From an uncultured Actinomycetota bacterium (GTDB taxonomy: Bacteria > Actinomycetota > Thermoleophilia > RBG-16-64-13): a stretch of DNA of 64,000 bases. The notes beneath the pieces were generated by a model. That model was given only the letters and a program-made list of their open reading frames with translations. It was not told the origin of the DNA and did no database searches. Numbering within the stretch: the first letter of the stretch is position 1; each line of letters begins with the position of its first letter. The stretch covers positions 129,674-193,673 of the forward strand of contig CAWGGI010000010.1 of the NCBI GenBank assembly GCA_963822135.1, in the 5' to 3' direction. The position numbers and the translations under genes are program-made. Shown in pieces: positions 1 through 64,000 of this stretch.

Positions 1-118
1 CCTGCTCGGGGTCTCATTCCACCCCGAGCTCACCGACGACACCCGGTTGCACGAGTACTTCCTGCGCGAGGTGGTGGCGGAGGCCCGCGCGGCGGCTCAT
101 TCTGCAATCAGTTCTTAG
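1..118 (+). CDS. pdxT: pyridoxal 5'-phosphate synthase glutaminase subunit PdxT, C-terminal fragment (5' end outside window)
   Basis: Frame 2 reads [32 protein letters not shown] and stops at TAG 116-118. FHPELT.D.R.H.YFL is the typical PdxT/SNO C-terminus. Confidence 0.6.
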
Positions 119-330
119 GCGTCAGGCTTCCCTCGACGTCTCCACGCTGGGTCGGAGACGAGACCGGCGCCGTGCTGCGATGAGGGAGACCCACGCGATG
201 CAGAGAACTGGTCGACTACCGCCTCGCTTTACTGCGACCATCACCCGGCGATACAGTAAGGGGCGCTGGTGACGGGTGGTTGGCCGGAGGCGCCGGGGGG
301 CGACGCTTCATGCCGGGAAAGGAGAAAGTC

Positions 331-1450
331 GTGATCGTCGGCTGCCCCAAAGAGATCAAGAACAACGAGAACCGGGTGGGCCTGACTCCGGGCGGGGTGT
401 GGGCTCTCAAGCAGGCGGGCCACACGGTGCTCGTAGAGCGGTCCGCCGGAGCGGGCAGCCACTTCTCCGACGACGAGTATGCCGCAAAGGGCGCGGAGAT
501 CGTCGATTCGGCGCGCAGAGGTCTGGTCGCGTGCGCACATGGTGGTCAAGGTCAAGGAGCCGCTGCCTTCGGAGTACGGCTACTTCCGCGATGATCTCGT
601 GCTGTTCACCTACCTCCACCTGGCCCCGGTCCCGGACCTCACCAAGGCTCTGCTCGACAGTGGGATCATGGGCATCGCCTACGAGACCGTGCAGATGGCC
701 AATGGCGAACTGCCCCTGCTCGTGCCCATGAGCGAGGTGGCCGGCCGGATGGCCGTCATCGTGGGAGCCTACTATCTGGGCTACCCTCACGGTGGCGGCG
801 GTCGTCTCATCGGCGGCGTGCCCGGGGTGTGCTCCGGCCGAGGTGCTGATCATCGGCGGGGGGATCGTGGGGATCAACGCTGCCAAGATGGCGGCGGGTC
901 TCGGGGCGCGTGTCACCATCCTGGACATCGATCGCCGACCGGATGAAGTACCTGGACGACGTGCTGCCGCAGCAACTGCGTGACCGTGCATTCGCGACCG
1001 GTCGGCCATCGAGCGGCACCTGCCGCGGCTCCGACCTGGTGATCGGCGCGGTGCTCGTCGCCGGCACGGTCGCGCCCAAGCTGGTGACCCGAGACATGCT
1101 TCATCTGATGCAGCCCCGCTCGGTCGTCGTGGACGTGGCCGTCGACCAGGGCGGCTGCTTCGAGACCACGCACGCCACCACCCATCAGGACCCCGTCTAC
1201 TACGAAGAGGGAGTCCTCCATTACGCGGTGGCCAACATGCCGGGCGCCTACCCGCGCACGTCCACGCTCGCCCTCACCAACGTGACGCTGAGGTATGTGC
1301 TCGATCTCGGCCAACAAGGGTGTGGTCGGGGCGGCCAGGGAGGACCGCTCTCTTCGGCTGGGCATCAACACCTGGCACGGGAAGCTGACGTGCAGGGGCG
1401 TGGCCGAATCGCAGGGCGCGCCCTGGCAAGATATCCCGGAATTGGCCTGA
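331..1450 (+). CDS. ald: alanine dehydrogenase (frame broken at least 4 times in this sequence)
   Basis: GTG 331 follows GGAGAAAG. Pieces [21 protein letters not shown] / [22 protein letters not shown] / [27 protein letters not shown] / [41 protein letters not shown] / [17 protein letters not shown] lie in frames 1>2>0>1>2. Stop is TGA 1448-1450. Confidence 0.85.
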
Positions 1451-1582
1451 TTCTTCGCCGGCGGAGTACAATCATCAACACGACGGTGAAGACATTCGCG
1501 CCGACTTCGTGTCCCCCATCCCCGGCTGCCGACGGCGGCCTCTCGGCTCGTTGTCGCCCTCTTTCTGTGTGAGGAGGTAGGT

Positions 1583-2280
1583 TTGATACGATACGACGCA
1601 GATCAAGCGGCACGTTATCGGGACAGACTGCTGGCCAAGAGGTGGAAGCGGACGTCCGCGACTGCTATCAGTGCGGCAACTGCTCGGCCAGTTGCCCGGC
1701 CGCCTTCACTTTCGACTACATGCCCAACCAGCTGATGCGCATGCTGCAGGTGGGGCTGGTCGACAAGGTCCTCGATTCCAAGGCCATCCAGCTGTGCGTC
1801 CAGTGCCTCACCTGCACGGCGCGCTGCCCGCGCAACATCGACATCGCGGGCATCTTCGAAGACCTGAAGACGGTCGCGACCGCCCAGGAGCGCAAGGTGC
1901 CCGAGCATGCCAAGACCTTCAACAAGGCCTTCATGGACGCGGTGGCCCGCTTCGGCCGGCTGCCCGAGCTCTACATGATGGGCATGTTCTACATGGGCAC
2001 CATGAACCCCAAGATGGCCATGGGCGACGTCGGTCTCGCCGTCCCCATGCTGACCAGGGGCAAGATGCAGCTCATCCCGCGCAAGTCCAAAGGCGCGGAC
2101 GAGGTGGGCCGCATCTACAAGAAGACCATGGAGCAGGGCCAAGGCGCGGGAGAAGGCCGATCGCCGAGGCGGCAGCCTGCGGCGGACGAGACCGCCGGCG
2201 CGCGCGGCCGCCAAGGCGGCGCACGGCGCCCCTGTGAGGCCTGCGGCGCCGCGGCGGCGGGCCCGCCACGCACCCGGTAA
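1583..2280 (+). CDS. hdrC: heterodisulfide reductase subunit C-like (HdrC), two 4Fe-4S motifs
   Basis: CYQCGNCSASCP and CVQCLTCTARCP motifs in ORF 1642-2280. TTG 1583 after GAGGAGG reads IRYDADQAARYRDRLLAK in another frame, so an indel near 1640 is likely (the alternative start is GTG 1642). The tail is Ala/Lys/Arg-rich and low-complexity, so the end is uncertain. Confidence 0.75.
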
Positions 2281-2303
2281 CGGCGCGAAGGCGAGGTGGC
2301 CGC

Positions 2304-3261
2304 ATGACCCTGGCCTACTACCCCGGCTGCTCGCTGCGCCACTCCTCGGCGGAGTTCGATGTCTCCACCCGCAAGGTGCTGGACGTCCTCGGGCGTGGAG
2401 TACAAAGAGGTGCCCGACTGGACCTGCTGCGGCTCCACTCCGGCGCACATGATGGACCATCTGCTGGCCCAGGCCCTGGCCGCCCGCAACCTGCGCCAGG
2501 CGGCCGAGGTGGGCGACGAGCTGCTGGCTCCCTGTCCCTCCTGCTATCAGCGGGAGAAGAACGCCGAGATCGAGATCCACGCGGAGCGACGCCTTCCGGG
2601 CCGAAGTCAACGAGGTGCTCGACAAGCCCTACACCGGCCGGGTGACCGTGTACGCGCTGCCCGAGTACCTGATGAAGTTCGTGGGCGAGGAGAAGATCGC
2701 CGCCCTGGTCAAGACCGACCTCTCCCAGCTCAAGGTGGTGCCCTACTACGGCTGCCTGCTCGGCCGCCCGGGCGAGCTGACCGGCGAGAGCGACAACGAG
2801 CAGCCCATGATGATGGACCTGCTGCTCCAGGCCGCCGGCGTCGACGTCAAGTGGTGGAACTACAAGACCGAGTGCTGCGGCGCCAGCGTGGGCATGCCCA
2901 AAGAGGAGATACAGCGGCAGCTGAGCGGCAAGATCATCGAGCAGGCGCTGGCCGCCGGCGCGGACGCCATCGTGGTGTGCTGCCCGCTCTGCCACGTGAA
3001 CCTGGACCTCAAGCAGGCCCAGATCAACAAGGCTCCTGGGCACCGACTACAAGGTGCCCATCCTCTATCTGCCGCAGGTGCTGGGCCTGGCCTTCGGCCT
3101 GAGCGACGACGACGTCATGCTGAGCAAGAACATCGTCGACCCGACGGCCGCTGGTGAAGCAGGCCATCGCCGAGGGCGCGGCCATCAGGGCCGAGGAAGA
3201 GCGCAAGGCGGCCGAGAAGGCCGCGAAGGAAGCGGCGCAAGGCCGCGAAGGCCGGCGCTGA
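2304..3261 (+). CDS. hdrB: heterodisulfide reductase subunit B-like (HdrB, two CCG domains), frame broken about 4 times
   Basis: MTLAYYPGCSL.., DWTCCGSTPAH, LAPCPSCYQ, VVPYYGCLLGRP, KTECCGAS, VVCCPLCHVNLD found in frames 0>1>2>0>1. The KA/E-rich tail is AIRAEEERKAAEKAAKEAA. The 3' end is approximate. Confidence 0.8.
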
Positions 3262-3342
3262 GGCGACGCCGCCCGGCCAAGGCCGCCGCCCCGGCCGCCG
3301 CCGCGCCGGCGCGACCGGCGCCGCGGATGAGGAGGCGCAGCC

Positions 3343-5329
3343 ATGAGGATCGGCGTCTTCGTCTGCCACTGCGGCAGCAACATCGCCGGCACCGTGGACG
3401 TGGCCGCCGCTCGCCGAGCGGGCGCTCACCCTCAAGGACGTGGTGCACGCCGACCACCCCATGTACACGTGCTCCGAGCCCGGCCAGGCCTCCATCCAGG
3501 ACGCCATCCGGGACAAGAAGCTCGACCGGGTGGTCGTGGCCGCCTGCTCGCCGCACATGCACGAGGTCACCTTCCGCCGCTGCGTCGAGAAGCGGCGGGC
3601 TCAACCCCTACCTGTTCGAGATGGCCAACATCCGCGAGCACTGCTCCTGGATCCACACCGACATGGCCGTGGCCACCGAGAAGGCCTGGGACATCATCAA
3701 GATGGCCGTGGCCAAGGCCCGCCAGCTGGAGCCCCTCTACTCCAACGAGGTGGAGGTCAACAAGGACGTGCTCGTCATCGGCGGCGGGGTGGCCGGCATC
3801 CAGGCCGCGCTCGACCTGGCCGACGCCGGCCTCAAGGTCACCATCGTCGAGAAAGAGACCACCATCGGCGGCGTGATGGCCAAGCTGGACAAGACCTTCC
3901 CCACCATCGACTGCTCGGCCTGCATCCTCACGCCGCGCATGGTGGACTGCTCGCAGCACGAGAACATCACCCTCATGGCCTACTGCGAGGTCGAGAAGGT
4001 CGCGGGCTACGTGGGCAACTTCACCGTGGACATCCGCAAGAAGGCCAGCCATGGTCGACTGGACCAAGTGCATCGGCTGCGAGATCTGCGTGCAGAAGTG
4101 CCCGTCGCAAAGCGCCCGATATGTTCAACGCCGGGCTGGAGCCGACCAAGGCCATCTACATCCCCTTCCCGCAGGCGGTGCCCAAGCGGGCCGCCATCCA
4201 GGTGGACTACTGCCGCTACTTCCAGACCGGCAAGTGCAAGGTGTGCGAGCGGGTCTGCCCGGCCGACGCCATCGACTACGAGCAGAAGGAAGAGATCGTC
4301 CAGAAGCAGTTCGGCGCCATCGTCGTCGCCACCGGCCTGGACGTCTTCCCCTGGGAGACAGGGCTACCGCGAATACGGCGCGGGCAAGATCAAGGACGTC
4401 ATCTCCGGGCCTGCAGTACGAGCGGATGCTCAACGCCTCCGGCCCCTACGGGCGGCCACGTGCATCGCCTCTCCAACGGCGAGGATCCCAAGACCGTGGT
4501 CTTCATCCAGTGCGTGGGCTCCCGGGACGAGTCGGTCAACCGGCCCTACTGCTCCGAGCGTGTGCTGCATGTACACGGCCAAGCAGGCGCTGCTGACCAA
4601 GGACCACTGCGGCATGGACACCGAGGTCTACGTCTTCTACATCGACATCCGCGCCAACGGCAAGGGCTACGAGGAGTTCGTCAAGCGCGTCCAGACCGAG
4701 TTCGGCGTCAAGTACGTGCGCGGCCGGGTGTCCAAGCTCTACGAGGATGGCGGCAAGGTCATGGTGCGCGGCACCGACACCCTGCTGGGCGAGCAGGTGG
4801 AGATGGCCGCCGACCTGGTGGTGCTGGCGAGCGGCATCGAGGCCGCCGCCGGGCGCCAAGGAACTCGCGCAGAAGCTCAACATCAGCTACGACGAGTTCG
4901 GCTTCATGAAAGAAGGCCATCCGAAGCTGCGCCCGGTGGAGACCAACACCGCCGGCGTCTTCCTGGCCGGCGTCTGCCAGGCGCCCAAGGACATCCCGGC
5001 CACGGTGGCGCAGGCCTCGCGGCACGGCCTCCAAGGTCATGGGCCTGCTGGCCAAGGACAAGCTCAAGACCAGTCCGATGATCGCCGTCGTCGACCAGAA
5101 GAACTGCGTAGTCCTGCTGGAAGTGCATCGAGGTGTGCCCGTTCAGCGCCCCCGAGAAGCAGGAGGTGCGCGACGGCGACTCAAGAGCCACGTGATCGAG
5201 ACGGTCTGCCAGGGCTGCGGCGTGTGCGTGGCCACCTGCCCGGTGAACTGCATCTCGCTGAAGGGATTCCCCACCGACGCGATCCTGGACCAGATCGAAG
5301 AAGTCCTCCTCGTCCTAGAAAGGCGGTGA
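3343..5329 (+). CDS. hdrA: heterodisulfide reductase subunit A-like FAD/Fe-S flavoprotein (HdrA), frame broken about 12 times
   Basis: ATG 3343 follows [150 protein letters not shown] read across all three frames. Confidence 0.85.
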
Positions 5330-5331
5330 AG

Positions 5332-5828
5332 ATGGCCGAAGCAATCAACAACCAAGCCAGCGGCGCCGCCACCAGGTGGGGCAGCGCCCGGGCCGACGCG
5401 GGCGCCTGCAGCGGCCGGCGACCGTCCGGTCAAGATCATGGGCATCGTCTGCAACTGGTGCAGCTACGCCGGCGCCGACACGGCCGGCGTGGGCCGCTTC
5501 AAGCAGCCCCCCAACCTCCGGCTGGTGCGCGTGCCCTGCACCGGGCCGCATCGACCCGCTGTTCGCCCTCAAGGCCTTCGAGAAAGGCGCCGACGGCGTG
5601 CTCATCAGCGGCTGCCATCCCGGCGACTGCCACTACTCCGAGGGCAACTACTACGCCCGCCGCAAGTTCGAGCTGGCCGAGCGGATGATCCACCACCTGG
5701 GCATCCCCAAGGAGCGCTTCAAGTGGACCTGGGTGTCGGCTTCCGAGGGGCAGCGCTGGCAGAAGGTGGTCACCGAGTTCGTGGCCGGCGTGGAGAAGCT
5801 GGGCCCGCGTGAAGGGAGGGCCCTGTGA
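5332..5828 (+). CDS. mvhD: MvhD/FlxD-like [2Fe-2S] electron-transfer subunit (2 frame changes)
   Basis: ATG 5332 lies 2 nt after the hdrA stop. [56 protein letters not shown] is the methyl-viologen-reducing hydrogenase delta subunit signature. Confidence 0.8.
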
Positions 5829-6800
5829 GCCGGCAGGACCACATCCGCGAGTTCGCCGCCAAGGCCCTCGCCGACGGCCGCGTGGACTACTTCATCGGCT
5901 GGAAGCAGGGCTACAACAGCTCCGAGGTCATCCCGGCGTTCGTCAAGGACCCGGCGACGGTCGACGAGCTCATCTGGAACCCGCTCTGCCACCACAACCT
6001 GGTCACCTTCATCAAGCGCAACATGCCCGACCCCGCCGGCGCCAAGATCGGCGTGTGTGTCAAGGGCTGCGACAGCCGCACCCTGGGCGCGTTGCTCCAG
6101 GAAGAACTGGTGGACAAGGACCAAGCTCTACGTCGTGGGCGTTCCTTGCGACGGCATCGTCGACCGGCGCAAGCTGGAGAAGGAGTTCGCCGACGAGATG
6201 GTCGCCATCGAGTTCCCCGAAAAGGGCAAGGTGGCGTCACCACCCGCGCCGGGGAGACGGAAAGAATTCGCCCAAAGAAGACGTCTAGCTCGAGGTCTGC
6301 AGCCACTGCCGCTACCCCAACCCGGTGTACTAGCGACGATACCGCCGGCCCGCTGGAGGCCGAGCCCGAGCGCGACCTGGTGCCGCCCGACTGGAGCGAC
6401 GTCGCCGACTACGAGAACCTCTCCGACGACGCCAAGCAGGACGCTGCTGGAGCGGATCTACTCAACCTGCGTGCGCTGTTTCGCCTGCATCAACGTGTGC
6501 CCGGTGTGCTTCTGCTGGGACAAGTGCGTGAACCGGTCCCGGCAGCCGGAACTGGTGAGCCAGAAGGTGGGCCCCAAGGAGAACCTGCTGTTCCAGATGG
6601 TGCACATGTTCCACGTGGCCGGCCGTTGCCCGTCGTGCGGGGCGTGTGACCGCGCCTGTCCGGTGGAGATCCCGCTCTACCTGCTGCACCGGAAGATGAA
6701 CAAGGAGATCTACGACATGTTCGGATTCGAGCCGGGCGTCAAGCTCGACGAGAAGCCGGTGTTCCAGGTGTTCGACCTCAAAGACCAGTTCGGCGACTGA
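5825..6800 (+). CDS. FlxC/FlxB-like Fe-S subunit (4Fe-4S dicluster protein), frame broken about 5 times and containing one in-frame TAG
   Basis: GTG 5825 overlaps the mvhD stop (GTGA). GVCVKGCDSRT, VVGVPCDGIVD, LEVCSHCRYPNP, CVRCFACINVCPVCFC and GRCPSCGACDRACPVEIP motifs. Naming follows Desulfovibrio flxABCD-hdrABC and is tentative. Confidence 0.6.
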
Positions 6801-6811
6801 AAGGAGGGACG

Positions 6812-8059
6812 ATGGCGATCAAGTACCTGAGAGCGGATCAGCTGCCGGCCCTTCTGGAGGGTCTTTGCGAAGAATGCTCGCGTGGTCGCTCCGTTCAAGA
6901 GGGACGGGGTGGTCCAGTTCGAGCCCTGGGCGTCCGGCAAGGAGGTCGAGCTCGACGTGCTGCTGGCCAAGCAGTCGCCCAAGGAATACGTGTTCCTGCC
7001 AGACCGAGACCTACCTCAAGATTCGGCTATGAGATGCGCCGGCCCCCGAGGGCGCCAGAGGGCGAAGTCAGCCATCCCCTACGAGACGGTGGAGGTGGAC
7101 GCCATCAACGAGGCGCCGGCCCAGGTGATCTTCGGCCTGCGCCCGTGCGACGCCCGAGGATTCGTCCAGATGGACCAGGTGTTCGGCGGCTACGGCGGTT
7201 TCTACTTCGACCCGCTCTACAACGCCCGGCGCGAAGCCACCACGTTGCTCGCGGTCACCTGCCGGGAACCGCGCTCCACCTGCTTCTGCACGACCATCGG
7301 GCGGCTGCCCGTCCGGCCGCGAGGGCGTGGACGCGCTCTTCACCCAGGTGGACGGCGGCTTCGCTGTCGAGCTCCTCACCGAGAAGGGCGAGGCGGCTCT
7401 CGCGGCGGCCGGCGCGGCGCTCGCCGACGCCACCGACGCCCAGACCGTGGAGGCCAACGAGGTCAAGGTGCTGGCCACCACCAAGGTGGACGTGCCCTTC
7501 GTCTCTCGAAGGCATCCGGGACAACCTGCACGACAACATCGCCGCGGACGGCTGGCACGACCTGGCCATGCGCTGTATCTCCTGCGGCACCTGCACGTAC
7601 GTGTGTCCCAACTGCTACTGCTTCAGCATCAACGACCAGATCGTGGAGACGAAAGGCGAGCGCTACCGCTGCTGGGACAACTGCTTCAACCCCCAGTACA
7701 CCGAGGAGACCTCGGGCCACAACCCGCGGGCGGCCAAGTCCAACCGGTTCCGCAACCGCTTCAGCCACAAGTTCTGGTACTACCCGGACAAATACGACAG
7801 TCTGCTGTGCTCGGGCTGCGGCCGCTGCATCATGCACTGTCCCACGCGCATCGACATCCGTGAGGTCCTGCGGGTGATGGGCTCGCCGGCCGGGCAACCG
7901 CCGGCCGAACCGGTGGCGGCTCCCGCCGCAGAATGCGGCGCGGCGACCGAGGCCGCCGCTCCCGCGGAAACGGCTGCGGCTGCGGCAGCAGTGCCGGGCG
8001 CGGCGATCCCGCTGGGCGCGCCGATCCCCGGGGGAAGTGAGGAGGGCATAGATGCCTGA
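6812..8059 (+). CDS. AsrA / sulfhydrogenase-beta-like Fe-S subunit (FlxB/FlxC-like), frame broken about 6 times
   Basis: ATG 6812 follows AAGGAGGG. FGLRPCDARG, REPRSTCFCTT, RCISCGTCTYVCPNCYCF, RYRCWDNCF, LLCSGCGRCIMHCPTRIDI motifs. The C-terminal tail is Ala/Pro-rich. Confidence 0.65.
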   Translation: MAIKYLRADQLPALLEGLCEECSRGRSVQEGRGGPVRALGVRQGGRARRAAGQAVAQGIRVPARPRPTSRFGYEMRRPPRAPEGEVSHPLRDGGGGRHQRGAGPGDLRPAPVRRPRIRPDGPGVRRLRRFLLRPALQRPARSHHVARGHLPGTALHLLLHDHRAAARPAARAWTRSSPRWTAASLSSSSPRRARRLSRRPARRSPTPPTPRPWRPTRSRCWPPPRWTCPSSLEGIRDNLHDNIAADGWHDLAMRCISCGTCTYVCPNCYCFSINDQIVETKGERYRCWDNCFNPQYTEETSGHNPRAAKSNRFRNRFSHKFWYYPDKYDSLLCSGCGRCIMHCPTRIDIREVLRVMGSPAGQPPAEPVAAPAAECGAATEAAAPAETAAAAAAVPGAAIPLGAPIPGGSEEGIDA

Positions 8060-8973
8060 CAATAGCGGCAGCGTCCAGAGCAAGACCCGCCTCACCTTCG
8101 CCGACGTCGTCCCCGGCGCCAGCACCGCCCGCGCGGGCAAGCTGGGCGGCAACCCCTACCTTCCCGAGGTCGCTACCGTCGTCCAGATCATCGAAGAGAC
8201 GCCCACCATCAAGACCCTGCGCATGCGTTTCGACGACCCGGTGGTGCAGGAGAGCTTCTCCTTCATGCCGGGGCAGGTGGGTCAGCTCGGGGTGTTCGGC
8301 GTGGGTGAGTCCACCTTCGCCATCACCTCCAAGCCGTCGGAGAAGGAGTTCATCCAGTTCTCGGTGATGAAGGCCGGCGAGGTCACCAAGGCCATCCACA
8401 ACCTGTCCGAGGGCGACAAGGTGGGCATCCGTGCCCCCATGGGCTGCGGCTTTCCCGTGGAGGCCTGGAAGGGCAAGAGGATCCTGTACGTGATGGGCGG
8501 CATCGGCTCGGCGGCTCTCAAAGCCACCATCGAGTACACCCTGGAGCACCGCGCCGACTATGCGGGTATCAGCATCCTGTACGGCGCCACGGCTCCCCAG
8601 AACTTCACCTACCAGTACGACATCGAACGAGTGGCAGAAGCGCAGCGACATCGACCTCACGCTCACCATCGACCGTGACTGCGACGGCTGGCAGTGTGAC
8701 GTGGGTCTCGTCCGCACCGTGCTCGAGCGCATGAATCCCGATCCGGCCGACACCGTCGCCATCACCTGCGGCCCGCCCATCATGATCAAGTTCGCGCTCA
8801 TCAGCTTCGCCAAGCTGGGCTTCACGCCTGAGCAGACCTACACCACCCTCGAGAAGCGCATGAAGTGCGGCATCGGCATCTGCGGCCGCTGCAACGTGGG
8901 ACCCAAGTATGTGTGCGTGGATGGGCCGGTGTTTTCGCTGGCGGAGTTGAACGAGCTGCCGGACGAGCTGTAG
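8052..8973 (+). CDS. FAD/NAD(P)-binding oxidoreductase with C-terminal [2Fe-2S] (FlxA / AsrB / PyrK / HydG-like), 1 frame change near 8625
   Basis: ATG 8052 follows GAGGAGGG. FSFMPGQVGQLGVFGVGESTFAITS (FAD barrel), ILYVMGGIGSAALKA (NAD fold), ITCGPPIMIKF, and the terminal KCGIGICGRCNVGPKYVCVDGPVF cluster motif. Confidence 0.75.
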
Positions 8974-9003
8974 GGTCTTCAGCCGAAGAATCAGCTGAGG
9001 TTC

Positions 9004-9025
9004 GGGGGCGCCGCGAAGGCGCCCC
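9004..9025 (+). terminator. GC hairpin downstream of the hdr-flx cluster
   Basis: GGGGGCGCC-gcgaa-GGCGCCCC lies 30 nt after the flxA-like stop. The T-tract is weak. Confidence 0.4.
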
Positions 9026-9183
9026 TCTGCGTTCGACAGGCTCGGCTTCCGTGGAGTGCTGGTCGACTCGCACCGGTCTTCGACGGACCAGGGGAGATCA
9101 TCTGTGGTACGGCGTTTGGTACGATGCCCAGAGCCGAGCAGAGGCAGCGCACGAATGGTACTAATGACTGCACATCGTTCCGG

Positions 9184-10220
9184 ATGTCCATCAACATGCT
9201 AGGCGCAAATCGGATGCAGTCTGCTCATTGCCATATGGGTTCTGGGGCGCTCTTGGTTCTCGCGATGGCTGGGTATGCCTTCATCAGTTCAGTCCGTGGC
9301 CCAGAGCGCTGCTCATCCGCAGGGCCTTCACCAGGGACGGCGCTGGAGAAGAATGCCGCAATGGCCCGCTTTGTCCCTTCCGGGATTTCGGTGATCAGGG
9401 ATTGTCAGTACGCTCGGGGGGACAAAGACGCAAAGCTGGACGTGTACTTCCCCTCGAACACCGAAAACTCGGCGACCGGCTCACCGACCATCGTCTGGGT
9501 TCACGGCGGCGCGTGGTTGGCGGAACAAGTCGGAGATTTCGAACTATCTGAAGATCCTGGCCTCACACGGCTTCACGGTCGTTGGAGTGAACTATTCACT
9601 CGCGCCCGGAGCCACCTTCCCAAGACCCGTCGCCCAACTTGGCGAAGCCCTCGAGTACCTGCAGGACAACGCCCAAGACCTTCACGTCGATCCAATCGGA
9701 TACTGATTGCCGGCGACTCGGCGGGGGCGCAAATATCGTCCCAATACGGGTTGATCGTGTCCGACCCGAGCTACGCCGCGAAGATCGGCATCAGGCCGGC
9801 GCTGGAGCGAAGTCAACTCAGAGGACTCATCCTATGCTGCGGCCCGTACGATGCCGGAGCCGTCAACATGAGCGGCGCCTTCGGCGGATTCCTCAGAATC
9901 GTGATGTGGTCCTACTCCGGCACTCGCGACTTCGCAACGACTCTCGCTTCGCGCTGCTGTCAACGGAGAGATTCGTGACGTCAGCATATCCTGCGGTATT
10001 CATCACCGGTGGGAATGACGACCCTCTCACGGTTCAGTCAAGAGCCTTGGCGGACACTCTGAGCCGCCTAGGAGTGAAAGTGGACGCGCTGTTCTTTCCG
10101 GACACCTACCTTCCCAAGCTCGCGCACGAATATCAGTTCGTTCTCGACAATGCCGCGGGCAAACAGGCACTCGACCGAATCGTGGGCTTCGCGAGCACTC
10201 AGACCACTACTGGTCGCTGA
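9184..10220 (+). CDS. alpha/beta hydrolase (esterase/lipase family) with N-terminal TM segment, about 3 frame changes
   Basis: IVWVHGGAW, FTVVGVNYSLAPGATFP, ILIAGDSAGAQ (GDSAG nucleophile elbow) and AVFITGGNDDPL lie in frames 1>2>1>0. The start is uncertain (ATG 9124 or 9184). Confidence 0.7.
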
Positions 10221-10497
10221 GCACTCGGTACTCCACTTGACGCGCTGTAGAGCGATATATACAGTCTGCGTGCCGCATCGACGGTGATACGCAGTACATT
10301 CGGTGGGATTCCGGGGCGCGTGAGGGCATACGGCTCGGGGCTGGTGATCGCCGACCTCCTTCTGCTGGCGGGATACACCCGCGGTTTGATGGTGACGCGA
10401 TGCCTACGTACGACCAGTCGGCAGTGCTCAAGGCGTCCGTTTTAGTCTTCGGAACGGTGCTTGCCGATGGCAATCCCGGACGATCGCGGCGCGCTGA

Positions 10498-11586
10498 GTG
10501 GAGCCCGTTCCCACTCATATCGTCGTCACGTGCCCGAACTGCGGCTTCGGCAACGTCTTTCGGCAGCCCCATCCCTATCACGCGGGCATCGCCGCCCAGG
10601 GGTTCCTCTATAGCGGGGATGGGCATCGCACGTTGACGTGGAGCTCGTACGACCCGGAGTATGCCGCTATCGTGGGAAAGCAACTCCCCTGGGCTCTTCC
10701 GCCCGAAGACCGGAAGAGGTTGGAGGAACGGCTTGCACCGGCGCCCGACGGGTCGCGGTGGCTCTTTTCGAATCCGGCCCGCTGTCTGCAGTGCGGCTAC
10801 CCGATATCGGGGCCGATCACCGACACCATCTACTATCTGCGCTATGAAGGAAGTGTCGATCGCGATCTCGTGTCGAGTGGCGGCCTTGGGATCAAGGATG
10901 TGCTCGTCCCGCGCCGGCCGACGGTCCCGTGGAACACCCGCGACGTATGGCTGGGGGTTCTCGCCGCTGTCCTGATAATCGCGGTTTCGTACGGCATTCT
11001 CATCGTGCTCGGCACTCTCTCGCTCGAGCTCGATATCGACCTGTGGGTCGGGCTGGTCCCGACCCTCCTGGAGCTGCTACTCCTCATCCCCGTGTGGTGG
11101 TTCTCGGTACGCAAGTACCATGCATCCCTCCGAACGCTCGGCTTCGTTGGTTTCAGGCCCTCCGTTCTAGGTGTGGGGCTGGCGCTGCTCTTCGGCGTCT
11201 ACATGTTCAACGGCGTCTACGCCTATCTGCTCGACGGCTTCGGCCTGCGGGTGCAGACCGATCTGACGCCGGTCGTGAACGAACTCTCGACCGTGTGGCC
11301 CCTGTTCTTCGCTACCGTGGTCGTCGCCCCTGTGACCGAAGAGATCTTCTTCCGCGGTTTCGTTTTCGCCGGGCTGCGCTCGCGTTACGACTGGCGCTGG
11401 GCGGCAGCGATCAGCTCCGTCCTGTTCGCCGCAGCGCACCTGCAGCTCACCTTCTTCATCCCCGCGTTCTTGCTGGGCTACCTGTTCGCGTTCCTCTATC
11501 AGCGATCGGACTCGATATGGCCGGGGCTGATCCTCCACACGGTGGTGAACGCCCTCGCGATGAGCCTCACGTTCTTGCTGGCCTAA
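10498..11586 (+). CDS. CPBP (CAAX) family intramembrane glutamic endopeptidase with N-terminal double CxxC zinc-ribbon-like domain
   Basis: Intact 362-aa ORF. N-terminal CPNCG...CLQCG, then multiple TM helices, with VTEEIFFRGF and FAAAHL (CPBP motifs 1 and 2) and a later ILHTVVN. Confidence 0.8.
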   Translation: MEPVPTHIVVTCPNCGFGNVFRQPHPYHAGIAAQGFLYSGDGHRTLTWSSYDPEYAAIVGKQLPWALPPEDRKRLEERLAPAPDGSRWLFSNPARCLQCGYPISGPITDTIYYLRYEGSVDRDLVSSGGLGIKDVLVPRRPTVPWNTRDVWLGVLAAVLIIAVSYGILIVLGTLSLELDIDLWVGLVPTLLELLLLIPVWWFSVRKYHASLRTLGFVGFRPSVLGVGLALLFGVYMFNGVYAYLLDGFGLRVQTDLTPVVNELSTVWPLFFATVVVAPVTEEIFFRGFVFAGLRSRYDWRWAAAISSVLFAAAHLQLTFFIPAFLLGYLFAFLYQRSDSIWPGLILHTVVNALAMSLTFLLA

Positions 11587-11958
11587 GTTGGATGGGTTCA
11601 GTCGGGCCCCAAGAAGAAATCGAACGTCCCCGTCTGGATGCCGTTCTGATCGGAGAACGTCACGAAATTGGCCGGCGGCAGGGCCGAGCGATCATGTCGG
11701 TGTCGGGTGTGGTGCCGTCGCCGGGCATCGCCGGGACGATGATCTGGGTACCCTTGACCGGAGCCGCGGAAACGGTCGCGGCAAACTGGCGCCCGAGGTG
11801 CCAACGTCCAACCAAGGCAGGAGAGGGCTCGCGGCAGAGCCAAGATAAGCTTGCGGGCAGGTCGGCTCCTGGATGCGCGGCGCTTAGCTCGCGCGTTGAC
11901 GCCCCATCTCTCCCGGGTTAGGATGTACATGTACACACATTTGACGGCAGTGGAGCCG

Positions 11959-12192
11959 ATGATCACCAGGATCTTCAAGAACGGCAACTCTCAGGCGGTG
12001 CGCATTCCCGCGGAGCTGGCCTACCAGCGCTCCGATCTCGACATGGAGATCGAACGCGTCGGCGATGAGATACGCATACGTCCGGCTCCGCGTGCCCTCG
12101 ACAGCGTGCTGACGAAGTTCGCCCTGTTCTCGGACGACTTCATGGGGCCGGGGCGAGGGGAGAACGTGGATTCTGAGCGAGACGCCCTGTGA
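11959..12192 (+). CDS. vapB: type II antitoxin VapB (AbrB/SpoVT-type)
   Basis: MITRIFKNGNSQAVRIPAEL... is the classic SpoVT/AbrB antitoxin N-terminus. The stop overlaps the vapC start (GTGA). Confidence 0.8.
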   Translation: MITRIFKNGNSQAVRIPAELAYQRSDLDMEIERVGDEIRIRPAPRALDSVLTKFALFSDDFMGPGRGENVDSERDAL

Positions 12193-12603
12193 GACCGCGC
12201 TACATGCTCGACACGAACATGTGCATCGACCTCATGAAGCACCATCCCCCTGAGATAGCCGCACGCTTTTCGCAGTGCTATGTCGGCGAAGTCGTCATCT
12301 CGGCCATTACGCAGGCCGAGCTGGAGTACGGGGTGGTCCGCTCGGGTGATAACGAAGACGGAGAACCGAGCGGCCCTGGCCTTGCTGCTCGAGGACATTC
12401 CTCCAATCCCGTTCGACGCGTCGGCGGCCCGTGCCTACGGTCCCGTTCGGGAAGCGACCCGTGATCGAAAGCGTGACGCACTCGACAAGCTCATCGCAGC
12501 GCATGCGGTTGCGTTGGACGTGGTACTTGTCACGAACAATCAGGCCGATTTCGCCGCCTACCCCGGCCTAACGACCGAGAATTGGGTGGCTGCGCAGGTG
12601 TGA
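12189..12603 (+). CDS. vapC: type II toxin VapC, PIN-domain ribonuclease (1 frame change near 12355)
   Basis: RYMLDTNMCIDLMK...ISAITQAELEYG then (+1) AALALLLEDIPPIPFDASAARAYGPVRE...LIAAHAVALDVVLVTNNQADF. Resembles enteric VapC/MvpT-type PIN toxins. Confidence 0.8.
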
Positions 12604-12666
12604 CCTGGCTTCAGCCCGGACGCACTCCGGGCCGCGTGCTTCTCGCGTGCGCCAACGTCAGCTTGG

Positions 12667-13435
12667 TCAGACGATGTCCAGACCCCCGTCCACCGACAGC
12701 ACGTTGCCCGTGACGAACGAGGCCTCGTCCGAGCACAGCCAGATGACCACGTTGACGACATCCTGCGGGTCCCCCATCAAGGCCCGAGGCGGGCCCTCTC
12801 CCTCTTCCATGCAACTCAGCATCCGATCGGACATGCCGGTTCCCTTGGTGGGGCCCGGAGCCACCACGTTCACCCGGATGCCCTTGTCCTTGTTCTCCAG
12901 CGCGGCCACCTTCGTCAGCGTGACGATCGCCGCCTTGCTGGGGCTGTAGGCGCGCGAAACCGGGCTTGACACACAGGCCGGCGGTCGAGGAGGTGTTGAC
13001 GATCACGCCCGAGCCCTGGAGCCGCATCTGCCGCAGCTCATGTTTCATGCAGAGGAACACACCTTTGAGATTGGTGTCGACGACCGCGTCCCAATCGGCC
13101 TCGGTGAGGTCGGACAGCGGGCTGAAGGGGATGGTCACGCCGTCCGGGCCCACGCCCGCGTTGTTGAAGGCGATGTCGACGCTGCCGAACAGCTCCAGTG
13201 CCTTCGCCACCATCGCGGCCACGTGGGCTTCGTCGCGCACGTCGCAGCAGACGTATGCGGCCTCGCCGCCGCCCGCTTGGATCTCGGCCACGGTCTGCTC
13301 CGCTGCGGCGATGCTCCGGGCCGTCGCGATGAGGACCCGCGCACCCTCCCGGGCAAGAGCGAGCGCGGCCGCTCTGCCTATGCCGGACGCTCCCCCGGTG
13401 ACGATCGCAGTCTTGCCTCGAATACCTGTCGCCAT
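12667..13435 (-). CDS. SDR family oxidoreductase (1 frame change near 12965)
   Basis: GKTAIVTGGASGIGRA (TGxxxGIG), NNAGV, then after the frame change YSPSKAAIVTLTK (YxxxK) and NVVAPGP. Paralogue of 52987-53769. Confidence 0.8.
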
Positions 13436-13440
13436 GATCC

Positions 13441-13869
13441 CTATTCACCCTCTCGTTCGTAGGCCTTCGTGCCCGTCCCCGTGGAGAAATGGAAGATGGG
13501 CCTGTCGACCCGGAGGAAGTTCATGGGACAGTGGTCGACGCCGGCCGGGATGAATACCAGACAGCTCTTGGTCAGCAGGTAACGTTCGTCTTCGAGGTAG
13601 AGCTCTATCTCGCCGTTCAATTCGAGCGGGTGCTCGGGGTCGCCTCCCATGAACGCGAGGACCTCGTCGAAGTCATGGGTGTGCTTCCTTGGGGAGTACT
13701 TGGTGGGCTTGTGGAACCAGTGGGTCTCCACGTAGAAGGCTCCGGGGATGACGGCTCCATCGAGATAGGCCATCGCCGACATGACATCCGGGCCGTCCTT
13801 GATCTCGTAGCCATGCTCCTCGGCCATCGGCAGGGTGATGATGTTCTTGGCGAATCTCGGTCCGGTCAT
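13441..13869 (-). CDS. uncharacterised metal-binding cupin (family recurs at 54260-55818)
   Basis: Intact 142 aa. Cupin motif 1 is HTHDFDEVLAFMG (HxHxxxE). Motif 2 is FIPAGVDHCPMN (PxGxxHxxxN). Lies 5 nt upstream of the SDR on the same strand. Confidence 0.6.
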   Translation of the reverse strand: MTGPRFAKNIITLPMAEEHGYEIKDGPDVMSAMAYLDGAVIPGAFYVETHWFHKPTKYSPRKHTHDFDEVLAFMGGDPEHPLELNGEIELYLEDERYLLTKSCLVFIPAGVDHCPMNFLRVDRPIFHFSTGTGTKAYEREGE

Positions 13870-14089
13870 GTCCGCGGCCTCCTCCTGCCGGCCCGTGAGG
13901 GCAGTGTGTCGAAATGGTCAAGATACTTATCCGATGTTCCCCATTATCCACCGTCCGGGCGACTTCAGGGACGCGGTCAGTCTCGCGGCTTGACACGTCA
14001 CGAGAACGCCCCGTAGAGTCACGCCCGTAGGTCCGTGGACGGCCGCCGGATCGCGCCCCGTGCAGACAGACGGCCGCAAAGGAGGAGCC

Positions 14090-14904
14090 ATGACCGGCCC
14101 GGCATCGGACCCTTTCAAGCCGCTCCAGCTTCCCACCGGGGAGAAACTGTGGATCCCGGCCGACCTGGATCTGCTGTTGCCTACATTCGGCCTCAGTCGA
14201 TCCGGAGTCTCTGCACTATCTGGCCTACATCCCCTGGGATCCGGGTTATCTCGACCGCGTCGATCCCGCCTATCGCGACTTCTTCTCCCTGGTTCTGCCC
14301 TATCTGCACGTGCGTACCACCGATGTCCAGGTGGCGACGTGTCTGCCCTACGCCCGAGAGCTGATTGGGGAGCACCCCGGACCTGTCGACGAGAGGGTGG
14401 TGTACGTCGCCTTCATCCTTCACGACTCCGGTTGGAGCCAGATGACGGAGACCGAGATAGCGGCCAGCCTGGGAGTCTCGGGTCTGGCCCTCTCGGGCGA
14501 GCGCGGTCGCGCCCAAGGCCAGGCACGTGGAGCTTGCGCGAGATCTGGCCGAACGTCTGCTGAGCGAGTACGCGTTCGATCCGCCGCTCACAGCCGAGCA
14601 GACCGGGATGATCTACACGGCCATCCTCTATCACGACAGGCCGGAAGAACTGGCGGCGATGGGAGGGGTGCCCGCCTCGATACAGGTGGTCTGCGACACC
14701 GACCATCTGTGGTCCTTCACTCACGAGAACTTCTGGCAGGATACCGTGAGGAAAGGGGTGGACCCTCGTGCCTACTTCGAGAACCTCCGCCGCGATCTGG
14801 ACAACTACTTCGTGACCGACGTTGGCAAACGCAGGGCTGCTCTCATGCTCGAGGAGCGCAGGGTGGAAGTGGACTCCTGGAGGGAATGGGTCGGTTCCAG
14901 CTAA
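14090..14904 (+). CDS. HD-domain protein (putative metal-dependent phosphohydrolase), 2 frame changes
   Basis: ATG 14090 follows AAGGAGG. YLHVRTTDVQVATCLPYARELI..VAFILHDSGW (H..HD) and VVCDTDHLWSF lie in frames 2>0>1. Confidence 0.5.
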
Positions 14905-14941
14905 CGGCGGATGGGCCGTTCGTGCCGGTGCCGCCGGTTCC

Positions 14942-15643
14942 CTAAAGGCGCTCCGCAGAGGCGCTCGGTGGCAGGGCTTCGGCGGCGCCGCAGGAGATCG
15001 CCCGGTCGCCTCCTAGGAAGCTCGCGATCGAGCACTTGAGCTGTGCAAAGACGGCGTCGTCGGTCACCCCGAAGTGCAGCATGTTCGTTGGGCCAAAGAA
15101 CACCAGCCTGCCGTGCAGCACCGCGGCGTACAGGGCGTAAGCCATGCCGATGGCCTCGTCCGGGTCCGGGTGTTTGATCTCGTCGCGGTGGGCAGCGAGC
15201 ACTGCCGCCAGCGCTCGGCGGCGTTCCTGGTTCAGTTGCTCACCTTTGTGGCGCATGACGGGGTCGAAAGCCGAGAGCATCATCATCGCCCGGTTCAACT
15301 CCCGCTCGCTGAGGGCGTGGTCGATCAGGATGCCGAAGGCATGATGAACCGCCGCCTCCAACGTCTCTTCAACCTGCGCCTGCGCTTGGAGAGCTGCGAG
15401 CGTAGAGGGCTGCAAGCGGGCGTGCAGGCGTTCCTGCACCGTGTGCAGCAGCGCCGTCTTACCCGTGAAACGGGCGTAGAAGGCTCCGACCGAGAGTCCG
15501 GTGCGATCGAGCACACGCTGGACGGTGAAGAGGTCGAGCTCCTCTTCGCGAAGCTGGTCTTCGGCAGCCGCGATCAGCCTCTCCAGAGACTTCCGGCCGG
15601 GCTTGCGGGCAGGCCTGTGGTAGGTGGTCTCAGTGACATCCAC
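14942..15643 (-). CDS. TetR/AcrR family transcriptional regulator
   Basis: Intact 233 aa. The N-terminal HTH is [28 protein letters not shown]. Divergent from the sugar ABC operon. Confidence 0.85.
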
Positions 15644-15669
15644 GGGACGGATTATAGACGACGCTCAAG

Positions 15670-15727
15670 GTTAATAGAATATTGATTCTGTTAACTTGCG
15701 TCGCGATGACAGAATCTGTATTCTGTC
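15670..15727. promoter_or_regulatory. two palindromic operator-like sites sharing the core AGAAT-N4-ATTCT
   Basis: O1 at 15670-15695 is GTTAAtAGAATattgATTCTgTTAAC. O2 at 15708-15727 is GACAGAATctgtATTCTGTC (perfect 8+8). Both lie in the TetR / binding-protein divergent intergenic region. Confidence 0.55.
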
Positions 15728-15776
15728 AGGCGGACCACCTGGTCCGTCGGACAACGCAGGAAGGGGGAACGCAACG

Positions 15777-17013
15777 ATGAAGCGTCTATGGATCATATTG
15801 GCGATTTTGGTGGTGGGGTCTGTGCTGCTGGTAGTGGCCTGCGGTGAAGCCGAGGAAAGCACTACCACCGGCGCGCCGACCACGGGGGCTCCCACGACAG
15901 GGGCTCCGACCACGGGAGCGCCCACCACGGGAGCGCCCACGACGCAGGCCGGCACCGGAGAGAAGCCGGTCATCGGGCTGTGTCTGCCGGCGCTGGACAA
16001 CCCGCTGATGCTGGAGATCAAGGACACCTTCGTGGAGTACTTCGGCGAGGACTATGACGTTCAGGTCTCCAGCGCCGACGGCAATCCCAACACTCAAGCC
16101 AGCCAGGTTGAGAACTACACTGCCATGGGTGCGAAGCTCCTCACCGTCATGGCGGTAGAGGCTACCAGCCTGCTGCCGAAGCTCGAGGCCGCACGTGATG
16201 CCGGGGTCTTGGTACTTGTTATCGGGGGCGAGCCCGGGGAGTCTGGCCGCGATGCCGTCATGAAGATGGACCAGTTCCTTGCGGGCGAATACTGCGCTTT
16301 CATGGGCAAGACCTGGGTCGAGAAGACCTTCCCCAGCAGCCGCGGCCGGCTCAATCGAGACGGCGGTGTTTACCTCTTCGCTGACGACCGAATCGGTTCA
16401 GCGCTCGAACGGACTCATGATGATCAGTGAGCCCTATCTCAAGAACTGGGAGGGCGCGTATATCGATGCTACCGGGACCCCCATCTCCGACTCCAAGGGC
16501 GCGTACGTCGCGGGCAAGTCCGACGCGGACAGGGTGGCAAACCCGGTCTTCTGCCCCGCAGTGAAGATCGTTCAGACCCCGACTGCGGAAATGTACCAGG
16601 CCGGACAGACCGCCATGCAGAACGTCCTTACCACCAACCCGAACGTGAAGTTGGTGCTGGCCTACGCGTCTGACGGCGGCAACGGCGCTTCGCAGGCCAT
16701 CATGGACGAGTTCGCCAAAGGGTCAACGAGCGTGGTCAAGGATCTCAACCAGATGGCCGTGTACGGCGTCGGCATGTTTGGGCCCGAGGGTGACGCCATC
16801 AAAGCGTCCGGCGAGGGCAAGAGCGTGTTCCGTGGCGCCATCGCCTTCGGCGGGGGCGACCTTCCCCAGGCTACCGCGGATCTGGTCAACAAGATGCTTA
16901 TCGGCACCGAGTTCCCCGAGGTCACCTGGGATGCGCTTGCCATCGCCACCCTTGTCGACGGCCAGCTCGTGATCAAGCCGATGGCCAATCAGGGCGTGAT
17001 CGTCGTCCAGTGA
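15777..17013 (+). CDS. sugar ABC transporter substrate-binding lipoprotein (periplasmic-binding-protein type I), 1 frame change near 16340
   Basis: Signal plus lipobox MKRLWIILAILVVGSVLLVVAC, a (TTGAP)x5 linker, then KPVIGLCLPALDNPLM..; continues in the +1 frame to VIVVQ*. Confidence 0.75.
15864..15938 (+). repeat. 15-bp tandem repeat x5 encoding the (TTGAP)5 linker
   Basis: ACCACSGGNGCNCCN repeated head to tail, in frame, inside the binding-protein gene. Confidence 0.9.
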
Positions 17014-17139
17014 TCCGGCAAGGATAAGAACGAAACAGGCCGAACCCCCCTGCAGTGGGCTTCCGGGCTTGGGCTCCCGCATTTGGAGGGGCCAAGCCCG
17101 GAGCCCGTCGCTCGAGGCAGCGCCACAAAGACTCTGAAC

Positions 17140-17928
17140 ATGGCAGAAGACTACATAGTCGAGCTGAAAGGCATCTGCAAGCGCTTCGGCAGCATCGATG
17201 CTCTCAAGGACGTCGACCTCGAACTGAGGCGCGGCGAGATCATGGGGATCGTCGGTGACAACGGGGCCGGCAAGTCCACGCTCATGAAGATCCTCTCCGG
17301 CGCCTACATTGCGGACGAAGGAGAGATCTGGGTGGACGGGCGGAGGGCTCACATCCGCAACCCGCAGGACTCGACCGACCTGGGCATCGGCATGATCTAT
17401 CAGGACCTGGCTCTGTTCAACAATTTCGACGTGGCCAAGAACATCTTCGTGGGCCGGGAGTACACGCGGGGGCCGCTCAACCTGTTCCTCGACAAGAAGC
17501 GGATGTACAAGAAATCCGAAGACCTCATCCGCGAGCTGAAGGTGGACATCAAGTCGCCGCGCCAGAGCGTGCTGACGATGTCTGGCGGTCAGCGGCAGAT
17601 GGTCGCCTGCGCCCGAGCCATCGCTTTCGAATCGAAGATCCTCATCATGGACGAGCCCACGGCTGCGCTGGGCGTGACCGAGGCGAACAAGCTCCTCAGC
17701 CTGATACGCAATCTGGCGGACGGCGGGCTGTCCATCCTGCTGATCACCCAGCGCATCCCCGACGTGCTTGCGATCGCCGACCGCGTGTTCGTCCTCAAGG
17801 GCGGGATGAGGCAGGGGATCCTCAAAGTCGGCGAGGTGACCCTCGACGACGTCGTCACGCTGATCGTCCGGGGCAAAGACCGGGTCGAGGACGCTCCGTC
17901 GGATGTCACGTACAAGTCGTTCGGGTGA
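17140..17928 (+). CDS. sugar ABC transporter ATP-binding protein (single NBD)
   Basis: Walker A GDNGAGKST, signature MSGGQRQ, Walker B ILIMDEPT. Intact. Confidence 0.85.
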   Translation: MAEDYIVELKGICKRFGSIDALKDVDLELRRGEIMGIVGDNGAGKSTLMKILSGAYIADEGEIWVDGRRAHIRNPQDSTDLGIGMIYQDLALFNNFDVAKNIFVGREYTRGPLNLFLDKKRMYKKSEDLIRELKVDIKSPRQSVLTMSGGQRQMVACARAIAFESKILIMDEPTAALGVTEANKLLSLIRNLADGGLSILLITQRIPDVLAIADRVFVLKGGMRQGILKVGEVTLDDVVTLIVRGKDRVEDAPSDVTYKSFG

Positions 17929-17962
17929 TCTACAGACAGGACCGCATGAGAAAAAGGCACAC

Positions 17963-19003
17963 ATGACGGACAAGCCCCAGACACCAGAACAGGCGCCGCA
18001 GGCGGCCACACAGCCCCAGGTGGGCGGACCGACCGGTACGGGGCGGCGCAAGGTCGACTGGGGCTTTCTGCGCAAGTATGCCGTCCTCTTCGTCTTGCTC
18101 GGCTTGGTTGTGCTCTTCTCCATCGCTAACCCGCAGTTCCTCACCGTCCGCAACCTGACGAACATCGTCACCCAGAACACCTACTTCATCATCGTCGCGA
18201 TCGGTCTCGCGTTCGTGCTCATCTCCGGGGGCATCGATCTTTCGGTCGGCTACCAGATGTCCCTCGTGGGGGTCATCATGGCGATGATGATGACCGAGTG
18301 GGGGCTGCCGGTCTGGCTGGCGCTGCTCACGGCCATCGTCCTGGGTACGTTCCTCGGAATGATCAACGGGCTGCTCGTCACGCGCATCCGGACCTTCCCC
18401 CTGATCGTCACCTTGGCCACCGCGGTGATCTTCCAGGGGATCTCGTACATGGTCTCCCAGGCCCGGACGTTCCGGGACTATCCCGAGTCATTCCAGGCCA
18501 TCACGAAGACTCGGTTTCTCGGCATCCCGTTGGACGTGTATCTGACCGTCGCGATCGTCGTCATCGCCTCGATCGTCTTCTATCAGACCAAGTGGGGGAC
18601 TCGGGTGGTCGCGCTCGGTGGCAACGAGGAAGCATTGCGCCTGTCCGGTGTCGGGACTCGGCGTCTCAAGACGCTCGTGTACACCACATGCGGCTTCTTC
18701 ACTGCCATCGCGACGATCGTCATGGTATCGAAGGCCAACTCGATGCAGTCGTCCTTCGGACCTGGGACTGAGTTCACAGCCCTTACCGCGGCCATTGTCG
18801 GGGGTGTGAGCTTCCTTGGAGGCGAGGGGAACATACCCGCTCTTGTCGCCGGCGTGTTCGTGCTTGCGGTGCTGGGCAACGGCATGCAACTTGCCGGCTG
18901 GAGTCCATACGCCCAATTCATCGTGAGAGGAATCATCCTGCTGGCCGCGGTGGCGTTCGACGAGTATCAGAAGAGTCTCAGAACAAGAACAAAGCACAGG
19001 TGA
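17963..19003 (+). CDS. sugar ABC transporter permease (ribose/CUT2-type)
   Basis: Intact polytopic membrane protein (..LISGGIDLSVGY.., ..FLGGEGNI..) directly after the ATPase. The start is taken at MTDKPQ. Confidence 0.8.
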   Translation: MTDKPQTPEQAPQAATQPQVGGPTGTGRRKVDWGFLRKYAVLFVLLGLVVLFSIANPQFLTVRNLTNIVTQNTYFIIVAIGLAFVLISGGIDLSVGYQMSLVGVIMAMMMTEWGLPVWLALLTAIVLGTFLGMINGLLVTRIRTFPLIVTLATAVIFQGISYMVSQARTFRDYPESFQAITKTRFLGIPLDVYLTVAIVVIASIVFYQTKWGTRVVALGGNEEALRLSGVGTRRLKTLVYTTCGFFTAIATIVMVSKANSMQSSFGPGTEFTALTAAIVGGVSFLGGEGNIPALVAGVFVLAVLGNGMQLAGWSPYAQFIVRGIILLAAVAFDEYQKSLRTRTKHR

Positions 19004-19009
19004 TCGACC

Positions 19010-19942
19010 GTGGATCCTTCTCCTCGACCTCCCTTCGCCCCGCCCCCTGGCTTCCCGGGGCTTGAAGGCCCGCCTCCCGACCTCCAGATCCCCGAGGCCG
19101 ACGTCAGTCACGTCGCGCGCAAGTGGCTGGACATCCCCTACGCCCACGTGTCTCCTGCCCAGCAGCTCGATATCTACGCGCCCGACACAGGTGATGGTCC
19201 GTTCCCGGTGCTATTCAGTATCCACGGTGGCGCCTTCGCGATCGGCGACAAGCGCGATATCCACATAGTGCCGTTCCTTCGGGCCCTCCCTCGAGGCTAC
19301 GCGGTGGTGAGCGTCAACTACCGGCTCAGTGGCGAGGCCGTGTTCCCTGCTGGCCTCCGGGACGTCAAAGCCGCCATCCGCTGGCTAAGGGCTCATGCCG
19401 ACGAATACTCGCTGGACGGAGACCGGCTTGTCGCCTGGGGCGGCTCCTCTGGGGCAAATTACGCAGCGATGGTGGCGGTCACAGCGCACGAGCCGCTCTT
19501 CGACGACCCCACCTTAGGCAACAAGCACTTCCCGTGCCACGTGCGCGCGGCGATCGATTGGTTCGGCCCTACCGACTTCCTGACCATGGACGAGCAACTC
19601 GCCGCGAACGGCCTGGGACCGACCGACCACAGTGAGGCCCTCTCGCCGGAGTCAAGATACCTTGGAGCGAAGATCACCGAGATCCCAGAGAGGGTAAGGC
19701 TCGCCAGCCCCATCACCTACGTCGATGAACACATGGCGCCCATCCTGATCCAGCACGGGTGCGCCGACAATCTGGTGCCCTTCCAGCAGTCCGTCCAGCT
19801 GGCGACGGCGATCGAAACGAGGGTGGGAAGAGAGGGGTTCGAGCTGGATCTCTTCAGCGACGCCGTGCACGACGATCCGCTCTTCGAGAGCGAGGAGAAC
19901 CTGGACAGGGTGTTCGACTTCATCGAGCTGCATCTGGCCTAG
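19010..19942 (+). CDS. alpha/beta hydrolase (carboxylesterase/lipase-like)
   Basis: Intact 310 aa. FSIHGGAFAIGDK, VNYRLSGEAVFP, AWGGSSGANYAA (GxSxG), IQHGCADNLVP. Last gene of the ABC operon. Confidence 0.8.
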   Translation: MDPSPRPPFAPPPGFPGLEGPPPDLQIPEADVSHVARKWLDIPYAHVSPAQQLDIYAPDTGDGPFPVLFSIHGGAFAIGDKRDIHIVPFLRALPRGYAVVSVNYRLSGEAVFPAGLRDVKAAIRWLRAHADEYSLDGDRLVAWGGSSGANYAAMVAVTAHEPLFDDPTLGNKHFPCHVRAAIDWFGPTDFLTMDEQLAANGLGPTDHSEALSPESRYLGAKITEIPERVRLASPITYVDEHMAPILIQHGCADNLVPFQQSVQLATAIETRVGREGFELDLFSDAVHDDPLFESEENLDRVFDFIELHLA

Positions 19943-20017
19943 GGAGGTCACTGACTCCCATTCGCGATCGCCCGGACTACACCTGCCGGCCTGCCCGCAG
20001 CCCTGGCGGCGAACAGG

Positions 20018-20725
20018 TTACTCTCGGAACGGCCTATCCGCCTCGTCGAGCATCCTGCTGCGAAGCTCGACTGCCCGGTCGGGGTCGCCCTCACAGATAG
20101 CCTCGATGAGCGGCCGGTGCATGGCCGGGATCAATACCGCGCGCTCGGCGACCGGGCGTAGATCGACAGGTGCGAACAGGTCCCCTCGGATCGTGGCCAT
20201 CGCGTTCTCCAGGTACCGGTTATGAGCGGCGGCGGCGAGGGCGTCGTTCAGCCCGAAGAACCATCGTACGAGCGCCGTACGGGTGGGCTCGGGTGGCTCA
20301 CAGCTGGCCTGCAAGATCTCGATGTCCTCGGGCGTGCGCTTCATCGCGGCCTGCCGAACCACCTCCAGCTCGACCCACCGCCTGAACTCGAGCATCTCTT
20401 CCAGTCTGTGGTGGTTGGCGTGCATCCAGTCGCGCCAGCGGCGACTGATGGTCTCGGCGTCGCTGATCCAGAAGCCACCCTTGGAGCCGATCCTGACCAC
20501 GACGAACCCAAGAGCTTCCAGGGCTCGGAGTGCCGTCCGCAGCGTCGGTCGCGAGGTGCTGAGCTGGAGAGCCAGCTCCCGCTCGGACGGCAACTTGTCG
20601 CCGGGGCCCAATTGCCCGGAGAAGATGAGGGCGCGGAGCAGGCTTTCGGTCTTGTCGCTGGCGGTGACCGGCTCGGTGTTTATCCCTATGTTTCCAGGGG
20701 GGAGAATGGTCCAGTGTGTCTCCAT
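20018..20725 (-). CDS. GntR/FadR family transcriptional regulator
   Basis: Start taken at METHW (cat 20723-20725). The HTH is LPSERELALQLSTSRPTLRTALRALEALGFV, followed by an FCD-type C-terminal domain. The longer track ORF to 21112 is antisense to the MBL gene. Confidence 0.8.
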   Translation of the reverse strand: METHWTILPPGNIGINTEPVTASDKTESLLRALIFSGQLGPGDKLPSERELALQLSTSRPTLRTALRALEALGFVVVRIGSKGGFWISDAETISRRWRDWMHANHHRLEEMLEFRRWVELEVVRQAAMKRTPEDIEILQASCEPPEPTRTALVRWFFGLNDALAAAAHNRYLENAMATIRGDLFAPVDLRPVAERAVLIPAMHRPLIEAICEGDPDRAVELRSRMLDEADRPFRE

Positions 20726-20750
20726 TGCCGAGATGGTAGCATGCCTTGAT

Positions 20751-21455
20751 ATGAATAATGAGCGCCTACTCACCCCACACGTAGCCCGGGTGCAGTCGGG
20801 AGACATGCAGGTGTTCCTCATAGTGCTCCCTGAGGGCATCACGGTGATCGACGCCGGGTTTCCCGGAGTGATGGCGCTCATCACGGAGGCGCTCACAGAG
20901 CTTGGGCGCCGCCCCGAAGACGTCCACGACGTGCTGGTGACCCACTGCCATCCGGACCATGCCGGCGGCCTCGCCGAGATCAAGCGGGCGACAGGAGCCG
21001 AGGTCTGGATGCATCCAGCCGACGCGGAGATGGTGAGGGCGGGGAAGGCTTTCCGGCCCTGGAAGCCCGCCCCGGGTCTGCGGAATCGCTGGTTTGCCAA
21101 CCGGGTGGTCAAGAAGGGCCCGAGCGAGTTCGAGCCCGCCGAAGTGGACCATGAGGTCCAGCACGGTCAGGTGATCCCGGCGGCGGGGGGTATCAAGGCG
21201 CTCGCCTCTCCGGGACACACCGCCGGACACCTGGTGTTCCTATGGCCTGGTGACGGCGGAGTCCTCTTCGTGGGTGACGCCGCCAACAATGTGAGGGGCC
21301 TGGCGACGCCCCCTATCTTCGAGGATCGGTCGCTCGGCTTGGACAGCCTGCGCCAGCTTGCCTACGAGGAGTTCGACATCGCCTGTTTTGCCCACGGCGA
21401 GCCCATCGTTGGCGGTGCCTCCTCCATGTTCATGGACAAGTGGGGCGGCCTGTAG
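20751..21455 (+). CDS. MBL-fold metallo-hydrolase
   Basis: Start taken at MNNERL. HxHxDH motif is [10 protein letters not shown], with a later SPGHTAGH. Confidence 0.8.
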
Positions 21456-21502
21456 CAGACCGCGGCTGTGGCGGACGCCTTCACTGCAACGGCGGGGTGC
21501 GT

Positions 21503-23176
21503 ATGCGTAGCGACGAACTGAGGACGGGCCCCGCAAGGGCGCCACATCGTGCGCTCCTTCGAGCTCTGGGGATCGCGAGGAGCGACCAAGAACGTCCTCT
21601 CATCGGGATCGCCAACTCCTTCAACGAGCTCATCCCCGGGCACATGCACCTGCGCTCCATCGCCGAGCAGGTCAAGTACGGTGTCTACCAGGCCGGAGGC
21701 ATCCCGCTCGAGTTCGGTGTCATCGGTGTCTGCGACGGGCTGGCGATGAACCACGAGGGCATGAACTACTCGCTGGTGAGCCGGGAAGTGATCGCGGATT
21801 CTGTGGAGATCATGGCCCGGGCCCATGCCCTCGACGGCCTCGTGCTCATCCCCAACTGCGACAAGGTGGTGCCGGGCATGGTGATGGCCGCGGCTCGCCT
21901 GGACCTTCCGGTGGCCGTCGTATCCGGAGGGCCCATGCTTGCCGGATCCCATCAAGGACGGAGGATCGAGAACAAGGACGTTCTCGAGGCGGTGGGGGCG
22001 TATTTCCGAGGACGTCTGAGCGCCGCCGACCTCGCCGAGCTCGAGGAGGCGGCCTGTCCCACATGCGGCTCCTGCGCGGGGCTGTTCACGGCCAACTCCA
22101 TGAGCTGTCTCACCGAGTGCCTGGGCCTCGCGCTGCCCGGAGACGGCACGATACCCGCGGTGTACTCGGCGCGGCTCGTCCTGGCCCGGGAGACGGGCTC
22201 CCGCGCGGTGGGGCTCGTGCATGCCGGCCGCAGTGCGCGCGACTTTCTCACGCCCCGCGCTCTTCACAACGCCTTGGTGCTCGACGCAGCGCTGGGATGC
22301 TCCACCAACACCGTTCTGCACCTCGTGGCCATCGCCCACGAGGCGGGCTTCGAGATCCCACTCGAGAGGTTCAACGAGGTGTCGGCACAGACCCCTCATC
22401 TGGTTAAGCTGTCGCCGGGAGGCTCCTGGTACATGGAGGACTTCCATCGCGCGGGTGGTGTCATGGCCGTGCTTCACCGGCTGGCGGAGGCAGGTCTTAT
22501 CGATGGCTCGGCGCCGACGATCTCCGGCGCGACCCTGGAAGAGCAGTTCGGCTCAGTCCGGGTGGCCGACGACGAAGTCATCCGTCCGCTCGACCGCCCC
22601 CACAGCCCCACCGGTGGTCTGGCGATCCTGTTCGGCAACCTGGCTCCATCGGGAGCCGTGGTCAAGGAGGCAGCCGTCCTGCCGCAGATGCTTCGCCATC
22701 GCGGCCCGGCCCAGGTGTTCGACGACGAGGCCTCCGCGGTAGAGGCTATCGCCTCCGACCGCGTCGCGCCCGGCGGTGTCGTCGTCATCCGCTACGTGGG
22801 ACCCAAAGGCGGTCCGGGGATGCCGGAGATGCTCACCCCCACGTCCACTCTGGCCGGTGTGGGTCTGGACGACCGGGTCGCGCTGGTGACGGACGGCCGC
22901 TTCAGCGGCGTCACCCGCGGCGCGTGCGTGGGCCACGTCGTGCCCGAGGCTGCCGACGGGGGCCCCATCGCCCTGGTTCGCGACGGCGACATCGTCGACA
23001 TCGACATCCCTGGACGGTCGCTCTCCCTGGTGGTGTCGGGGGAAGAGTTGGAGCGCCGCCGGGCGGCCTGGCGTGGTCCCCAGGGACGCTCCTCGAGTGG
23101 GCTGTCCGCTCACGGGGTGCTCGACCGCTACGTTAAGATGGTTTCGGGGGCGGACAAGGGAGCCGTGGTCGGCTAG
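21503..23176 (+). CDS. ilvD: dihydroxy-acid dehydratase / IlvD-Edd family dehydratase
   Basis: Intact 557 aa. [69 protein letters not shown]. The context (GntR, MBL, SDRs, sugar ABC) suggests a possible sugar-acid dehydratase role. Confidence 0.85.
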
Positions 23177-23236
23177 CCGCCCGGACAGCTCGTAGGCCGG
23201 CGCGGGCCGGTGAGGTTCCATCGAAAGGGGGTCGGC

Positions 23237-24053
23237 ATGCAGTTGGAGGGCAAGGTCGCGTTGATCACCGGGGGCGGTACGGGTATCGGCGCCGCCGTGG
23301 CCAAGCGGTTCGTGGAGGAGGGCGCGAAGGTCTGCATCACCGGCCGGCGTCGCGACAAGCTGGAGGAGGTGGCGCAGACCCTGCCTGCCGGCACCGTCAC
23401 CATCGCCCCGGGGGACTGCTGTGCCGACGACGGCCCCCCGATGATGGTGGAGACCGCGCTCGGTATCACCGGCCGGCTCGACATCCTCGTCAACAACGCC
23501 GCCATCGAGATGAACAAGAACGTCGTCGACATGGAGCCTGCGACCTGGCGTCACACGCTCGAGAACAACCTCACCGGGCCCTTCCTCATGATGAAGGCGG
23601 CCCTTCCGGCGATGATCGGGGCGGGCGGCGGATCCATCATCAACGTCTCGTCTCTGGCCGGGGTCCGGGCCGTTCCCGGCGGCCCCGCCTACTGCACCAC
23701 CAAGGCTGGGCTGATCCATCTGAGCAAGCAGGTGGCCCTCGATTACGGCAAGCACAACGTGCGCTGCAACGTGATCTGCCCCGGGCCCGCGCGCACCGCC
23801 CTGCTCGAGATGAACGTGCACCCGCTCACCGAGGTGCTGCACACCGACCTCGATGGCGTGTTCGACAAGATGTCGGCCTTCGTACCCGCTGCGCCGCATA
23901 GCCAAGCCGGAGGACATGACGGGCCTGTTCGTCTTCTTGGCAAGTGACGACTCGGACTTCATGACCGGGTCGACGCTGGTCATGGACGGCGGCATCCACA
24001 TCGTGGACGCCTTCGCTGCGGGTGTCGGCACTCTCGGAGGAGAGTGGGGCTAG
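23237..24053 (+). CDS. SDR family oxidoreductase (1 frame change near 23885)
   Basis: GKVALITGGGTGIGAA, NNAAI, YCTTKAG (YxxxK), then in the +1 frame PLRRIAKPEDMTGLFVFLASDDSDFMTGSTLVMDGG. Confidence 0.8.
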
Positions 24054-24138
24054 GACCGGCAGCGGACCGGCGCAGCGTCGCGGACCGGCGCGGCGTCGCG
24101 GAGCCTGGCGGCGTCGCGGAGCCTGGCGGCGAGACCGG
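24054..24138. repeat. degenerate 18-bp tandem repeat (about 4.5 copies) between convergent SDR genes
   Basis: GACCGGCGCAGCGTCGCG / GACCGGCGCGGCGTCGCG / GAGCCTGGCGGCGTCGCG / GAGCCTGGCGGCGA.. lying between stop codons at 24053 and 24145. Confidence 0.8.
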
Positions 24139-24144
24139 GGCCGC

Positions 24145-24955
24145 TCAACCCCACATGTTCATACCGCAGTTGACCGGGATGGTCTGACCCGTGATGGCGG
24201 CGGCATCGTCGGAGGCGAGGAAGACCGCCACGCGCCCCACTTCGTGCTCCTCAGCGGGGCGCCCGAGCGAGTACATCTTCATCTCGGCGGCAAGTGCCTC
24301 TTCATAGGTGATCCCCGCAGCCTGCGCCCTGCCGCCGATCATCCCCACGAAGCGCTCTCCCCGGACCGCCGCCGGGGTGATGCAGTTGACCCGGATTCTA
24401 TGGGGGCCGCACTCGCGGGCCAGGGTCTCGGTGAGGCCGATCAGGCCCATCTTCGCGCAGCAGTAGGGGGCGCGCATGGGGTAGCCCGAGCGGCCGTCAC
24501 CGGAACGGCCGCCCTCCGACCCGATGATGATGATGGTCCCTCCTCGGCCGGCCGGGCACCATGCGCCTGAGCACCTCGCGGGACGCCAGCATGCTGCCGG
24601 TCAGATCCACGGCGATGACCTCGTTCCACTCGTCGAGGGTGAGGTCCCACAGGTGTTTCGTCGGTCCGCCGATGCCGGAGTTGTTCACGAGCACGTCGAT
24701 ATGACCGAAGGCATCGACGACCCTCGCCACGCCATCGATGACATCCTGCTCGTGCCGCAGGTCCATGGGGACCGCCAGAGCCTCGACGCCGAGGGCCCGC
24801 GCCTCCGCGACCGCCGCCTCCAGGTTCTCGAGATTGCGGCCGGCTACGCAGACTGTCGCGCCTTCCTCCGCAAAGCACCTCGCGATCGCCCGACCGATGC
24901 CGGAGCCGCCGCCTGTTATGAGAACCGTCCTACCTTTCAACCTTCCACCTGACAT
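24145..24955 (-). CDS. SDR family oxidoreductase (1 frame change near 24500)
   Basis: GRTVLITGGGSGIGRA, NNSGIGG, then YCCAKMG (YxxxK), VNCITPAAV, ITGQTIPVNCG. Confidence 0.8.
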
Positions 24956-25087
24956 AGAGGTCTGCTCCTCCTCGTCGCGTTGACTCCCGGCGGACGCGCC
25001 CGAGAGCACCGGTCCCAGTCTAGTCCGACGTACAGCAGCGTACTATGCCCGTGTGCGCTCAGCAATGCTTAACGATGATGTAAATTA

Positions 25088-25116
25088 TTGACAACGTCAC
25101 GGTTTGTCGCTAGGCT
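25088..25116 (+). promoter_or_regulatory. sigma-70/SigA-like promoter of the corrinoid operon
   Basis: TTGACA (25088-25093), 17 nt spacer, TAGGCT (25111-25116), in an AT-rich island about 95 nt upstream of ATG 25210. Confidence 0.5.
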
Positions 25117-25209
25117 AGGTCGCACCCACCACCCAGCCGCCGGCAAGAACCGGGCGGGCGGAATCACTGTGGGCAGAAATGGTCGATCATCAAGAGGAGC
25201 AGGAAGCCG

Positions 25210-25845
25210 ATGAACGAGACCTCACCCCTCGCCCAGGCCGTGGGCGACCTCGAAGAAGACAAAGCCGTGGTCTTGGTCCAAGACAAGCTCGCCAAAGGAG
25301 AGCCGGCCCTTTCAATCCTGGAAGAACTGCAGGCCGGCATGGCGATCGTGGGCGAGAGGTTCGAGGAGGGCGAGTACTACCTCTCCGAGCTCATCTACGC
25401 CGCCGACATCTTCAAGAAGGCGGGAGCTCCGCTTCAGCAAGAACTGGCTCAGGCCGCCCAGACCAGCTGTGGCACCCTGGTCCTGGGTACGGTCAAGAAC
25501 GATATCCACGACTTCGGCAAGGACATCGTGGCTACCATCATGAGCTCCAATGGCCTCAGGGTCATCGACCTGGGGGTGAACGTGGAGCCGCAGGCCTTCG
25601 TCGATGCCATCAAGGAATCGGGCGCCACGCTCGTGGGCATGAGCTGTCTGCTCACCACCGTCTTCGATGACATGAAGCAGGCCATCCAGGCCATCAAAGA
25701 CGCCGGTCTCCGCGACAAGGTGACCATCCTCATCGGGGGCGGTCCCGTGGACCAGGCTACCGCCGACTTCGTGGGCGCCGACTACTACTGCAAGACTGCT
25801 CAAGACGGAGTGGCCGCCGCCAAGAAGGTACTGGGGGTGAGCTAG
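25210..25845 (+). CDS. cobalamin-binding corrinoid protein (MtaC/MtbC/OdmA-like)
   Basis: Intact 211 aa. N-terminal B12-binding-2 helical cap, then the Rossmann domain with the DxHxxG..SxL..GG signature (NDIHDFGKD ... GMSCLLTT ... ILIGGGPV). Confidence 0.85.
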   Translation: MNETSPLAQAVGDLEEDKAVVLVQDKLAKGEPALSILEELQAGMAIVGERFEEGEYYLSELIYAADIFKKAGAPLQQELAQAAQTSCGTLVLGTVKNDIHDFGKDIVATIMSSNGLRVIDLGVNVEPQAFVDAIKESGATLVGMSCLLTTVFDDMKQAIQAIKDAGLRDKVTILIGGGPVDQATADFVGADYYCKTAQDGVAAAKKVLGVS

Positions 25846-27012
25846 ATGTCTGAAATGCAGCACGATAGTGCACCGGCCGCCGCTCCGGGCAACGGAGCGC
25901 CCGGCTTCGCCCCGCCCCCGCTCTTCTTGGAGCGGATGACCCGGCTCCAGACCGCGATCGCCTGCGGCACTCCCGACCGGGTGCCCCTCTCCCTGGTGAT
26001 GGACCTCTTCGCCGCCAACACCATGGGCGTGAGCTATACGGACTTCGTCGCCGATGTCGACACCGCCGGACGCACCATGCTCGGCGCCATGGAGAAGCTG
26101 GGGGACGTCGATTCCATCCAGTTCCCCACCTACGCTCCCGATGTGCTCGGCATGCTGTGGCTCGCGCCCATGAAGCTCCCCGGCCGCGACCTGCCCGAGC
26201 ACGCGCAGTGGCAGATGGACGAGCAGGTGCGCATCCAGCGCGAGGACTACGACCGCATCCTCGAGATGGGCTGGACCCCCTGGCTGGGGCAGTACATCGG
26301 GAAGTACCTGGGCGCCGCCGCCGCCGCCGGCCAGGCGCTGGCCGAGGCCGGTCCTCGGTGGACCATTGAGTACATGAAGCGAGGCTATGTCGTCTTCTCG
26401 CCCTTGACAGTCGACCACCCCTTCGAGCACCTGGCGGGAGGGCGCACGGTCAAGGAGTTCACCCTCGACCTCTTCCAGATCCCCGACAAGATCGAGGCTG
26501 TTCTCGAAGTGATCATGGCCGAGAAGCGGGAGCAGTCTCGCCAGTTCGTGCGGGCCGTCGGGCAACCTGTCGGTTATTGGGTGGGAAGCTGGCGGACGGC
26601 TCCGGAGTTTCTCTCCCCGCGCCTGTGGGACCGTTTCGTGTGGCCGTATATGAAGGAGCTCGTGGAGATCGTGGCCGAAGAAGGCGGCACTCCCGTGCTC
26701 CATTACGACGCCAATTGGGACAGGGAGATCGAACGGCTGAGGGAGTTGCCCGCGCGCAGGTGCGTGCTCGAGCTCGACGGCAAGACCGACATCTTCCGGG
26801 CGAAGAAGATCCTGGCCGGCCATATGTGCCTGCTGGGCGACGTGCCCCCGGCGCTTCTCACCCTGGGCACCGCAGATGAGGTCAAGGCCTACTGCCACCG
26901 GCTGCTTACGGACGTCGGCCCCGACGGCTACATCATGGCCATGGGCTGCGCCATCCCACCCGACGCCAAGTTCGAAAACGTCAAGGCGATGGTCGACTCG
27001 GTCAAGGGGTGA
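25846..27012 (+). CDS. URO-D/MtaA-CmuA family methyltransferase (paralogue A)
   Basis: Intact 388 aa. The start abuts the corrinoid protein stop. The C-terminal half aligns with 35899-37005 (HYDANWD..LELDGKTDI..GDVPPALLTLGTADEV..GCAIPPDAKFENV). Confidence 0.7.
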   Translation: MSEMQHDSAPAAAPGNGAPGFAPPPLFLERMTRLQTAIACGTPDRVPLSLVMDLFAANTMGVSYTDFVADVDTAGRTMLGAMEKLGDVDSIQFPTYAPDVLGMLWLAPMKLPGRDLPEHAQWQMDEQVRIQREDYDRILEMGWTPWLGQYIGKYLGAAAAAGQALAEAGPRWTIEYMKRGYVVFSPLTVDHPFEHLAGGRTVKEFTLDLFQIPDKIEAVLEVIMAEKREQSRQFVRAVGQPVGYWVGSWRTAPEFLSPRLWDRFVWPYMKELVEIVAEEGGTPVLHYDANWDREIERLRELPARRCVLELDGKTDIFRAKKILAGHMCLLGDVPPALLTLGTADEVKAYCHRLLTDVGPDGYIMAMGCAIPPDAKFENVKAMVDSVKG

Positions 27013-27023
27013 CAGGCGGCGGC

Positions 27024-27947
27024 ATGCAGCCTTATACGATCTCAGAGGTGGAGCGCGCGACCGGTGTCGGCCGCGACACGATCTATTTCTACATTCGTGA
27101 AGGGCTGCTGCCCCCGGCTCAGAAGGCCAGCGCCACCCGGTCCATCTACTACCGGTCGCACGTAGAGCTGCTGCGGGAGATCGTCCGGCTGAAGGAGGAG
27201 GGTGTCAGCCTCAAAGCGATTCGAGCCCGTCTGCGTGATCGCATCGAGGCCGCAGCGGATGCCGGGGTCGATCTGGTGGCCAAGCAGAGCGAGGACGCGC
27301 GCAACGCAATCCTGCAGGCAGCCGCGCGCCGTTTCGCCCAACGAGGGTACGAGCGGACCCGGATAGCGGATCTGTGCGAGGAGGTCGGCATCACCGCCCA
27401 AGTGCTCTACAGTCACTTTCCCAGCAAGCGGCATCTTTTCATCAACTGCTACGAGGTCTACTTCGCCTGGATGTACGCGCGTGTTCAGCCGGCCATCGAC
27501 GATACCGACGATCTCAACGCCCGTCTTGCTTGGCGCAGCTGGGCATCGTATGGCATCCAGGCGTTCAGTCCAGATCTCCAGGCGATGGCGCGAGCAGAGG
27601 CGATCCATCCCGAGAGCGACCTGCGTCCGCTGGTACGAGAGCTCTACGGCAAGATCCTGGAGAGCACGGTACAGGAACTCAGTGCGGAGCGGCGCCCAGG
27701 AGCCAATCCCGGGCTCTTCGAAGACGAACTCGTGGCTTATGCATTCGAGGGCGCGTTGGGGAACATGCAGATGCGGGCGTCGTGGGACGAGAGGTACAGC
27801 AGACGCGACGTCATGCGTACACTCCTCTCCATGTACATGGCCGTGCGTGCTGCCTATGACGGCCGGGTCGACCTGAGTGACGAGTGGCGGGTTGTCTCCG
27901 GAGTGGTCGACACACTGGCTGCCAGCAGCCCGACGCGAGCGACGTGA
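27024..27947 (+). CDS. MerR-TetR fusion transcriptional regulator
   Basis: Residues about 4-70 form a MerR HTH (YTISEVERATGVGRDTIYFYIREGLL..Y..HVELLREIVRLKEEGVSL). Residues about 95-140 form a TetR HTH (ARNAILQAAARRFAQRGYERTRIADLCEEVGITAQVLYSHFPSKRHLF), followed by a TetR-like C-terminal domain. Confidence 0.75.
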   Translation: MQPYTISEVERATGVGRDTIYFYIREGLLPPAQKASATRSIYYRSHVELLREIVRLKEEGVSLKAIRARLRDRIEAAADAGVDLVAKQSEDARNAILQAAARRFAQRGYERTRIADLCEEVGITAQVLYSHFPSKRHLFINCYEVYFAWMYARVQPAIDDTDDLNARLAWRSWASYGIQAFSPDLQAMARAEAIHPESDLRPLVRELYGKILESTVQELSAERRPGANPGLFEDELVAYAFEGALGNMQMRASWDERYSRRDVMRTLLSMYMAVRAAYDGRVDLSDEWRVVSGVVDTLAASSPTRAT

Positions 27948-28040
27948 CGCCCGACGTGCTGATTGCAGGGGCCGGTCTTTCTATACGCGTGGCTATCGTG
28001 ATTCCCAAGTCGGCGAAACCAAATAGATGGGAGTGACAGA

Positions 28041-29045
28041 GTGAAAGTTCTTGGCATCTCGTGCGGCCGGCGCATGAGCAACACCGAGATCATGGTCAAA
28101 GAGGCCCTGATGGGGGCCGAGGAAGCGGGTGCCGAGGTCCAGTTCCTGCGCCTGCAGGACTACTACATCAAGCCCTGCACCGGGTGCAACTCCTGTGTGG
28201 TCGATCTTATGGAGAAGCACGGCGGCGGCGCCTGCGTGCTCCGCAACGACGACTTCCCTTTCATCGACGACCTGATCATGGACTGCGACGCCCTCATCCT
28301 GGGCTCGCCCATCTACGAGAAATCCCCGAGTGGCCAGCTGAAATCGCTGCAGGACCGCATGGGCCCCAGCCACGACGTCGGCTTCCGCATGATCGCCCAG
28401 AAGATGCGCGAGGAGAAAGGCATCACCACCGGCACGGGTCCCGACCCGCGGGCGTTCAAGCCCCGCACCGCTTCGCTGATCGCCGTCGGCGGGAGCGAGT
28501 GGGATACCCTGGCGCTACCCACCATGGGCATGTTCGCTCTCACGCACCAGATGACCGTCGTCGACCAGATCCTCATCAACTGGATCGGGCTGCCCAAAGT
28601 CGTCACCTTCCACGAGGACAAGCTGGCGCGGGCGCACCGCTCCGGCAAGCACGTGGTGGAGAGCTATTTTAAGGGCGTGGAGAACGCGGAGTACATCGGT
28701 GAGGAAGGTCTCTGCCCGATGTGCCACTGCAAGCTCATCGAGATCCGCAACGGCCACGATCCCTATCCGGCTGTCTGTGGTATGTGCGGCGTGCGCGGCA
28801 CGTTGACCACCGACGCCGACGGCAAAGTCTTCTTCGACGTCAAGGAAGAGGACAGAGTCCACTCGCACCTGCTGCTCTCGGGCAAGTTCGAGCATCTGCA
28901 GGAGCTGGCGGACGTGTCCCTCAAGCCGCCGGCGAACTACCACGAGGTCAACGACCGGGCTAAGAAGTACCGCGAGTATCTGACTCCGATCAAGCCTCCG
29001 GCGCGCGACAAGGGCGAGAAGCCGGAACAGGGCGAAGAGGTCTAG
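28041..29045 (+). CDS. iron-sulfur flavoprotein (Isf)-like, flavodoxin-fold, with C-terminal 4-Cys ribbon domain (paralogue 1)
   Basis: Intact 334 aa. GISCGRRMSNTE, Cys cluster CTGCNSC..(12)..C, then the flavodoxin-like LILGSPIYEKSPSG. The C-terminal pair is CPMCHC...CGMCG. Confidence 0.6.
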   Translation: MKVLGISCGRRMSNTEIMVKEALMGAEEAGAEVQFLRLQDYYIKPCTGCNSCVVDLMEKHGGGACVLRNDDFPFIDDLIMDCDALILGSPIYEKSPSGQLKSLQDRMGPSHDVGFRMIAQKMREEKGITTGTGPDPRAFKPRTASLIAVGGSEWDTLALPTMGMFALTHQMTVVDQILINWIGLPKVVTFHEDKLARAHRSGKHVVESYFKGVENAEYIGEEGLCPMCHCKLIEIRNGHDPYPAVCGMCGVRGTLTTDADGKVFFDVKEEDRVHSHLLLSGKFEHLQELADVSLKPPANYHEVNDRAKKYREYLTPIKPPARDKGEKPEQGEEV

Positions 29046-29047
29046 CC

Positions 29048-29881
29048 ATGGCGTACTTCCCGGAATTCCGCCCCATGCGGAGCTTCATCCTGCAGAACTT
29101 CCGCTCCGACAACGATCGCCCGGCCATCTGGCGTTGGCTCTACAAGCAGCACGTGCCGGAGAGCATCTCTCAGTTCATGCCCTACTGCACCAAGTACTGC
29201 ACATACCACGCCCTGCCGCTACCCGAGGGCGCCAAGGACTTCGGTACCTACAACGGGATGATGACCGAGCACTACTGGCTCTTCAACATCTTCCAGGACA
29301 AAGGCACCGGCATGCCCCGCGGCCTGGCCTTTGGCGAGGAGTTCCCGGAAGACTTCATGGAGCGCACGAGCCAGCCGCCCAGCAAGGAACTGCGGCAGTC
29401 CGGTTGGCAGGGAAGCCGCGACGGTTACCATCCCATAGTCTTCTCGTTCGCACCCATCTTCTGGGAGGACGACTTCAAGGGGGAGGGCCGGCTCACCGAC
29501 GCCGGGCCCAACTACCGCTGGCTCTTCTTACTGAAATACCCGGACGGCGTCTCCGTCGATGAGGGCGACGCCTGGTTCAAGGAAGTGTTCGCGCCCGAGA
29601 TCTGCGCCAACCCCGAGGTGAACCGCATGATCTCCAGCCGCCAGCTGGACGACCCGCGGATCAACCCCTTCCAGCGCATCGTCGAGGTCTGGTTCGACGA
29701 CTCGGAGGGGTGGCGCCGCGCGATGGTGAAGAAGGCGGACACGTACACCAAGCCGGCGTGGGCGACCTGGGACCGGGCGCCCTTCTTCGAGCCCTACAAG
29801 GACTTCGTGGGGATCTTCATCCTCGACCGGCCCGACTCCGACCACCTGCAGCAATGGCGGGGGTATATCACGACGAGGTAG
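29048..29881 (+). CDS. hypothetical protein, possibly tandem EthD-like (dimeric alpha/beta-barrel) domains
   Basis: Intact 277 aa, 2 nt after the Isf-like gene. The second half (LKYPDGVSVDEGDAWFKEVFAPEI...RIVEVWFDDSEGWRRAM) resembles EthD-type domains. Recognised by eye only. Confidence 0.35.
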   Translation: MAYFPEFRPMRSFILQNFRSDNDRPAIWRWLYKQHVPESISQFMPYCTKYCTYHALPLPEGAKDFGTYNGMMTEHYWLFNIFQDKGTGMPRGLAFGEEFPEDFMERTSQPPSKELRQSGWQGSRDGYHPIVFSFAPIFWEDDFKGEGRLTDAGPNYRWLFLLKYPDGVSVDEGDAWFKEVFAPEICANPEVNRMISSRQLDDPRINPFQRIVEVWFDDSEGWRRAMVKKADTYTKPAWATWDRAPFFEPYKDFVGIFILDRPDSDHLQQWRGYITTR

Positions 29882-29935
29882 GCACGGGCCGCCGGTGGGC
29901 GTCTTGGCGATGAGGCACGCGCGGGGTCGAAGACA

Positions 29936-30580
29936 CTAGATTTCGGACTCCACGTCGTCTTGCGGCACCCGTTCTGGGCGGAGGGAGTCAAGCATCCGCT
30001 TGACGTTGCGGCTGAGGATGCCTTCGTCGATGAACTCTCGGGCGCCGGCCATGACGGAAATGTCCTCGACCCAGGCGAACATCTGCAGGGCCCAGGCCAC
30101 GTCTTCGGGGAGAACATCCTCGCTGATGGAGCCTTGACGCTTGCCTTCCTCGGCGATGGCGACAAGGGCCTTGTGGATGCGGAAGTCGGTGATCCTCAGA
30201 GGGGGGTCGCCGCTGTCTGGGTGTCTGGAGGCCAGTTCCAGAAAGAACGGGCGCACCACGCTATTGAAGTGCTCCCTCGCCCATGCGGCATGAGTCTTGG
30301 TCAACTCCTCCAGACGCTGCAGTGCATCTGGGTTTGCCGAGGAATCCACCCAGTTCATCGCGCGCTCGTTGGCCAACTGATTCGCCTCCGATAGCAACGC
30401 TGCTCGGTTATCGAAGTGCCGGTAGAGCGCCCCGGGGGTGACTCCGACGGCAGCCGCGATCCGCGATACCGTCGCACCCTCGAGGCCATGTTCGCTGATG
30501 ACCCGGAGCGTGGCGTCGAGTATCTCCTCGCGCCGCTCCTGCTGGCTCTTCCGCGTATGGCTCTTCACGTAGCTGGACAT
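29936..30580 (-). CDS. TetR/AcrR family transcriptional regulator (paralogue of 57500-58189)
   Basis: Intact 214 aa. The HTH is ATVSRIAAAVGVTPGALYRHFDNRAALL. Divergent from the liv-type operon. Confidence 0.85.
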   Translation of the reverse strand: MSSYVKSHTRKSQQERREEILDATLRVISEHGLEGATVSRIAAAVGVTPGALYRHFDNRAALLSEANQLANERAMNWVDSSANPDALQRLEELTKTHAAWAREHFNSVVRPFFLELASRHPDSGDPPLRITDFRIHKALVAIAEEGKRQGSISEDVLPEDVAWALQMFAWVEDISVMAGAREFIDEGILSRNVKRMLDSLRPERVPQDDVESEI

Positions 30581-30652
30581 GGCCTCACTCGTTCTGGATG
30601 TATCGACACCAGTCGACCAACGTTGGGTGGGAATCGACTGCGGGTCTGGCTC

Positions 30653-30681
30653 TTGACAGCATACAGTCCAACCGGTAGTTT
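30653..30681 (+). promoter_or_regulatory. promoter of the Liv-type ABC operon
   Basis: TTGACA (30653-30658), 17 nt spacer, TAGTTT (30676-30681). The perfect palindrome CCAACGTTGG at 30617-30626 is a candidate TetR site. Confidence 0.5.
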
Positions 30682-30781
30682 AGTAAAGCAGCATTTACGT
30701 GAATAAATTTTACGAGAAGTCTGGTCGCGTCCCTGACGCGATGCGAGCGTGGTAATTGCGGTATCCGCCAGGGGGGACCGA

Positions 30782-31659
30782 TTGGTCAAGTGGATCCAGT
30801 TGCTGGTCACCGGGATCACGGTGGGGAGCATCTACTCCCTGATCGCGCTGGGCTACGTGACCATCTACCGGACCTCACGCATCGTCAATATGGCCCAGGG
30901 CGCCTTTGTCATGTTCGGCGCCTTCTTCGCGTTTTCGTTCCTGTCTGAGCTCGGTCTGCCCTACTGGCTCTCAGCCATCCTCTCGATCGTGTGCGTGGTG
31001 CTCTGGGTGTGGTCATGTACCTGTTGGTGCTGCGGCCTCTCGTCAAGATCTCGCTCGTCTCCATCATCTTGGCCACCATGGCGCTGAGCATCCTGTTCGA
31101 GAACGTCGCGCTGCTCAAGTGGGGGGGCTACGGTAAGAGCGTCCCGGCTTTCACCGGCGACCAAGCCCTCTTCATCGGCAAGGTGGCGGTCTTCCCGCAG
31201 AGCCTGTGGGTGATCGGGCTGATGATCCTGGTGCTCATTGGCCTCTACGCGCTCATCAACCTGACCCGCGTGGGCAAGCAGATGACTGCGACGGCCAACG
31301 ACCCCGGCGCCGCCAGTCTGTCCGGCGTTAACACGGGCAGGATGATCCTCCTGGCCTTTGCCATCTCGGCCGCCATCGGGGCCCTGGGCGGTATCGCCAT
31401 CACTCCCATCAACTCGACCTCGTACCTTTCGGGAGGCATCTTTGCTCTGAGCGGCTTCGTGGCCGCCATCCTGGGGGGGTGGGGGTCGAGCGTAGGGGCT
31501 GTGGTGGGCGGCCTCACCCTGGGGATCATCCAGTCTTTGACCACGGGCTTCCTGCCCGCGGGATATCAGGACGCCATCGCCTATCTCGTGCTCATCCTCA
31601 TCCTCTACTTCCGGCCCGGCGGTATCATCGGTCAGCCTTCGGCCGAGGGCGAGGCGTGA
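30782..31659 (+). CDS. livH: branched-chain-amino-acid-type ABC transporter permease LivH (1 frame change near 31000)
   Basis: LVTGITVGSIYSLIALGYVTIYRTSRIVNMAQGAF.. then VMYLLVLRPL..ATANDPGAASLSGVN..LYFRPGGI. TTG 30782 is taken as the start. Confidence 0.8.
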
Positions 31660-32729
31660 TGCAGCGTCTCGCCTTCATGAAGAGCCAAAGCTTCCTCTTC
31701 AAGGCTCTGCTCCTCGTCATCCTGTTGATATGGCCACTCCTCTATCAGAGCGGATACGCCATGCGCATAATGACCACGGGTGGTCTCTACACCATCATCA
31801 CCATCGCGGTGGTCATCATCCTGGGCCAGGCCGGGCAGCTGTCGTTCGGCCATTCGGCCTTCTACGGCATCGGCGCGTACACCGCCGCGATGCTTACCAT
31901 GAAGGCCGGGTTCCCCACCCTGGCCGCTCTGGTCATCGGGGCCTTGGTGGCCGGTGTCATCGCTCTCATCGTGGGCCGGCCGGTGCTCAGGCTGCGCTAC
32001 TTCTATCTGGCCTTGGCTACCATCGGCCTGGGCCAGATCTTCCTGGTGCTGATCCAGCAACTTCGGACCATCACCGGCTCGACCACCGGGCTCGCCCCCG
32101 TGCCCTATCTCAGCATCTTCGGCTTCGATTTCAACACCAACCTCCGCCAGTACTACCTGGTGTGGGTGGCGGCCGCGATCATCATCGTCTTCATCGACCG
32201 GGCCCTCAAGTACCGGGCCGGGCGGGCTCTGCGCGCCATCGCCACCAGTGAGATCGCCTCCAAGAGCTTGGGCGTCCGCACGGCCAACTGGAAGCTTCTC
32301 GCCTTCGTTGCGAGCGCCATCATCTGCGGGTTGGCCGGTGGCTTCTACGCCTTCGTCAGCATGGCCGTCACGCCCGGGGCTTTCACCTTCACCGCCGCCA
32401 TCCTCCCCATCGTCATGATGCTGCTGGGCGGGGGGACCGTCTGGGGGTCGGTCGTGGGGGCCATCCTCATGACCTGGGTCATCAACGGGTTCTCCGGCGT
32501 CCAGCAGTACAGCGGAGTGCTCTATTCGGTCATCATGATCCTCCTGCTCATATTCCTTCCCGCCGGGCTGCTGCTGCGGCCCGATCAGCGGGCTCGTCTC
32601 AAGGCCCTGGTTCGGCGGGAGAGACTGCAAGAGCCGGCCCAATGCCTCGTCGCGGCCGAGGAAGGGCGAGGCTGCCGGCCAGTGCACCACGACGGTGGGC
32701 ATGCCCCTGGCCGTATCGCCGGGGGTTGA
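31658..32729 (+). CDS. livM: branched-chain-amino-acid-type ABC transporter permease LivM
   Basis: ATG 31658 overlaps the livH stop (ATGA). ILGQAGQLSFGHSAFYGIGAYTAA, RAGRALRAIATSEIASKSLGV. Confidence 0.8.
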
Positions 32730-33650
32730 GCCGGTCGGCCGCGGCCGAGATCGCCGGCGCGGGACAGGCTGCTGCAGCGGCGCCCGCCACGCGGACCGAG
32801 ACCTTGGATACTGCGGGCGCGCCGCTCCTGGCCATCAAAGACGTCTCTGTCCACTTCGGCGGACTCAAGGCTGTCGATGAGGTCTCGCTCGAGGTGCATG
32901 AGGGACAGATCGTGGCCCTCATCGGTCCCAATGGCGCCGGCAAGACCACGCTGTTCAACGCGGTCAGCCGCCTGCAGAAGCTTACCGGGGGTACGGTGGA
33001 GTTCGCTGGGCAAGAGGTCATCAAGCTTTCGACCGCGAACACCGCCCGCTTGGGTATGGCCCGGACCTTCCAGAACCTGCGCATCTACGTGAACATGACC
33101 GTGCTCGAGAACGTCCTGGTGGGCTGCCATCAGCACGAGCGCTCCGGGTTCTGGGCGGGCGGCCTGGGTCTGCCGCATCAGCGGCGCGAGGAGAAGGCAT
33201 CGCGCGAGCGGGCCCTTCGAGCCTTGGCGGCGGTGGGCTTGGCCGACAAGGCCTTCCTGCCGGCCGCCAGTCTGCCCTATGGCTCTCAGCGCCTGGTGGA
33301 GATCGCTCGGGCGCTCGCGTCTGAACCCCGGCTTGCTTCTTCTCGACGAGCCGGCTGCCGGCATGAACGCGGCGGAACGCGCCCATCTGGTGGAGCAGAT
33401 CCGCGGCATCCGGGACTCCGGCATCACCGTGCTGCTGGTCGAGCACGATATAGAACTGGTCATGGGGATCTCCGAGCAGGTCTACGTCCTCGACTACGGG
33501 CGGTTGATCGCCCAGGGCAGGCCCGAGGTGGTGCAGAACGACCCGGCCGTCATCGAAGCCTACTTGGGGGTCAAGCTGGAGCATCGGCAGGACCTGTGCC
33601 AGACGCGGGAGCTCACGGACGGCAGTTGTCCCGAGCCGGAAGACCTCCTG
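32726..33650 (+). CDS. livG: ABC transporter ATP-binding protein LivG (1 frame change near 33320); no stop before livF
   Basis: TTG 32726 overlaps the livM stop. Walker A GPNGAGKTT, signature LPYGSQRLVEIARAL, Walker B LLLLDEPAAG, C-terminus VIEAYLG. The frame then runs on uninterrupted into the LivF module. Confidence 0.75.
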
Positions 33651-34361
33651 GTGGTGGAGGGTCTCACCACCTCATATGGCTCCATCGAAGCCCTGCACGG
33701 GGTCTCGTTCGCCGTTCCCAAGGGAGAGGTGGTCACGATCCTGGGTGCGAACGGAGCGGGCAAGAGCACGCTGCTCCACACCATTTCCGGCCTGCTGCGG
33801 CCCAAAGCCGGCAGCGTCACCTACCAGGGGACCGACATCACCCATCTGGCGCCGGAGAAGATCGCGGCCCGCGGGCTGTGCCAGGTACCCGAGGGGCGGC
33901 GGCTCTTCCGGGAGCTCTCGGTGCAGGACAACCTGGTTGTGGGGAGTTCGGGCCGCAAGGATTGGCGGGGGACCCTGGCCGACGATATCGCCTACGTGTA
34001 TGAGCTGTTCCCCATCCTGGGCGAGCGGCGCAGGCAACCGGCGGGGACTCTCTCCGGCGGGGAGCAGCAGATGCTGGCCATCGGCCGGGCCCTCATCGGC
34101 CGGCCCCGATTGCTGCTCCTTGACGAGCCCTCCATGGGGCTGGCTCCGCTGGTGGTGGAGCGCATATTCGAGGCGCTGGCCCAACTCAACAAGGACGGTC
34201 TCACCATGCTGATGGTGGAGCAGAGCGCCGAGATGGCGCTCTCGCTGGCCCACCGCGGCATCGTCCTGCAGACCGGCCAGGTGGTCGTCTCCGGTCTGGC
34301 GGAGGTTCTCAAGACGGACGATCGCGTGCAGGCGAGCTATCTCGGCACAGCTCGACAGTAG
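33651..34361 (+). CDS. livF: ABC transporter ATP-binding protein LivF module (in frame with livG)
   Basis: LLVVEGLTTSYG, Walker A GANGAGKST, LSGGEQQMLAIGRAL, LLLLDEPSMG. An internal GTG at 33651/33654 could act as an independent start. Confidence 0.75.
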   Translation: MVEGLTTSYGSIEALHGVSFAVPKGEVVTILGANGAGKSTLLHTISGLLRPKAGSVTYQGTDITHLAPEKIAARGLCQVPEGRRLFRELSVQDNLVVGSSGRKDWRGTLADDIAYVYELFPILGERRRQPAGTLSGGEQQMLAIGRALIGRPRLLLLDEPSMGLAPLVVERIFEALAQLNKDGLTMLMVEQSAEMALSLAHRGIVLQTGQVVVSGLAEVLKTDDRVQASYLGTARQ

Positions 34362-34417
34362 AACGCACGCTTTCAGATAAAGGGGGAGGTAACGACGTGA
34401 AAGACAGGGAGGATCGG

Positions 34418-35722
34418 ATGAAGAAGCGTTATCTGACAATCGGGCTTCTCGTGCTCATGCTGGTGGTCGCCTTGGCGGCGGCAGCCTGCGGGGAGACTGA
34501 GGAGACCACCACCACGGCTGCTCCGAGCACCGAAACCACGGCTGCGCCGAGCACCGAAACCACGGCTGCTCCGAGCACCGAAACCACCGAGCCGGGCGGC
34601 CCGGCCACCGGAGCGCCGATCAAGGTCGGGTTCTCTAACAGCCTCACGGGGTTCAGCGCCGCCCCGGGCGTATCGACCGGTAATGGCGTCTCTCTGATGG
34701 TCGAACTCGTCAATGCCGACGGCGGTGTCAACGGTCGGCCGATCGAGGTCATCATGCTTGATGACAAATCGGACGTGCCGCCCGCCATCGCCAACATCAA
34801 CAAGTTGATCCAGGAAGACAAGGTCGCCGCGACCATCGGTCCGTTCGCCCAGTTCATGCAGGAACCGGCTCGAGGCATCGCCGAGCAGACCGGGACTCCC
34901 ATGGTGGGGATGGGCCCGGCCACTCTGGAGCAGTTGGCGGCCACCCCGCAGTATCAGATGAGCGTCATGCTGTCGGCGGGCCCGAACATCCAGGCCGACG
35001 CCCTGACCAAGATCATCAAGGCCAATGGTTGGACAAACATCATCGGCATCGCCGACGTGCTAGCGATTCATCAGGAGACTCTGGACGTGTTGGTGGAGAA
35101 CGGCCCGGCCGAAGGCTTCACCTTCACCAAACTGCCCGACACCTTCGGCTTCGACCAGACCGACTTCCAGCCGATCTTGAACAAGATCATGGAGGTCTAC
35201 AACGCACAGAAGCCTGACGCCGTCGTCCTCTACGTGAACCCGATCGCAGCGCCACCTCTATACAAAGGTCTGCGTTCGCTCGGCGTGGATGTTCCTATCC
35301 AAGGTAGCCCCGCTGCAGCTCACCCAGCGATCTTCGCCATGGGTCCGGAGGCTATCGAAGGCTTCCTGGTGCTGGACTCGGGCGGCCTGGTCAATCCCGC
35401 GAGCCTGCCGGATGACTGGCCTTTGAAGACCGGTCAGCTGAGCTTCTTCGATGCCTACAACGCCAAGTACGGCCAGCCGCCGGACTTCTTCGCCGCGGCA
35501 GGCGCCGACCTGGTCGCCGTGCTCGTTGAGGCCATGGAGCAGGCGGGAGGCCCGGACGACAAAGCCGCAATCGCGCAGGCGCTGATCAACCTGAAGGACT
35601 TTGTCGCCTTGCAGGGCATCATCAACTTCACTCCTGAGGCGACCTCTCAGGGCGTGACCGGTCAGATGGTGGAGTGGAAGGTGGAGGGCGGCCAGTTCGT
35701 GCTGGTGAACACCGTCAACTAG
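34418..35722 (+). CDS. Liv-type (family 4) ABC substrate-binding lipoprotein
   Basis: Intact. MKKRYLTIGLLVLMLVVALAAAAC lipobox, (TTAAPSTE)x3 linker, then IKVGFSNSLTG...GGVNGRPIEV. Confidence 0.8.
   Translation: MKKRYLTIGLLVLMLVVALAAAACGETEETTTTAAPSTETTAAPSTETTAAPSTETTEPGGPATGAPIKVGFSNSLTGFSAAPGVSTGNGVSLMVELVNADGGVNGRPIEVIMLDDKSDVPPAIANINKLIQEDKVAATIGPFAQFMQEPARGIAEQTGTPMVGMGPATLEQLAATPQYQMSVMLSAGPNIQADALTKIIKANGWTNIIGIADVLAIHQETLDVLVENGPAEGFTFTKLPDTFGFDQTDFQPILNKIMEVYNAQKPDAVVLYVNPIAAPPLYKGLRSLGVDVPIQGSPAAAHPAIFAMGPEAIEGFLVLDSGGLVNPASLPDDWPLKTGQLSFFDAYNAKYGQPPDFFAAAGADLVAVLVEAMEQAGGPDDKAAIAQALINLKDFVALQGIINFTPEATSQGVTGQMVEWKVEGGQFVLVNTVN
34511..34582 (+). repeat. 24-bp tandem repeat x3 encoding the (TTAAPSTE)3 linker
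   Basis: ACCACGGCTGC(T/G)CCGAGCACCGAA repeated three times, in frame. Confidence 0.9.
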
Positions 35723-35740
35723 AGACTGTACCAAGTGGCG

Positions 35741-35814
35741 CGGGACCGTCTCCCACCCCCCGGGGGCGGTCTCGACCAAGCGAACCGGGCCGGCGGCGGC
35801 GCCGCCGCCGGCCC
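35741..35814 (+). terminator. two GC-rich hairpins or palindromes after the binding-protein gene
   Basis: CGGGACCG..CCCCCCGGGGG..CGGTCTCG (35741-35774) and a perfect 28-bp palindrome GGGCCGGCGGCGGC|GCCGCCGCCGGCCC (35787-35814). No U-tract. Confidence 0.4.
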
Positions 35815-35898
35815 CGGCTCCTCGGACCACGTCGGCGTTTGGGTCAGCCAGAGAGCGTCGCTGCGAAGCCAAGCCAAGACGGCAAGGACAAAACGACC

Positions 35899-37005
35899 AT
35901 GGACTCATTCGAGAAGCTGCACCGGGCGATAGCCCTCCAGCCTACGCCGGAGATCCCGGTGTACCCGCATATCGTTACGTTCGCCGGCCGCTGCGCCGGC
36001 ATCACCCAGGAGAGACTGTTCAGCAGCAATCAGGCCTGGCTCGATGCCTGCGACAGGACCTTCGCCCGGGTTGGCAAACCCGACGTGGTCTTTCCCCTCA
36101 ACCCCCGCGACACCGCCTACATCGAGTCGATGCGGGTGAAGCTTCCCGGCAAGGAACTCGGCCCCGACGAGCCCTTCCAGTTCGTGGAAGACGAGTTCAT
36201 GCTGGCCTCCGACTACGACGTGATCCTCACGAAGGGCTGGAACGCCTGGAACACCGAGTTCATGAAGAAGATCCAGAATCCGCCGCTCACCGGACCCCTG
36301 GCCAAGTACAAGGTCCTGTGGGGCTTCATCCGCACCGGTATGAACACCGGCAAGAACATCAAGCATTGGGCGGAGCACGGGATGCCGGTGATGTTTCACG
36401 TCGGAGTGGCTCCGCCGTTCGACGTGTTCTCGCTGTCGCGCTCGCTTCGTCCCTTCTACCGCGATCTGTTCGACAACCCGGACAAGGTCAAGAAGGCCGT
36501 CGAGGTGGGCACCGACGCCATGATCGAGCTGGGCATCGCCAACGCCAAGCGGGCCAAGGGCGACCGGGTGGCCATCTTCGCCATGCGCTCGAGCGCCAGC
36601 TTCATCTCGCCCACGATCTTCGACGAGATCTCTTTCCCCTCGATCAAGCGGATGGTGGAGGCCTACCACGCCGCCGGCCTCACCTCGGTGCTTCACTGCG
36701 ATGGTAACTGGGACCTCATGATCCCCCGCTTCCTCGAGCTGCCCAAAGCAAGCTGCGTGGTGGAACTGGACGGAGCCACCGACATCCGCAAGGCTCGGGA
36801 GGTACTCAAGGGCCACCTGTGCATCAAAGGCGACGTCCACCACGCGCTGCTCGCCCTCGGCACCGCTGAGGAAGTCACCGCCTACTGCGGCGAGCTCCTC
36901 GAGTTCATGGGCCATGACGGCGGCTTCATCCTGGGCTCCGGCTGCGAGGTGCCCATCACGGCCAAGGTGGAGAACGTGGCGGCGCTCATCGCCGCGGTGC
37001 GGTAG
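35899..37005 (+). CDS. URO-D/MtaA-CmuA family methyltransferase (paralogue B)
   Basis: Intact 368 aa from MDSFEKLH. LHCDGNWD..VELDGATDI..GDVHHALLALGTAEEV..GSGCEVPITAKVENV is collinear with paralogue A. Confidence 0.7.
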   Translation: MDSFEKLHRAIALQPTPEIPVYPHIVTFAGRCAGITQERLFSSNQAWLDACDRTFARVGKPDVVFPLNPRDTAYIESMRVKLPGKELGPDEPFQFVEDEFMLASDYDVILTKGWNAWNTEFMKKIQNPPLTGPLAKYKVLWGFIRTGMNTGKNIKHWAEHGMPVMFHVGVAPPFDVFSLSRSLRPFYRDLFDNPDKVKKAVEVGTDAMIELGIANAKRAKGDRVAIFAMRSSASFISPTIFDEISFPSIKRMVEAYHAAGLTSVLHCDGNWDLMIPRFLELPKASCVVELDGATDIRKAREVLKGHLCIKGDVHHALLALGTAEEVTAYCGELLEFMGHDGGFILGSGCEVPITAKVENVAALIAAVR

Positions 37006-37046
37006 CAAGGCAAGGGAACAGACCTTTTTAGGATAGGAGAAGAAGC

Positions 37047-37961
37047 GTGAGCAAGACGATCGTCGGCCTCTCGTGTGGCCGCCGGAACAGCAACAGCGAG
37101 GTTCTCCTCAAGGCGGCGCTCATGGCCGCGGAGGAAGAGGGCTGCGAGACCAAGATCATCCGGGCGATGGACCACAAGGTGACGCCCTGTAACTCCTGCT
37201 GGACCTGCATGAAGACCGGCACGTGCGCCAAGGACGATACCGACTGGATCCTCGAACAGACCCTGCTCGGAGACGCCGGCGTCATCGTATCGGCCCCGGT
37301 CTACCACCTGCGCGCCTGCAGCTACCTCATGATCATCGCCGAGAAGACCAACCACATGTTCTCCCGCAAAGAGAACATCTTCGAGCGCAAGCGCCCGGGC
37401 GCGGCCATCTCCGTGGGCGGCTCCGGCTATGACGGCTGGACCAGCCTGGGGCTCACCTCCATCAACCTGTTCCTGCAGCACTTCACCACCCTCGTCGACC
37501 AAGTGCAGGTGGACCACTGCGCCAACATCGCCGCCGCGCTCACCCCCGACAACGCCTGGGCCATCGAGCGCTGCCGGCAGCTGGGCAAGAACATGGCCAA
37601 GACCCTGGACACGCCCTTCGAGGAGTGGAAGTTCCTCGGCCAGGACCCGGCCGTGGCCTGCCCGGTGTGTCACTGCAACATCCTCTACGTGGAGAAGGAC
37701 TTCCCGGAGATCATGTGCCCCACCTGCGAGGTGCACGGCACGATCTCGCCCGACGCGAACGGCAAGTACTCCGTCGCCTGGAACGAAGACGACGTCCGTG
37801 AGCCGCGCTTCTCCGGCCCCAAGGAGGCCCATCACCTGCACTGGATAACCGAGCACGAGTGGGTGGAGGAGCCCAAGCAACTGGCGCTGCCGGAGGTGCA
37901 GGCCAAGATCGCCGAGTTCAACGCTTGGGGCGCCTACATATCGGCGCCGAAGAAGCGGTAG
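37047..37961 (+). CDS. iron-sulfur flavoprotein (Isf)-like with C-terminal 4-Cys ribbon domain (paralogue 2)
   Basis: Intact 304 aa. GLSCGRRNSNSE, compact Isf cluster motif CNSCWTCMKTGTC (Cx2Cx2Cx5C). The C-terminal pair is CPVCHC...CPTCE. Confidence 0.6.
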   Translation: MSKTIVGLSCGRRNSNSEVLLKAALMAAEEEGCETKIIRAMDHKVTPCNSCWTCMKTGTCAKDDTDWILEQTLLGDAGVIVSAPVYHLRACSYLMIIAEKTNHMFSRKENIFERKRPGAAISVGGSGYDGWTSLGLTSINLFLQHFTTLVDQVQVDHCANIAAALTPDNAWAIERCRQLGKNMAKTLDTPFEEWKFLGQDPAVACPVCHCNILYVEKDFPEIMCPTCEVHGTISPDANGKYSVAWNEDDVREPRFSGPKEAHHLHWITEHEWVEEPKQLALPEVQAKIAEFNAWGAYISAPKKR

Positions 37962-37987
37962 GGGCGGCCGGCGGCCGCCCGCCTCAG

Positions 37988-38231
37988 ATGGCCGACTCAG
38001 AGCCACTATGAAGCCAAGACCCAACTCTCGCGCATGGTCGATCGGGCTGCCGCCGGCGAGGAAATCGTGATCTCTCGCAACGGCAGGCCGGTAGCCCGTC
38101 TGTGTCCGCTCGAGCCTAGGAAGCGGAACACAGTGAAGTTCGGGCTGCTCGACGGACTCATCGAGGTGGCAGACGATTTCGACGCGCCGCTCCCCGATGA
38201 CATCCTTGCGGCGTTCGAGGGGCGGGACTGA
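37988..38231 (+). CDS. Phd/YefM family type II antitoxin (1 frame change near 38010)
   Basis: ATG 37988 reads MADSEPL, then in the +1 frame YEAKTQLSRMVDRAAAGEEIVISRNGRPVARL..DFDAPLPDDILAAFEG. Confidence 0.7.
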
Positions 38232-38604
38232 GAGTTCTCTTGACACCCATCTGTTCCTCTGGGCAGTGGGGGTGAGTTCGAGGCTCACTCCTGCGGCGAA
38301 GACTGCGATCGAAGGCGCGGATGAGGTGTATGTGAGCGCGGCGTCGCTCTGGGAGATCGCCGTCAAGGCTGGTACCGGAAAACTGCGGGCAGATGTGGAC
38401 CGACTGATCGCAACAGTCGATTCGAGCGGCTTCCTCGAACTCTACGTCACAGCGGAGCACGCGGCGTTCGTGGCGCAGTTGCCTCATTATCACCACGATC
38501 CCTTCGATCGACTGCTGATCGCTCAGGCCATGACAGAGCCCCTCGTTCTTCTCACAGCCGACGAGTCGCTCGTTCAGTACACGGATCTGGTGCGGCTTGT
38601 CTAG
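38197..38604 (+). CDS. PIN-domain (VapC-like) type II toxin; start uncertain
   Basis: LDTHLFLWAV...ASLWEIAVKAGTGKL...HHDPFDRLLIAQAMTEPLVLLTAD. The expected start at the antitoxin stop (about 38229) is not in frame, so either an indel or the upstream ATG 38197 applies. Confidence 0.7.
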   Translation: MTSLRRSRGGTESSLDTHLFLWAVGVSSRLTPAAKTAIEGADEVYVSAASLWEIAVKAGTGKLRADVDRLIATVDSSGFLELYVTAEHAAFVAQLPHYHHDPFDRLLIAQAMTEPLVLLTADESLVQYTDLVRLV

Positions 38605-38738
38605 CCAGGGATGACGACGCCCCGCATCCCGCCGCGCGCGAAAGGCGCTGCAACGACGGCATCGCGCTGCGGAAGCCCGACCGGGTCCCGTTGTGGCATA
38701 GCGGGCGAGCTTCTCGATCGAAGTCCGGTCCGGGAAGC

Positions 38739-38768
38739 GAACGGCCCGGGATGTCTCCCGGGCCGTTC
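38739..38768. terminator. perfect 13-bp-stem hairpin between convergent transcription units
   Basis: GAACGGCCCGGGA-tgtc-TCCCGGGCCGTTC, located between the PIN gene (+) and the CMD gene (-). Confidence 0.55.
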
Positions 38769-38843
38769 GGTCCTTGCTGGTACAGAGGCGCGTCGGCCGT
38801 ATTCATCCGCGGGGCGGGACCGCTCGGCGCCGCCGCCTGACTA

Positions 38844-39299
38844 CTAGTCCTTCTTCAGCGGGGCAATCGCCTGGAAGGTCGGGTTGTTGAAGACGGAGTC
38901 CAGGCACTGGCCGCTCTCCTGCAGCTTGGCCTTGCCTACCGAGTAGCACACGCAGAAGGCCACTTCCATCAGCTCTTCGTCGGTTGCGCCGGCAGCCTTG
39001 GCGTTGCAGGCCTGCGGCAGAACGCCGTCCCAGTGGTTGTTCATCATGTACAGGCCGACCAGCAGCAGATATCGGGTCTTCGGCTCGAGGATCCCGCGAT
39101 CGAGCAGCCCAGTGAGCTGGTTCTGCGCGTACGTCTGCAGCATGTCGGGGCGGTTCTTCACCCAGAAGTCCAGGGACGGGTCACCCTTGTCTCCCGGCTT
39201 GTAGCCCGGGCGTTGCATGGCCCAAGACGCGAGGATCTCCTCCCCGGTCGTGGCTGCCTTCATGGCCTTGACGACTTCTTCTTCTTCCGGTCTTGGCAT
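38844..39299 (-). CDS. carboxymuconolactone decarboxylase (AhpD-like) family protein
   Basis: Intact 151 aa. LEPKTRYLLLVGLYMMNNHWDGVLPQACNAKAAGATDEELMEVAF is a CMD-domain-like core. Starts 2 nt after the upstream Fe-S oxidoreductase stop. Confidence 0.55.
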   Translation of the reverse strand: MPRPEEEEVVKAMKAATTGEEILASWAMQRPGYKPGDKGDPSLDFWVKNRPDMLQTYAQNQLTGLLDRGILEPKTRYLLLVGLYMMNNHWDGVLPQACNAKAAGATDEELMEVAFCVCYSVGKAKLQESGQCLDSVFNNPTFQAIAPLKKD

Positions 39300-39300
39300 C

Positions 39301-41535
39301 TCAGTTTTCCTCCTCGGCCTTGTTTGGTTCCGTTTGTCCAGTGGTGTCCGCTACCGCGGGTGCCTGCGCCGGTTCCGCGGTCTGCGCCGGCTCGGGTTGC
39401 TCGGCCGCGGCCGGCTCCGGCTGTGAGGCCAGCCGCGAGACCAGGATCTCCGCCAGGTCCATGGCCTTGACGGTCTCGCTCTTGCCCGCAGTGCCGATCC
39501 CATCTTCCATCATGGTGAGGCAATAGGGGCAGTTCACCCCGATGACCTCGGGCTGTTTCTCGAGCAGTTGGCCCGCCCGCATCTCGTTGACGCGATGGCC
39601 GGTCTCCTCCTCCATCCACATGCGTCCGCCGCCTGCTCCGCAGCAGATACTCTTGCTCTTGTTGCGGTCGGCCTCCAGCACGGTGACGCCGGGCACGGCT
39701 CTGAGCACCTGCCGGGGAGCGTCGTACTCCTGCTGGTAGCGGCCCAGGTAGCAGGAATCGTGATAGGCCACGCGCGACGGGGTCGCCGAAGTCCCAGCCC
39801 CGGATCGGCTGCCGGACCCATCGCCGGCCGCCACCGCGCCGCCATTACCGGCGGCGCCGAGCTTCAGTCTGCCCTGCTCCAGCAGCTGGGCCAGAAGCTG
39901 GGTATGGTGGACCACCTCGTAGGTGCCGCCGAAGCCCGGATACTCGTTCTTGAGCGTGTTCACGCAATGGGGGCAGGTGGCCACTATCTTGGTGACCCCC
40001 AGGGAGTTCAGAGTCTCGACGTTCTCCTGCGCGAGCGACTGGAACAGGTACTCGTTCCCGATCCGCCGCGCGGGATCGCCGCAGCACTTCTCCTCTTTGC
40101 CCAGGATCGAGAAGGTGACCCCGGCCTCGGTGAGCAATCGAGCCACAGCCTTGCTCACTTTGACGTTGCGGTCGTCGAAAGCGCCGGCGCACCCGACCCA
40201 GTAGAGGTACTCGCCCACCTCGCCGTCGCCGGCGAGCGGGATGCCGAGCTCCTTGGCCCAGTTGCCCCGGTTCTGATTGCCGACACCCCAGGGGTTGGAG
40301 TTCTTCTCGATGTTGCGCAGAGCGAGTTGGGCCTCTTTCGGGAAGTCGCCCACGTCGAGCACCAGGTTGCGGCGCATGTCGATGATCTTGTTGATGTGCT
40401 CGTTCTGGACCGGGCACTGTTCCTGGCAGGAATAGCAGGTGGTACAGGCCCATATCTCGTCCTCGGAGATGACATCGCCGATCAAGGTCTTTTCCGCTTC
40501 GGCGACGGCTGTCGCAGCGCCGGCCTTCGCTGCCGTGCCGGCCGCTGTGCCCGCTGCCGCACCGTCCGACCCGGCTTCGGCAGTGGCCTTGCCGTTCCGC
40601 TTCCGGGCGGCGCCCGTCTCGTCGAGGTGGTCTTTGAGCTTGGTCATCAGCAGCTTGGGATTGAGGGCCTTGCCGCTCTGCGTGGCCGGGCAGTGCTCCT
40701 GGCAGCGCCCGCATTCCGCGCAGGCGTACACATCGAGTAGCTGCTTGCGGGTGAAGCCCTCGATCTTGCTGACGCCGAACTCCTCGATGTCCTCGTTCTC
40801 CAGGTCGAGGGCGACGATCTGTGCGCCCCGCGGTTTGAGGTTACGGAACCACTCGTTGACCGGGCACATGATCAGGTGCATGTGCTTGGACACGGGGATG
40901 TAGACGAGGAACGCGAGGAGCAGGACGACGTGTATCCACCACAAGACCAATCTGCCGGTCTCCAGCGCCTCGGTGCTCAGCGACGTGAGAGCGTTCCCGA
41001 TGGCTGCGGAGATGAAAGCGCCGTCCATGGCGTCGGTGTAGTCGAGCGCGTAGTTGAAGCCGCTGTAGAGGAGCTCCGAGACGATGAGGAAGAAGATGAG
41101 CCCGAGGATGATCCCCGCCTCGGCACTCGGCTCCAGCCGCGTCTTTCTCACGACATAGCGGATGTAGGCGATGACGATGAGTCCCACCAGCACGATCAGG
41201 CTGAGCAGATCCTTGATGAACAGGAAGGTGTAGTTGTCTGCCCAGGGGAAGGTGAAGCCCGGGCTGATCCCCTCCGCGATGATCTGCAGCGTGCCGAAGG
41301 CGATGACGATGAAGCCCCAGAAGATGAAGAAGTGGATGACCCCCACTCTCTCCTTGAAGAGCTTCTTCTGGCCGAAGACCAGGGTGACGAAGCCGGCCGT
41401 CCGCGCGACAGGACGGTCCCACCTGGATTCCGGCCGACCCAGCATGACGAACCCCACGCGCCGGGCGAGGGCGTAGGCGAAGAAAGCCAGCGAGAGGACC
41501 AGGACCGCTATGAAGATGGCGCCCGAGACGGTCAA
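39301..41535 (-). CDS. membrane-anchored HdrD-like Fe-S oxidoreductase (Etf-associated, DUF224/CCG type)
   Basis: Intact 744 aa. About 6 N-terminal TM helices, CAECGRCQEHCP and CTTCYSCQEQCP clusters, two CCG regions (WVGCAGAF..EKCCGDP; HDSCYLGRY..SICCGAGGG). Ala/Gly-rich inserts and a Pro/Ala/Glu tail. Confidence 0.8.
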   Translation of the reverse strand: MTVSGAIFIAVLVLSLAFFAYALARRVGFVMLGRPESRWDRPVARTAGFVTLVFGQKKLFKERVGVIHFFIFWGFIVIAFGTLQIIAEGISPGFTFPWADNYTFLFIKDLLSLIVLVGLIVIAYIRYVVRKTRLEPSAEAGIILGLIFFLIVSELLYSGFNYALDYTDAMDGAFISAAIGNALTSLSTEALETGRLVLWWIHVVLLLAFLVYIPVSKHMHLIMCPVNEWFRNLKPRGAQIVALDLENEDIEEFGVSKIEGFTRKQLLDVYACAECGRCQEHCPATQSGKALNPKLLMTKLKDHLDETGAARKRNGKATAEAGSDGAAAGTAAGTAAKAGAATAVAEAEKTLIGDVISEDEIWACTTCYSCQEQCPVQNEHINKIIDMRRNLVLDVGDFPKEAQLALRNIEKNSNPWGVGNQNRGNWAKELGIPLAGDGEVGEYLYWVGCAGAFDDRNVKVSKAVARLLTEAGVTFSILGKEEKCCGDPARRIGNEYLFQSLAQENVETLNSLGVTKIVATCPHCVNTLKNEYPGFGGTYEVVHHTQLLAQLLEQGRLKLGAAGNGGAVAAGDGSGSRSGAGTSATPSRVAYHDSCYLGRYQQEYDAPRQVLRAVPGVTVLEADRNKSKSICCGAGGGRMWMEEETGHRVNEMRAGQLLEKQPEVIGVNCPYCLTMMEDGIGTAGKSETVKAMDLAEILVSRLASQPEPAAAEQPEPAQTAEPAQAPAVADTTGQTEPNKAEEEN

Positions 41536-41552
41536 GACTTCCGCCCCGGTCC

Positions 41553-42542
41553 CTAAGACGCGGCCTTACGGCGGCGGATCTCTTCCGTCAGCGCCGGCAG
41601 GACCTTGAACACGTCGCCCACCACGCCGAAGTCGGCGAAGGAGAAGATGGGGGCGTCGGGATCCTTGTTGATGGCCACGATGTACTGCGAGGTCTGCATG
41701 CCGGCACGATGCTGGATGGCGCCCGAGATGCCGCAGGCGATGTACAGCTGCGGAGAGACGGTCTTGCCCGTCTGGCCTACCTGCTGCTGATGGTGCTTCC
41801 AGCCGGCATCCACCGCCGCGCGGCTGGCGCCGACCGCGGCCCCGAGCTCGGCGGCCAGTTCCTCGACGATGGCAAAGCTCTCGGCGTTGCCCATCCCCCG
41901 GCCGCCCGAGACGATGATGGAGGCTTCCTCGAGGCTGATGACGCCCAGGTTCTCGCAGACCACGTCGACGATCTTGGTCAGGAGGCTGGAGGCGGCGAAG
42001 TCCACCGTCAAGGGGACGATCTGCGGGTCGCCCGCGACTTCTTCCCGCGCGAACGAGCTGGGCCGCACGGTGGCGATGACCGGCTCGGACGCCACTTCTT
42101 TCTCGGCGATGATGCCGCCGCCGAAGCACGGATGCGTCGCGACCACACGGCCGTCTCTCACGTCCAGCCCGGTGACGTCGACCAGGACGCCCACACCGAG
42201 GCGGGCCGCGCACGCGGCCGCCAGGTCGCGCCCGTCGGGCGAGCCGGCGAACAGCACCACTGCGGGATCGGCCGCTTTGATAGCCGCCATCGCCGCGTCG
42301 GTATAGGCCCCGGAGCGGAAGGTCTCGAGTTCAGGGCTCGTGGCGGTGTAGACCTTTGCCGCCCCGTAGCGGCCGGCCTGTACGGCCAACGGCTCGGTAT
42401 CGGCACCGATGACCGCCGCGCATACGTCGCCCCCGATATCGCCGGCGAGCGCACGGGCGCGGGTGAGACTCTCGAGCGATACGTTGGCGAGCCGGCCCTG
42501 GACCGCATCGCCGACGACAAGGATCCCCATCTTGTTACCCAC
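41553..42542 (-). CDS. etfA: electron transfer flavoprotein subunit alpha
   Basis: Intact 329 aa. [44 protein letters not shown]. Confidence 0.9.
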
Positions 42543-42555
42543 GGCTATCTCCTCT

Positions 42556-43332
42556 CTAGACGAGCTTTTCGCTCGCCAGGAAGTCGGCGATCTGCTTGGC
42601 CCCGTCGCCGTCGTCCTCGATCTTGACCCCGGCTTTGCGCGCCTCGGCTACGCGGGCGGTGGTGACGCGGGTCGCGGCGCCGGCCAGTCCGATGCGGGCG
42701 CTATCGAGACCGAGGGAGGCGGCGTCCTTGGCATCCACCGGCTTGCGCTTGGCTCCGAGGATGCCCTTCATGGTGGGGTAGCGGGGCTCGTTGATGCCCT
42801 TGATCACCGAGATGACGGCGGGCAACGGGCATTCATACGCGACGTAGCCCAGTTCCGTCTCCCGCCGTACGGCCAGGCTGGAGCCGTCCGCTTCCACCTT
42901 GGCCAGCGAGGAGAGCAGGGGCAGGCCCAGCAACTCCGCCACGGCAGCCGGCACGCAGCCGGTCTCGCCGTCGGTGGAGCGGTTGCCGAAGATCACGAGG
43001 TCGAACTGGAGAGTCTTGAGAGCCTCGGCCAGCGCATAGGCCGTACCCTGGACATCGGATCCGGCGAGAGCCGCGTCGGAGACCAGCACGGCGCCGTCGG
43101 CGCCCATCGCCAAGGCCTTGCGGATGGCCTCCTCGGCCTCTTCCGGGCCCATGCAGAGCACCGTGACCTCGCCACCGTGCGCCTCCTGGAGTAGGAGCGC
43201 CTCCTCGACCGCGTACTCGTCGTACGGGTTGAGGACGGAATCGACGCTACGGTCGAGCCGCCAGGATTCAGGGTCGAGCCGCTTCTCGGCTTCGGTGTCG
43301 ACCACCTGTTTCACGCAAACGACGATGTTCAC
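42556..43332 (-). CDS. etfB: electron transfer flavoprotein subunit beta
   Basis: Intact 258 aa with a GTG start. MNIVVCVKQVVDTEA..LNPYDEYAVEEAL..DLVIFGNRSTDGETG. Confidence 0.9.
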   Translation of the reverse strand: MNIVVCVKQVVDTEAEKRLDPESWRLDRSVDSVLNPYDEYAVEEALLLQEAHGGEVTVLCMGPEEAEEAIRKALAMGADGAVLVSDAALAGSDVQGTAYALAEALKTLQFDLVIFGNRSTDGETGCVPAAVAELLGLPLLSSLAKVEADGSSLAVRRETELGYVAYECPLPAVISVIKGINEPRYPTMKGILGAKRKPVDAKDAASLGLDSARIGLAGAATRVTTARVAEARKAGVKIEDDGDGAKQIADFLASEKLV

Positions 43333-43348
43333 CAGTATTCCCTTCTTT

Positions 43349-43378
43349 CGCGTGGGGACAGTCCCCGCGTGGGGACAG
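43349..43378. repeat. 13-bp direct repeat CGCGTGGGGACAG x2 with embedded hairpin GGGGACaGTCCCC
   Basis: Copies at 43349-43361 and 43366-43378, immediately upstream of the etfB start (43332, minus strand). Confidence 0.8.
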
Positions 43379-43418
43379 CCCTACATGATACCTAGTATGA
43401 GAAGTGCGGGGTGATTTC

Positions 43419-43452
43419 CGATAACTTTTCATCGAGGGCAGGAAGTATTACG
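43419..43452. promoter_or_regulatory. candidate LysR operator, copy A (inverted relative to copy B)
   Basis: The reverse complement CGTAATACTTCCTGCCctcgATGAAAAGTtatcg matches 44391-44420 (CGTAATACTTCCTGCCagccATGAAAAGTa). It contains ACTT-N-AAGT dyad ends. Confidence 0.55.
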
Positions 43453-43463
43453 ATGGTGTATAG

Positions 43464-44357
43464 ATGGAGTTGGACCTCTTCAGATCCTTTCTGGCGGTAG
43501 CCGACGCGCGCAGCTTCAGCCGCGCGGCGCGGGTCACCCATTCGACCCAGCCCACGCTCAGCCGGCAGATCGCCCGTCTCGAGGGCGAACTGGGCACCAG
43601 GCTGTTCGAGCGTTACGGACGCCACGTGGAACTCACCTTCAGCGGACAACTCCTCGTGCCCCTCGCCCAGGCGATCGTGGCGCGGACAGAGGACGCCATC
43701 AGCCTCATGCGGGAGCAGGCGGGGGCCGGAGCAAGCACCATCCGCTTCGGCGCAGTGGGCAACGTCTTCGCCCTGGTCCTCACCCCCATCCTGGTCTCGT
43801 TTCTCGCCACGTATCCTCGGGTGACGGTCGACCTCATCGAGAAGGACGACGCCGCTCTCGAAGAAGCCGTGATCAGCGGGGAACTCGACTGTGCCGTCAT
43901 CACTCCTTGGGGCTCCAGCCGGGTCGCGACACAGTACCTCCTGACCGAAGAGATCCTCCTCGTGGTCCCGTCGGGGCATAGATTGGCCGGCCTGAGTGCT
44001 GTGACGCTCGAGATGGCCGCCCACGAGCCGATACTCCTGCCCCGGGCGACCATGAACGCGGGCAACGTGATCGTCGACGCGTTTCGCCGGGCGGGCGTCG
44101 AACCCAAGTTCTCCGCCTACCGGGCCAACTATCCGGAACTGACCAAGGCGCTGGTGCGCAAAGGTCTGGGAGTGGCCCCCATGCCCAAGATGCTGGCAGC
44201 CCCCGACACCCTCGACGGACTGGTCGCCATCCCCTTCCAGAAGCCCCTGTCCCGAGATCTCGTCTTCATCTATCCGCGCGACCGGCCGCTGACGGCCGCG
44301 GCCCGCGCTCTCATGGCGCATGTCCGCGCCGGCGTGCAGCACCCCGGCGGCTCCTGA
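43464..44357 (+). CDS. LysR family transcriptional regulator
   Basis: Intact 297 aa. MELDLFRSFLAVADARSFSRAARVTHSTQPTLSRQIARLEGELGTRLFER. Confidence 0.9.
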   Translation: MELDLFRSFLAVADARSFSRAARVTHSTQPTLSRQIARLEGELGTRLFERYGRHVELTFSGQLLVPLAQAIVARTEDAISLMREQAGAGASTIRFGAVGNVFALVLTPILVSFLATYPRVTVDLIEKDDAALEEAVISGELDCAVITPWGSSRVATQYLLTEEILLVVPSGHRLAGLSAVTLEMAAHEPILLPRATMNAGNVIVDAFRRAGVEPKFSAYRANYPELTKALVRKGLGVAPMPKMLAAPDTLDGLVAIPFQKPLSRDLVFIYPRDRPLTAAARALMAHVRAGVQHPGGS

Positions 44358-44391
44358 TCCGCGCCGGGTCGGGCCTCACCCATACGCAGCC

Positions 44392-44420
44392 GTAATACTT
44401 CCTGCCAGCCATGAAAAGTA
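44392..44420. promoter_or_regulatory. candidate LysR operator, copy B, upstream of the acyl-CoA dehydrogenase
   Basis: GTAATACTTCCTGCCAGCCATGAAAAGTA (TACTT-N15-AAGTA dyad) lies 74 nt upstream of ATG 44494. Confidence 0.55.
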
Positions 44421-44493
44421 CGGGTGAAGGGCCTTGCGTTGATAGGCGGGGGACTATCATGTGCGCTGGAGTACAAGAGCAGAAGGAGCACGC

Positions 44494-45723
44494 ATGGACT
44501 TTAGACTGACCGACGTGCAGGAAATGACGCGCGACATGGTGCGCGACTTCGCCCAGAACGAAGTCAAGCCCGCCGCCCTGGAGCTGGACAAGAAGACCAA
44601 GCCTGAGGACTGTATCCCGTGGGATCTTCTCAAGAAGGCCTCCAAACTGGGCCTGCGGACCGCCGCTATCCCGGAAGAGTGGGGCGGCGAAGGCGCCGAT
44701 TACACCACGCTGGCCATCATCCTCGAAGAACTGGGTGCGGCCGACCACGGTTTCGCCAGCATCATCCGCGGCTGTTTCACCGAGTCGCCGCGGCTCGTGC
44801 ATGAGCTCAACCCCGAGCAACGGGACGAGTTCCTGCCCAAGTTCCTCAAAGACGACACCTTCCTGCTCGGTCTGGCCCGCACCGAGCCCGATGCCGGCAC
44901 CGACTCGCACTTCCTGTACGACGTGCCGGGCGCGTCCATCCAGACCTACGCCGAGAAGCAGGGCGACGAGTACGTCATCAACGGCACCAAGCACTTCATC
45001 TCCAGCGGCGGCGTGGCCAAGCTGTACTTCCTCTACGCCCGCACGGACAAGAAGGGCCCCATCTCCACCAGCATGAGCGTGTTCCTGGTGCCCTCCGACA
45101 CGCCCGGTTTCACCATCGGCCGCTTCCACAACAAGTTAGGACGTCGACTACTGCCCAACGCCGAACTGGTGTTCCAGAACGCCCGCATCCCCGCCCGCTA
45201 CCTCATCGGCAAAGAGGGCGAGGCCTGGGGTACCGAGGGCGAAGGCGGAGGCGGTCCACAGAAGGACTGGACCAAGGGTCCCGGCGCTCCCCCGCCGTTC
45301 GGACTGCTCGGTGCCGCCGTCAACCTGGGCACCGTCCGCGCCTGTTACGACGAGGCTCTCGCCTACTGCCGGCAGCGCATCCAGGGCGGCCGGCCGGTCA
45401 TCGAACAGCAGCACGTGGCCATCGACCTCGCGCGCATGAAGGTACAGATCGCGGCTGCTCAGGCCCTGCTGTACAAGTCGTGCTGGGCCTGGGAGACGCG
45501 CACCGATTACGATCCCAAGATGGGCATGCTGTTCAAGGCCTACGTCGACGAGATCGGCGTGCAGATCGCCAGCAAGGCCATCGGGCTCTTCGGCGGGATG
45601 GGCACCGGGGACGACGACTTCCCCATCCAGAAGTATCTCCGCGACGTGTACACGTTCCTCCACGGCTTCTCCACCACCGAGGTGGCGCTGCTCATCGGCG
45701 CCCCGACCGTGGACAAGGGCTGA
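44494..45723 (+). CDS. acyl-CoA dehydrogenase family protein
   Basis: Start MDFRLTD after GAAGGAG. ARTEPDAGTD, YVINGTKHFISSGG, FPIQKYLRDV. Carries an unusual Gly/Pro-rich insert GTEGEGGGGPQKDWTKGPGAPPP. Confidence 0.8.
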   Translation: MDFRLTDVQEMTRDMVRDFAQNEVKPAALELDKKTKPEDCIPWDLLKKASKLGLRTAAIPEEWGGEGADYTTLAIILEELGAADHGFASIIRGCFTESPRLVHELNPEQRDEFLPKFLKDDTFLLGLARTEPDAGTDSHFLYDVPGASIQTYAEKQGDEYVINGTKHFISSGGVAKLYFLYARTDKKGPISTSMSVFLVPSDTPGFTIGRFHNKLGRRLLPNAELVFQNARIPARYLIGKEGEAWGTEGEGGGGPQKDWTKGPGAPPPFGLLGAAVNLGTVRACYDEALAYCRQRIQGGRPVIEQQHVAIDLARMKVQIAAAQALLYKSCWAWETRTDYDPKMGMLFKAYVDEIGVQIASKAIGLFGGMGTGDDDFPIQKYLRDVYTFLHGFSTTEVALLIGAPTVDKG

Positions 45724-45789
45724 TCAGGTCCGGCTGTCGGCGAGCGACGAGGACCGAACGAGCACTTCAACAGAAGAAGGGACGACGGG

Positions 45790-48321
45790 ATGGCAGAGAA
45801 GACCTTCGTGAACTGTACCGGTGGGGGCCCGATACGGGTCCATGTGGACGACGGCAAGATAACCAAGGTCCGTCCGCTGGTCTTTGACAAGACCGACGCA
45901 CCCTCGTGGACCATCGAGGCCGACGGCAAGAAGTACTCGCCGCCGCGCAAGGCCTGCGTGGCCACGTTCACCCTCACCGAGCGGGCACGCATCTACTCCG
46001 ACGACCGCATCATGTATCCCATGAAGCGGGTGGATTTCGATCCCAAGGGCGCTCCCGGCTCGACCGGAAAGGGCGGCCGCAACGCTCAGAACCGGGGCAA
46101 GTCGCCGTACGAGCGCATCAGCTGGGAGGAGGCGTTCGAGCTGGTGGGGAGCGAGATGATCCGCATCCGCGAGACCTACGGGCCCGAAGCCATCACCTCC
46201 CGCGCCTCCTCGCACCACAACTGGGGCAACGTCGGTTACCGCACCGGGGCCTGGGCCCGCTTCTTCAGCCTCATCGGCTTCACCGACATCTTCGACAACC
46301 CGGACAGCTGGGAAGGCTGGCATTGGGGCGCCACTCACACGTTCGGCTTCTACTGGCGGCTGGGCAATCCCGAGCATTACGACATGCTCGAGGACAACCT
46401 CAAGCACACCGAGCTCATCATCCACTGGGGCAACGACTGCGACACCACCCACGGCATCTACGGCGGCAACGAGTCGGCGCAGTGGCGGCTGTGGTTCCGG
46501 GACAAGGGTGTCAAGCAGATCTTCCTCGATCCCTATTTCAACTACACCGCCGCCCACGTGGGCGACAAGTGGATCTCGTACCGGCCGGGCACCACGTCGG
46601 CCCTGGCGCTCGGCATCGCCCACGTCTGGCTGACGGAGGGCACCTACGACAAGGAATACGTGGCTGCCAAGACCCTCGGCTTCGACGAGTTCAAGGCCTA
46701 TGTCCTTGGCGAGAGCGATGGCGTGCCCAAGACGCCGGAATGGGCGGCCGAGGTCTCCGACGTACCGGCCCGCACCATCGTCGCGCTGGCTCGGGAATGG
46801 GCGTCGCACCGCACCTGCCTCGCCGGCGGCACCAAAGGCGGCGAGGGCGGCTACTGCCGTCAGGCGTACGCCACCGAGCACGCCCGGATGCTGGTGCTTC
46901 TGCAGGCGATGCAGGGACTGGGCAAGCCGGGTGTGGCCATCTGGGGGACGGCCAACGGGCCGCCCTACAACCACACCCTCGACTTCCCCGGCTACGCGAG
47001 CGGGGCCTGCTTCAACCTGATGGCCGAGAAGCCGGTCAACAACCCGGTCAAGCAGCGCCTGTACCGGCTGACGGTGCCCGACGCGATCCTGGACGGGTCG
47101 ACGAGCTGGCTCGGCCAGACCTTCTGCGGCCAGTCGCTGGAACAGCAGTTCATGCCTTACACGTATCCGATGCCGGGTCATTCCGAAGTCAAGATGTTCT
47201 ACCGCTATGGCGGCGCCTTCCTTTCGACCATGGTCGACACCAACAAGTGGGTGCGGATGTACCAGAGCCCGAAGTTGGAGTTCGTGGTCAACCAGGACTG
47301 CTGGTTCTCCACCGAGACCCGGATGGCCGACGTCATCCTGCCGGCCTGCACCAACCTGGAGCGGGACGACATCAGCGAGTATGCGAGTTCGGGCGGCTAC
47401 TCGCTGCACGCTTCGGGCAGCGCCAACCATCGGATCATCATCTACCAGCAGAAGTGCATCGAACCCATCGGCGAGTCCAAGTCCGACTACGACATCTTCT
47501 GCGGCCTGGCCAAGAAGCTCGGCGTGTACGAGGAGTACACGGAGGGCAACACCTGGGAGCAGTGGATCGAGAAGATGTTCTACAAGTCGGACCTGCCCCA
47601 GTACGTCAAGTTCAAGGACTTCAAGAAGAAGGGCTACTTCCTGGTCCCGCAGATCGCCGACTACAAGCCCACCCCGGCGCTTCGCTGGTGGTATGAGGAC
47701 CGGGAGTGCGACACCCCCGACTTCGGCAACCCGAAGCGCGGCACCCAGAAGGCCAACGAGCTGGGCACCTACAGCGGCAAGATCGAGTTCGTGTCGCAGA
47801 GTCTGAAGGCCCATCTGCCCGACGACGAAGAACGGCCGCCCCTGCCGCGATACATCCCGAGCTGGGAAGGTCACGAGTCGGAGGCGTTCAAGCAGTATCC
47901 GCTTGCGCTCATCTCGCCGCACCCGCGGTTCACCTTCCACACCCACCACGACCACCATGTGCCCTGGTTGTCGGAGATCCCCGGACACCGCCTGCCCAAC
48001 GGCGGCTACTACTACTGGGTCGCCCGGGTACACCCGACCGATGCCGAGGCCAGGGACATCAAGCACGGCGACGTCATCGAGCTGTACAACGACAGGGCCT
48101 CGGTCCTCTGCGTGGCTCACGTGACCGAACGAGCCCGGCCGGGAGTGGTGCATTCGTACGAAGGCTCCGCCAGCTACGATCCCATCGAGCCGGGCAAGGC
48201 CGGGACCACCGACCGTGGCGGCTGCGTCAACCTGCTCACGCCGGGACGCATGCTCTCCCAGAACGTGCCGGGTATGGCTCCCAATTCCTGTCTGATCGAG
48301 ATCCGGAAGTGGGAGGCCTGA
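45790..48321 (+). CDS. molybdopterin oxidoreductase, pyrogallol-phloroglucinol transhydroxylase large-subunit (AthL)-like / resorcinol hydroxylase-like
   Basis: Intact 843 aa with no TAT signal and no N-terminal Cys cluster. YERISWEEA, SSHHNWGNVGYR, NPDSWEGWHWG, ILPACTNLERDDISE, SPHPRFTFHT and DRGGCVNLLTP match, from memory, blocks of the Pelobacter acidigallici enzyme. Confidence 0.7.
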   Translation: MAEKTFVNCTGGGPIRVHVDDGKITKVRPLVFDKTDAPSWTIEADGKKYSPPRKACVATFTLTERARIYSDDRIMYPMKRVDFDPKGAPGSTGKGGRNAQNRGKSPYERISWEEAFELVGSEMIRIRETYGPEAITSRASSHHNWGNVGYRTGAWARFFSLIGFTDIFDNPDSWEGWHWGATHTFGFYWRLGNPEHYDMLEDNLKHTELIIHWGNDCDTTHGIYGGNESAQWRLWFRDKGVKQIFLDPYFNYTAAHVGDKWISYRPGTTSALALGIAHVWLTEGTYDKEYVAAKTLGFDEFKAYVLGESDGVPKTPEWAAEVSDVPARTIVALAREWASHRTCLAGGTKGGEGGYCRQAYATEHARMLVLLQAMQGLGKPGVAIWGTANGPPYNHTLDFPGYASGACFNLMAEKPVNNPVKQRLYRLTVPDAILDGSTSWLGQTFCGQSLEQQFMPYTYPMPGHSEVKMFYRYGGAFLSTMVDTNKWVRMYQSPKLEFVVNQDCWFSTETRMADVILPACTNLERDDISEYASSGGYSLHASGSANHRIIIYQQKCIEPIGESKSDYDIFCGLAKKLGVYEEYTEGNTWEQWIEKMFYKSDLPQYVKFKDFKKKGYFLVPQIADYKPTPALRWWYEDRECDTPDFGNPKRGTQKANELGTYSGKIEFVSQSLKAHLPDDEERPPLPRYIPSWEGHESEAFKQYPLALISPHPRFTFHTHHDHHVPWLSEIPGHRLPNGGYYYWVARVHPTDAEARDIKHGDVIELYNDRASVLCVAHVTERARPGVVHSYEGSASYDPIEPGKAGTTDRGGCVNLLTPGRMLSQNVPGMAPNSCLIEIRKWEA

Positions 48322-48322
48322 G

Positions 48323-49144
48323 ATGACCCGGTATGGAATGGTCATAGACGTCACCAAGTGTAACGGCTGCTACAACTGCTTCATCACCTGCAAGGACGAG
48401 CACTGCGAGATCGACCACAAGCCCTACGCGGTCGGCCAGCCTCTGACCGGTCAGACCTGGATGAAGGTCATCGAGAAGGAACGGGGTCGTTATCCCAAGG
48501 TCAAGGTCGACTACATCGCGATCCCCTGCATGCAGTGCGAGGACCCCGCGTGCGCCGTGGCCGATCCGAAAGCCGTCACCAAGCGGAAGGACGGCATCGT
48601 CATCATCGACCCGGGCAAGGCCGTCGGCAACAAGGACGTGGTCACTCACTGCCCCTACCGCGCGGTCTACTGGAACGAAGAGAAGCAGGTCGGGCAGAAA
48701 TGCACCTTCTGCGCCCACCTGCTCGACAAGGGCTGGAAGGAGCCCCGCTGCGTGGAGGCCTGTCCCACCGGCGCCTTGATCTTCGGTGACCTCGACGATC
48801 CCAACAGCGAGGTGGCCACGCTGGTCGCCTCCGGCAAGACCGAGGCCTTCGGTCCCTACGGACTGGAGGAGAAGGTCCGTTACATCGGTCTGCCCAAGGA
48901 GTTCGTGGCCGGTGCGGTGGTGTTCGGCGACAAGGACGAGTGCGCCAAGGGTGTGACCGTGACCCTGGTGGGCCCGGATGACGCCGCCGCCACGACCGTG
49001 ACCGACGGCTTCGGCGACTTCGAGTTCGAGGGCCTGCCGGCCAACACGGCCTACACGGTGAAGATCGCTGCTGCGGGCTACGCGGCGAAGGAGATCCCGG
49101 TCAAGACCTCCCGGTCGGTGTACCTGGGGGACATCATCCTGTAG
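48323..49144 (+). CDS. Fe-S subunit, transhydroxylase small-subunit (BthL)-like: three 4Fe-4S motifs plus a C-terminal Ig-like/carboxypeptidase-regulatory-like domain
   Basis: Intact 273 aa, starting 1 nt after the large subunit. CNGCYNCFITCKDEH, CMQCEDPAC, CTFCAHL...CVEACP. The tail GVTVTLVG..TDGFGDFEFEGLPANTAYTVKIAAAGY is a typical beta-sandwich. Confidence 0.75.
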   Translation: MTRYGMVIDVTKCNGCYNCFITCKDEHCEIDHKPYAVGQPLTGQTWMKVIEKERGRYPKVKVDYIAIPCMQCEDPACAVADPKAVTKRKDGIVIIDPGKAVGNKDVVTHCPYRAVYWNEEKQVGQKCTFCAHLLDKGWKEPRCVEACPTGALIFGDLDDPNSEVATLVASGKTEAFGPYGLEEKVRYIGLPKEFVAGAVVFGDKDECAKGVTVTLVGPDDAAATTVTDGFGDFEFEGLPANTAYTVKIAAAGYAAKEIPVKTSRSVYLGDIIL

Positions 49145-49171
49145 GACTACCGTTAGACGCGGTACCCAACC

Positions 49172-49219
49172 GGGCGCCGGGCCGCCGCCGAGAGGCGGCG
49201 CCCGGCGCCTGTCGTTTTT
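49172..49219 (+). terminator. rho-independent terminator
   Basis: GGGCGCCGGGCCGCCGCC-gaga-GGCGGCGCCCGGCGCC followed by TGTCGTTTTT, 28 nt after the stop. Confidence 0.75.
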
Positions 49220-49268
49220 CCCAGGACCTCCCTGCACGGATCGAGCGTCGGTTGCGTATAGTCTGGCC

Positions 49269-49731
49269 ATGACCACTATCTTCGTCGACGCCGATGCCTG
49301 TCCGGTCACGCGCGATGCCATCGCCGCGGCCCGATCTCGGTCGCTCCCCGTAGTGCTGGTCGCCAACCAGTCCCAGAACCTTTCTCGCTTTGCCGGACGC
49401 GCGGGGGTGGAGATCCTCCAGGTAGCGTCGGGACAGGACTCGGCGGATTTCGCCATGGTGCCCCGCCTGGCTCCGGGAGACGTCGTGGTGACAGGCGACA
49501 CCGGGCTTGCAGCCATGGCCCTGAGTCGAGGGTGCCGCGTCTTGAGTCCGCGAGGGCGCGAGTTTCTTGTCCGCAACCATCGATGCCGAACTGGCCATCC
49601 GTTATGCGGAGCAGCGCCATCGACGGGCGGGCGGCCGCACGACCGGACCCAGCCCCTTCCGCGAGGAAGATCGGGAACGGTTCCGAGAGGTGCTGACACG
49701 CCTGCTGGATGAGAGGGCCGACGCCGGCTGA
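49269..49731 (+). CDS. UPF0178 (YaiI/YqxD) family protein (1 frame change near 49570)
   Basis: MTTIFVDADACPV...LVANQSQ..VASGQDSADFAMV..GDVVVTGDTGLAA, then in the +1 frame IDAELAIRYAEQRHRRAGGRTTGPSPF. Confidence 0.7.
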
Positions 49732-50830
49732 TCGGGGGAGCTCCTCACGACCACGACGCAGCAGCCTACGACCGACCACGCAGCAGCCTACGACCACGGC
49801 GCAGGCTCCTGCGACCACGACTACGACGCAGCGGCCTACGACGACGACATTGGCGGCTAACACGTGGAGTGAACTCGGTCCTACTCCCCCGCCGCCCGCC
49901 AGCGTATATGGCTCGATGGTGTACGACTCTGTCCGCCATGTGGCCCTCTATTTTGGCGGTGAGCTTGCGGGGGGCTACTCCAACAGCACCTGGGCCTACG
50001 ATCCGGCCGCCAACACCTGGGCCGATCTGAAGCCCAGCGGCGTCGTTCCGTCCACCCGCAGCAACGCATCGATGGCCTACGACCCGATCGGGGACAGGTT
50101 CATCCTCTTCGGCGGGCAGGTGTACGAGCAGAAGAAGGATGAATCGGTTTGGTCCAATGACACCTGGGCCTACGATCCCGCCGCCAATACCTGGGCTGAG
50201 CTGAAGCCAAGCGGCGCTGTTCCCTCGCCCCGTTCAATGACCTCGCTGGTGTATGACCCGGCAGGCAAGAAGATGATCCTATTCGGTGGCGGGAACGGAC
50301 AGACGGCCTTCAACGACACCTGGACCTACGATCCGGCGGAAAACCGATGGACTGAGCTGGAGCCGAGCGGTTCACCGTCAAAATGCCTAGGATTTGCGAC
50401 GGCGTATGACCCTGCCCGCCGAGCGGTCCTCCTGTTTGGCGGCGAGGGCATGGAAGGGTACCTGAACGATACTTGGTCCTATGACCCGGCTGCAAACACG
50501 TGGACCGAATTGAAGCCCGTTGCCGCCCCCAGCGCCCGCTTCGGCTCCGCGATGGTCCACGACCCCGCCGGGAACAGGTTCATCCTTTTCGGCGGCGGAG
50601 TCTATGTCTCTAGGCTCGAAATGGAGTGCTTCGGCGACACTTGGTCCTATGACCCGGTGGCAAACACCTGGACGGAGCTGAAGCCCGATGCCGCCCCCAC
50701 CGCCCGCTTCGGTTCCGCTATGGTCTTTGATCCCGTGTCCGCTGTGGCCATCCTCTTTGGCGGCGCGGTCGTACAACTGAACGAGTCATCGATCTACGAC
50801 GACACTTGGTCCTTCTACCCCGGGGAGTAG
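49709..50830 (+). CDS. Kelch-repeat (beta-propeller) protein with Thr/Pro/Gln-rich N-terminal linker and no signal peptide
   Basis: Six repeats of the type (D/S)TW.YDPAANTW.ELKPSG..P..R...MVYDP...FILFGG. The first 23 nt overlap the yaiI end. Confidence 0.75.
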   Translation: MRGPTPADRGSSSRPRRSSLRPTTQQPTTTAQAPATTTTTQRPTTTTLAANTWSELGPTPPPPASVYGSMVYDSVRHVALYFGGELAGGYSNSTWAYDPAANTWADLKPSGVVPSTRSNASMAYDPIGDRFILFGGQVYEQKKDESVWSNDTWAYDPAANTWAELKPSGAVPSPRSMTSLVYDPAGKKMILFGGGNGQTAFNDTWTYDPAENRWTELEPSGSPSKCLGFATAYDPARRAVLLFGGEGMEGYLNDTWSYDPAANTWTELKPVAAPSARFGSAMVHDPAGNRFILFGGGVYVSRLEMECFGDTWSYDPVANTWTELKPDAAPTARFGSAMVFDPVSAVAILFGGAVVQLNESSIYDDTWSFYPGE

Positions 50831-51157
50831 CTGAAACATCGCGGAAGGAGCCGTACGCGTCGCCAGCTTTCTCACCCCTTCCCCAAACCTTGCGCGTAGG
50901 CTCGAGTCCCAACCGGGCCAAGATTCAGGACCCCTTCTGGCGCCCGTCGACCCGGTTTGCTAGTGTGCCAGTCGGAGAGGAGCAGCTAGGTCGGGATGAT
51001 CAGGTGGATCCGTCACAGGTAGACGAGGGGGAGGTCCCGGGGAGCCCCGTCCCGGAAGCTGACGCCTCGGACGCTAGCGCGGCCGAGGCTACCGCGGTAG
51101 AGGACACACTCGGAGGCGACACCGTCCCAGGGCGGGCGCTCGCGGAGCCGCGTTCCT

Positions 51158-51595
51158 TTGTGGGTGATCCTGGCGCTGGCCGGTCTGTTCGGCGGCGTCG
51201 TCGGCCTCGGCCTCTTCACTATCGACTATGCCTCTGGGGCGTCGTACCTGTCCAACGATCCCGAAGCATGCGCAAACTGCCACATCATGTGGGACCAATT
51301 CGACGGGTGGAATCGTGGTCCCCACCACACGGTCGCTACGTGCAACGATTGTCACGCGCCTCACGACAGCCTCATCCGCAAGTACGTGGTCAAGGCGATC
51401 AACGGGGTGAGGCACAGCTACGCGTTCACCACGGGCGACTTCCCGGAGCCCATCCGGATCACGCCCATGAATGAAGACATCGCGCGCGAGGCCTGCCTGT
51501 ATTGTCACGGCTCGCTGACGAACGATATCAACCACGCCGACACTGCAGGGCCCACCGACTGTCTGCGGTGTCACAGTGGTGTGGGCCACGGATGA
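51158..51595 (+). CDS. nrfH: cytochrome c nitrite reductase small subunit NrfH (NapC/NirT tetraheme)
   Basis: One TM segment (WVILALAGLFGGVVGLGLF) then four CxxCH motifs: CANCH, CNDCH, CLYCH, CLRCH. TTG start. An acidic upstream stretch in another frame (from GTG about 51004) could be an N-terminal extension if an indel is present. Confidence 0.85.
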   Translation: MWVILALAGLFGGVVGLGLFTIDYASGASYLSNDPEACANCHIMWDQFDGWNRGPHHTVATCNDCHAPHDSLIRKYVVKAINGVRHSYAFTTGDFPEPIRITPMNEDIAREACLYCHGSLTNDINHADTAGPTDCLRCHSGVGHG

Positions 51596-51628
51596 TAACG
51601 GGGACAGGGCGCCTGTGGAGGAGGAATC

Positions 51629-52927
51629 GTGAAGACTAAGCGTGTGTGGTTGTGGATCGGCGTGGCCTTCGTGGTCGGCCTTGTCCTTGCGGGGGGCATC
51701 GCCGCCGTGCTCACGAGTGTCCAGACGCACAAGAATGAGGAAGCGGTCGCGTCGATCACGGTCACACCGGTGGGCGATAAGGAGCTCGATCCGGCGGTCT
51801 GGGGGCAGAATTTCCCCCGCGAGTACGAGTCCTTCCAGCAGACCGAGATCGACGGCGTTGCGACGCCCTACGGCGGCTCCGACCCGATCGACAAGCTGGC
51901 GCGGTATCCAATCCTGAAGCGGATATGGGCCGGCAACGCGTTCAGCGTCGATTTCAACGAGGACCGCGGCCACTACTACGCGCTGATCGACCAGAAAGAG
52001 ACGGAGCGTCAGGAAGTCGTCAAGCAACCGGGCGCGTGCGCCAACTGCCACGCGGCCGAGGCGCCGCTCCTGATCGAGTCGATGGGCTGGGAAGCGTTCA
52101 ACTCGACGCCGTACAAGGAGCTCGAAGGGCAGCTGACCATGGGTTCGACGTGCCGCGACTGCCACGATCCGCAGACGATGGATCTCTGGATCAGCCGGCC
52201 CGCGTTCAAGAACGCGATGGCGGCGCGCGGGGTCGATCTCTCCCAGGCGACGCGGCAGGAGATGCGGACCTACGTCTGCGCGCAGTGCCACGTGGAGTAC
52301 TACTTCAAGGGAGACCAGAAGCTACTGACCTTCCCTTGGGACAAGGGCCTGCAGATCGAGAACATCAACCAGTTCTACGACGAGTACGGTTTCAAGGACT
52401 GGGTGCACAAGGAAACCGGCGCGCCGATGCTCAAGATGCAGCACCCCGAGTTCGAGATGTTCTCCACAAGCCTGCACTATCGCTCGGGAGTGTCCTGCGC
52501 GGACTGCCACATGCCGTACGTACGCGAGGGCGCGACCAAGGTCTCGGATCACTGGCTGCGCAGCCCCCTGACCAACGTGAACGCGGCCTGCGGGACGTGC
52601 CACAAGGAAGATGAGCAGGCGCTGAAGGACCGGATCGCCGTGATCCAGGACAACACTGCCCAGCTTCTCCGCACGACCGAAGGGGCTCTGGAAGCCGCGA
52701 TCGATGCGCTGGCGAAGGCCAAGGCCGGCGGATTCACCGACGATCAGTTGAAGGAGGCGCAGAACTTCCACCGCCAGGCGTCGATGCGGTATGACTTCGT
52801 CATGTCGGAGAATTCCACCGGGTTCCATAGCCCGCAGGAGTCCGCCCGGGTGCTGGGGAACGCGATCGACCTCGCGCGGCAGGCCCAGATCACGGCTGAA
52901 CGCCTGATGGCGGCCGCTCAGCAATAA
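51629..52927 (+). CDS. nrfA: pentaheme cytochrome c nitrite reductase NrfA (CxxCH at heme 1)
   Basis: GTG follows GGAGGAGG. N-terminal TM anchor. Heme motifs are CANCH, CRDCH, CAQCH(VEYYF), CADCH, CGTCH. KMQHPEFEMF matches the NrfA Ca-site region. No CxxCK is present. Confidence 0.9.
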   Translation: MKTKRVWLWIGVAFVVGLVLAGGIAAVLTSVQTHKNEEAVASITVTPVGDKELDPAVWGQNFPREYESFQQTEIDGVATPYGGSDPIDKLARYPILKRIWAGNAFSVDFNEDRGHYYALIDQKETERQEVVKQPGACANCHAAEAPLLIESMGWEAFNSTPYKELEGQLTMGSTCRDCHDPQTMDLWISRPAFKNAMAARGVDLSQATRQEMRTYVCAQCHVEYYFKGDQKLLTFPWDKGLQIENINQFYDEYGFKDWVHKETGAPMLKMQHPEFEMFSTSLHYRSGVSCADCHMPYVREGATKVSDHWLRSPLTNVNAACGTCHKEDEQALKDRIAVIQDNTAQLLRTTEGALEAAIDALAKAKAGGFTDDQLKEAQNFHRQASMRYDFVMSENSTGFHSPQESARVLGNAIDLARQAQITAERLMAAAQQ

Positions 52928-52986
52928 GACCCTGCGCGCGTCCGGGACAGGGACTGCCGATACGTGCACGAGTAGAAGGAACGGGA

Positions 52987-53769
52987 ATGACTCAGAGATT
53001 CAGCGGCAAAGTGGCACTTGTGACCGGCGGCGCGTCCGGTATCGGGCGGGCGGGCGCGTTGTTGTTTGCCCGGGAGGGAGCCCAGGTGGTGGTATCCACC
53101 GACGCCAACCGCCTGGGCTGCGAAGAGACCTGCGACATGATCGCCGACGCCGGCGGGGAAGCCTCGTACGTCCAGTGCGACGTCTCCAAGGAAGCCGACG
53201 TGAAGGCGCTGGTGGAGGAGTGCATCCGGCGGCATGGCCGGCTGGACTTCGCCTTCAACAACGCCGGCATCGGACCCGACGGCAAACGCGTGCCCGTCGT
53301 GCCGATCGTGGATATGCCCGAAGACCTCTGGGACCGCACGCTCGACATCAACCTCAAGGGCGTGTTTCTGTGCCTCAAGTATGAGCTGCGGCAGATGATC
53401 GCGCAGGGGTCCGGCGCCATCGTCAACACCTCATCCGTGGGGGCTCTGAAGCCCTTGCCGGGATTCTGCGCCTACGGCGCCAGCAAAGGGGGCCTCAACG
53501 TGCTCACCAAGACGGCGGCGCTGGAAGGGGCCGAGCACAACGTGCGGGTGAACACCATCATGCCCGGTCCCACACAGAATACGCTGCTCTTCGACTATCT
53601 CACCACGGCCGACCCGGCCATGAAGACCGACATGGAGAAGTCCGTCCCGCTGGGGCGCCTAGGCTTCGCTACCGACATGGCCGAAGCGGTGATCTGGCTG
53701 TGCTCCGATGCGGCGAACTTCATCACCGGACAGTGCATCGGCGTCGACGGGGGCCTCACAGCACGGTAG
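52987..53769 (+). CDS. SDR family oxidoreductase
   Basis: Intact 260 aa. GKVALVTGGASGIGRA, NNAGIG, YGASKGG (YxxxK), ITGQCIGVDGG. Close paralogue of 12667-13435. Confidence 0.85.
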   Translation: MTQRFSGKVALVTGGASGIGRAGALLFAREGAQVVVSTDANRLGCEETCDMIADAGGEASYVQCDVSKEADVKALVEECIRRHGRLDFAFNNAGIGPDGKRVPVVPIVDMPEDLWDRTLDINLKGVFLCLKYELRQMIAQGSGAIVNTSSVGALKPLPGFCAYGASKGGLNVLTKTAALEGAEHNVRVNTIMPGPTQNTLLFDYLTTADPAMKTDMEKSVPLGRLGFATDMAEAVIWLCSDAANFITGQCIGVDGGLTAR

Positions 53770-53814
53770 GCGCGTCGGTCCGGCAGACAAGACCGAGCGA
53801 CCGAAGGAGTCGAC

Positions 53815-54255
53815 ATGGCGGACAGCAGCACCAACAAGGACGTCGTCCTGCACTTCCTCACCGAAGTCTTCGTCAACCATGACATGACCCGGCTGGACGA
53901 ATACATGCGCGACGACTACATCCAGCACAATCCCGACTGTCCGCAGGGTAAGGCCGGCTTTGTGAAGTTCTTCGATGTCATCTTCCGGGCCATGCCGGAC
54001 TTTCGCTACCACGTAAGAGAGGTTGTGGCCGACGGTGACATGGTGATGGCCTGGGTCACGACGCAGGGCACCCACACCGGGAGCGAATTCCTGGGACAGG
54101 CGGCCGGCGGCAATCAGGTGAAGTTCGACGCAGTGGACATCTTCCGCATGCAGGACGGCCTCATAGCCGAGCACTGGGATGTAGCCGACACCTTCACCTT
54201 CTTCTCGCAGCTGGGCATCGTCCAGGGGGCGGAGGATCGGCAGAGGAAGGAGTGA
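53815..54255 (+). CDS. SnoaL-like / NTF2-fold protein (predicted ester cyclase family)
   Basis: Intact 146 aa. NKDVVLHFLTEVFVNHDMTRLDEYMRDDYIQHNP...DIFRMQDGLIAEHWDV. Confidence 0.7.
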   Translation: MADSSTNKDVVLHFLTEVFVNHDMTRLDEYMRDDYIQHNPDCPQGKAGFVKFFDVIFRAMPDFRYHVREVVADGDMVMAWVTTQGTHTGSEFLGQAAGGNQVKFDAVDIFRMQDGLIAEHWDVADTFTFFSQLGIVQGAEDRQRKE

Positions 54256-54259
54256 AACG

Positions 54260-55259
54260 GTGACCTTTTCGCCCTCACCCTCGTCTTCGGCGGCTCCGTC
54301 GCCCTTCGAGAGGTATGTCGTGAGGAGGCCTCTCGCGGAAGGCGGCTGTCCCGGCGTGCAGGGGCGCGATGCGTCACGGCGGGTGTTTCTGAGCGAGGCT
54401 CAGGTCCCAGGCTGCGGCCATTATCTGGACATGACCTGGATCGATTCGAGCTCGGAACCGGGCAGCTTCGCCACCGAAAGAGTGCTCGAGCACGACCAGC
54501 TCATATTGAGCATCGGGATGGACTGGCGGCGACCCCAGAAGCTCGGGGCCACGGCGGAGTTCTATCTCGGCGGACAGTCCATCGTCTTCAACACCACCAC
54601 GTCCCTCTTCATTCCCAAGGGCACGCCGTATGGGCCCCTGGGGTGGAAGGAGGTCAGGCTACCTTACGTGATGCTGTGCGCTGGTCTTCGGAAGCGGCGA
54701 GGAACCTGTCGGTCGGTGGTGGGACGCAGAGGCCGCCCGGGCGCACTCCGCGCCCCCCGTGCCCATCCCTGGGACGGCGGCCCCCGGCGCCGGCATCGAC
54801 TACGAGCAGTACGTCGTCCGCAGTCCGCTACGCGAGGCCGGTCCGGTGCACGTGGACGGCCGGCAGAACCCCACGATGACGTATCTGAGCGCGAATCAGA
54901 TCCCCGGGCTGAAGACGTACCTGGAGTTCGGGTGGATCTGGGACGTTCCCCAGCCGCCCATCCCCAAGATGCGCCACGATGACTTCGACGAGATCGTGGT
55001 GCACATCGGCAGCGACCCCGACTGTCCCGAGGACCTGGGCGGCATCCTGCAGTTCGGGGTGGGCGAGGATATGCTGGAGTTCGACACCACGCACTGCGCC
55101 TATCTGCCGCGAGGCCTGGACCACGGTCCCCTCGCGTGGACGGAGGTCCGTCGGCCGCTGATCGAGTTCGCCCTGATGCTGGGGGCCGGCACTCTGGCCG
55201 AGGGTTGGGCCAACAGCTTCTTCGACCTGCCCGACGGCGGGCGCCGAGGACCGAAATAG
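54260..55259 (+). CDS. bicupin-like protein of the uncharacterised cupin family (1 frame change near 54690)
   Basis: N-terminal half ..EHDQLILSIGMD..LFIPKGTPYGPLGW. C-terminal half (+1 frame) RHDDFDEIVVHIGSDPD..AYLPRGLDHGPLAW. Both halves are collinear with 13441-13869 and 55333-55818 but the metal ligands are partly replaced. Confidence 0.5.
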
Positions 55260-55332
55260 GAGCCGCGCGCGACCGGCTCGCTCGGCGCGCCGCATGAGCT
55301 GACCACCATGCCTGTGACTACGGAGGCTTGAG

Positions 55333-55818
55333 ATGAGCGACGAGGCCGGCGGATCGAAGTACGGCAAATACATCGTCACCGAGCGGAGGTTCGACTCCCG
55401 CGACGCGGCTCTGCCCCCGGGGGTGGATCCAGAAAGCATCACCAACACCGCTTCCCACCGCAAGATCATAGGCTTGGACGACTACGTGCTCAAAGGCTCC
55501 ATGTACACCGAGACGGTGTGGATGTGGCCGGGCGGCAGCGACATCTACCCCGAGACGGCCGAGCCCGCCTCCCACGCCCATGATTACGACGAGATCCTGG
55601 GGTTCTTCGGGACCGACTTCGCGGATCCCTATGATCTGGGCGGCGAGATCGAGCTGTGGATCGAGGACGAGAAGTTCCTGCTCACCAGGAGCAGCCTCAT
55701 CTTCATCCCCAAGGGCACCTACCACTGCCCGCTGGTGATCCATCGGGTGGACCGCCCGATCTTCCACTTCTCCTCGGGCCCGGGCGGCGCATACGCACAG
55801 GAGATGGCCGAGAAATGA
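55333..55818 (+). CDS. uncharacterised metal-binding cupin (paralogue of 13441-13869)
   Basis: Intact 161 aa. SHAHDYDEILGFFGTD (HxHxxxE), IFIPKGTYHCPLV, RVDRPIFHFSSGPG (compare RVDRPIFHFSTGTG in the paralogue). Confidence 0.6.
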   Translation: MSDEAGGSKYGKYIVTERRFDSRDAALPPGVDPESITNTASHRKIIGLDDYVLKGSMYTETVWMWPGGSDIYPETAEPASHAHDYDEILGFFGTDFADPYDLGGEIELWIEDEKFLLTRSSLIFIPKGTYHCPLVIHRVDRPIFHFSSGPGGAYAQEMAEK

Positions 55819-56730
55819 GCGACGACCGCCCCGACGGCCGCAGCCGCGCCGGCGACGGCGCGGGCCTGCAAGACGGCATCGGCGGCCCGGCCGCACCAGC
55901 GCTGGGCGTCCCTCCCATGACAACGCCCATCGGCGATCTTTCGAACCCTATGGACGTGGCGGGGAAGAACGTCGTGATCACAGGGGGGAGCGGGGGGATC
56001 GGGCTGGGTATCGCCCAGGCGTTCGCGCAGCGGGGAGCGCGGGTGGCCATCCTCGACGTGGATGTCGACGGGGGCAGGGCGGCGGCCGAGGGGCTTGCCG
56101 AGCGGGGGTCCGGCGAGGACGGTCCTCATCTCTCTGCCGCCTGCGATATCACCGACCGGAAGTCGGTCCGGGCGGCCGTGGACGCGGTGCTCGAGGCCTT
56201 CGGCCACATCGACATACTCGTGAACAACGCCGGCATCTCCGCGGTGAAGCCCTTTCTCGACATGGAAGACGACCTTCCCGAGTGGCACCGGGTCATCGAC
56301 GTGAACCTGCACGGCACCGCCAACATGACCCACGCCGTGGGCAACGCCATGCGGGCCGCCGGCCGGGGCGGGCTGATCATCAACATCTCCTCGGTGGGCG
56401 GGGCGACCTGCTCCGGGTCCAGAGAGATGCCCATGGTGGGATACGTGGCCTCGAAGGCGGCGCTCAACCATCTCACGCGGTCTTGGGCCATCGAGTTCGC
56501 CGAGTACGACATCCGCGTGAACTGCATCATGCCCGGTCCCACCCATTCCCGCCTGGACGCGCAACTCACTCCCGAGATGAGAGAGAGGAACAGTCCGCAG
56601 CATGCTCGACCGCCGGTGGGGCGAGCCGTTGGAGATCGGGGCGCTGTGCGTGTTCATGGCGTCGCCGGAGGGAGCGCATCTCGACGGGGTCGTGATTCAG
56701 CACGACGGCGGCTTCCTCTGCATCAACTGA
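55815..56730 (+). CDS. SDR family oxidoreductase (1 frame change near 56600)
   Basis: ATG 55815 overlaps the cupin stop (ATGA); the alternative start is ATG 55917. GKNVVITGGSGGIGLG, NNAGIS, YVASKAA (YxxxK), then in the +1 frame RRWGEPLEIGALCVFMASPEGAHLDGVVIQHDGG. Confidence 0.8.
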
Positions 56731-56835
56731 GCCGGCCGCCACGGCAGCGAGCCGGCGGCCCCAGCAGCGAGCCTGCCCTCGCGCCGGCAGTCGGCCGCGG
56801 CGCCGCAGGTCGGCCGCACCGGAGGCCGGACGCGG

Positions 56836-57498
56836 TCAGGCCGAGTCGGCGGCCAGCGCCTCGAGTCTCTCCTGGATGAACCGCTCGGCGTCCTGCAGGT
56901 CCTGCTCGTTGGGCCGGTCGCGGATGTCGCCGTGATAGGTGAGGGGCGTGGGGTCGTCGAGATATCGGCCCGGGCACGAGAAGCGGCCGACGCACTCGAA
57001 GCCGAGGTGCATGATCTCGAGCTCGAGCAGCGACAGGGTCGGCTCCGCCTCCTTGGGGCCGAACTCGTACCCGCTATACGTGGCGAAGACGACTGCTTTC
57101 GGCGAATCGGGGGCGAGTTCGATCCGGCTATGGCGGGCCACCAAGCTCTTGTCCTGCCAGGGCGACGGTGTCTCCGGCAATGGCTCGGTGATGTAGGGGA
57201 TGGTCTCGTCCCGCCAGCGCAGGGCATGCCGCGGGTCGACCCCGAGCCGCAGCCGGCGAAGGACGTTGAGGACCTCGTTGTAGGGCAGGTGTGATCTGAT
57301 GCCCGAGCCCACGCACACGAAGTCGTAGTCACGCGGGTCGAACTGGGGTCGCAGGATGTCGTCGGCGGTCTTGCGCACCTTGAAGCGGTCGCACTCCCAG
57401 CCGTTCCTCTCGAAGGTGGTCTGGAACCTCGCGGCCACCTTGTCGGTGTTCCCGGTGACGGACGCGTAGAAGATGAGGCTCCTCTTGCCCGCTTCCAT
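56836..57498 (-). CDS. flavodoxin-like protein
   Basis: Intact 220 aa. SLIFYASVTGNTDKVA is a flavodoxin FMN-phosphate loop. Starts 2 nt downstream of the TetR gene on the same strand. Confidence 0.6.
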   Translation of the reverse strand: MEAGKRSLIFYASVTGNTDKVAARFQTTFERNGWECDRFKVRKTADDILRPQFDPRDYDFVCVGSGIRSHLPYNEVLNVLRRLRLGVDPRHALRWRDETIPYITEPLPETPSPWQDKSLVARHSRIELAPDSPKAVVFATYSGYEFGPKEAEPTLSLLELEIMHLGFECVGRFSCPGRYLDDPTPLTYHGDIRDRPNEQDLQDAERFIQERLEALAADSA

Positions 57499-57499
57499 G

Positions 57500-58189
57500 T
57501 CAGCCCTCCTTGCCTGTTCGGGTCCCGGTGGAGTAGGTGGCCAGCAGCCGTTCGAAGATCCGGTTGGACGCGCCCTCAGAGATGAACTGGTCGACCCCCA
57601 TCATCCGAGCGATGTCCTCGCCCCACGCGTGAAGGAAGAGCGACCACGCGACATCGCCCGAGTCGACGTCCGGGTGGATGCCTCCCTGGCGCTTGCCTTC
57701 GTCCACCAACCCTATCAGGTAGCGGAAGTCCTTCTGCTGGTGTCTGGTGATGGTCCGGCTGAGACTCGTCTGCCGGTTGGAAGCGATCAGCTGGAAGAAC
57801 GGACGAACGAAGGTGTTGTACTCGGAGAGCGCCCAGGAGGAGTGCGCCTCGCCGATCTCGAGCAGCCGCTGGGCCACGTCCGGGTTGGTGGACACGGCCA
57901 TCCATCCCGACGACCGCTCGTGCCAGAGATCCAGCGCCGCCTCAAGCACGGCCTCTCGGTCGGGGAAGTGCTGGTAGAGGGCCCCTCGGGAGATACCTGC
58001 AGCCTGCGCGATGCGCGACACCGTCGTTCCCTGCCACCCGTACTTGCCGATCAAGTCGACGGTCGCCTCGACGATCTCGCGCTGCCGTTCGGCCTTCGGC
58101 TTGCGCACGAACTTCTTGGCGCCGCTCTTCTGGGCCTTCTCAGACATCCCCGGCATCCACCGGCCCTCCTTCGCCTCCGCCTTTGGCAA
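57500..58189 (-). CDS. TetR/AcrR family transcriptional regulator (paralogue of 29936-30580)
   Basis: Intact. TTVSRIAQAAGISRGALYQHFPDREAVL. Shares VRPFF.L.AS and EGKRQG.I..DV...DVAW.L blocks with the other TetR. Confidence 0.85.
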   Translation of the reverse strand: MPKAEAKEGRWMPGMSEKAQKSGAKKFVRKPKAERQREIVEATVDLIGKYGWQGTTVSRIAQAAGISRGALYQHFPDREAVLEAALDLWHERSSGWMAVSTNPDVAQRLLEIGEAHSSWALSEYNTFVRPFFQLIASNRQTSLSRTITRHQQKDFRYLIGLVDEGKRQGGIHPDVDSGDVAWSLFLHAWGEDIARMMGVDQFISEGASNRIFERLLATYSTGTRTGKEG

Positions 58190-58222
58190 CCCGCTCCAGT
58201 CAGTCCGCGCCCCGCCGGGTCA

Positions 58223-58268
58223 TTGACAGGCCACCGGCGCCGGTGCTACGTTGTTGAACGTGCGTTCA
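58223..58268 (+). promoter_or_regulatory. promoter plus overlapping palindromic operator upstream of the ADH operon
   Basis: TTGACA (58223-58228), 18 nt spacer, TACGTT (58247-58252), then the palindrome TGAACGtgCGTTCA (58255-58268). Confidence 0.5.
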
Positions 58269-58343
58269 GGATAACTCATTTCTGAGGCCGCGCGTCAAGC
58301 TTCGGACGGCGACAGGCAAGCAGCGAACGAAGGGGAGTGAGCG

Positions 58344-59453
58344 ATGAGTCCCATCCCGGAGACCTGTAAGGCGGCGGTTCTCGTGGAATACGGCAGACCG
58401 CTGGAGATCCAGGAGGTCGCCATCCCCGAGATCGGGCCCGGGGCCATCCTGGTCAAGGTGCTCATGGCCGGTATCTGCGGCACCGACGTCCATCAGCAGA
58501 AGGGCGAGCTGACCATCAAGAGCCCGCTCCCCAACATCCAAGGCCACGAGACAATCGGGCGGATCGTCACGCTGGGCGAAGGCCGGGTCAAGGACGCGGC
58601 GGGTGCGCCTCTCGCGGTGGGCGACCGCATCATGTGGGCTCACGCCGATTGCGGTGAATGCTACTGGTGCAACATCGCCCGCGATCCGGTGCTGTGCGCC
58701 CGCAGATCCGGGTACGGCTGGGCTCCGCCTGTCGCGCTGCGCGGCGGGTTCGCCGAGTACGAGTACGTCACCCCGGCCACCAATGTCGTCCGGGTACCCG
58801 ACGAGCTCACCGAGGAAGAGGCGGTCGGGGTCGGCTGCGCGTTCCGCACGGTGATGGCTGGGTACGAGCGCTTCGGCCGGGTGGGTCTTATGGAGGACTT
58901 CGTCATCCAGGGCTGCGGTCCCATCGGGCTGTACTGCACCGTGGTCGCCCGGGAGAGCGGCGCGCGCACGGTGATCGTGGTCGGCGCGCCGGCGAACCGA
59001 TTGGAGCTGGCGAAGCGGTGGGGAGCCGACCATGTGATCGATATCGAGCAGGTCCCCTCGGCCGACGAGCGTCGGCAGATGATCCTCGATCTCACTCAAG
59101 GCCGGGGTCCCGAGAACGTGGTCGAGGCCACGGGGGTGCCGGTGGCCTTCAACGAAGGGCTGGACATGATCCAGAAGGGCGGCAAGTATCTGATCCTGGG
59201 TCAGACCTCGGCCCGCACCACGGAGTTCATGCCCAGCAAGATCAACGAGAAGGGGCTCACCATCGTGGGCAGCGTCTCGGCTCACATCGTCCACTTCTAC
59301 AAGGCGCTGCAGTTCGTCAAGACGCATCGGGCGAAGTACCCGTTCGCCGATATCGTCAGCCGCAAGTACCAGCTCGAGGACATCAACCAAGCGCTGGCCG
59401 ATATGGCGGCCGGCAAAGAGATCAAGCCGGTCATCGACAGCCGGGGACGCTGA
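58344..59453 (+). CDS. zinc-dependent alcohol dehydrogenase (MDR family)
   Basis: Intact 369 aa. GICGTDVH, GHETIG, CGECYWC (structural Zn), GCGPIGL (NAD fold). Confidence 0.85.
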   Translation: MSPIPETCKAAVLVEYGRPLEIQEVAIPEIGPGAILVKVLMAGICGTDVHQQKGELTIKSPLPNIQGHETIGRIVTLGEGRVKDAAGAPLAVGDRIMWAHADCGECYWCNIARDPVLCARRSGYGWAPPVALRGGFAEYEYVTPATNVVRVPDELTEEEAVGVGCAFRTVMAGYERFGRVGLMEDFVIQGCGPIGLYCTVVARESGARTVIVVGAPANRLELAKRWGADHVIDIEQVPSADERRQMILDLTQGRGPENVVEATGVPVAFNEGLDMIQKGGKYLILGQTSARTTEFMPSKINEKGLTIVGSVSAHIVHFYKALQFVKTHRAKYPFADIVSRKYQLEDINQALADMAAGKEIKPVIDSRGR

Positions 59454-59502
59454 CCAGGCGCCAAGGAGCAGCCGGCGACCCCCACAGACGCGAGGCGGGA
59501 AG

Positions 59503-60504
59503 ATGCAATATCGGAGGATGGGCAAGTCCGGCCTCAAGCTCTCGGCTATCACTCTCGGCACGCTCTGGTTCGGGTCGAAGATCGATGAGGCGGCCTCTAT
59601 CCGGATCGTCCATCACGCGCTCGATGCCGGAGTGAACTGCGTCGACACCGCCGACATCTACGGCAAGGATCGGTGGGACACCCCGTGCCGGGGCCCGGCC
59701 GAAGAGATCGTGGGGAAGGCCCTCAAGGGCCGCCGGCAGTCGGTGGTGCTCGCTACCAAGGTGGCCGCCCTCACCGGTCCCGGCGCCAACGACCGGGGAC
59801 TCAGCCGCAAGCACATCACTGAGGGCGTGCACGAGAGTCTCAGGCGGTTGCAGACCGACTATATCGACATCTACTACCTTCACGAGCCCGACTACACGAC
59901 TCCTCTCGAGGAGTCGCTGGAGACCCTGGGCGACCTGGTCCGGCAGGGGAAGATCCTCTACATAGGGTTGTCCAACTACTATGCCTGGCAGGTCTGTAAG
60001 GCCCTCTGGTACGCCGACAAGGCGAATCTCGCCGGAGTCGCCTGCATCCAGATGGTCTACAACCTCATCGCCCGCGACAGCGAGCTGGAGATGACCCGCT
60101 TGTGCGAGGCCGAGGGGATCGGGATCAACGCGTGGGGCGCGCTCGCCGGGGGCATGCTGTCGGGGAAGTATCTGGAGTGCGATCCGACCCAGCCCCCGCC
60201 GCCGGGCGTCAAGCCCTATCCCGCCACGTGGGAGCCAAGGTACTTCGAGGCGGTCAAGCGCCTTCAAGAGATCGCCGGCGACAGAAGCCTGGCGCAGCTC
60301 TCCTTGGCCTGGCTGTTGCACGACCCCCTGGTGAGCTCGATCGTCTGCGGGGTCTCTTCCCGGGAGCAACTCGAGGAGAACCTCGGTGCCCTCGACCTGG
60401 AGCTGAGCGCAGACGATCTCGAGGCATGTGACGAGGTGTGGCGGAGGCTCAGACCCACCCCCACCATGTTCTACGCGAGGGGCTACGGCATCGAGTTCAA
60501 GTAG
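59503..60504 (+). CDS. aldo/keto reductase
   Basis: Intact 333 aa. MQYRRMGKSGLKLSAITLGT, DTADIYG, IDIYYLHEPD, YIGLSNY. Confidence 0.85.
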   Translation: MQYRRMGKSGLKLSAITLGTLWFGSKIDEAASIRIVHHALDAGVNCVDTADIYGKDRWDTPCRGPAEEIVGKALKGRRQSVVLATKVAALTGPGANDRGLSRKHITEGVHESLRRLQTDYIDIYYLHEPDYTTPLEESLETLGDLVRQGKILYIGLSNYYAWQVCKALWYADKANLAGVACIQMVYNLIARDSELEMTRLCEAEGIGINAWGALAGGMLSGKYLECDPTQPPPPGVKPYPATWEPRYFEAVKRLQEIAGDRSLAQLSLAWLLHDPLVSSIVCGVSSREQLEENLGALDLELSADDLEACDEVWRRLRPTPTMFYARGYGIEFK

Positions 60505-60578
60505 GGCAGACACGCGGCATCGAGGTCAGGAAGACCGCCGGTGCGCGAAACCGGCACGCGACCCGAGGAGGGGTGATC

Positions 60579-61388
60579 GTGAGCTTCAAACCGTTTCTAC
60601 GGCCCAACAAGGTGCTCGAGGCACTGGCGCGAGGCGACACACCGCTCGGCATGCAGATGTACACGCACGATCCCGACCTGGTGGAGATCGTGGGCTACAC
60701 GGGCTTCGACTTCGTCATGCTCGACATGGAGCACAACCGGACCAACCCGGAGACCATGGTGCATCTCATTCGGGCGGCGGAGGTCTCGGGACTTACGCCT
60801 CTGGTGCGGGTGGGGGCCAACGACGCCTTCCTCATCCGCTCAGCGGTCGAATCTGGGGCGCAGGGGATCGTCGTGCCCCACGTGAAGACCGCCGATGAGG
60901 CCAGAGCCGCGATGGCCGCCGGCCACTATCCGCCCGAGGGGCGCTGCGGCATCTGTCCGGCCATCCGGGCTTCCGGCTATTCCCAGGGCAACTGGGAGGA
61001 GTACATGGCGGCCTCCAACCGGCAGATCATGTTCATCCCTCTGCTGGAGGACGTGGAGGCCATCGACAACGCGGAGGAGATCATCGCCGTCCTCAAGCCC
61101 GGCCGCGACGCGGTCGGGGTCGGCGGGGCCGACATCAGCAACGCGCTGCTCAAAGAGCCGGGCGAACGGGTGCAGTGGGCACACCCCTATCTGCGCGAGG
61201 CCAACCAGAAAGTGAAGGCCATCTGCGAGGCGAAGAGCATCCCCATCATGGGTATGGCCTTCCCCACGTCCGACAAGGCAGGCGTCGAGACCGCCAAGGC
61301 CAACGGCACCAAGATCGTCATCTTCTACCCCGATAGTCACATCTTCTACGAGGCATGCCGCCAGATCATCGCCGAAGTCCGCGGATGA
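60579..61388 (+). CDS. HpcH/HpaI aldolase / citrate-lyase-beta family protein
   Basis: GTG 60579 follows GAGGAGGGG. GFDFVMLDMEHN, PLVRV, GAQGIVVPHVKTADEA, IPLLEDVEAIDN. Confidence 0.75.
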   Translation: MSFKPFLRPNKVLEALARGDTPLGMQMYTHDPDLVEIVGYTGFDFVMLDMEHNRTNPETMVHLIRAAEVSGLTPLVRVGANDAFLIRSAVESGAQGIVVPHVKTADEARAAMAAGHYPPEGRCGICPAIRASGYSQGNWEEYMAASNRQIMFIPLLEDVEAIDNAEEIIAVLKPGRDAVGVGGADISNALLKEPGERVQWAHPYLREANQKVKAICEAKSIPIMGMAFPTSDKAGVETAKANGTKIVIFYPDSHIFYEACRQIIAEVRG

Positions 61389-61425
61389 GCCGCGCGGGTG
61401 CCGGGCGCGGAGCCGGGAGCAGCGC

Positions 61426-62170
61426 ATGAAGCTCTACGTGTTCGATTGCGGGCACGCGCATCTGCCCGACCTGAGCCATCTGACTCCCGACCGCAACGTG
61501 GGAAGGCCGGTCACCATCCCCATCCTCACGTTCCTCATCGACCACCCGAAAGGGCTGGTGCTCTTCGATACCGGTGTCGACACCGACCAGGCCGACGACC
61601 CTGTCTTGGAGGTCTCGCCCGAGCTGCGCGTGGACAGGCAGATGAGGCGGCTCGGATACGACCCGGGAGACGTGCGGTACGTCATCCTCTCCCATCTGCA
61701 TCTGGACCACGTCGGCTGCATGCCGCTCTTCCCGGATGCCACCTTCATCGTCCGGCGGCAGGAGTTGCGAGCTGCCTGGTGGCCGGACGCCTACGAGCGG
61801 GGCTACGACTTCGAGGCGCTCTTGAAGACGCGTCGTCTGAAGTACCTGCAGCCGGGGGCGGACGAGGCGTTCGATGTCTTTGGGGATGGCTCGCTGGTCT
61901 GCATCGACACCAAGGGACACACCGAGGGCCACCAATCGCTGGTGGTGGACCTGCCCCAATCCGGCAGGGTCGTTCTGGTGGGAGATGCCGCCCAGGTCCT
62001 GGAGAACTTCACCGACCTGGTCCCCCCGGGCGTCTGCTGGAACAGCCAGCTGGCCGTCGAGGCCATACAGAGACTGCGGCACCTGGAGGCCAACGGGGCG
62101 CTGGTGATTCTGGGTCACGAGATGTCGGCCCTCGCCGGGCTGCAGGCTCGCGCCGGAGTACTACGAATGA
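61426..62170 (+). CDS. MBL-fold N-acyl-homoserine-lactonase (AiiA)-like hydrolase (frame change near 62130)
   Basis: MKLYVFDCG, LIDHPKGLVLFDTG, SHLHLDHVG (HxHxDH), TKGHTEGH, VLVGDAA. The expected C-terminus LAPEYYE* is in the +1 frame and ends at TGA 62168-62170. Confidence 0.75.
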
Positions 62171-62443
62171 GCCCGGGCGCCCGCCTCGGCGATGGCCACA
62201 ACGAGTGCCGATGCTGCACGTTGACAAGAGAAGGCCGGGTGCGTAAGCTGGCGGCATTGGGGGCAATGCTGAACCAAGTTCCGCCTACACAACTTCGGAA
62301 CTGCGGAGTGGACGTATCGCGGTGGGCAAGATCGTGCTCGAAGGACATATCGAGGAAATGATGTCCAACGACTCGGTGCGCCGGGGCATTCTCGGACTGA
62401 ACCCCGCGTTGTGCAGGGGGTTTTATGGTGCTGCATCACCGAC

Positions 62444-62472
62444 TTGACAGGGAACCTCCAACTCTCTAGGAT
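62444..62472 (+). promoter_or_regulatory. promoter of iclR, probably giving a leaderless mRNA
   Basis: TTGACA (62444-62449), 17 nt spacer, TAGGAT (62467-62472). ATG 62480 begins 7 nt after the -10 element and has no Shine-Dalgarno sequence. Confidence 0.5.
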
Positions 62473-62479
62473 GTGGGGC

Positions 62480-63382
62480 ATGGACGCTATGCTGAACTCG
62501 ATATCGTCTACTGAACAGCAAGCGGCAGAAGCAGTGGAGGGGGGCGGCAAGGATTCCTACCTTCAGCTGGTCCCTGCCGTCGATCAGGCCGTCCGCCTTC
62601 TCGTTTCCCTGGCCAACACCGTGGGCGGCGAAGCCTCTCTGACCCAGTTGACCAAAGAGGTCGGGATCAGCAAGAGCAAAGGGCTCGCCATTCTCAACAC
62701 TCTGCGCAACGCGGGGCTTGTGGACCGTGACGACCGGTCAAAGAACTACTCGCTGGGGCCGAATCTGCTGCTGCTCAGCCGGGCCTTCATCAACAACACC
62801 GATCTGGCCCGCGCGGCCACGCCGTACCTGGAAGACCTTGCGGCCAAGACCGGCTGCAGCATCCACCTGGGTGTCGTCTCCGGTGAGACCTTGTTCGTCG
62901 TCGCCCGCCGCCACGCGCCCGGGGGCTCCTACATCCCCATCGACGTGGGACACCGCTATCCGCTGACCTGGGGCGCGCACGGTCGGGCGTATCTGGCCAC
63001 CCTTCCCCCGGAAGAATTGGAACGTCGTCTGAGCCACTCGGCGATCATTCAGGCGGGCGAGACCGATCGTGACCAGATCGATCGGGATACGCTGCGGATC
63101 CAGGTAGAGGAAGCGAGGCGGGTGGGCTACGGCAAGAGCCTGGGGACCACCTGGTCGGGGCTGAACGCGGTGAGCGCGGTGCTGACCTCCGAGACCCCCG
63201 ACACCCTCGATGGGCGGCGTGTAGTCGGGTGTCTGGTGGCGGTGGGCTCTTTCGAGCCTGAGCGCGTCGCCCAGGCCGGAGAACTGCTGGTGCAGGCTGC
63301 CGCCGAGATGAGCAAACGGCTGGGCCCCCTGCTCCAGTCGGTCAACCTTCACTTCCCCCTCACGAGGCCGCTGTTGATGTAG
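62480..63382 (+). CDS. IclR family transcriptional regulator
   Basis: Intact. VDQAVRLLVSLANTVGGEASLTQLTKEVGISKSKGLAILNTLRNAGLV (wHTH) plus an IclR effector domain. In-frame alternative starts at 62471 and 62489. Confidence 0.85.
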   Translation: MDAMLNSISSTEQQAAEAVEGGGKDSYLQLVPAVDQAVRLLVSLANTVGGEASLTQLTKEVGISKSKGLAILNTLRNAGLVDRDDRSKNYSLGPNLLLLSRAFINNTDLARAATPYLEDLAAKTGCSIHLGVVSGETLFVVARRHAPGGSYIPIDVGHRYPLTWGAHGRAYLATLPPEELERRLSHSAIIQAGETDRDQIDRDTLRIQVEEARRVGYGKSLGTTWSGLNAVSAVLTSETPDTLDGRRVVGCLVAVGSFEPERVAQAGELLVQAAAEMSKRLGPLLQSVNLHFPLTRPLLM

Positions 63383-63424
63383 CACGTGCGCGTGCTCGGG
63401 ATCCCTTCGGAAGACAAGGACGTC

Positions 63425-64000
63425 ATGACAAGCGCCAAACCCAGCGACAAGCAGCCCGACGCCACGCAACTGTTCGTCACGAACTTCCATGGCGTCACGT
63501 TCGACGACCTGCCGCCGGAGGTGGTCAGCATCACCAAGGACCAGGTGCTTGACTTTTTCGGGGTGGCTCTGGGTGGTTCGGGCGAGGCCGGGGTCACAGA
63601 GATGAGGGATCTGGTGCTGGAGTGGGGCGGGACCCCGCAGAGCACCATCCTTCGCTTCGGGGACAAGCTGCCGGCACCCAATGCCGCCCAGGTGAACGCC
63701 ACCATGGCCCACTCTCTGGACTTCGACGACGTGCACGAAGACGCCATCATGCACCCGGGGGTCGTGGCCATCCCGACCGCCCTGGCCATGAGTGAATACG
63801 TGGGGGGCGTGAGCGGCAAGGAATTCATCGCGGCGGTGGCGGTCGGCACGGATTTCATCTGCCGGCTGGGTCTTGCCACCCGGCCGGGCGAGAGCATCCA
63901 CCAGTACGGGTGGCATCTCACCACGCTGTTCGGCTACATGACGGCGGCCGGAATCGCCGCGCGGCTCCTCGGTCTGGACGAAGTGGGCATCACCAACGCG
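63425..64000 (+). CDS. MmgE/PrpD family protein (2-methylcitrate dehydratase-like), 3' end outside window
   Basis: An open frame from ATG 63425 runs to the window edge. DLPPEVVSITKDQVLDFFGVALGG, NATMAHSLDFDDVHEDAIMHPG. Confidence 0.75.
   Translation, partial: MTSAKPSDKQPDATQLFVTNFHGVTFDDLPPEVVSITKDQVLDFFGVALGGSGEAGVTEMRDLVLEWGGTPQSTILRFGDKLPAPNAAQVNATMAHSLDFDDVHEDAIMHPGVVAIPTALAMSEYVGGVSGKEFIAAVAVGTDFICRLGLATRPGESIHQYGWHLTTLFGYMTAAGIAARLLGLDEVGITNA

Follow-up and report, generated by a model that had tools for sequence, protein, structure and literature searches.

The window (the whole stretch of 64,000 nucleotides analysed) contains two intact open reading frames with ATG starts, separated by 1 nt, as the first-pass annotation had claimed. 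The surrounding genes also agreed with the earlier description: the gene of an ACAD-fold flavoprotein lies 66 nt upstream of the pair, and beyond it are a LysR gene, divergent EtfB and EtfA genes and a gene for a membrane CCG/Fer4 protein with five predicted TM helices. The features of the region, by coordinates and strand, are:

38844..39299, minus strand, CMD/AhpD-like protein of ~150 aa (weak PF02627 match), last gene of the etf operon
39301..41535, minus strand, EtfD-type membrane ETF:menaquinone oxidoreductase (two Pfam CCG domains and a Fer4-type 4Fe-4S dicluster domain, 5 predicted TM helices; 9ojn_A)
41553..42542, minus strand, EtfA, ETF large subunit (PF01012, PF00766), kept in clade-A loci
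42556..43332, minus strand, EtfB, ETF small subunit (PF01012), kept in clade-A loci
43464..44357, plus strand, LysR-type regulator (PF00126, PF03466), divergent from the etf operon
44494..45723, plus strand, atypical ACAD-fold flavoprotein (Pfam ACAD N, M and C domains)
45790..48321, plus strand, alpha subunit, 843 aa (4v4c_A match, Pfam domains, tree placement, active-site columns)
48323..49144, plus strand, beta subunit, 273 aa (full-length 4v4c_B match, PF13247, PF13620, Cys positions)
49193..49210, plus strand, terminator-like GC hairpin with T-run, 49 nt past the beta stop
52987..56879, plus strand, lineage-specific accessory block (Pfam), common to the closest relatives only, made up of the next five features
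52987-53769, plus strand, SDR (Pfam)
53815-54255, plus strand, SnoaL-like protein (Pfam)
54260-55259, plus strand, frameshifted 316-aa-type protein, order shared with relatives
55333-55818, plus strand, cupin, weak match (Pfam)
about 55965-56879, plus strand, second SDR (Pfam)

The ACAD-fold reading frame opens at 44461, and its orthologues begin with MDFRL, which corresponds to 44494. The hairpin at 49193..49210 is likely to be the end of a predicted ACAD-alpha-beta transcription unit; terminator-like sites in the region are not above chance in number, and it is the position alone that is suggestive. The order of the accessory block is kept in two related loci (L001, L007) and the block is absent from two others (L004, L005).

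The alpha and beta subunits

The alpha subunit was compared with the PDB using phmmer. The top solved relative by a wide margin was the large subunit of pyrogallol hydroxytransferase (4v4c_A, E 3.8e-264, 882 bits), with query residues 7-842 aligned to residues 8-868 of the chain, while the runners-up were TMAO/DMSO reductases at no more than 255 bits. The beta subunit gave 4v4c_B as its top match (185 bits, query 1-271 to chain 1-272). The E-values of these matches rule out chance reading frames, and the proposed kinship with AthL/BthL of Pelobacter acidigallici (PDB 4V4C/4V4D/4V4E, formerly 1TI6-type) was confirmed for an intact pair over its full length. DorA, TorA and BisC (DMSO, TMAO and biotin-sulfoxide reductases), the next-best solved relatives, likewise have a Ser-ligated Mo-bisPGD cofactor and no N-terminal Fe-S cluster, but they scored 180-255 bits at about 33% identity and have neither a beta subunit nor PF21423.

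The Pfam domains of alpha were PF21423 (AhtL-like 1st domain), PF00384 and PF01568. A search of alpha for an RR (TAT) motif or a TM helix found neither, and because only 2 Cys occur within residues 1-70 there is no N-terminal Fe-S motif; the lack of a TAT signal and of such a motif is as first described. All four motifs named in the first-pass annotation were literally present (SSHHNWGNVGYR, NPDSWEGWHWG, ILPACTNLERDDISE and DRGGCVNLLTP). Alpha belongs to the AthL/RhL branch of the DMSO-reductase family; it is cytoplasmic, carries Ser-ligated Mo-bisPGD and has no Fe-S cluster of its own. The beta subunit contains 12 Cys in three groups (13/16/19/23, 69/72/77/110 and 127/130/143/147), all aligned with Cys of BthL. 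PF13247 spans the Fe-S region, and a CarboxypepD_reg beta-sandwich (PF13620) occupies residues 197-259. Its predicted architecture is three [4Fe-4S]-type motifs followed by a C-terminal beta-sandwich domain, which matches the original account of ferredoxin-type Cys motifs and a beta-sandwich. In its two-subunit, cytoplasmic organisation, with the clusters confined to beta, the window pair resembles AthL/BthL.

Alignment with AthL, whose numbering is used here, showed that alpha retains the catalytic core of His144, Tyr152, Arg153, Asp174, Ser175, Tyr404 and Tyr560, as well as Trp176. The D-S pair of NPDSWEGW, which had been assigned to the Asp and Mo-ligand Ser of AthL, indeed aligned with Asp174/Ser175. 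H144, Y152, D174, S175, W176, Y404 and Y560 were invariant in AthL, clades A/A2 and those RhL-like sequences that reach these columns; clades B and C show single deviations, at Y560. The outgroup P0247 lacks the catalytic His/Asp/Tyr set. R153 was retained in clade A, whereas RhL-like proteins have Tyr153. The expected conservation of the active site was found for the Ser that ligates Mo and for the Asp, His and Tyr residues, but not for Trp354, which is presumably a pocket residue of AthL (from the 2004 crystal-structure work), nor for the long loop after Tyr404. Both Trp354 and a loop of 31-36 residues were present in 25/25 AthL-clade sequences (24 database relatives and AthL), whereas window alpha and seven other 835-clade sequences in the same alignment had Glu354 and a loop of 15-19 residues (16 in window alpha compared to 36 in AthL). 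Across wider clade sets E354 occurred in 42 of 47 sequences.

Phylogenetic placement

Trees were calculated by bootstrapped neighbour-joining, not maximum likelihood, with RhL of Azoarcus anaerobius (UniProt A0N0U2) entered as residues 1-400 from Data Set S1 of PMC7327174 and DbhL left out. AthL and the RhL-like proteins formed one clade with 100% bootstrap. The first-pass annotation had expected the large subunit in this clade; it fell outside, in a separate monophyletic sister clade of ~835-aa proteins, supported at 100% over the full length and 88% over the N-terminal region including real RhL. Metagenome-assembled genomes are the only known source of this sister clade, and window alpha belongs to its subclade A (support 100%), from uncultured Actinomycetota (Gaiellales/Thermoleophilia). 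Window alpha is about 48-51% identical to AthL, with a value of 48.5% in the comparison that gave 49% identity to RhL over the N-terminal 370 residues; true AthL relatives share 61-96% identity with AthL. RhL is of the same family and shares the D-S-W Mo-site motif and His144/Tyr152 with window alpha, but its neighbours in the tree are AthL and ORFs of 987-1038 aa (first-start models). The 3,5-dihydroxybenzoate hydroxylase DbhL/DbhS of Thauera aromatica AR-1 has been described as RhLS-like and as part of the AthL/RhL family.

Both lineages were found in one Thermoleophilia MAG, GCA_026415615.1. Its AthL orthologue (P0408, 77% identical to AthL) has a beta subunit and no ACAD or ETF gene nearby, and its window-type paralogue (P0003, 78% identical to window alpha) is ACAD/ETF-linked; the two are 53.5% identical. 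By tree position, alpha-beta is a sister-clade enzyme outside the orthologue groups of both AthL and RhL. Bacteria use relatives of this two-subunit molybdenum enzyme to shift or introduce hydroxyl groups on plant phenols independently of O2, but alpha-beta is clearly distinct from them.

The conserved module and its predicted electron chain

Among 16 related clade-A loci, the ACAD-fold gene (59-95% identity) lies directly upstream of alpha, at a distance of about 1.2-1.3 kb and on the same strand, in 15, EtfA and EtfB are present in 14, and the CMD-like gene is present in 13, its product being 72-91% identical across clade-A loci. A LysR orthologue was found in 14 of the loci, 13 with the position and orientation seen in the window. 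The prevailing arrangement sets alpha-beta opposite LysR and etfB-etfA-(ETF:quinone oxidoreductase)-CMD-like. The ETF acceptor is exchanged non-orthologously, being either EtfD-type or a canonical ETF-QO, and the remaining module stays. In this actinobacterial group the enzyme consistently has a flavoprotein of unusual type and a chain of electron carriers to the respiratory quinone as neighbours, so that its usual name, "pyrogallol transhydroxylase", is probably a misnomer.

In the ACAD-fold protein the canonical catalytic Glu motif YEGT is replaced by LHGFSTTE, and both this replacement and a Gly/Pro-rich insertion are invariant in 14 orthologues. The best PDB match reached only 170 bits, and no NCBIfam equivalog reached cut-off. 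Since the canonical Glu is missing, the protein may fall outside the usual kind of dehydrogenase. The CMD-like protein is a conserved partner of this ACAD subfamily, its gene lying directly upstream of 2 of the 3 distant members examined: L087, beside a glycyl-radical enzyme, and L089, beside transporters and hydrolases. The third member (L088) lies beside a transporter and a DHDPS-family gene.

The etf genes, with an EtfD homologue beside an ACAD-fold gene, resemble the FadE-EtfAB-EtfD system of mycobacteria (PMC8593149, PMC13083937; 9OJN), which belong to the same phylum and where EtfD has been demonstrated to hand electrons of ACAD/ETF on to menaquinone. The window differs in that its ACAD-fold protein has no canonical Glu and is predicted to share a transcript with the Mo enzyme, and in the CMD-like gene within its etf operon. 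The earlier proposal that Etf and an HdrD-like protein could carry electrons to quinone holds for the chain as such, since the HdrD-like protein proved to be homologous to EtfD, with TM helices, Fer4 and two CCG domains and a match of 421.7 bits to M. smegmatis EtfD (9ojn_A). The Mo enzyme, if a net hydroxylase, had been suggested as the source of the electrons, but the canonical donor would be the adjoining ACAD-fold protein; gene adjacency shows co-function and not the identity of the ETF donor.

The reading preferred here, with moderate confidence, is a hydroxylating or hydroxyl-transfer step inside a net oxidative pathway that would feed menaquinone. The Mo subunit would use its Ser175/Asp174/His144/Tyr404/Tyr560/Arg153 set to hydroxylate an electron-rich, phenol-like ring, with water or a co-substrate as the hydroxyl source, in a pocket altered by the change of Trp354 to Glu and the shortened lid loop. 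The ACAD-fold flavoprotein would catalyse a two-electron oxidation at a neighbouring step of the pathway. Its electrons would pass through EtfAB and EtfD to menaquinone, so that the module would be net oxidative and respiratory, unlike the redox-neutral pyrogallol-to-phloroglucinol isomerisation of fermenters.

It is rather unlikely, though credible, that alpha-beta is instead an RhL-like net water-dependent hydroxylase whose own two electrons leave through the Fe-S clusters of beta to the ACAD-fold protein and/or ETF, and then through EtfD to menaquinone, with the ACAD-fold protein mainly a redox adaptor. The suggestion goes back to the first-pass annotation. RhLS is a net hydroxylase that requires an electron acceptor, which fits the quinone-wired module, and most clade-A loci keep the whole quinone chain next to the enzyme. 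The retention of all 12 cluster Cys in beta, the missing canonical Glu of the ACAD-fold protein and a conserved core in which neither a CoA ligase nor a CoA transferase was observed point the same way, and trimethylamine dehydrogenase is a precedent for transfer from Fe-S to ETF. However, the ACAD(His)-plus-CMD pair also occurs without a Mo/Fe-S partner (L087, L089), which argues that the pair has its own small-molecule substrate, and the established ETF donors are flavoprotein dehydrogenases (PMC13083937).

A reductive or non-phenolic role, in which a ring hydroxyl is removed or an acyl-CoA-type or heterocyclic substrate is used and ETF/EtfD supplies electrons to the pathway, is judged unlikely. 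The best PDB matches of EtfB (5ol2_B, 4kpu_B, 6fah_B) place it nearest to bifurcating-type ETFs, which would allow electron flow in either direction, and Bcd from the bifurcating Bcd-Etf complex is among the top matches of the ACAD-fold protein. Enzymes of the DMSO-reductase family often work in both directions, and clade-C relatives have genes for acyl-CoA synthetase, enoyl-CoA hydratase and DUF35/thiolase as neighbours. Against this, both characterised relatives use polyphenols and have the entire catalytic residue set, the established direction of EtfD is from ETF to menaquinone (PMC13083937), and canonical ETF-QO replaces EtfD in several clade-A loci.

Homologues of this kind routinely carry a transhydroxylase annotation in MAG studies (PMC3971608, PMC4959651, bioRxiv 10.1101/2024.10.22.619724), but a genuine pyrogallol-phloroglucinol transhydroxylase, with alpha-beta as functional AthL/BthL orthologue and the ACAD/ETF genes belonging to an unrelated or downstream pathway, is improbable. 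In its favour are AthL as the best solved homologue and the identity of His144, Arg153, Asp174, Ser175, Tyr404 and Tyr560. Against it stand the position of alpha outside the AthL clade, the W354E change and short loop compared with both features kept throughout the AthL clade, and the coexistence of a true AthL orthologue in GCA_026415615.1. The surroundings of the window pair, unlike those of L090, contain neither a UbiD-type gallate decarboxylase nor a CoA transferase nor any recognisable phloroglucinol-pathway gene, and the close linkage to ACAD-fold, ETF and EtfD genes found in their place is unexpected for a redox-neutral isomerase.

A coincidental neighbourhood around a stand-alone alpha-beta enzyme is very improbable and already disfavoured: alpha has different neighbours or none in other subclades, and Dehalococcoidales copies mostly have no adjacent beta gene, but the arrangement recurs in most clade-A loci at 74-93% alpha identity, across several MAG lineages, and survives the non-orthologous replacement of the ETF acceptor.

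Gene pair and family placement

The two genes lie in a window with a G+C content of about 65%, at the following positions:

45790–48321, + strand, large subunit (alpha, the window protein), 843 aa
48323–49144, + strand, small Fe-S subunit (beta), 273 aa, 1 nt after alpha

The first ATG of alpha was preceded by a purine-rich stretch, AGAAGAAGGGACGACGGG. Comparison of alpha with all PDB sequences gave 4v4c_A, the large subunit of pyrogallol hydroxytransferase from Pelobacter acidigallici (AthL), as the best match (882 bits, E 3.8e-264), with residues 7–842 aligned to residues 8–868; the next matches were TMAO/DMSO reductases at 255 bits or less. Beta matched the small subunit BthL (4v4c_B) at 185 bits over residues 1–271. 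The Pfam domains of alpha were PF21423 (AhtL-like first domain, E 2.6e-20), PF00384 and PF01568, and those of beta were PF13247 and a CarboxypepD_reg beta-sandwich (PF13620) at residues 197–259. Beta contained 12 cysteines in three [4Fe-4S] groups that aligned with the cysteines of BthL. The cofactor-binding motifs of alpha were intact, and its first 70 residues held only two cysteines and lacked an N-terminal Fe-S cluster; a scan of alpha gave no twin-arginine (RR) motif and no predicted transmembrane helix. Every detail of the two-subunit architecture described in the first-pass annotation was confirmed (reading frames, PDB matches, Pfam domains, cysteine groups and lack of a TAT signal), and the four motifs that it had named were literally present. 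An exact-sequence lookup of the window protein found no record.

A search of one genome per species for relatives gave more than 583 coding stretches. The 80 best were all from metagenome-assembled genomes (MAGs), and the closest among them, from an uncultured Gaiellales bacterium, was 93% identical, which points to a probable Gaiellales/Thermoleophilia origin for the window. For comparison, AthL residues 8–868 were rebuilt from the HMMER alignment, in which the published residue numbers matched the expected letters (H144, Y152, R153, D174, S175, W176, W354, Y404, Y560). The large subunit of Azoarcus anaerobius resorcinol hydroxylase (RhL, A0N0U2) was represented by residues 1–400 from Data Set S1 of PMC7327174, which allowed an N-terminal tree only. 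Trees were built by neighbour-joining with 200 bootstraps, with RhL partial and the 3,5-dihydroxybenzoate hydroxylase large subunit of Thauera aromatica AR-1 (DbhL) left out.

The AthL, RhL-like and approximately 835-aa proteins formed one group with 100% bootstrap support, and the predicted pair was shown in this way to belong to the AthL/RhL branch of the DMSO-reductase family. AthL and the RhL-like proteins grouped together at 100%. The first-pass annotation had assigned the window protein to the transhydroxylase/resorcinol hydroxylase clade, but the phylogeny placed it in the sister clade of approximately 835-aa proteins, with support of 100% over the full length and 88% on the 367 N-terminal columns that include RhL. 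Within this sister clade the Actinomycetota formed a subclade (clade A) at 100%. RhL(1–400) grouped at 100% with the family protein P0122 and proteins L031b and L059b from two related loci, with the window protein outside. The window protein was 48.5% identical to AthL and 49% to RhL(1–400), while RhL was 58% identical to AthL and 63–66% to its own relatives. An AthL query returned at least 120 clusters at 61–96% identity to AthL, most of 853–886 aa, including Clostridiales, Peptococcaceae, Parasporobacterium paucivorans and a Thermoleophilia MAG; the true AthL orthologues thus make up a large group, to which the window protein does not belong. The comparison shows at least three deep lineages among the AthL/BthL homologues, as judged from their sequences: an AthL clade, an RhL-like clade and a large uncharacterised clade. 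The three differ in pocket residues and in gene partners.

AthL/BthL homologues labelled as pyrogallol transhydroxylase have been noticed in MAGs since 2013 (PMC3971608, PMC4959651), with the same labelling in bioRxiv 10.1101/2024.10.22.619724 and 10.64898/2026.07.17.739263, so that the existence of the gene pair is not new. The literature searched gave no account of a three-lineage split with diagnostic residues, nor of one lineage being tightly linked to an ETF chain, a CMD-like protein and an atypical acyl-CoA dehydrogenase (ACAD)-fold protein.

Active-site residues of the three lineages

The Mo-ligand Ser175 and the adjacent Asp174, which the first-pass annotation had recognised in the motif NPDSWEGW, were shared by the window protein and each of the 14 clade-A proteins, as were His144, Tyr152, Tyr404 and Tyr560 (AthL numbering). 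These six residues and Trp176 showed no variation across AthL, clades A and A2 and those RhL-like proteins that cover the positions; Tyr560 had single exceptions in clades B and C. The positions that separate the lineages are listed below.

Diagnostic positions in the large subunits (AthL numbering; loop, residues 405–440 of AthL)
Lineage; residue 153; residue 354; loop length
AthL clade (24 relatives and AthL); Arg (1 Lys); Trp in 25/25; 31–36 residues
RhL-like; Tyr; Phe, Leu, His or Glu; 29 residues
835-aa clade; Arg (clades A, B) or Lys (clade C); Glu in 42/47; 15–19 residues

The window protein has Glu at position 354 (GGEGG), as do 14 of 14 clade-A proteins, whereas AthL has Trp (GGWGG), a residue reported to line the substrate pocket in the 2004 structure. 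The loop following Tyr404 is 16 residues long in the window protein. At position 153 the window protein and all of clade A carry the Arg of AthL instead of the Tyr of the RhL-like group. The catalytic machinery is thus retained, with systematic differences in the pocket or lid region.

The conserved ACAD/ETF module and its proposed role

The genes on the 5' side of alpha are arranged as follows:

38844–39299, − strand, CMD-like protein
39301–41535, − strand, membrane Fe-S protein (EtfD-type)
41553–42542, − strand, EtfA
42556–43332, − strand, EtfB
43464–44357, + strand, LysR
44461/44494–45723, + strand, ACAD-fold gene, followed by alpha and beta

The gap between the ACAD-fold gene and alpha is 66 nt and that between alpha and beta 1 nt, and a GC hairpin with a T-run lies just 3' of beta (49193–49210); these features suggest that the three genes form one transcription unit. 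A sigma-70 promoter scan of the window, which is uninformative for Actinomycetota, found nothing.

Conservation was measured by tblastn of the window proteins against all fetched loci, ORF clustering being too noisy in high-GC loci. The ACAD-fold gene was kept in 15 of the 16 related clade-A loci (alpha 74–93% identical), where it lay 1.2–1.3 kb 5' of alpha on the same strand and was 59–95% identical. LysR, EtfB and EtfA were each found in 14/16 and the CMD-like gene in 13/16; no ACAD/ETF arrangement was detected by tblastn in the fetched loci of other subclades. The membrane protein encoded at 39301–41535 has five predicted transmembrane helices, a 4Fe-4S dicluster domain (Fer4) and two CCG domains, and matched EtfD of Mycobacterium smegmatis (9OJN chain 9ojn_A, cryo-EM) at 421.7 bits, so that it resembles mycobacterial EtfD in both domain composition and homology. 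In mycobacteria the electrons of acyl-CoA dehydrogenases reach menaquinone through ETF and then EtfD (PMC8593149, PMC13083937). An EtfD-type acceptor was present in the window and in loci L001, L007, L009, L016 and L041, while the acceptor in L004 (3914–5605) was a canonical ETF-QO (PF05187) and L005 had at this position a long ORF (3072–5303) with an ETFQO_UQ-bd domain and C-terminal CMD-like sequence. This non-orthologous swap of the acceptor, with the rest of the module kept, argues for selection acting on the module's function as a whole. Gene order and homology thus showed a conserved predicted module of His-type ACAD, CMD-like protein, ETF and ETF:quinone oxidoreductase.

The ACAD-fold protein (44494–45723) contained the three ACAD domains PF02771, PF02770 and PF00441, but the best solved ACAD matched it at only 170 bits (5lnx_A) and no NCBIfam equivalog reached its cut-off. 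The three best PDB alignments placed the Phe or His of the motif LHGFSTTE opposite the canonical catalytic Glu (YEGT, Glu376 of MCAD). This motif and a Gly/Pro-rich insertion, GEAWGTEGEGGGGPQKDWTKGPGAPPPFG, were invariant in 14 orthologues, and the His was conserved across the wider subfamily; the protein may instead draw its base from elsewhere, such as the IVD/LCAD position. Among distant members of the subfamily (51–58% identical, His kept), two of the three examined had an orthologue of the 150-aa CMD-like protein immediately in front. One such pair, in a Chloroflexota MAG (L087, GCA_042582865.1, 4937–10396), lies between a glycyl-radical enzyme, for which the best PDB match was hydroxyphenylacetate decarboxylase (7e7l, 601 bits), and a radical-SAM activase. 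The second pair (L089) lies among Tct-type transporter genes and M24 hydrolases. The third member (L088) had no CMD-like gene in front; its neighbours are Tct-type transporter genes on one side and a DHDPS-family gene on the other. The occurrence of the pair with differing front-end enzymes indicates that the CMD/ACAD(His) unit, with or without ETF, is portable, which favours a predicted role in oxidising a small molecule itself over that of a mere electron adaptor for the Mo enzyme. An EtfB and a ferredoxin-fused EtfA were also found near the L087 pair, a combination that is undescribed.

Two other assignments of the flavoprotein were rejected. A group-D flavin monooxygenase of the DszC/HpaH-C2 type was dismissed on scores of 38.6 bits for the DszC model against 150–200 for true ACAD models, and homologues adjoin oxygen-sensitive glycyl-radical enzymes. 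The nearby M24 hydrolases, DHDPS-family gene and glycyl-radical enzyme had prompted the idea of a link between the pair and hydroxyproline/proline metabolism, but the L087 glycyl-radical enzyme scored 601 bits against 7e7l and 437 against HypD.

A possible, still tentative, reading is that the 835-aa clade, labelled "pyrogallol transhydroxylase" in MAG studies, is not a transhydroxylase, and that the actinobacterial Mo/Fe-S enzyme, the His-type ACAD-fold protein and the CMD-like protein constitute an undescribed O2-independent hydroxylation/oxidation module. Its substrate would be phenolic or another electron-rich cyclic compound, and electrons would pass via ETF and EtfD or ETF-QO to the respiratory chain. 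In the leading reading of the mechanism, the Mo centre would hydroxylate, or transfer a hydroxyl group to, an electron-rich ring in the modified pocket, and the ACAD-fold flavoprotein would carry out an adjacent two-electron oxidation. Electrons from the flavoprotein would then pass through ETF and EtfD to menaquinone, making the pathway net oxidative. The first-pass annotation had proposed that the Fe-S chain of the Mo enzyme itself also feeds ETF; this is rated lower than a supply from the flavoprotein, because the CMD/ACAD pair also occurs without any Fe-S partner.

That the enzyme is a genuine transhydroxylase is less probable. Such a function would fit the presence of Arg153 and of the whole AthL catalytic set, but the window protein falls outside the AthL clade and lacks two of the AthL signatures, Trp354 and the long loop. 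The respiratory wiring of the module also argues against it, as does the coexistence of both types in one organism. The Thermoleophilia MAG GCA_026415615.1 (L004, L091) encodes two family members, P0408 and P0003, on separate contigs, which are 53.5% identical to each other. P0408, at 77% identity to AthL, carries Trp354 and the long loop and is followed by a beta subunit, with no ACAD or ETF gene nearby; P0003 is 78% identical to the window protein and has Glu354, the short loop and the ACAD/ETF arrangement. On these four grounds a transhydroxylase is disfavoured.

Around a protein 96% identical to AthL (L090), the athL-bthL genes were flanked by UbiD-family, CoA-transferase and LigB-family genes and no ACAD/ETF genes were found, surroundings that fit gallate and pyrogallol fermentation. 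Among the annotated genes at 33–63 kb of the window there was no recognisable UbiD-type gallate decarboxylase, CoA transferase, phloroglucinol reductase or cyclohydrolase; such genes may lie elsewhere in the genome. The downstream SDR (52987–53769) was considered as a phloroglucinol reductase and rejected, as the best 60 of 76 PDB matches were generic SDRs with no such enzyme among them.

At present, genome-based accounts of how polyphenols are turned over anaerobically in soils, peat, sediments and guts treat all AthL/BthL homologues as pyrogallol transhydroxylase, recent peat and marine preprints included. One genome can hold two of the three lineages. If the respiratory hydroxylase module is real, models of carbon flow from phenolics in anoxic and micro-oxic soils would need correcting, and a new reaction type, Mo-bisPGD enzymes coupled to ETF, would become testable. 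Should the enzyme be an ordinary transhydroxylase instead, the conserved ACAD/ETF linkage would still want explaining.

Other subclades, further paralogues and surrounding genes

In Dehalococcoidales (64–68% identical) most large-subunit genes, about 30 of them (L006, L020–L047), lacked an adjacent beta gene. These copies lie in a conserved housekeeping neighbourhood with UvrC, HAD and DUF72 genes. Replacement of beta by a flavodoxin was considered for this group and rejected, as it occurred only in L006, one of 24 loci with room downstream. The copies in Desulfobacterota and Proteobacteria (60–63% identical, one from Methanoperedens) have kept the beta gene. In L086 (603–9888) alpha-beta was followed, according to Pfam, by an SDR, a split ADP-forming acyl-CoA synthetase, an enoyl-CoA hydratase and a DUF35/thiolase pair, and L067 (10001–19846) had the same ORF order and sizes; both are Desulfocapsaceae-type MAGs. 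This gene set differs from the ACAD/ETF module and could belong to a CoA-dependent phloroglucinol-type route or to something else.

Downstream of beta, only the nearest relatives, L001 and L007, share with the window a block of an SDR, a SnoaL-like protein, a 316-aa protein, a weak cupin and a second SDR, which in L001 continues with TetR, Zn-ADH, aldo-keto reductase and HpcH/HpaI aldolase genes; L004 and L005 are without it, which places the block outside the module core. The 316-aa protein is a tandem duplicate of the adjacent 161-aa weak-cupin protein. The window homologue (54260–55259) of the intact L001 protein (16525–17475) is split across two frames at about 54679, beyond which the first ORF runs into an Arg-rich nonsense tail; the split reflects either a frameshift that has made the gene a pseudogene or a mistake in sequencing or assembly. 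Between beta and the SDR, the window (49269–52927) encodes YaiI/DUF188, a Kelch-repeat protein, NrfH and the cytochrome c nitrite reductase NrfA. This block was present in 0 of 86 related loci, L001 and L002 having an MFS transporter gene at its position, and it looks like a lineage-specific insertion or replacement. The predicted NrfH and NrfA would give the organism a nitrite-ammonifying respiratory option. Upstream of the module (33279–37961) are a branched-chain-type ABC transporter ATPase, a periplasmic binding protein, a protein of the URO-D family, which includes corrinoid methyltransferases, and an FMN-reductase-like protein.

In the clade-A loci L041 (13347–16034), L013 (13372–16017), L019 (13363–16014) and L010 (two copies), additional AthL-like paralogues, one or two per locus, lay just downstream of beta. 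These were about 36% identical to window alpha, and some had their own beta-like genes. The three of full length (880–895 aa) had an N-terminal extension, and the sole one scanned against Pfam, that of L041, gave a weak PF21423 match. Together with P0123–P0135 they form yet another deep branch. Three different Mo enzymes were encoded in a single locus of an uncultured betaproteobacterium (L059, 245–12097), which held a clade-C alpha-beta pair, a LysR, an RhL-like ORF and a 729-aa distant member of the DMSO-reductase family; the RhL-like ORF was 1038 aa long in a first-start model and 66% identical to RhL over residues 1–400.
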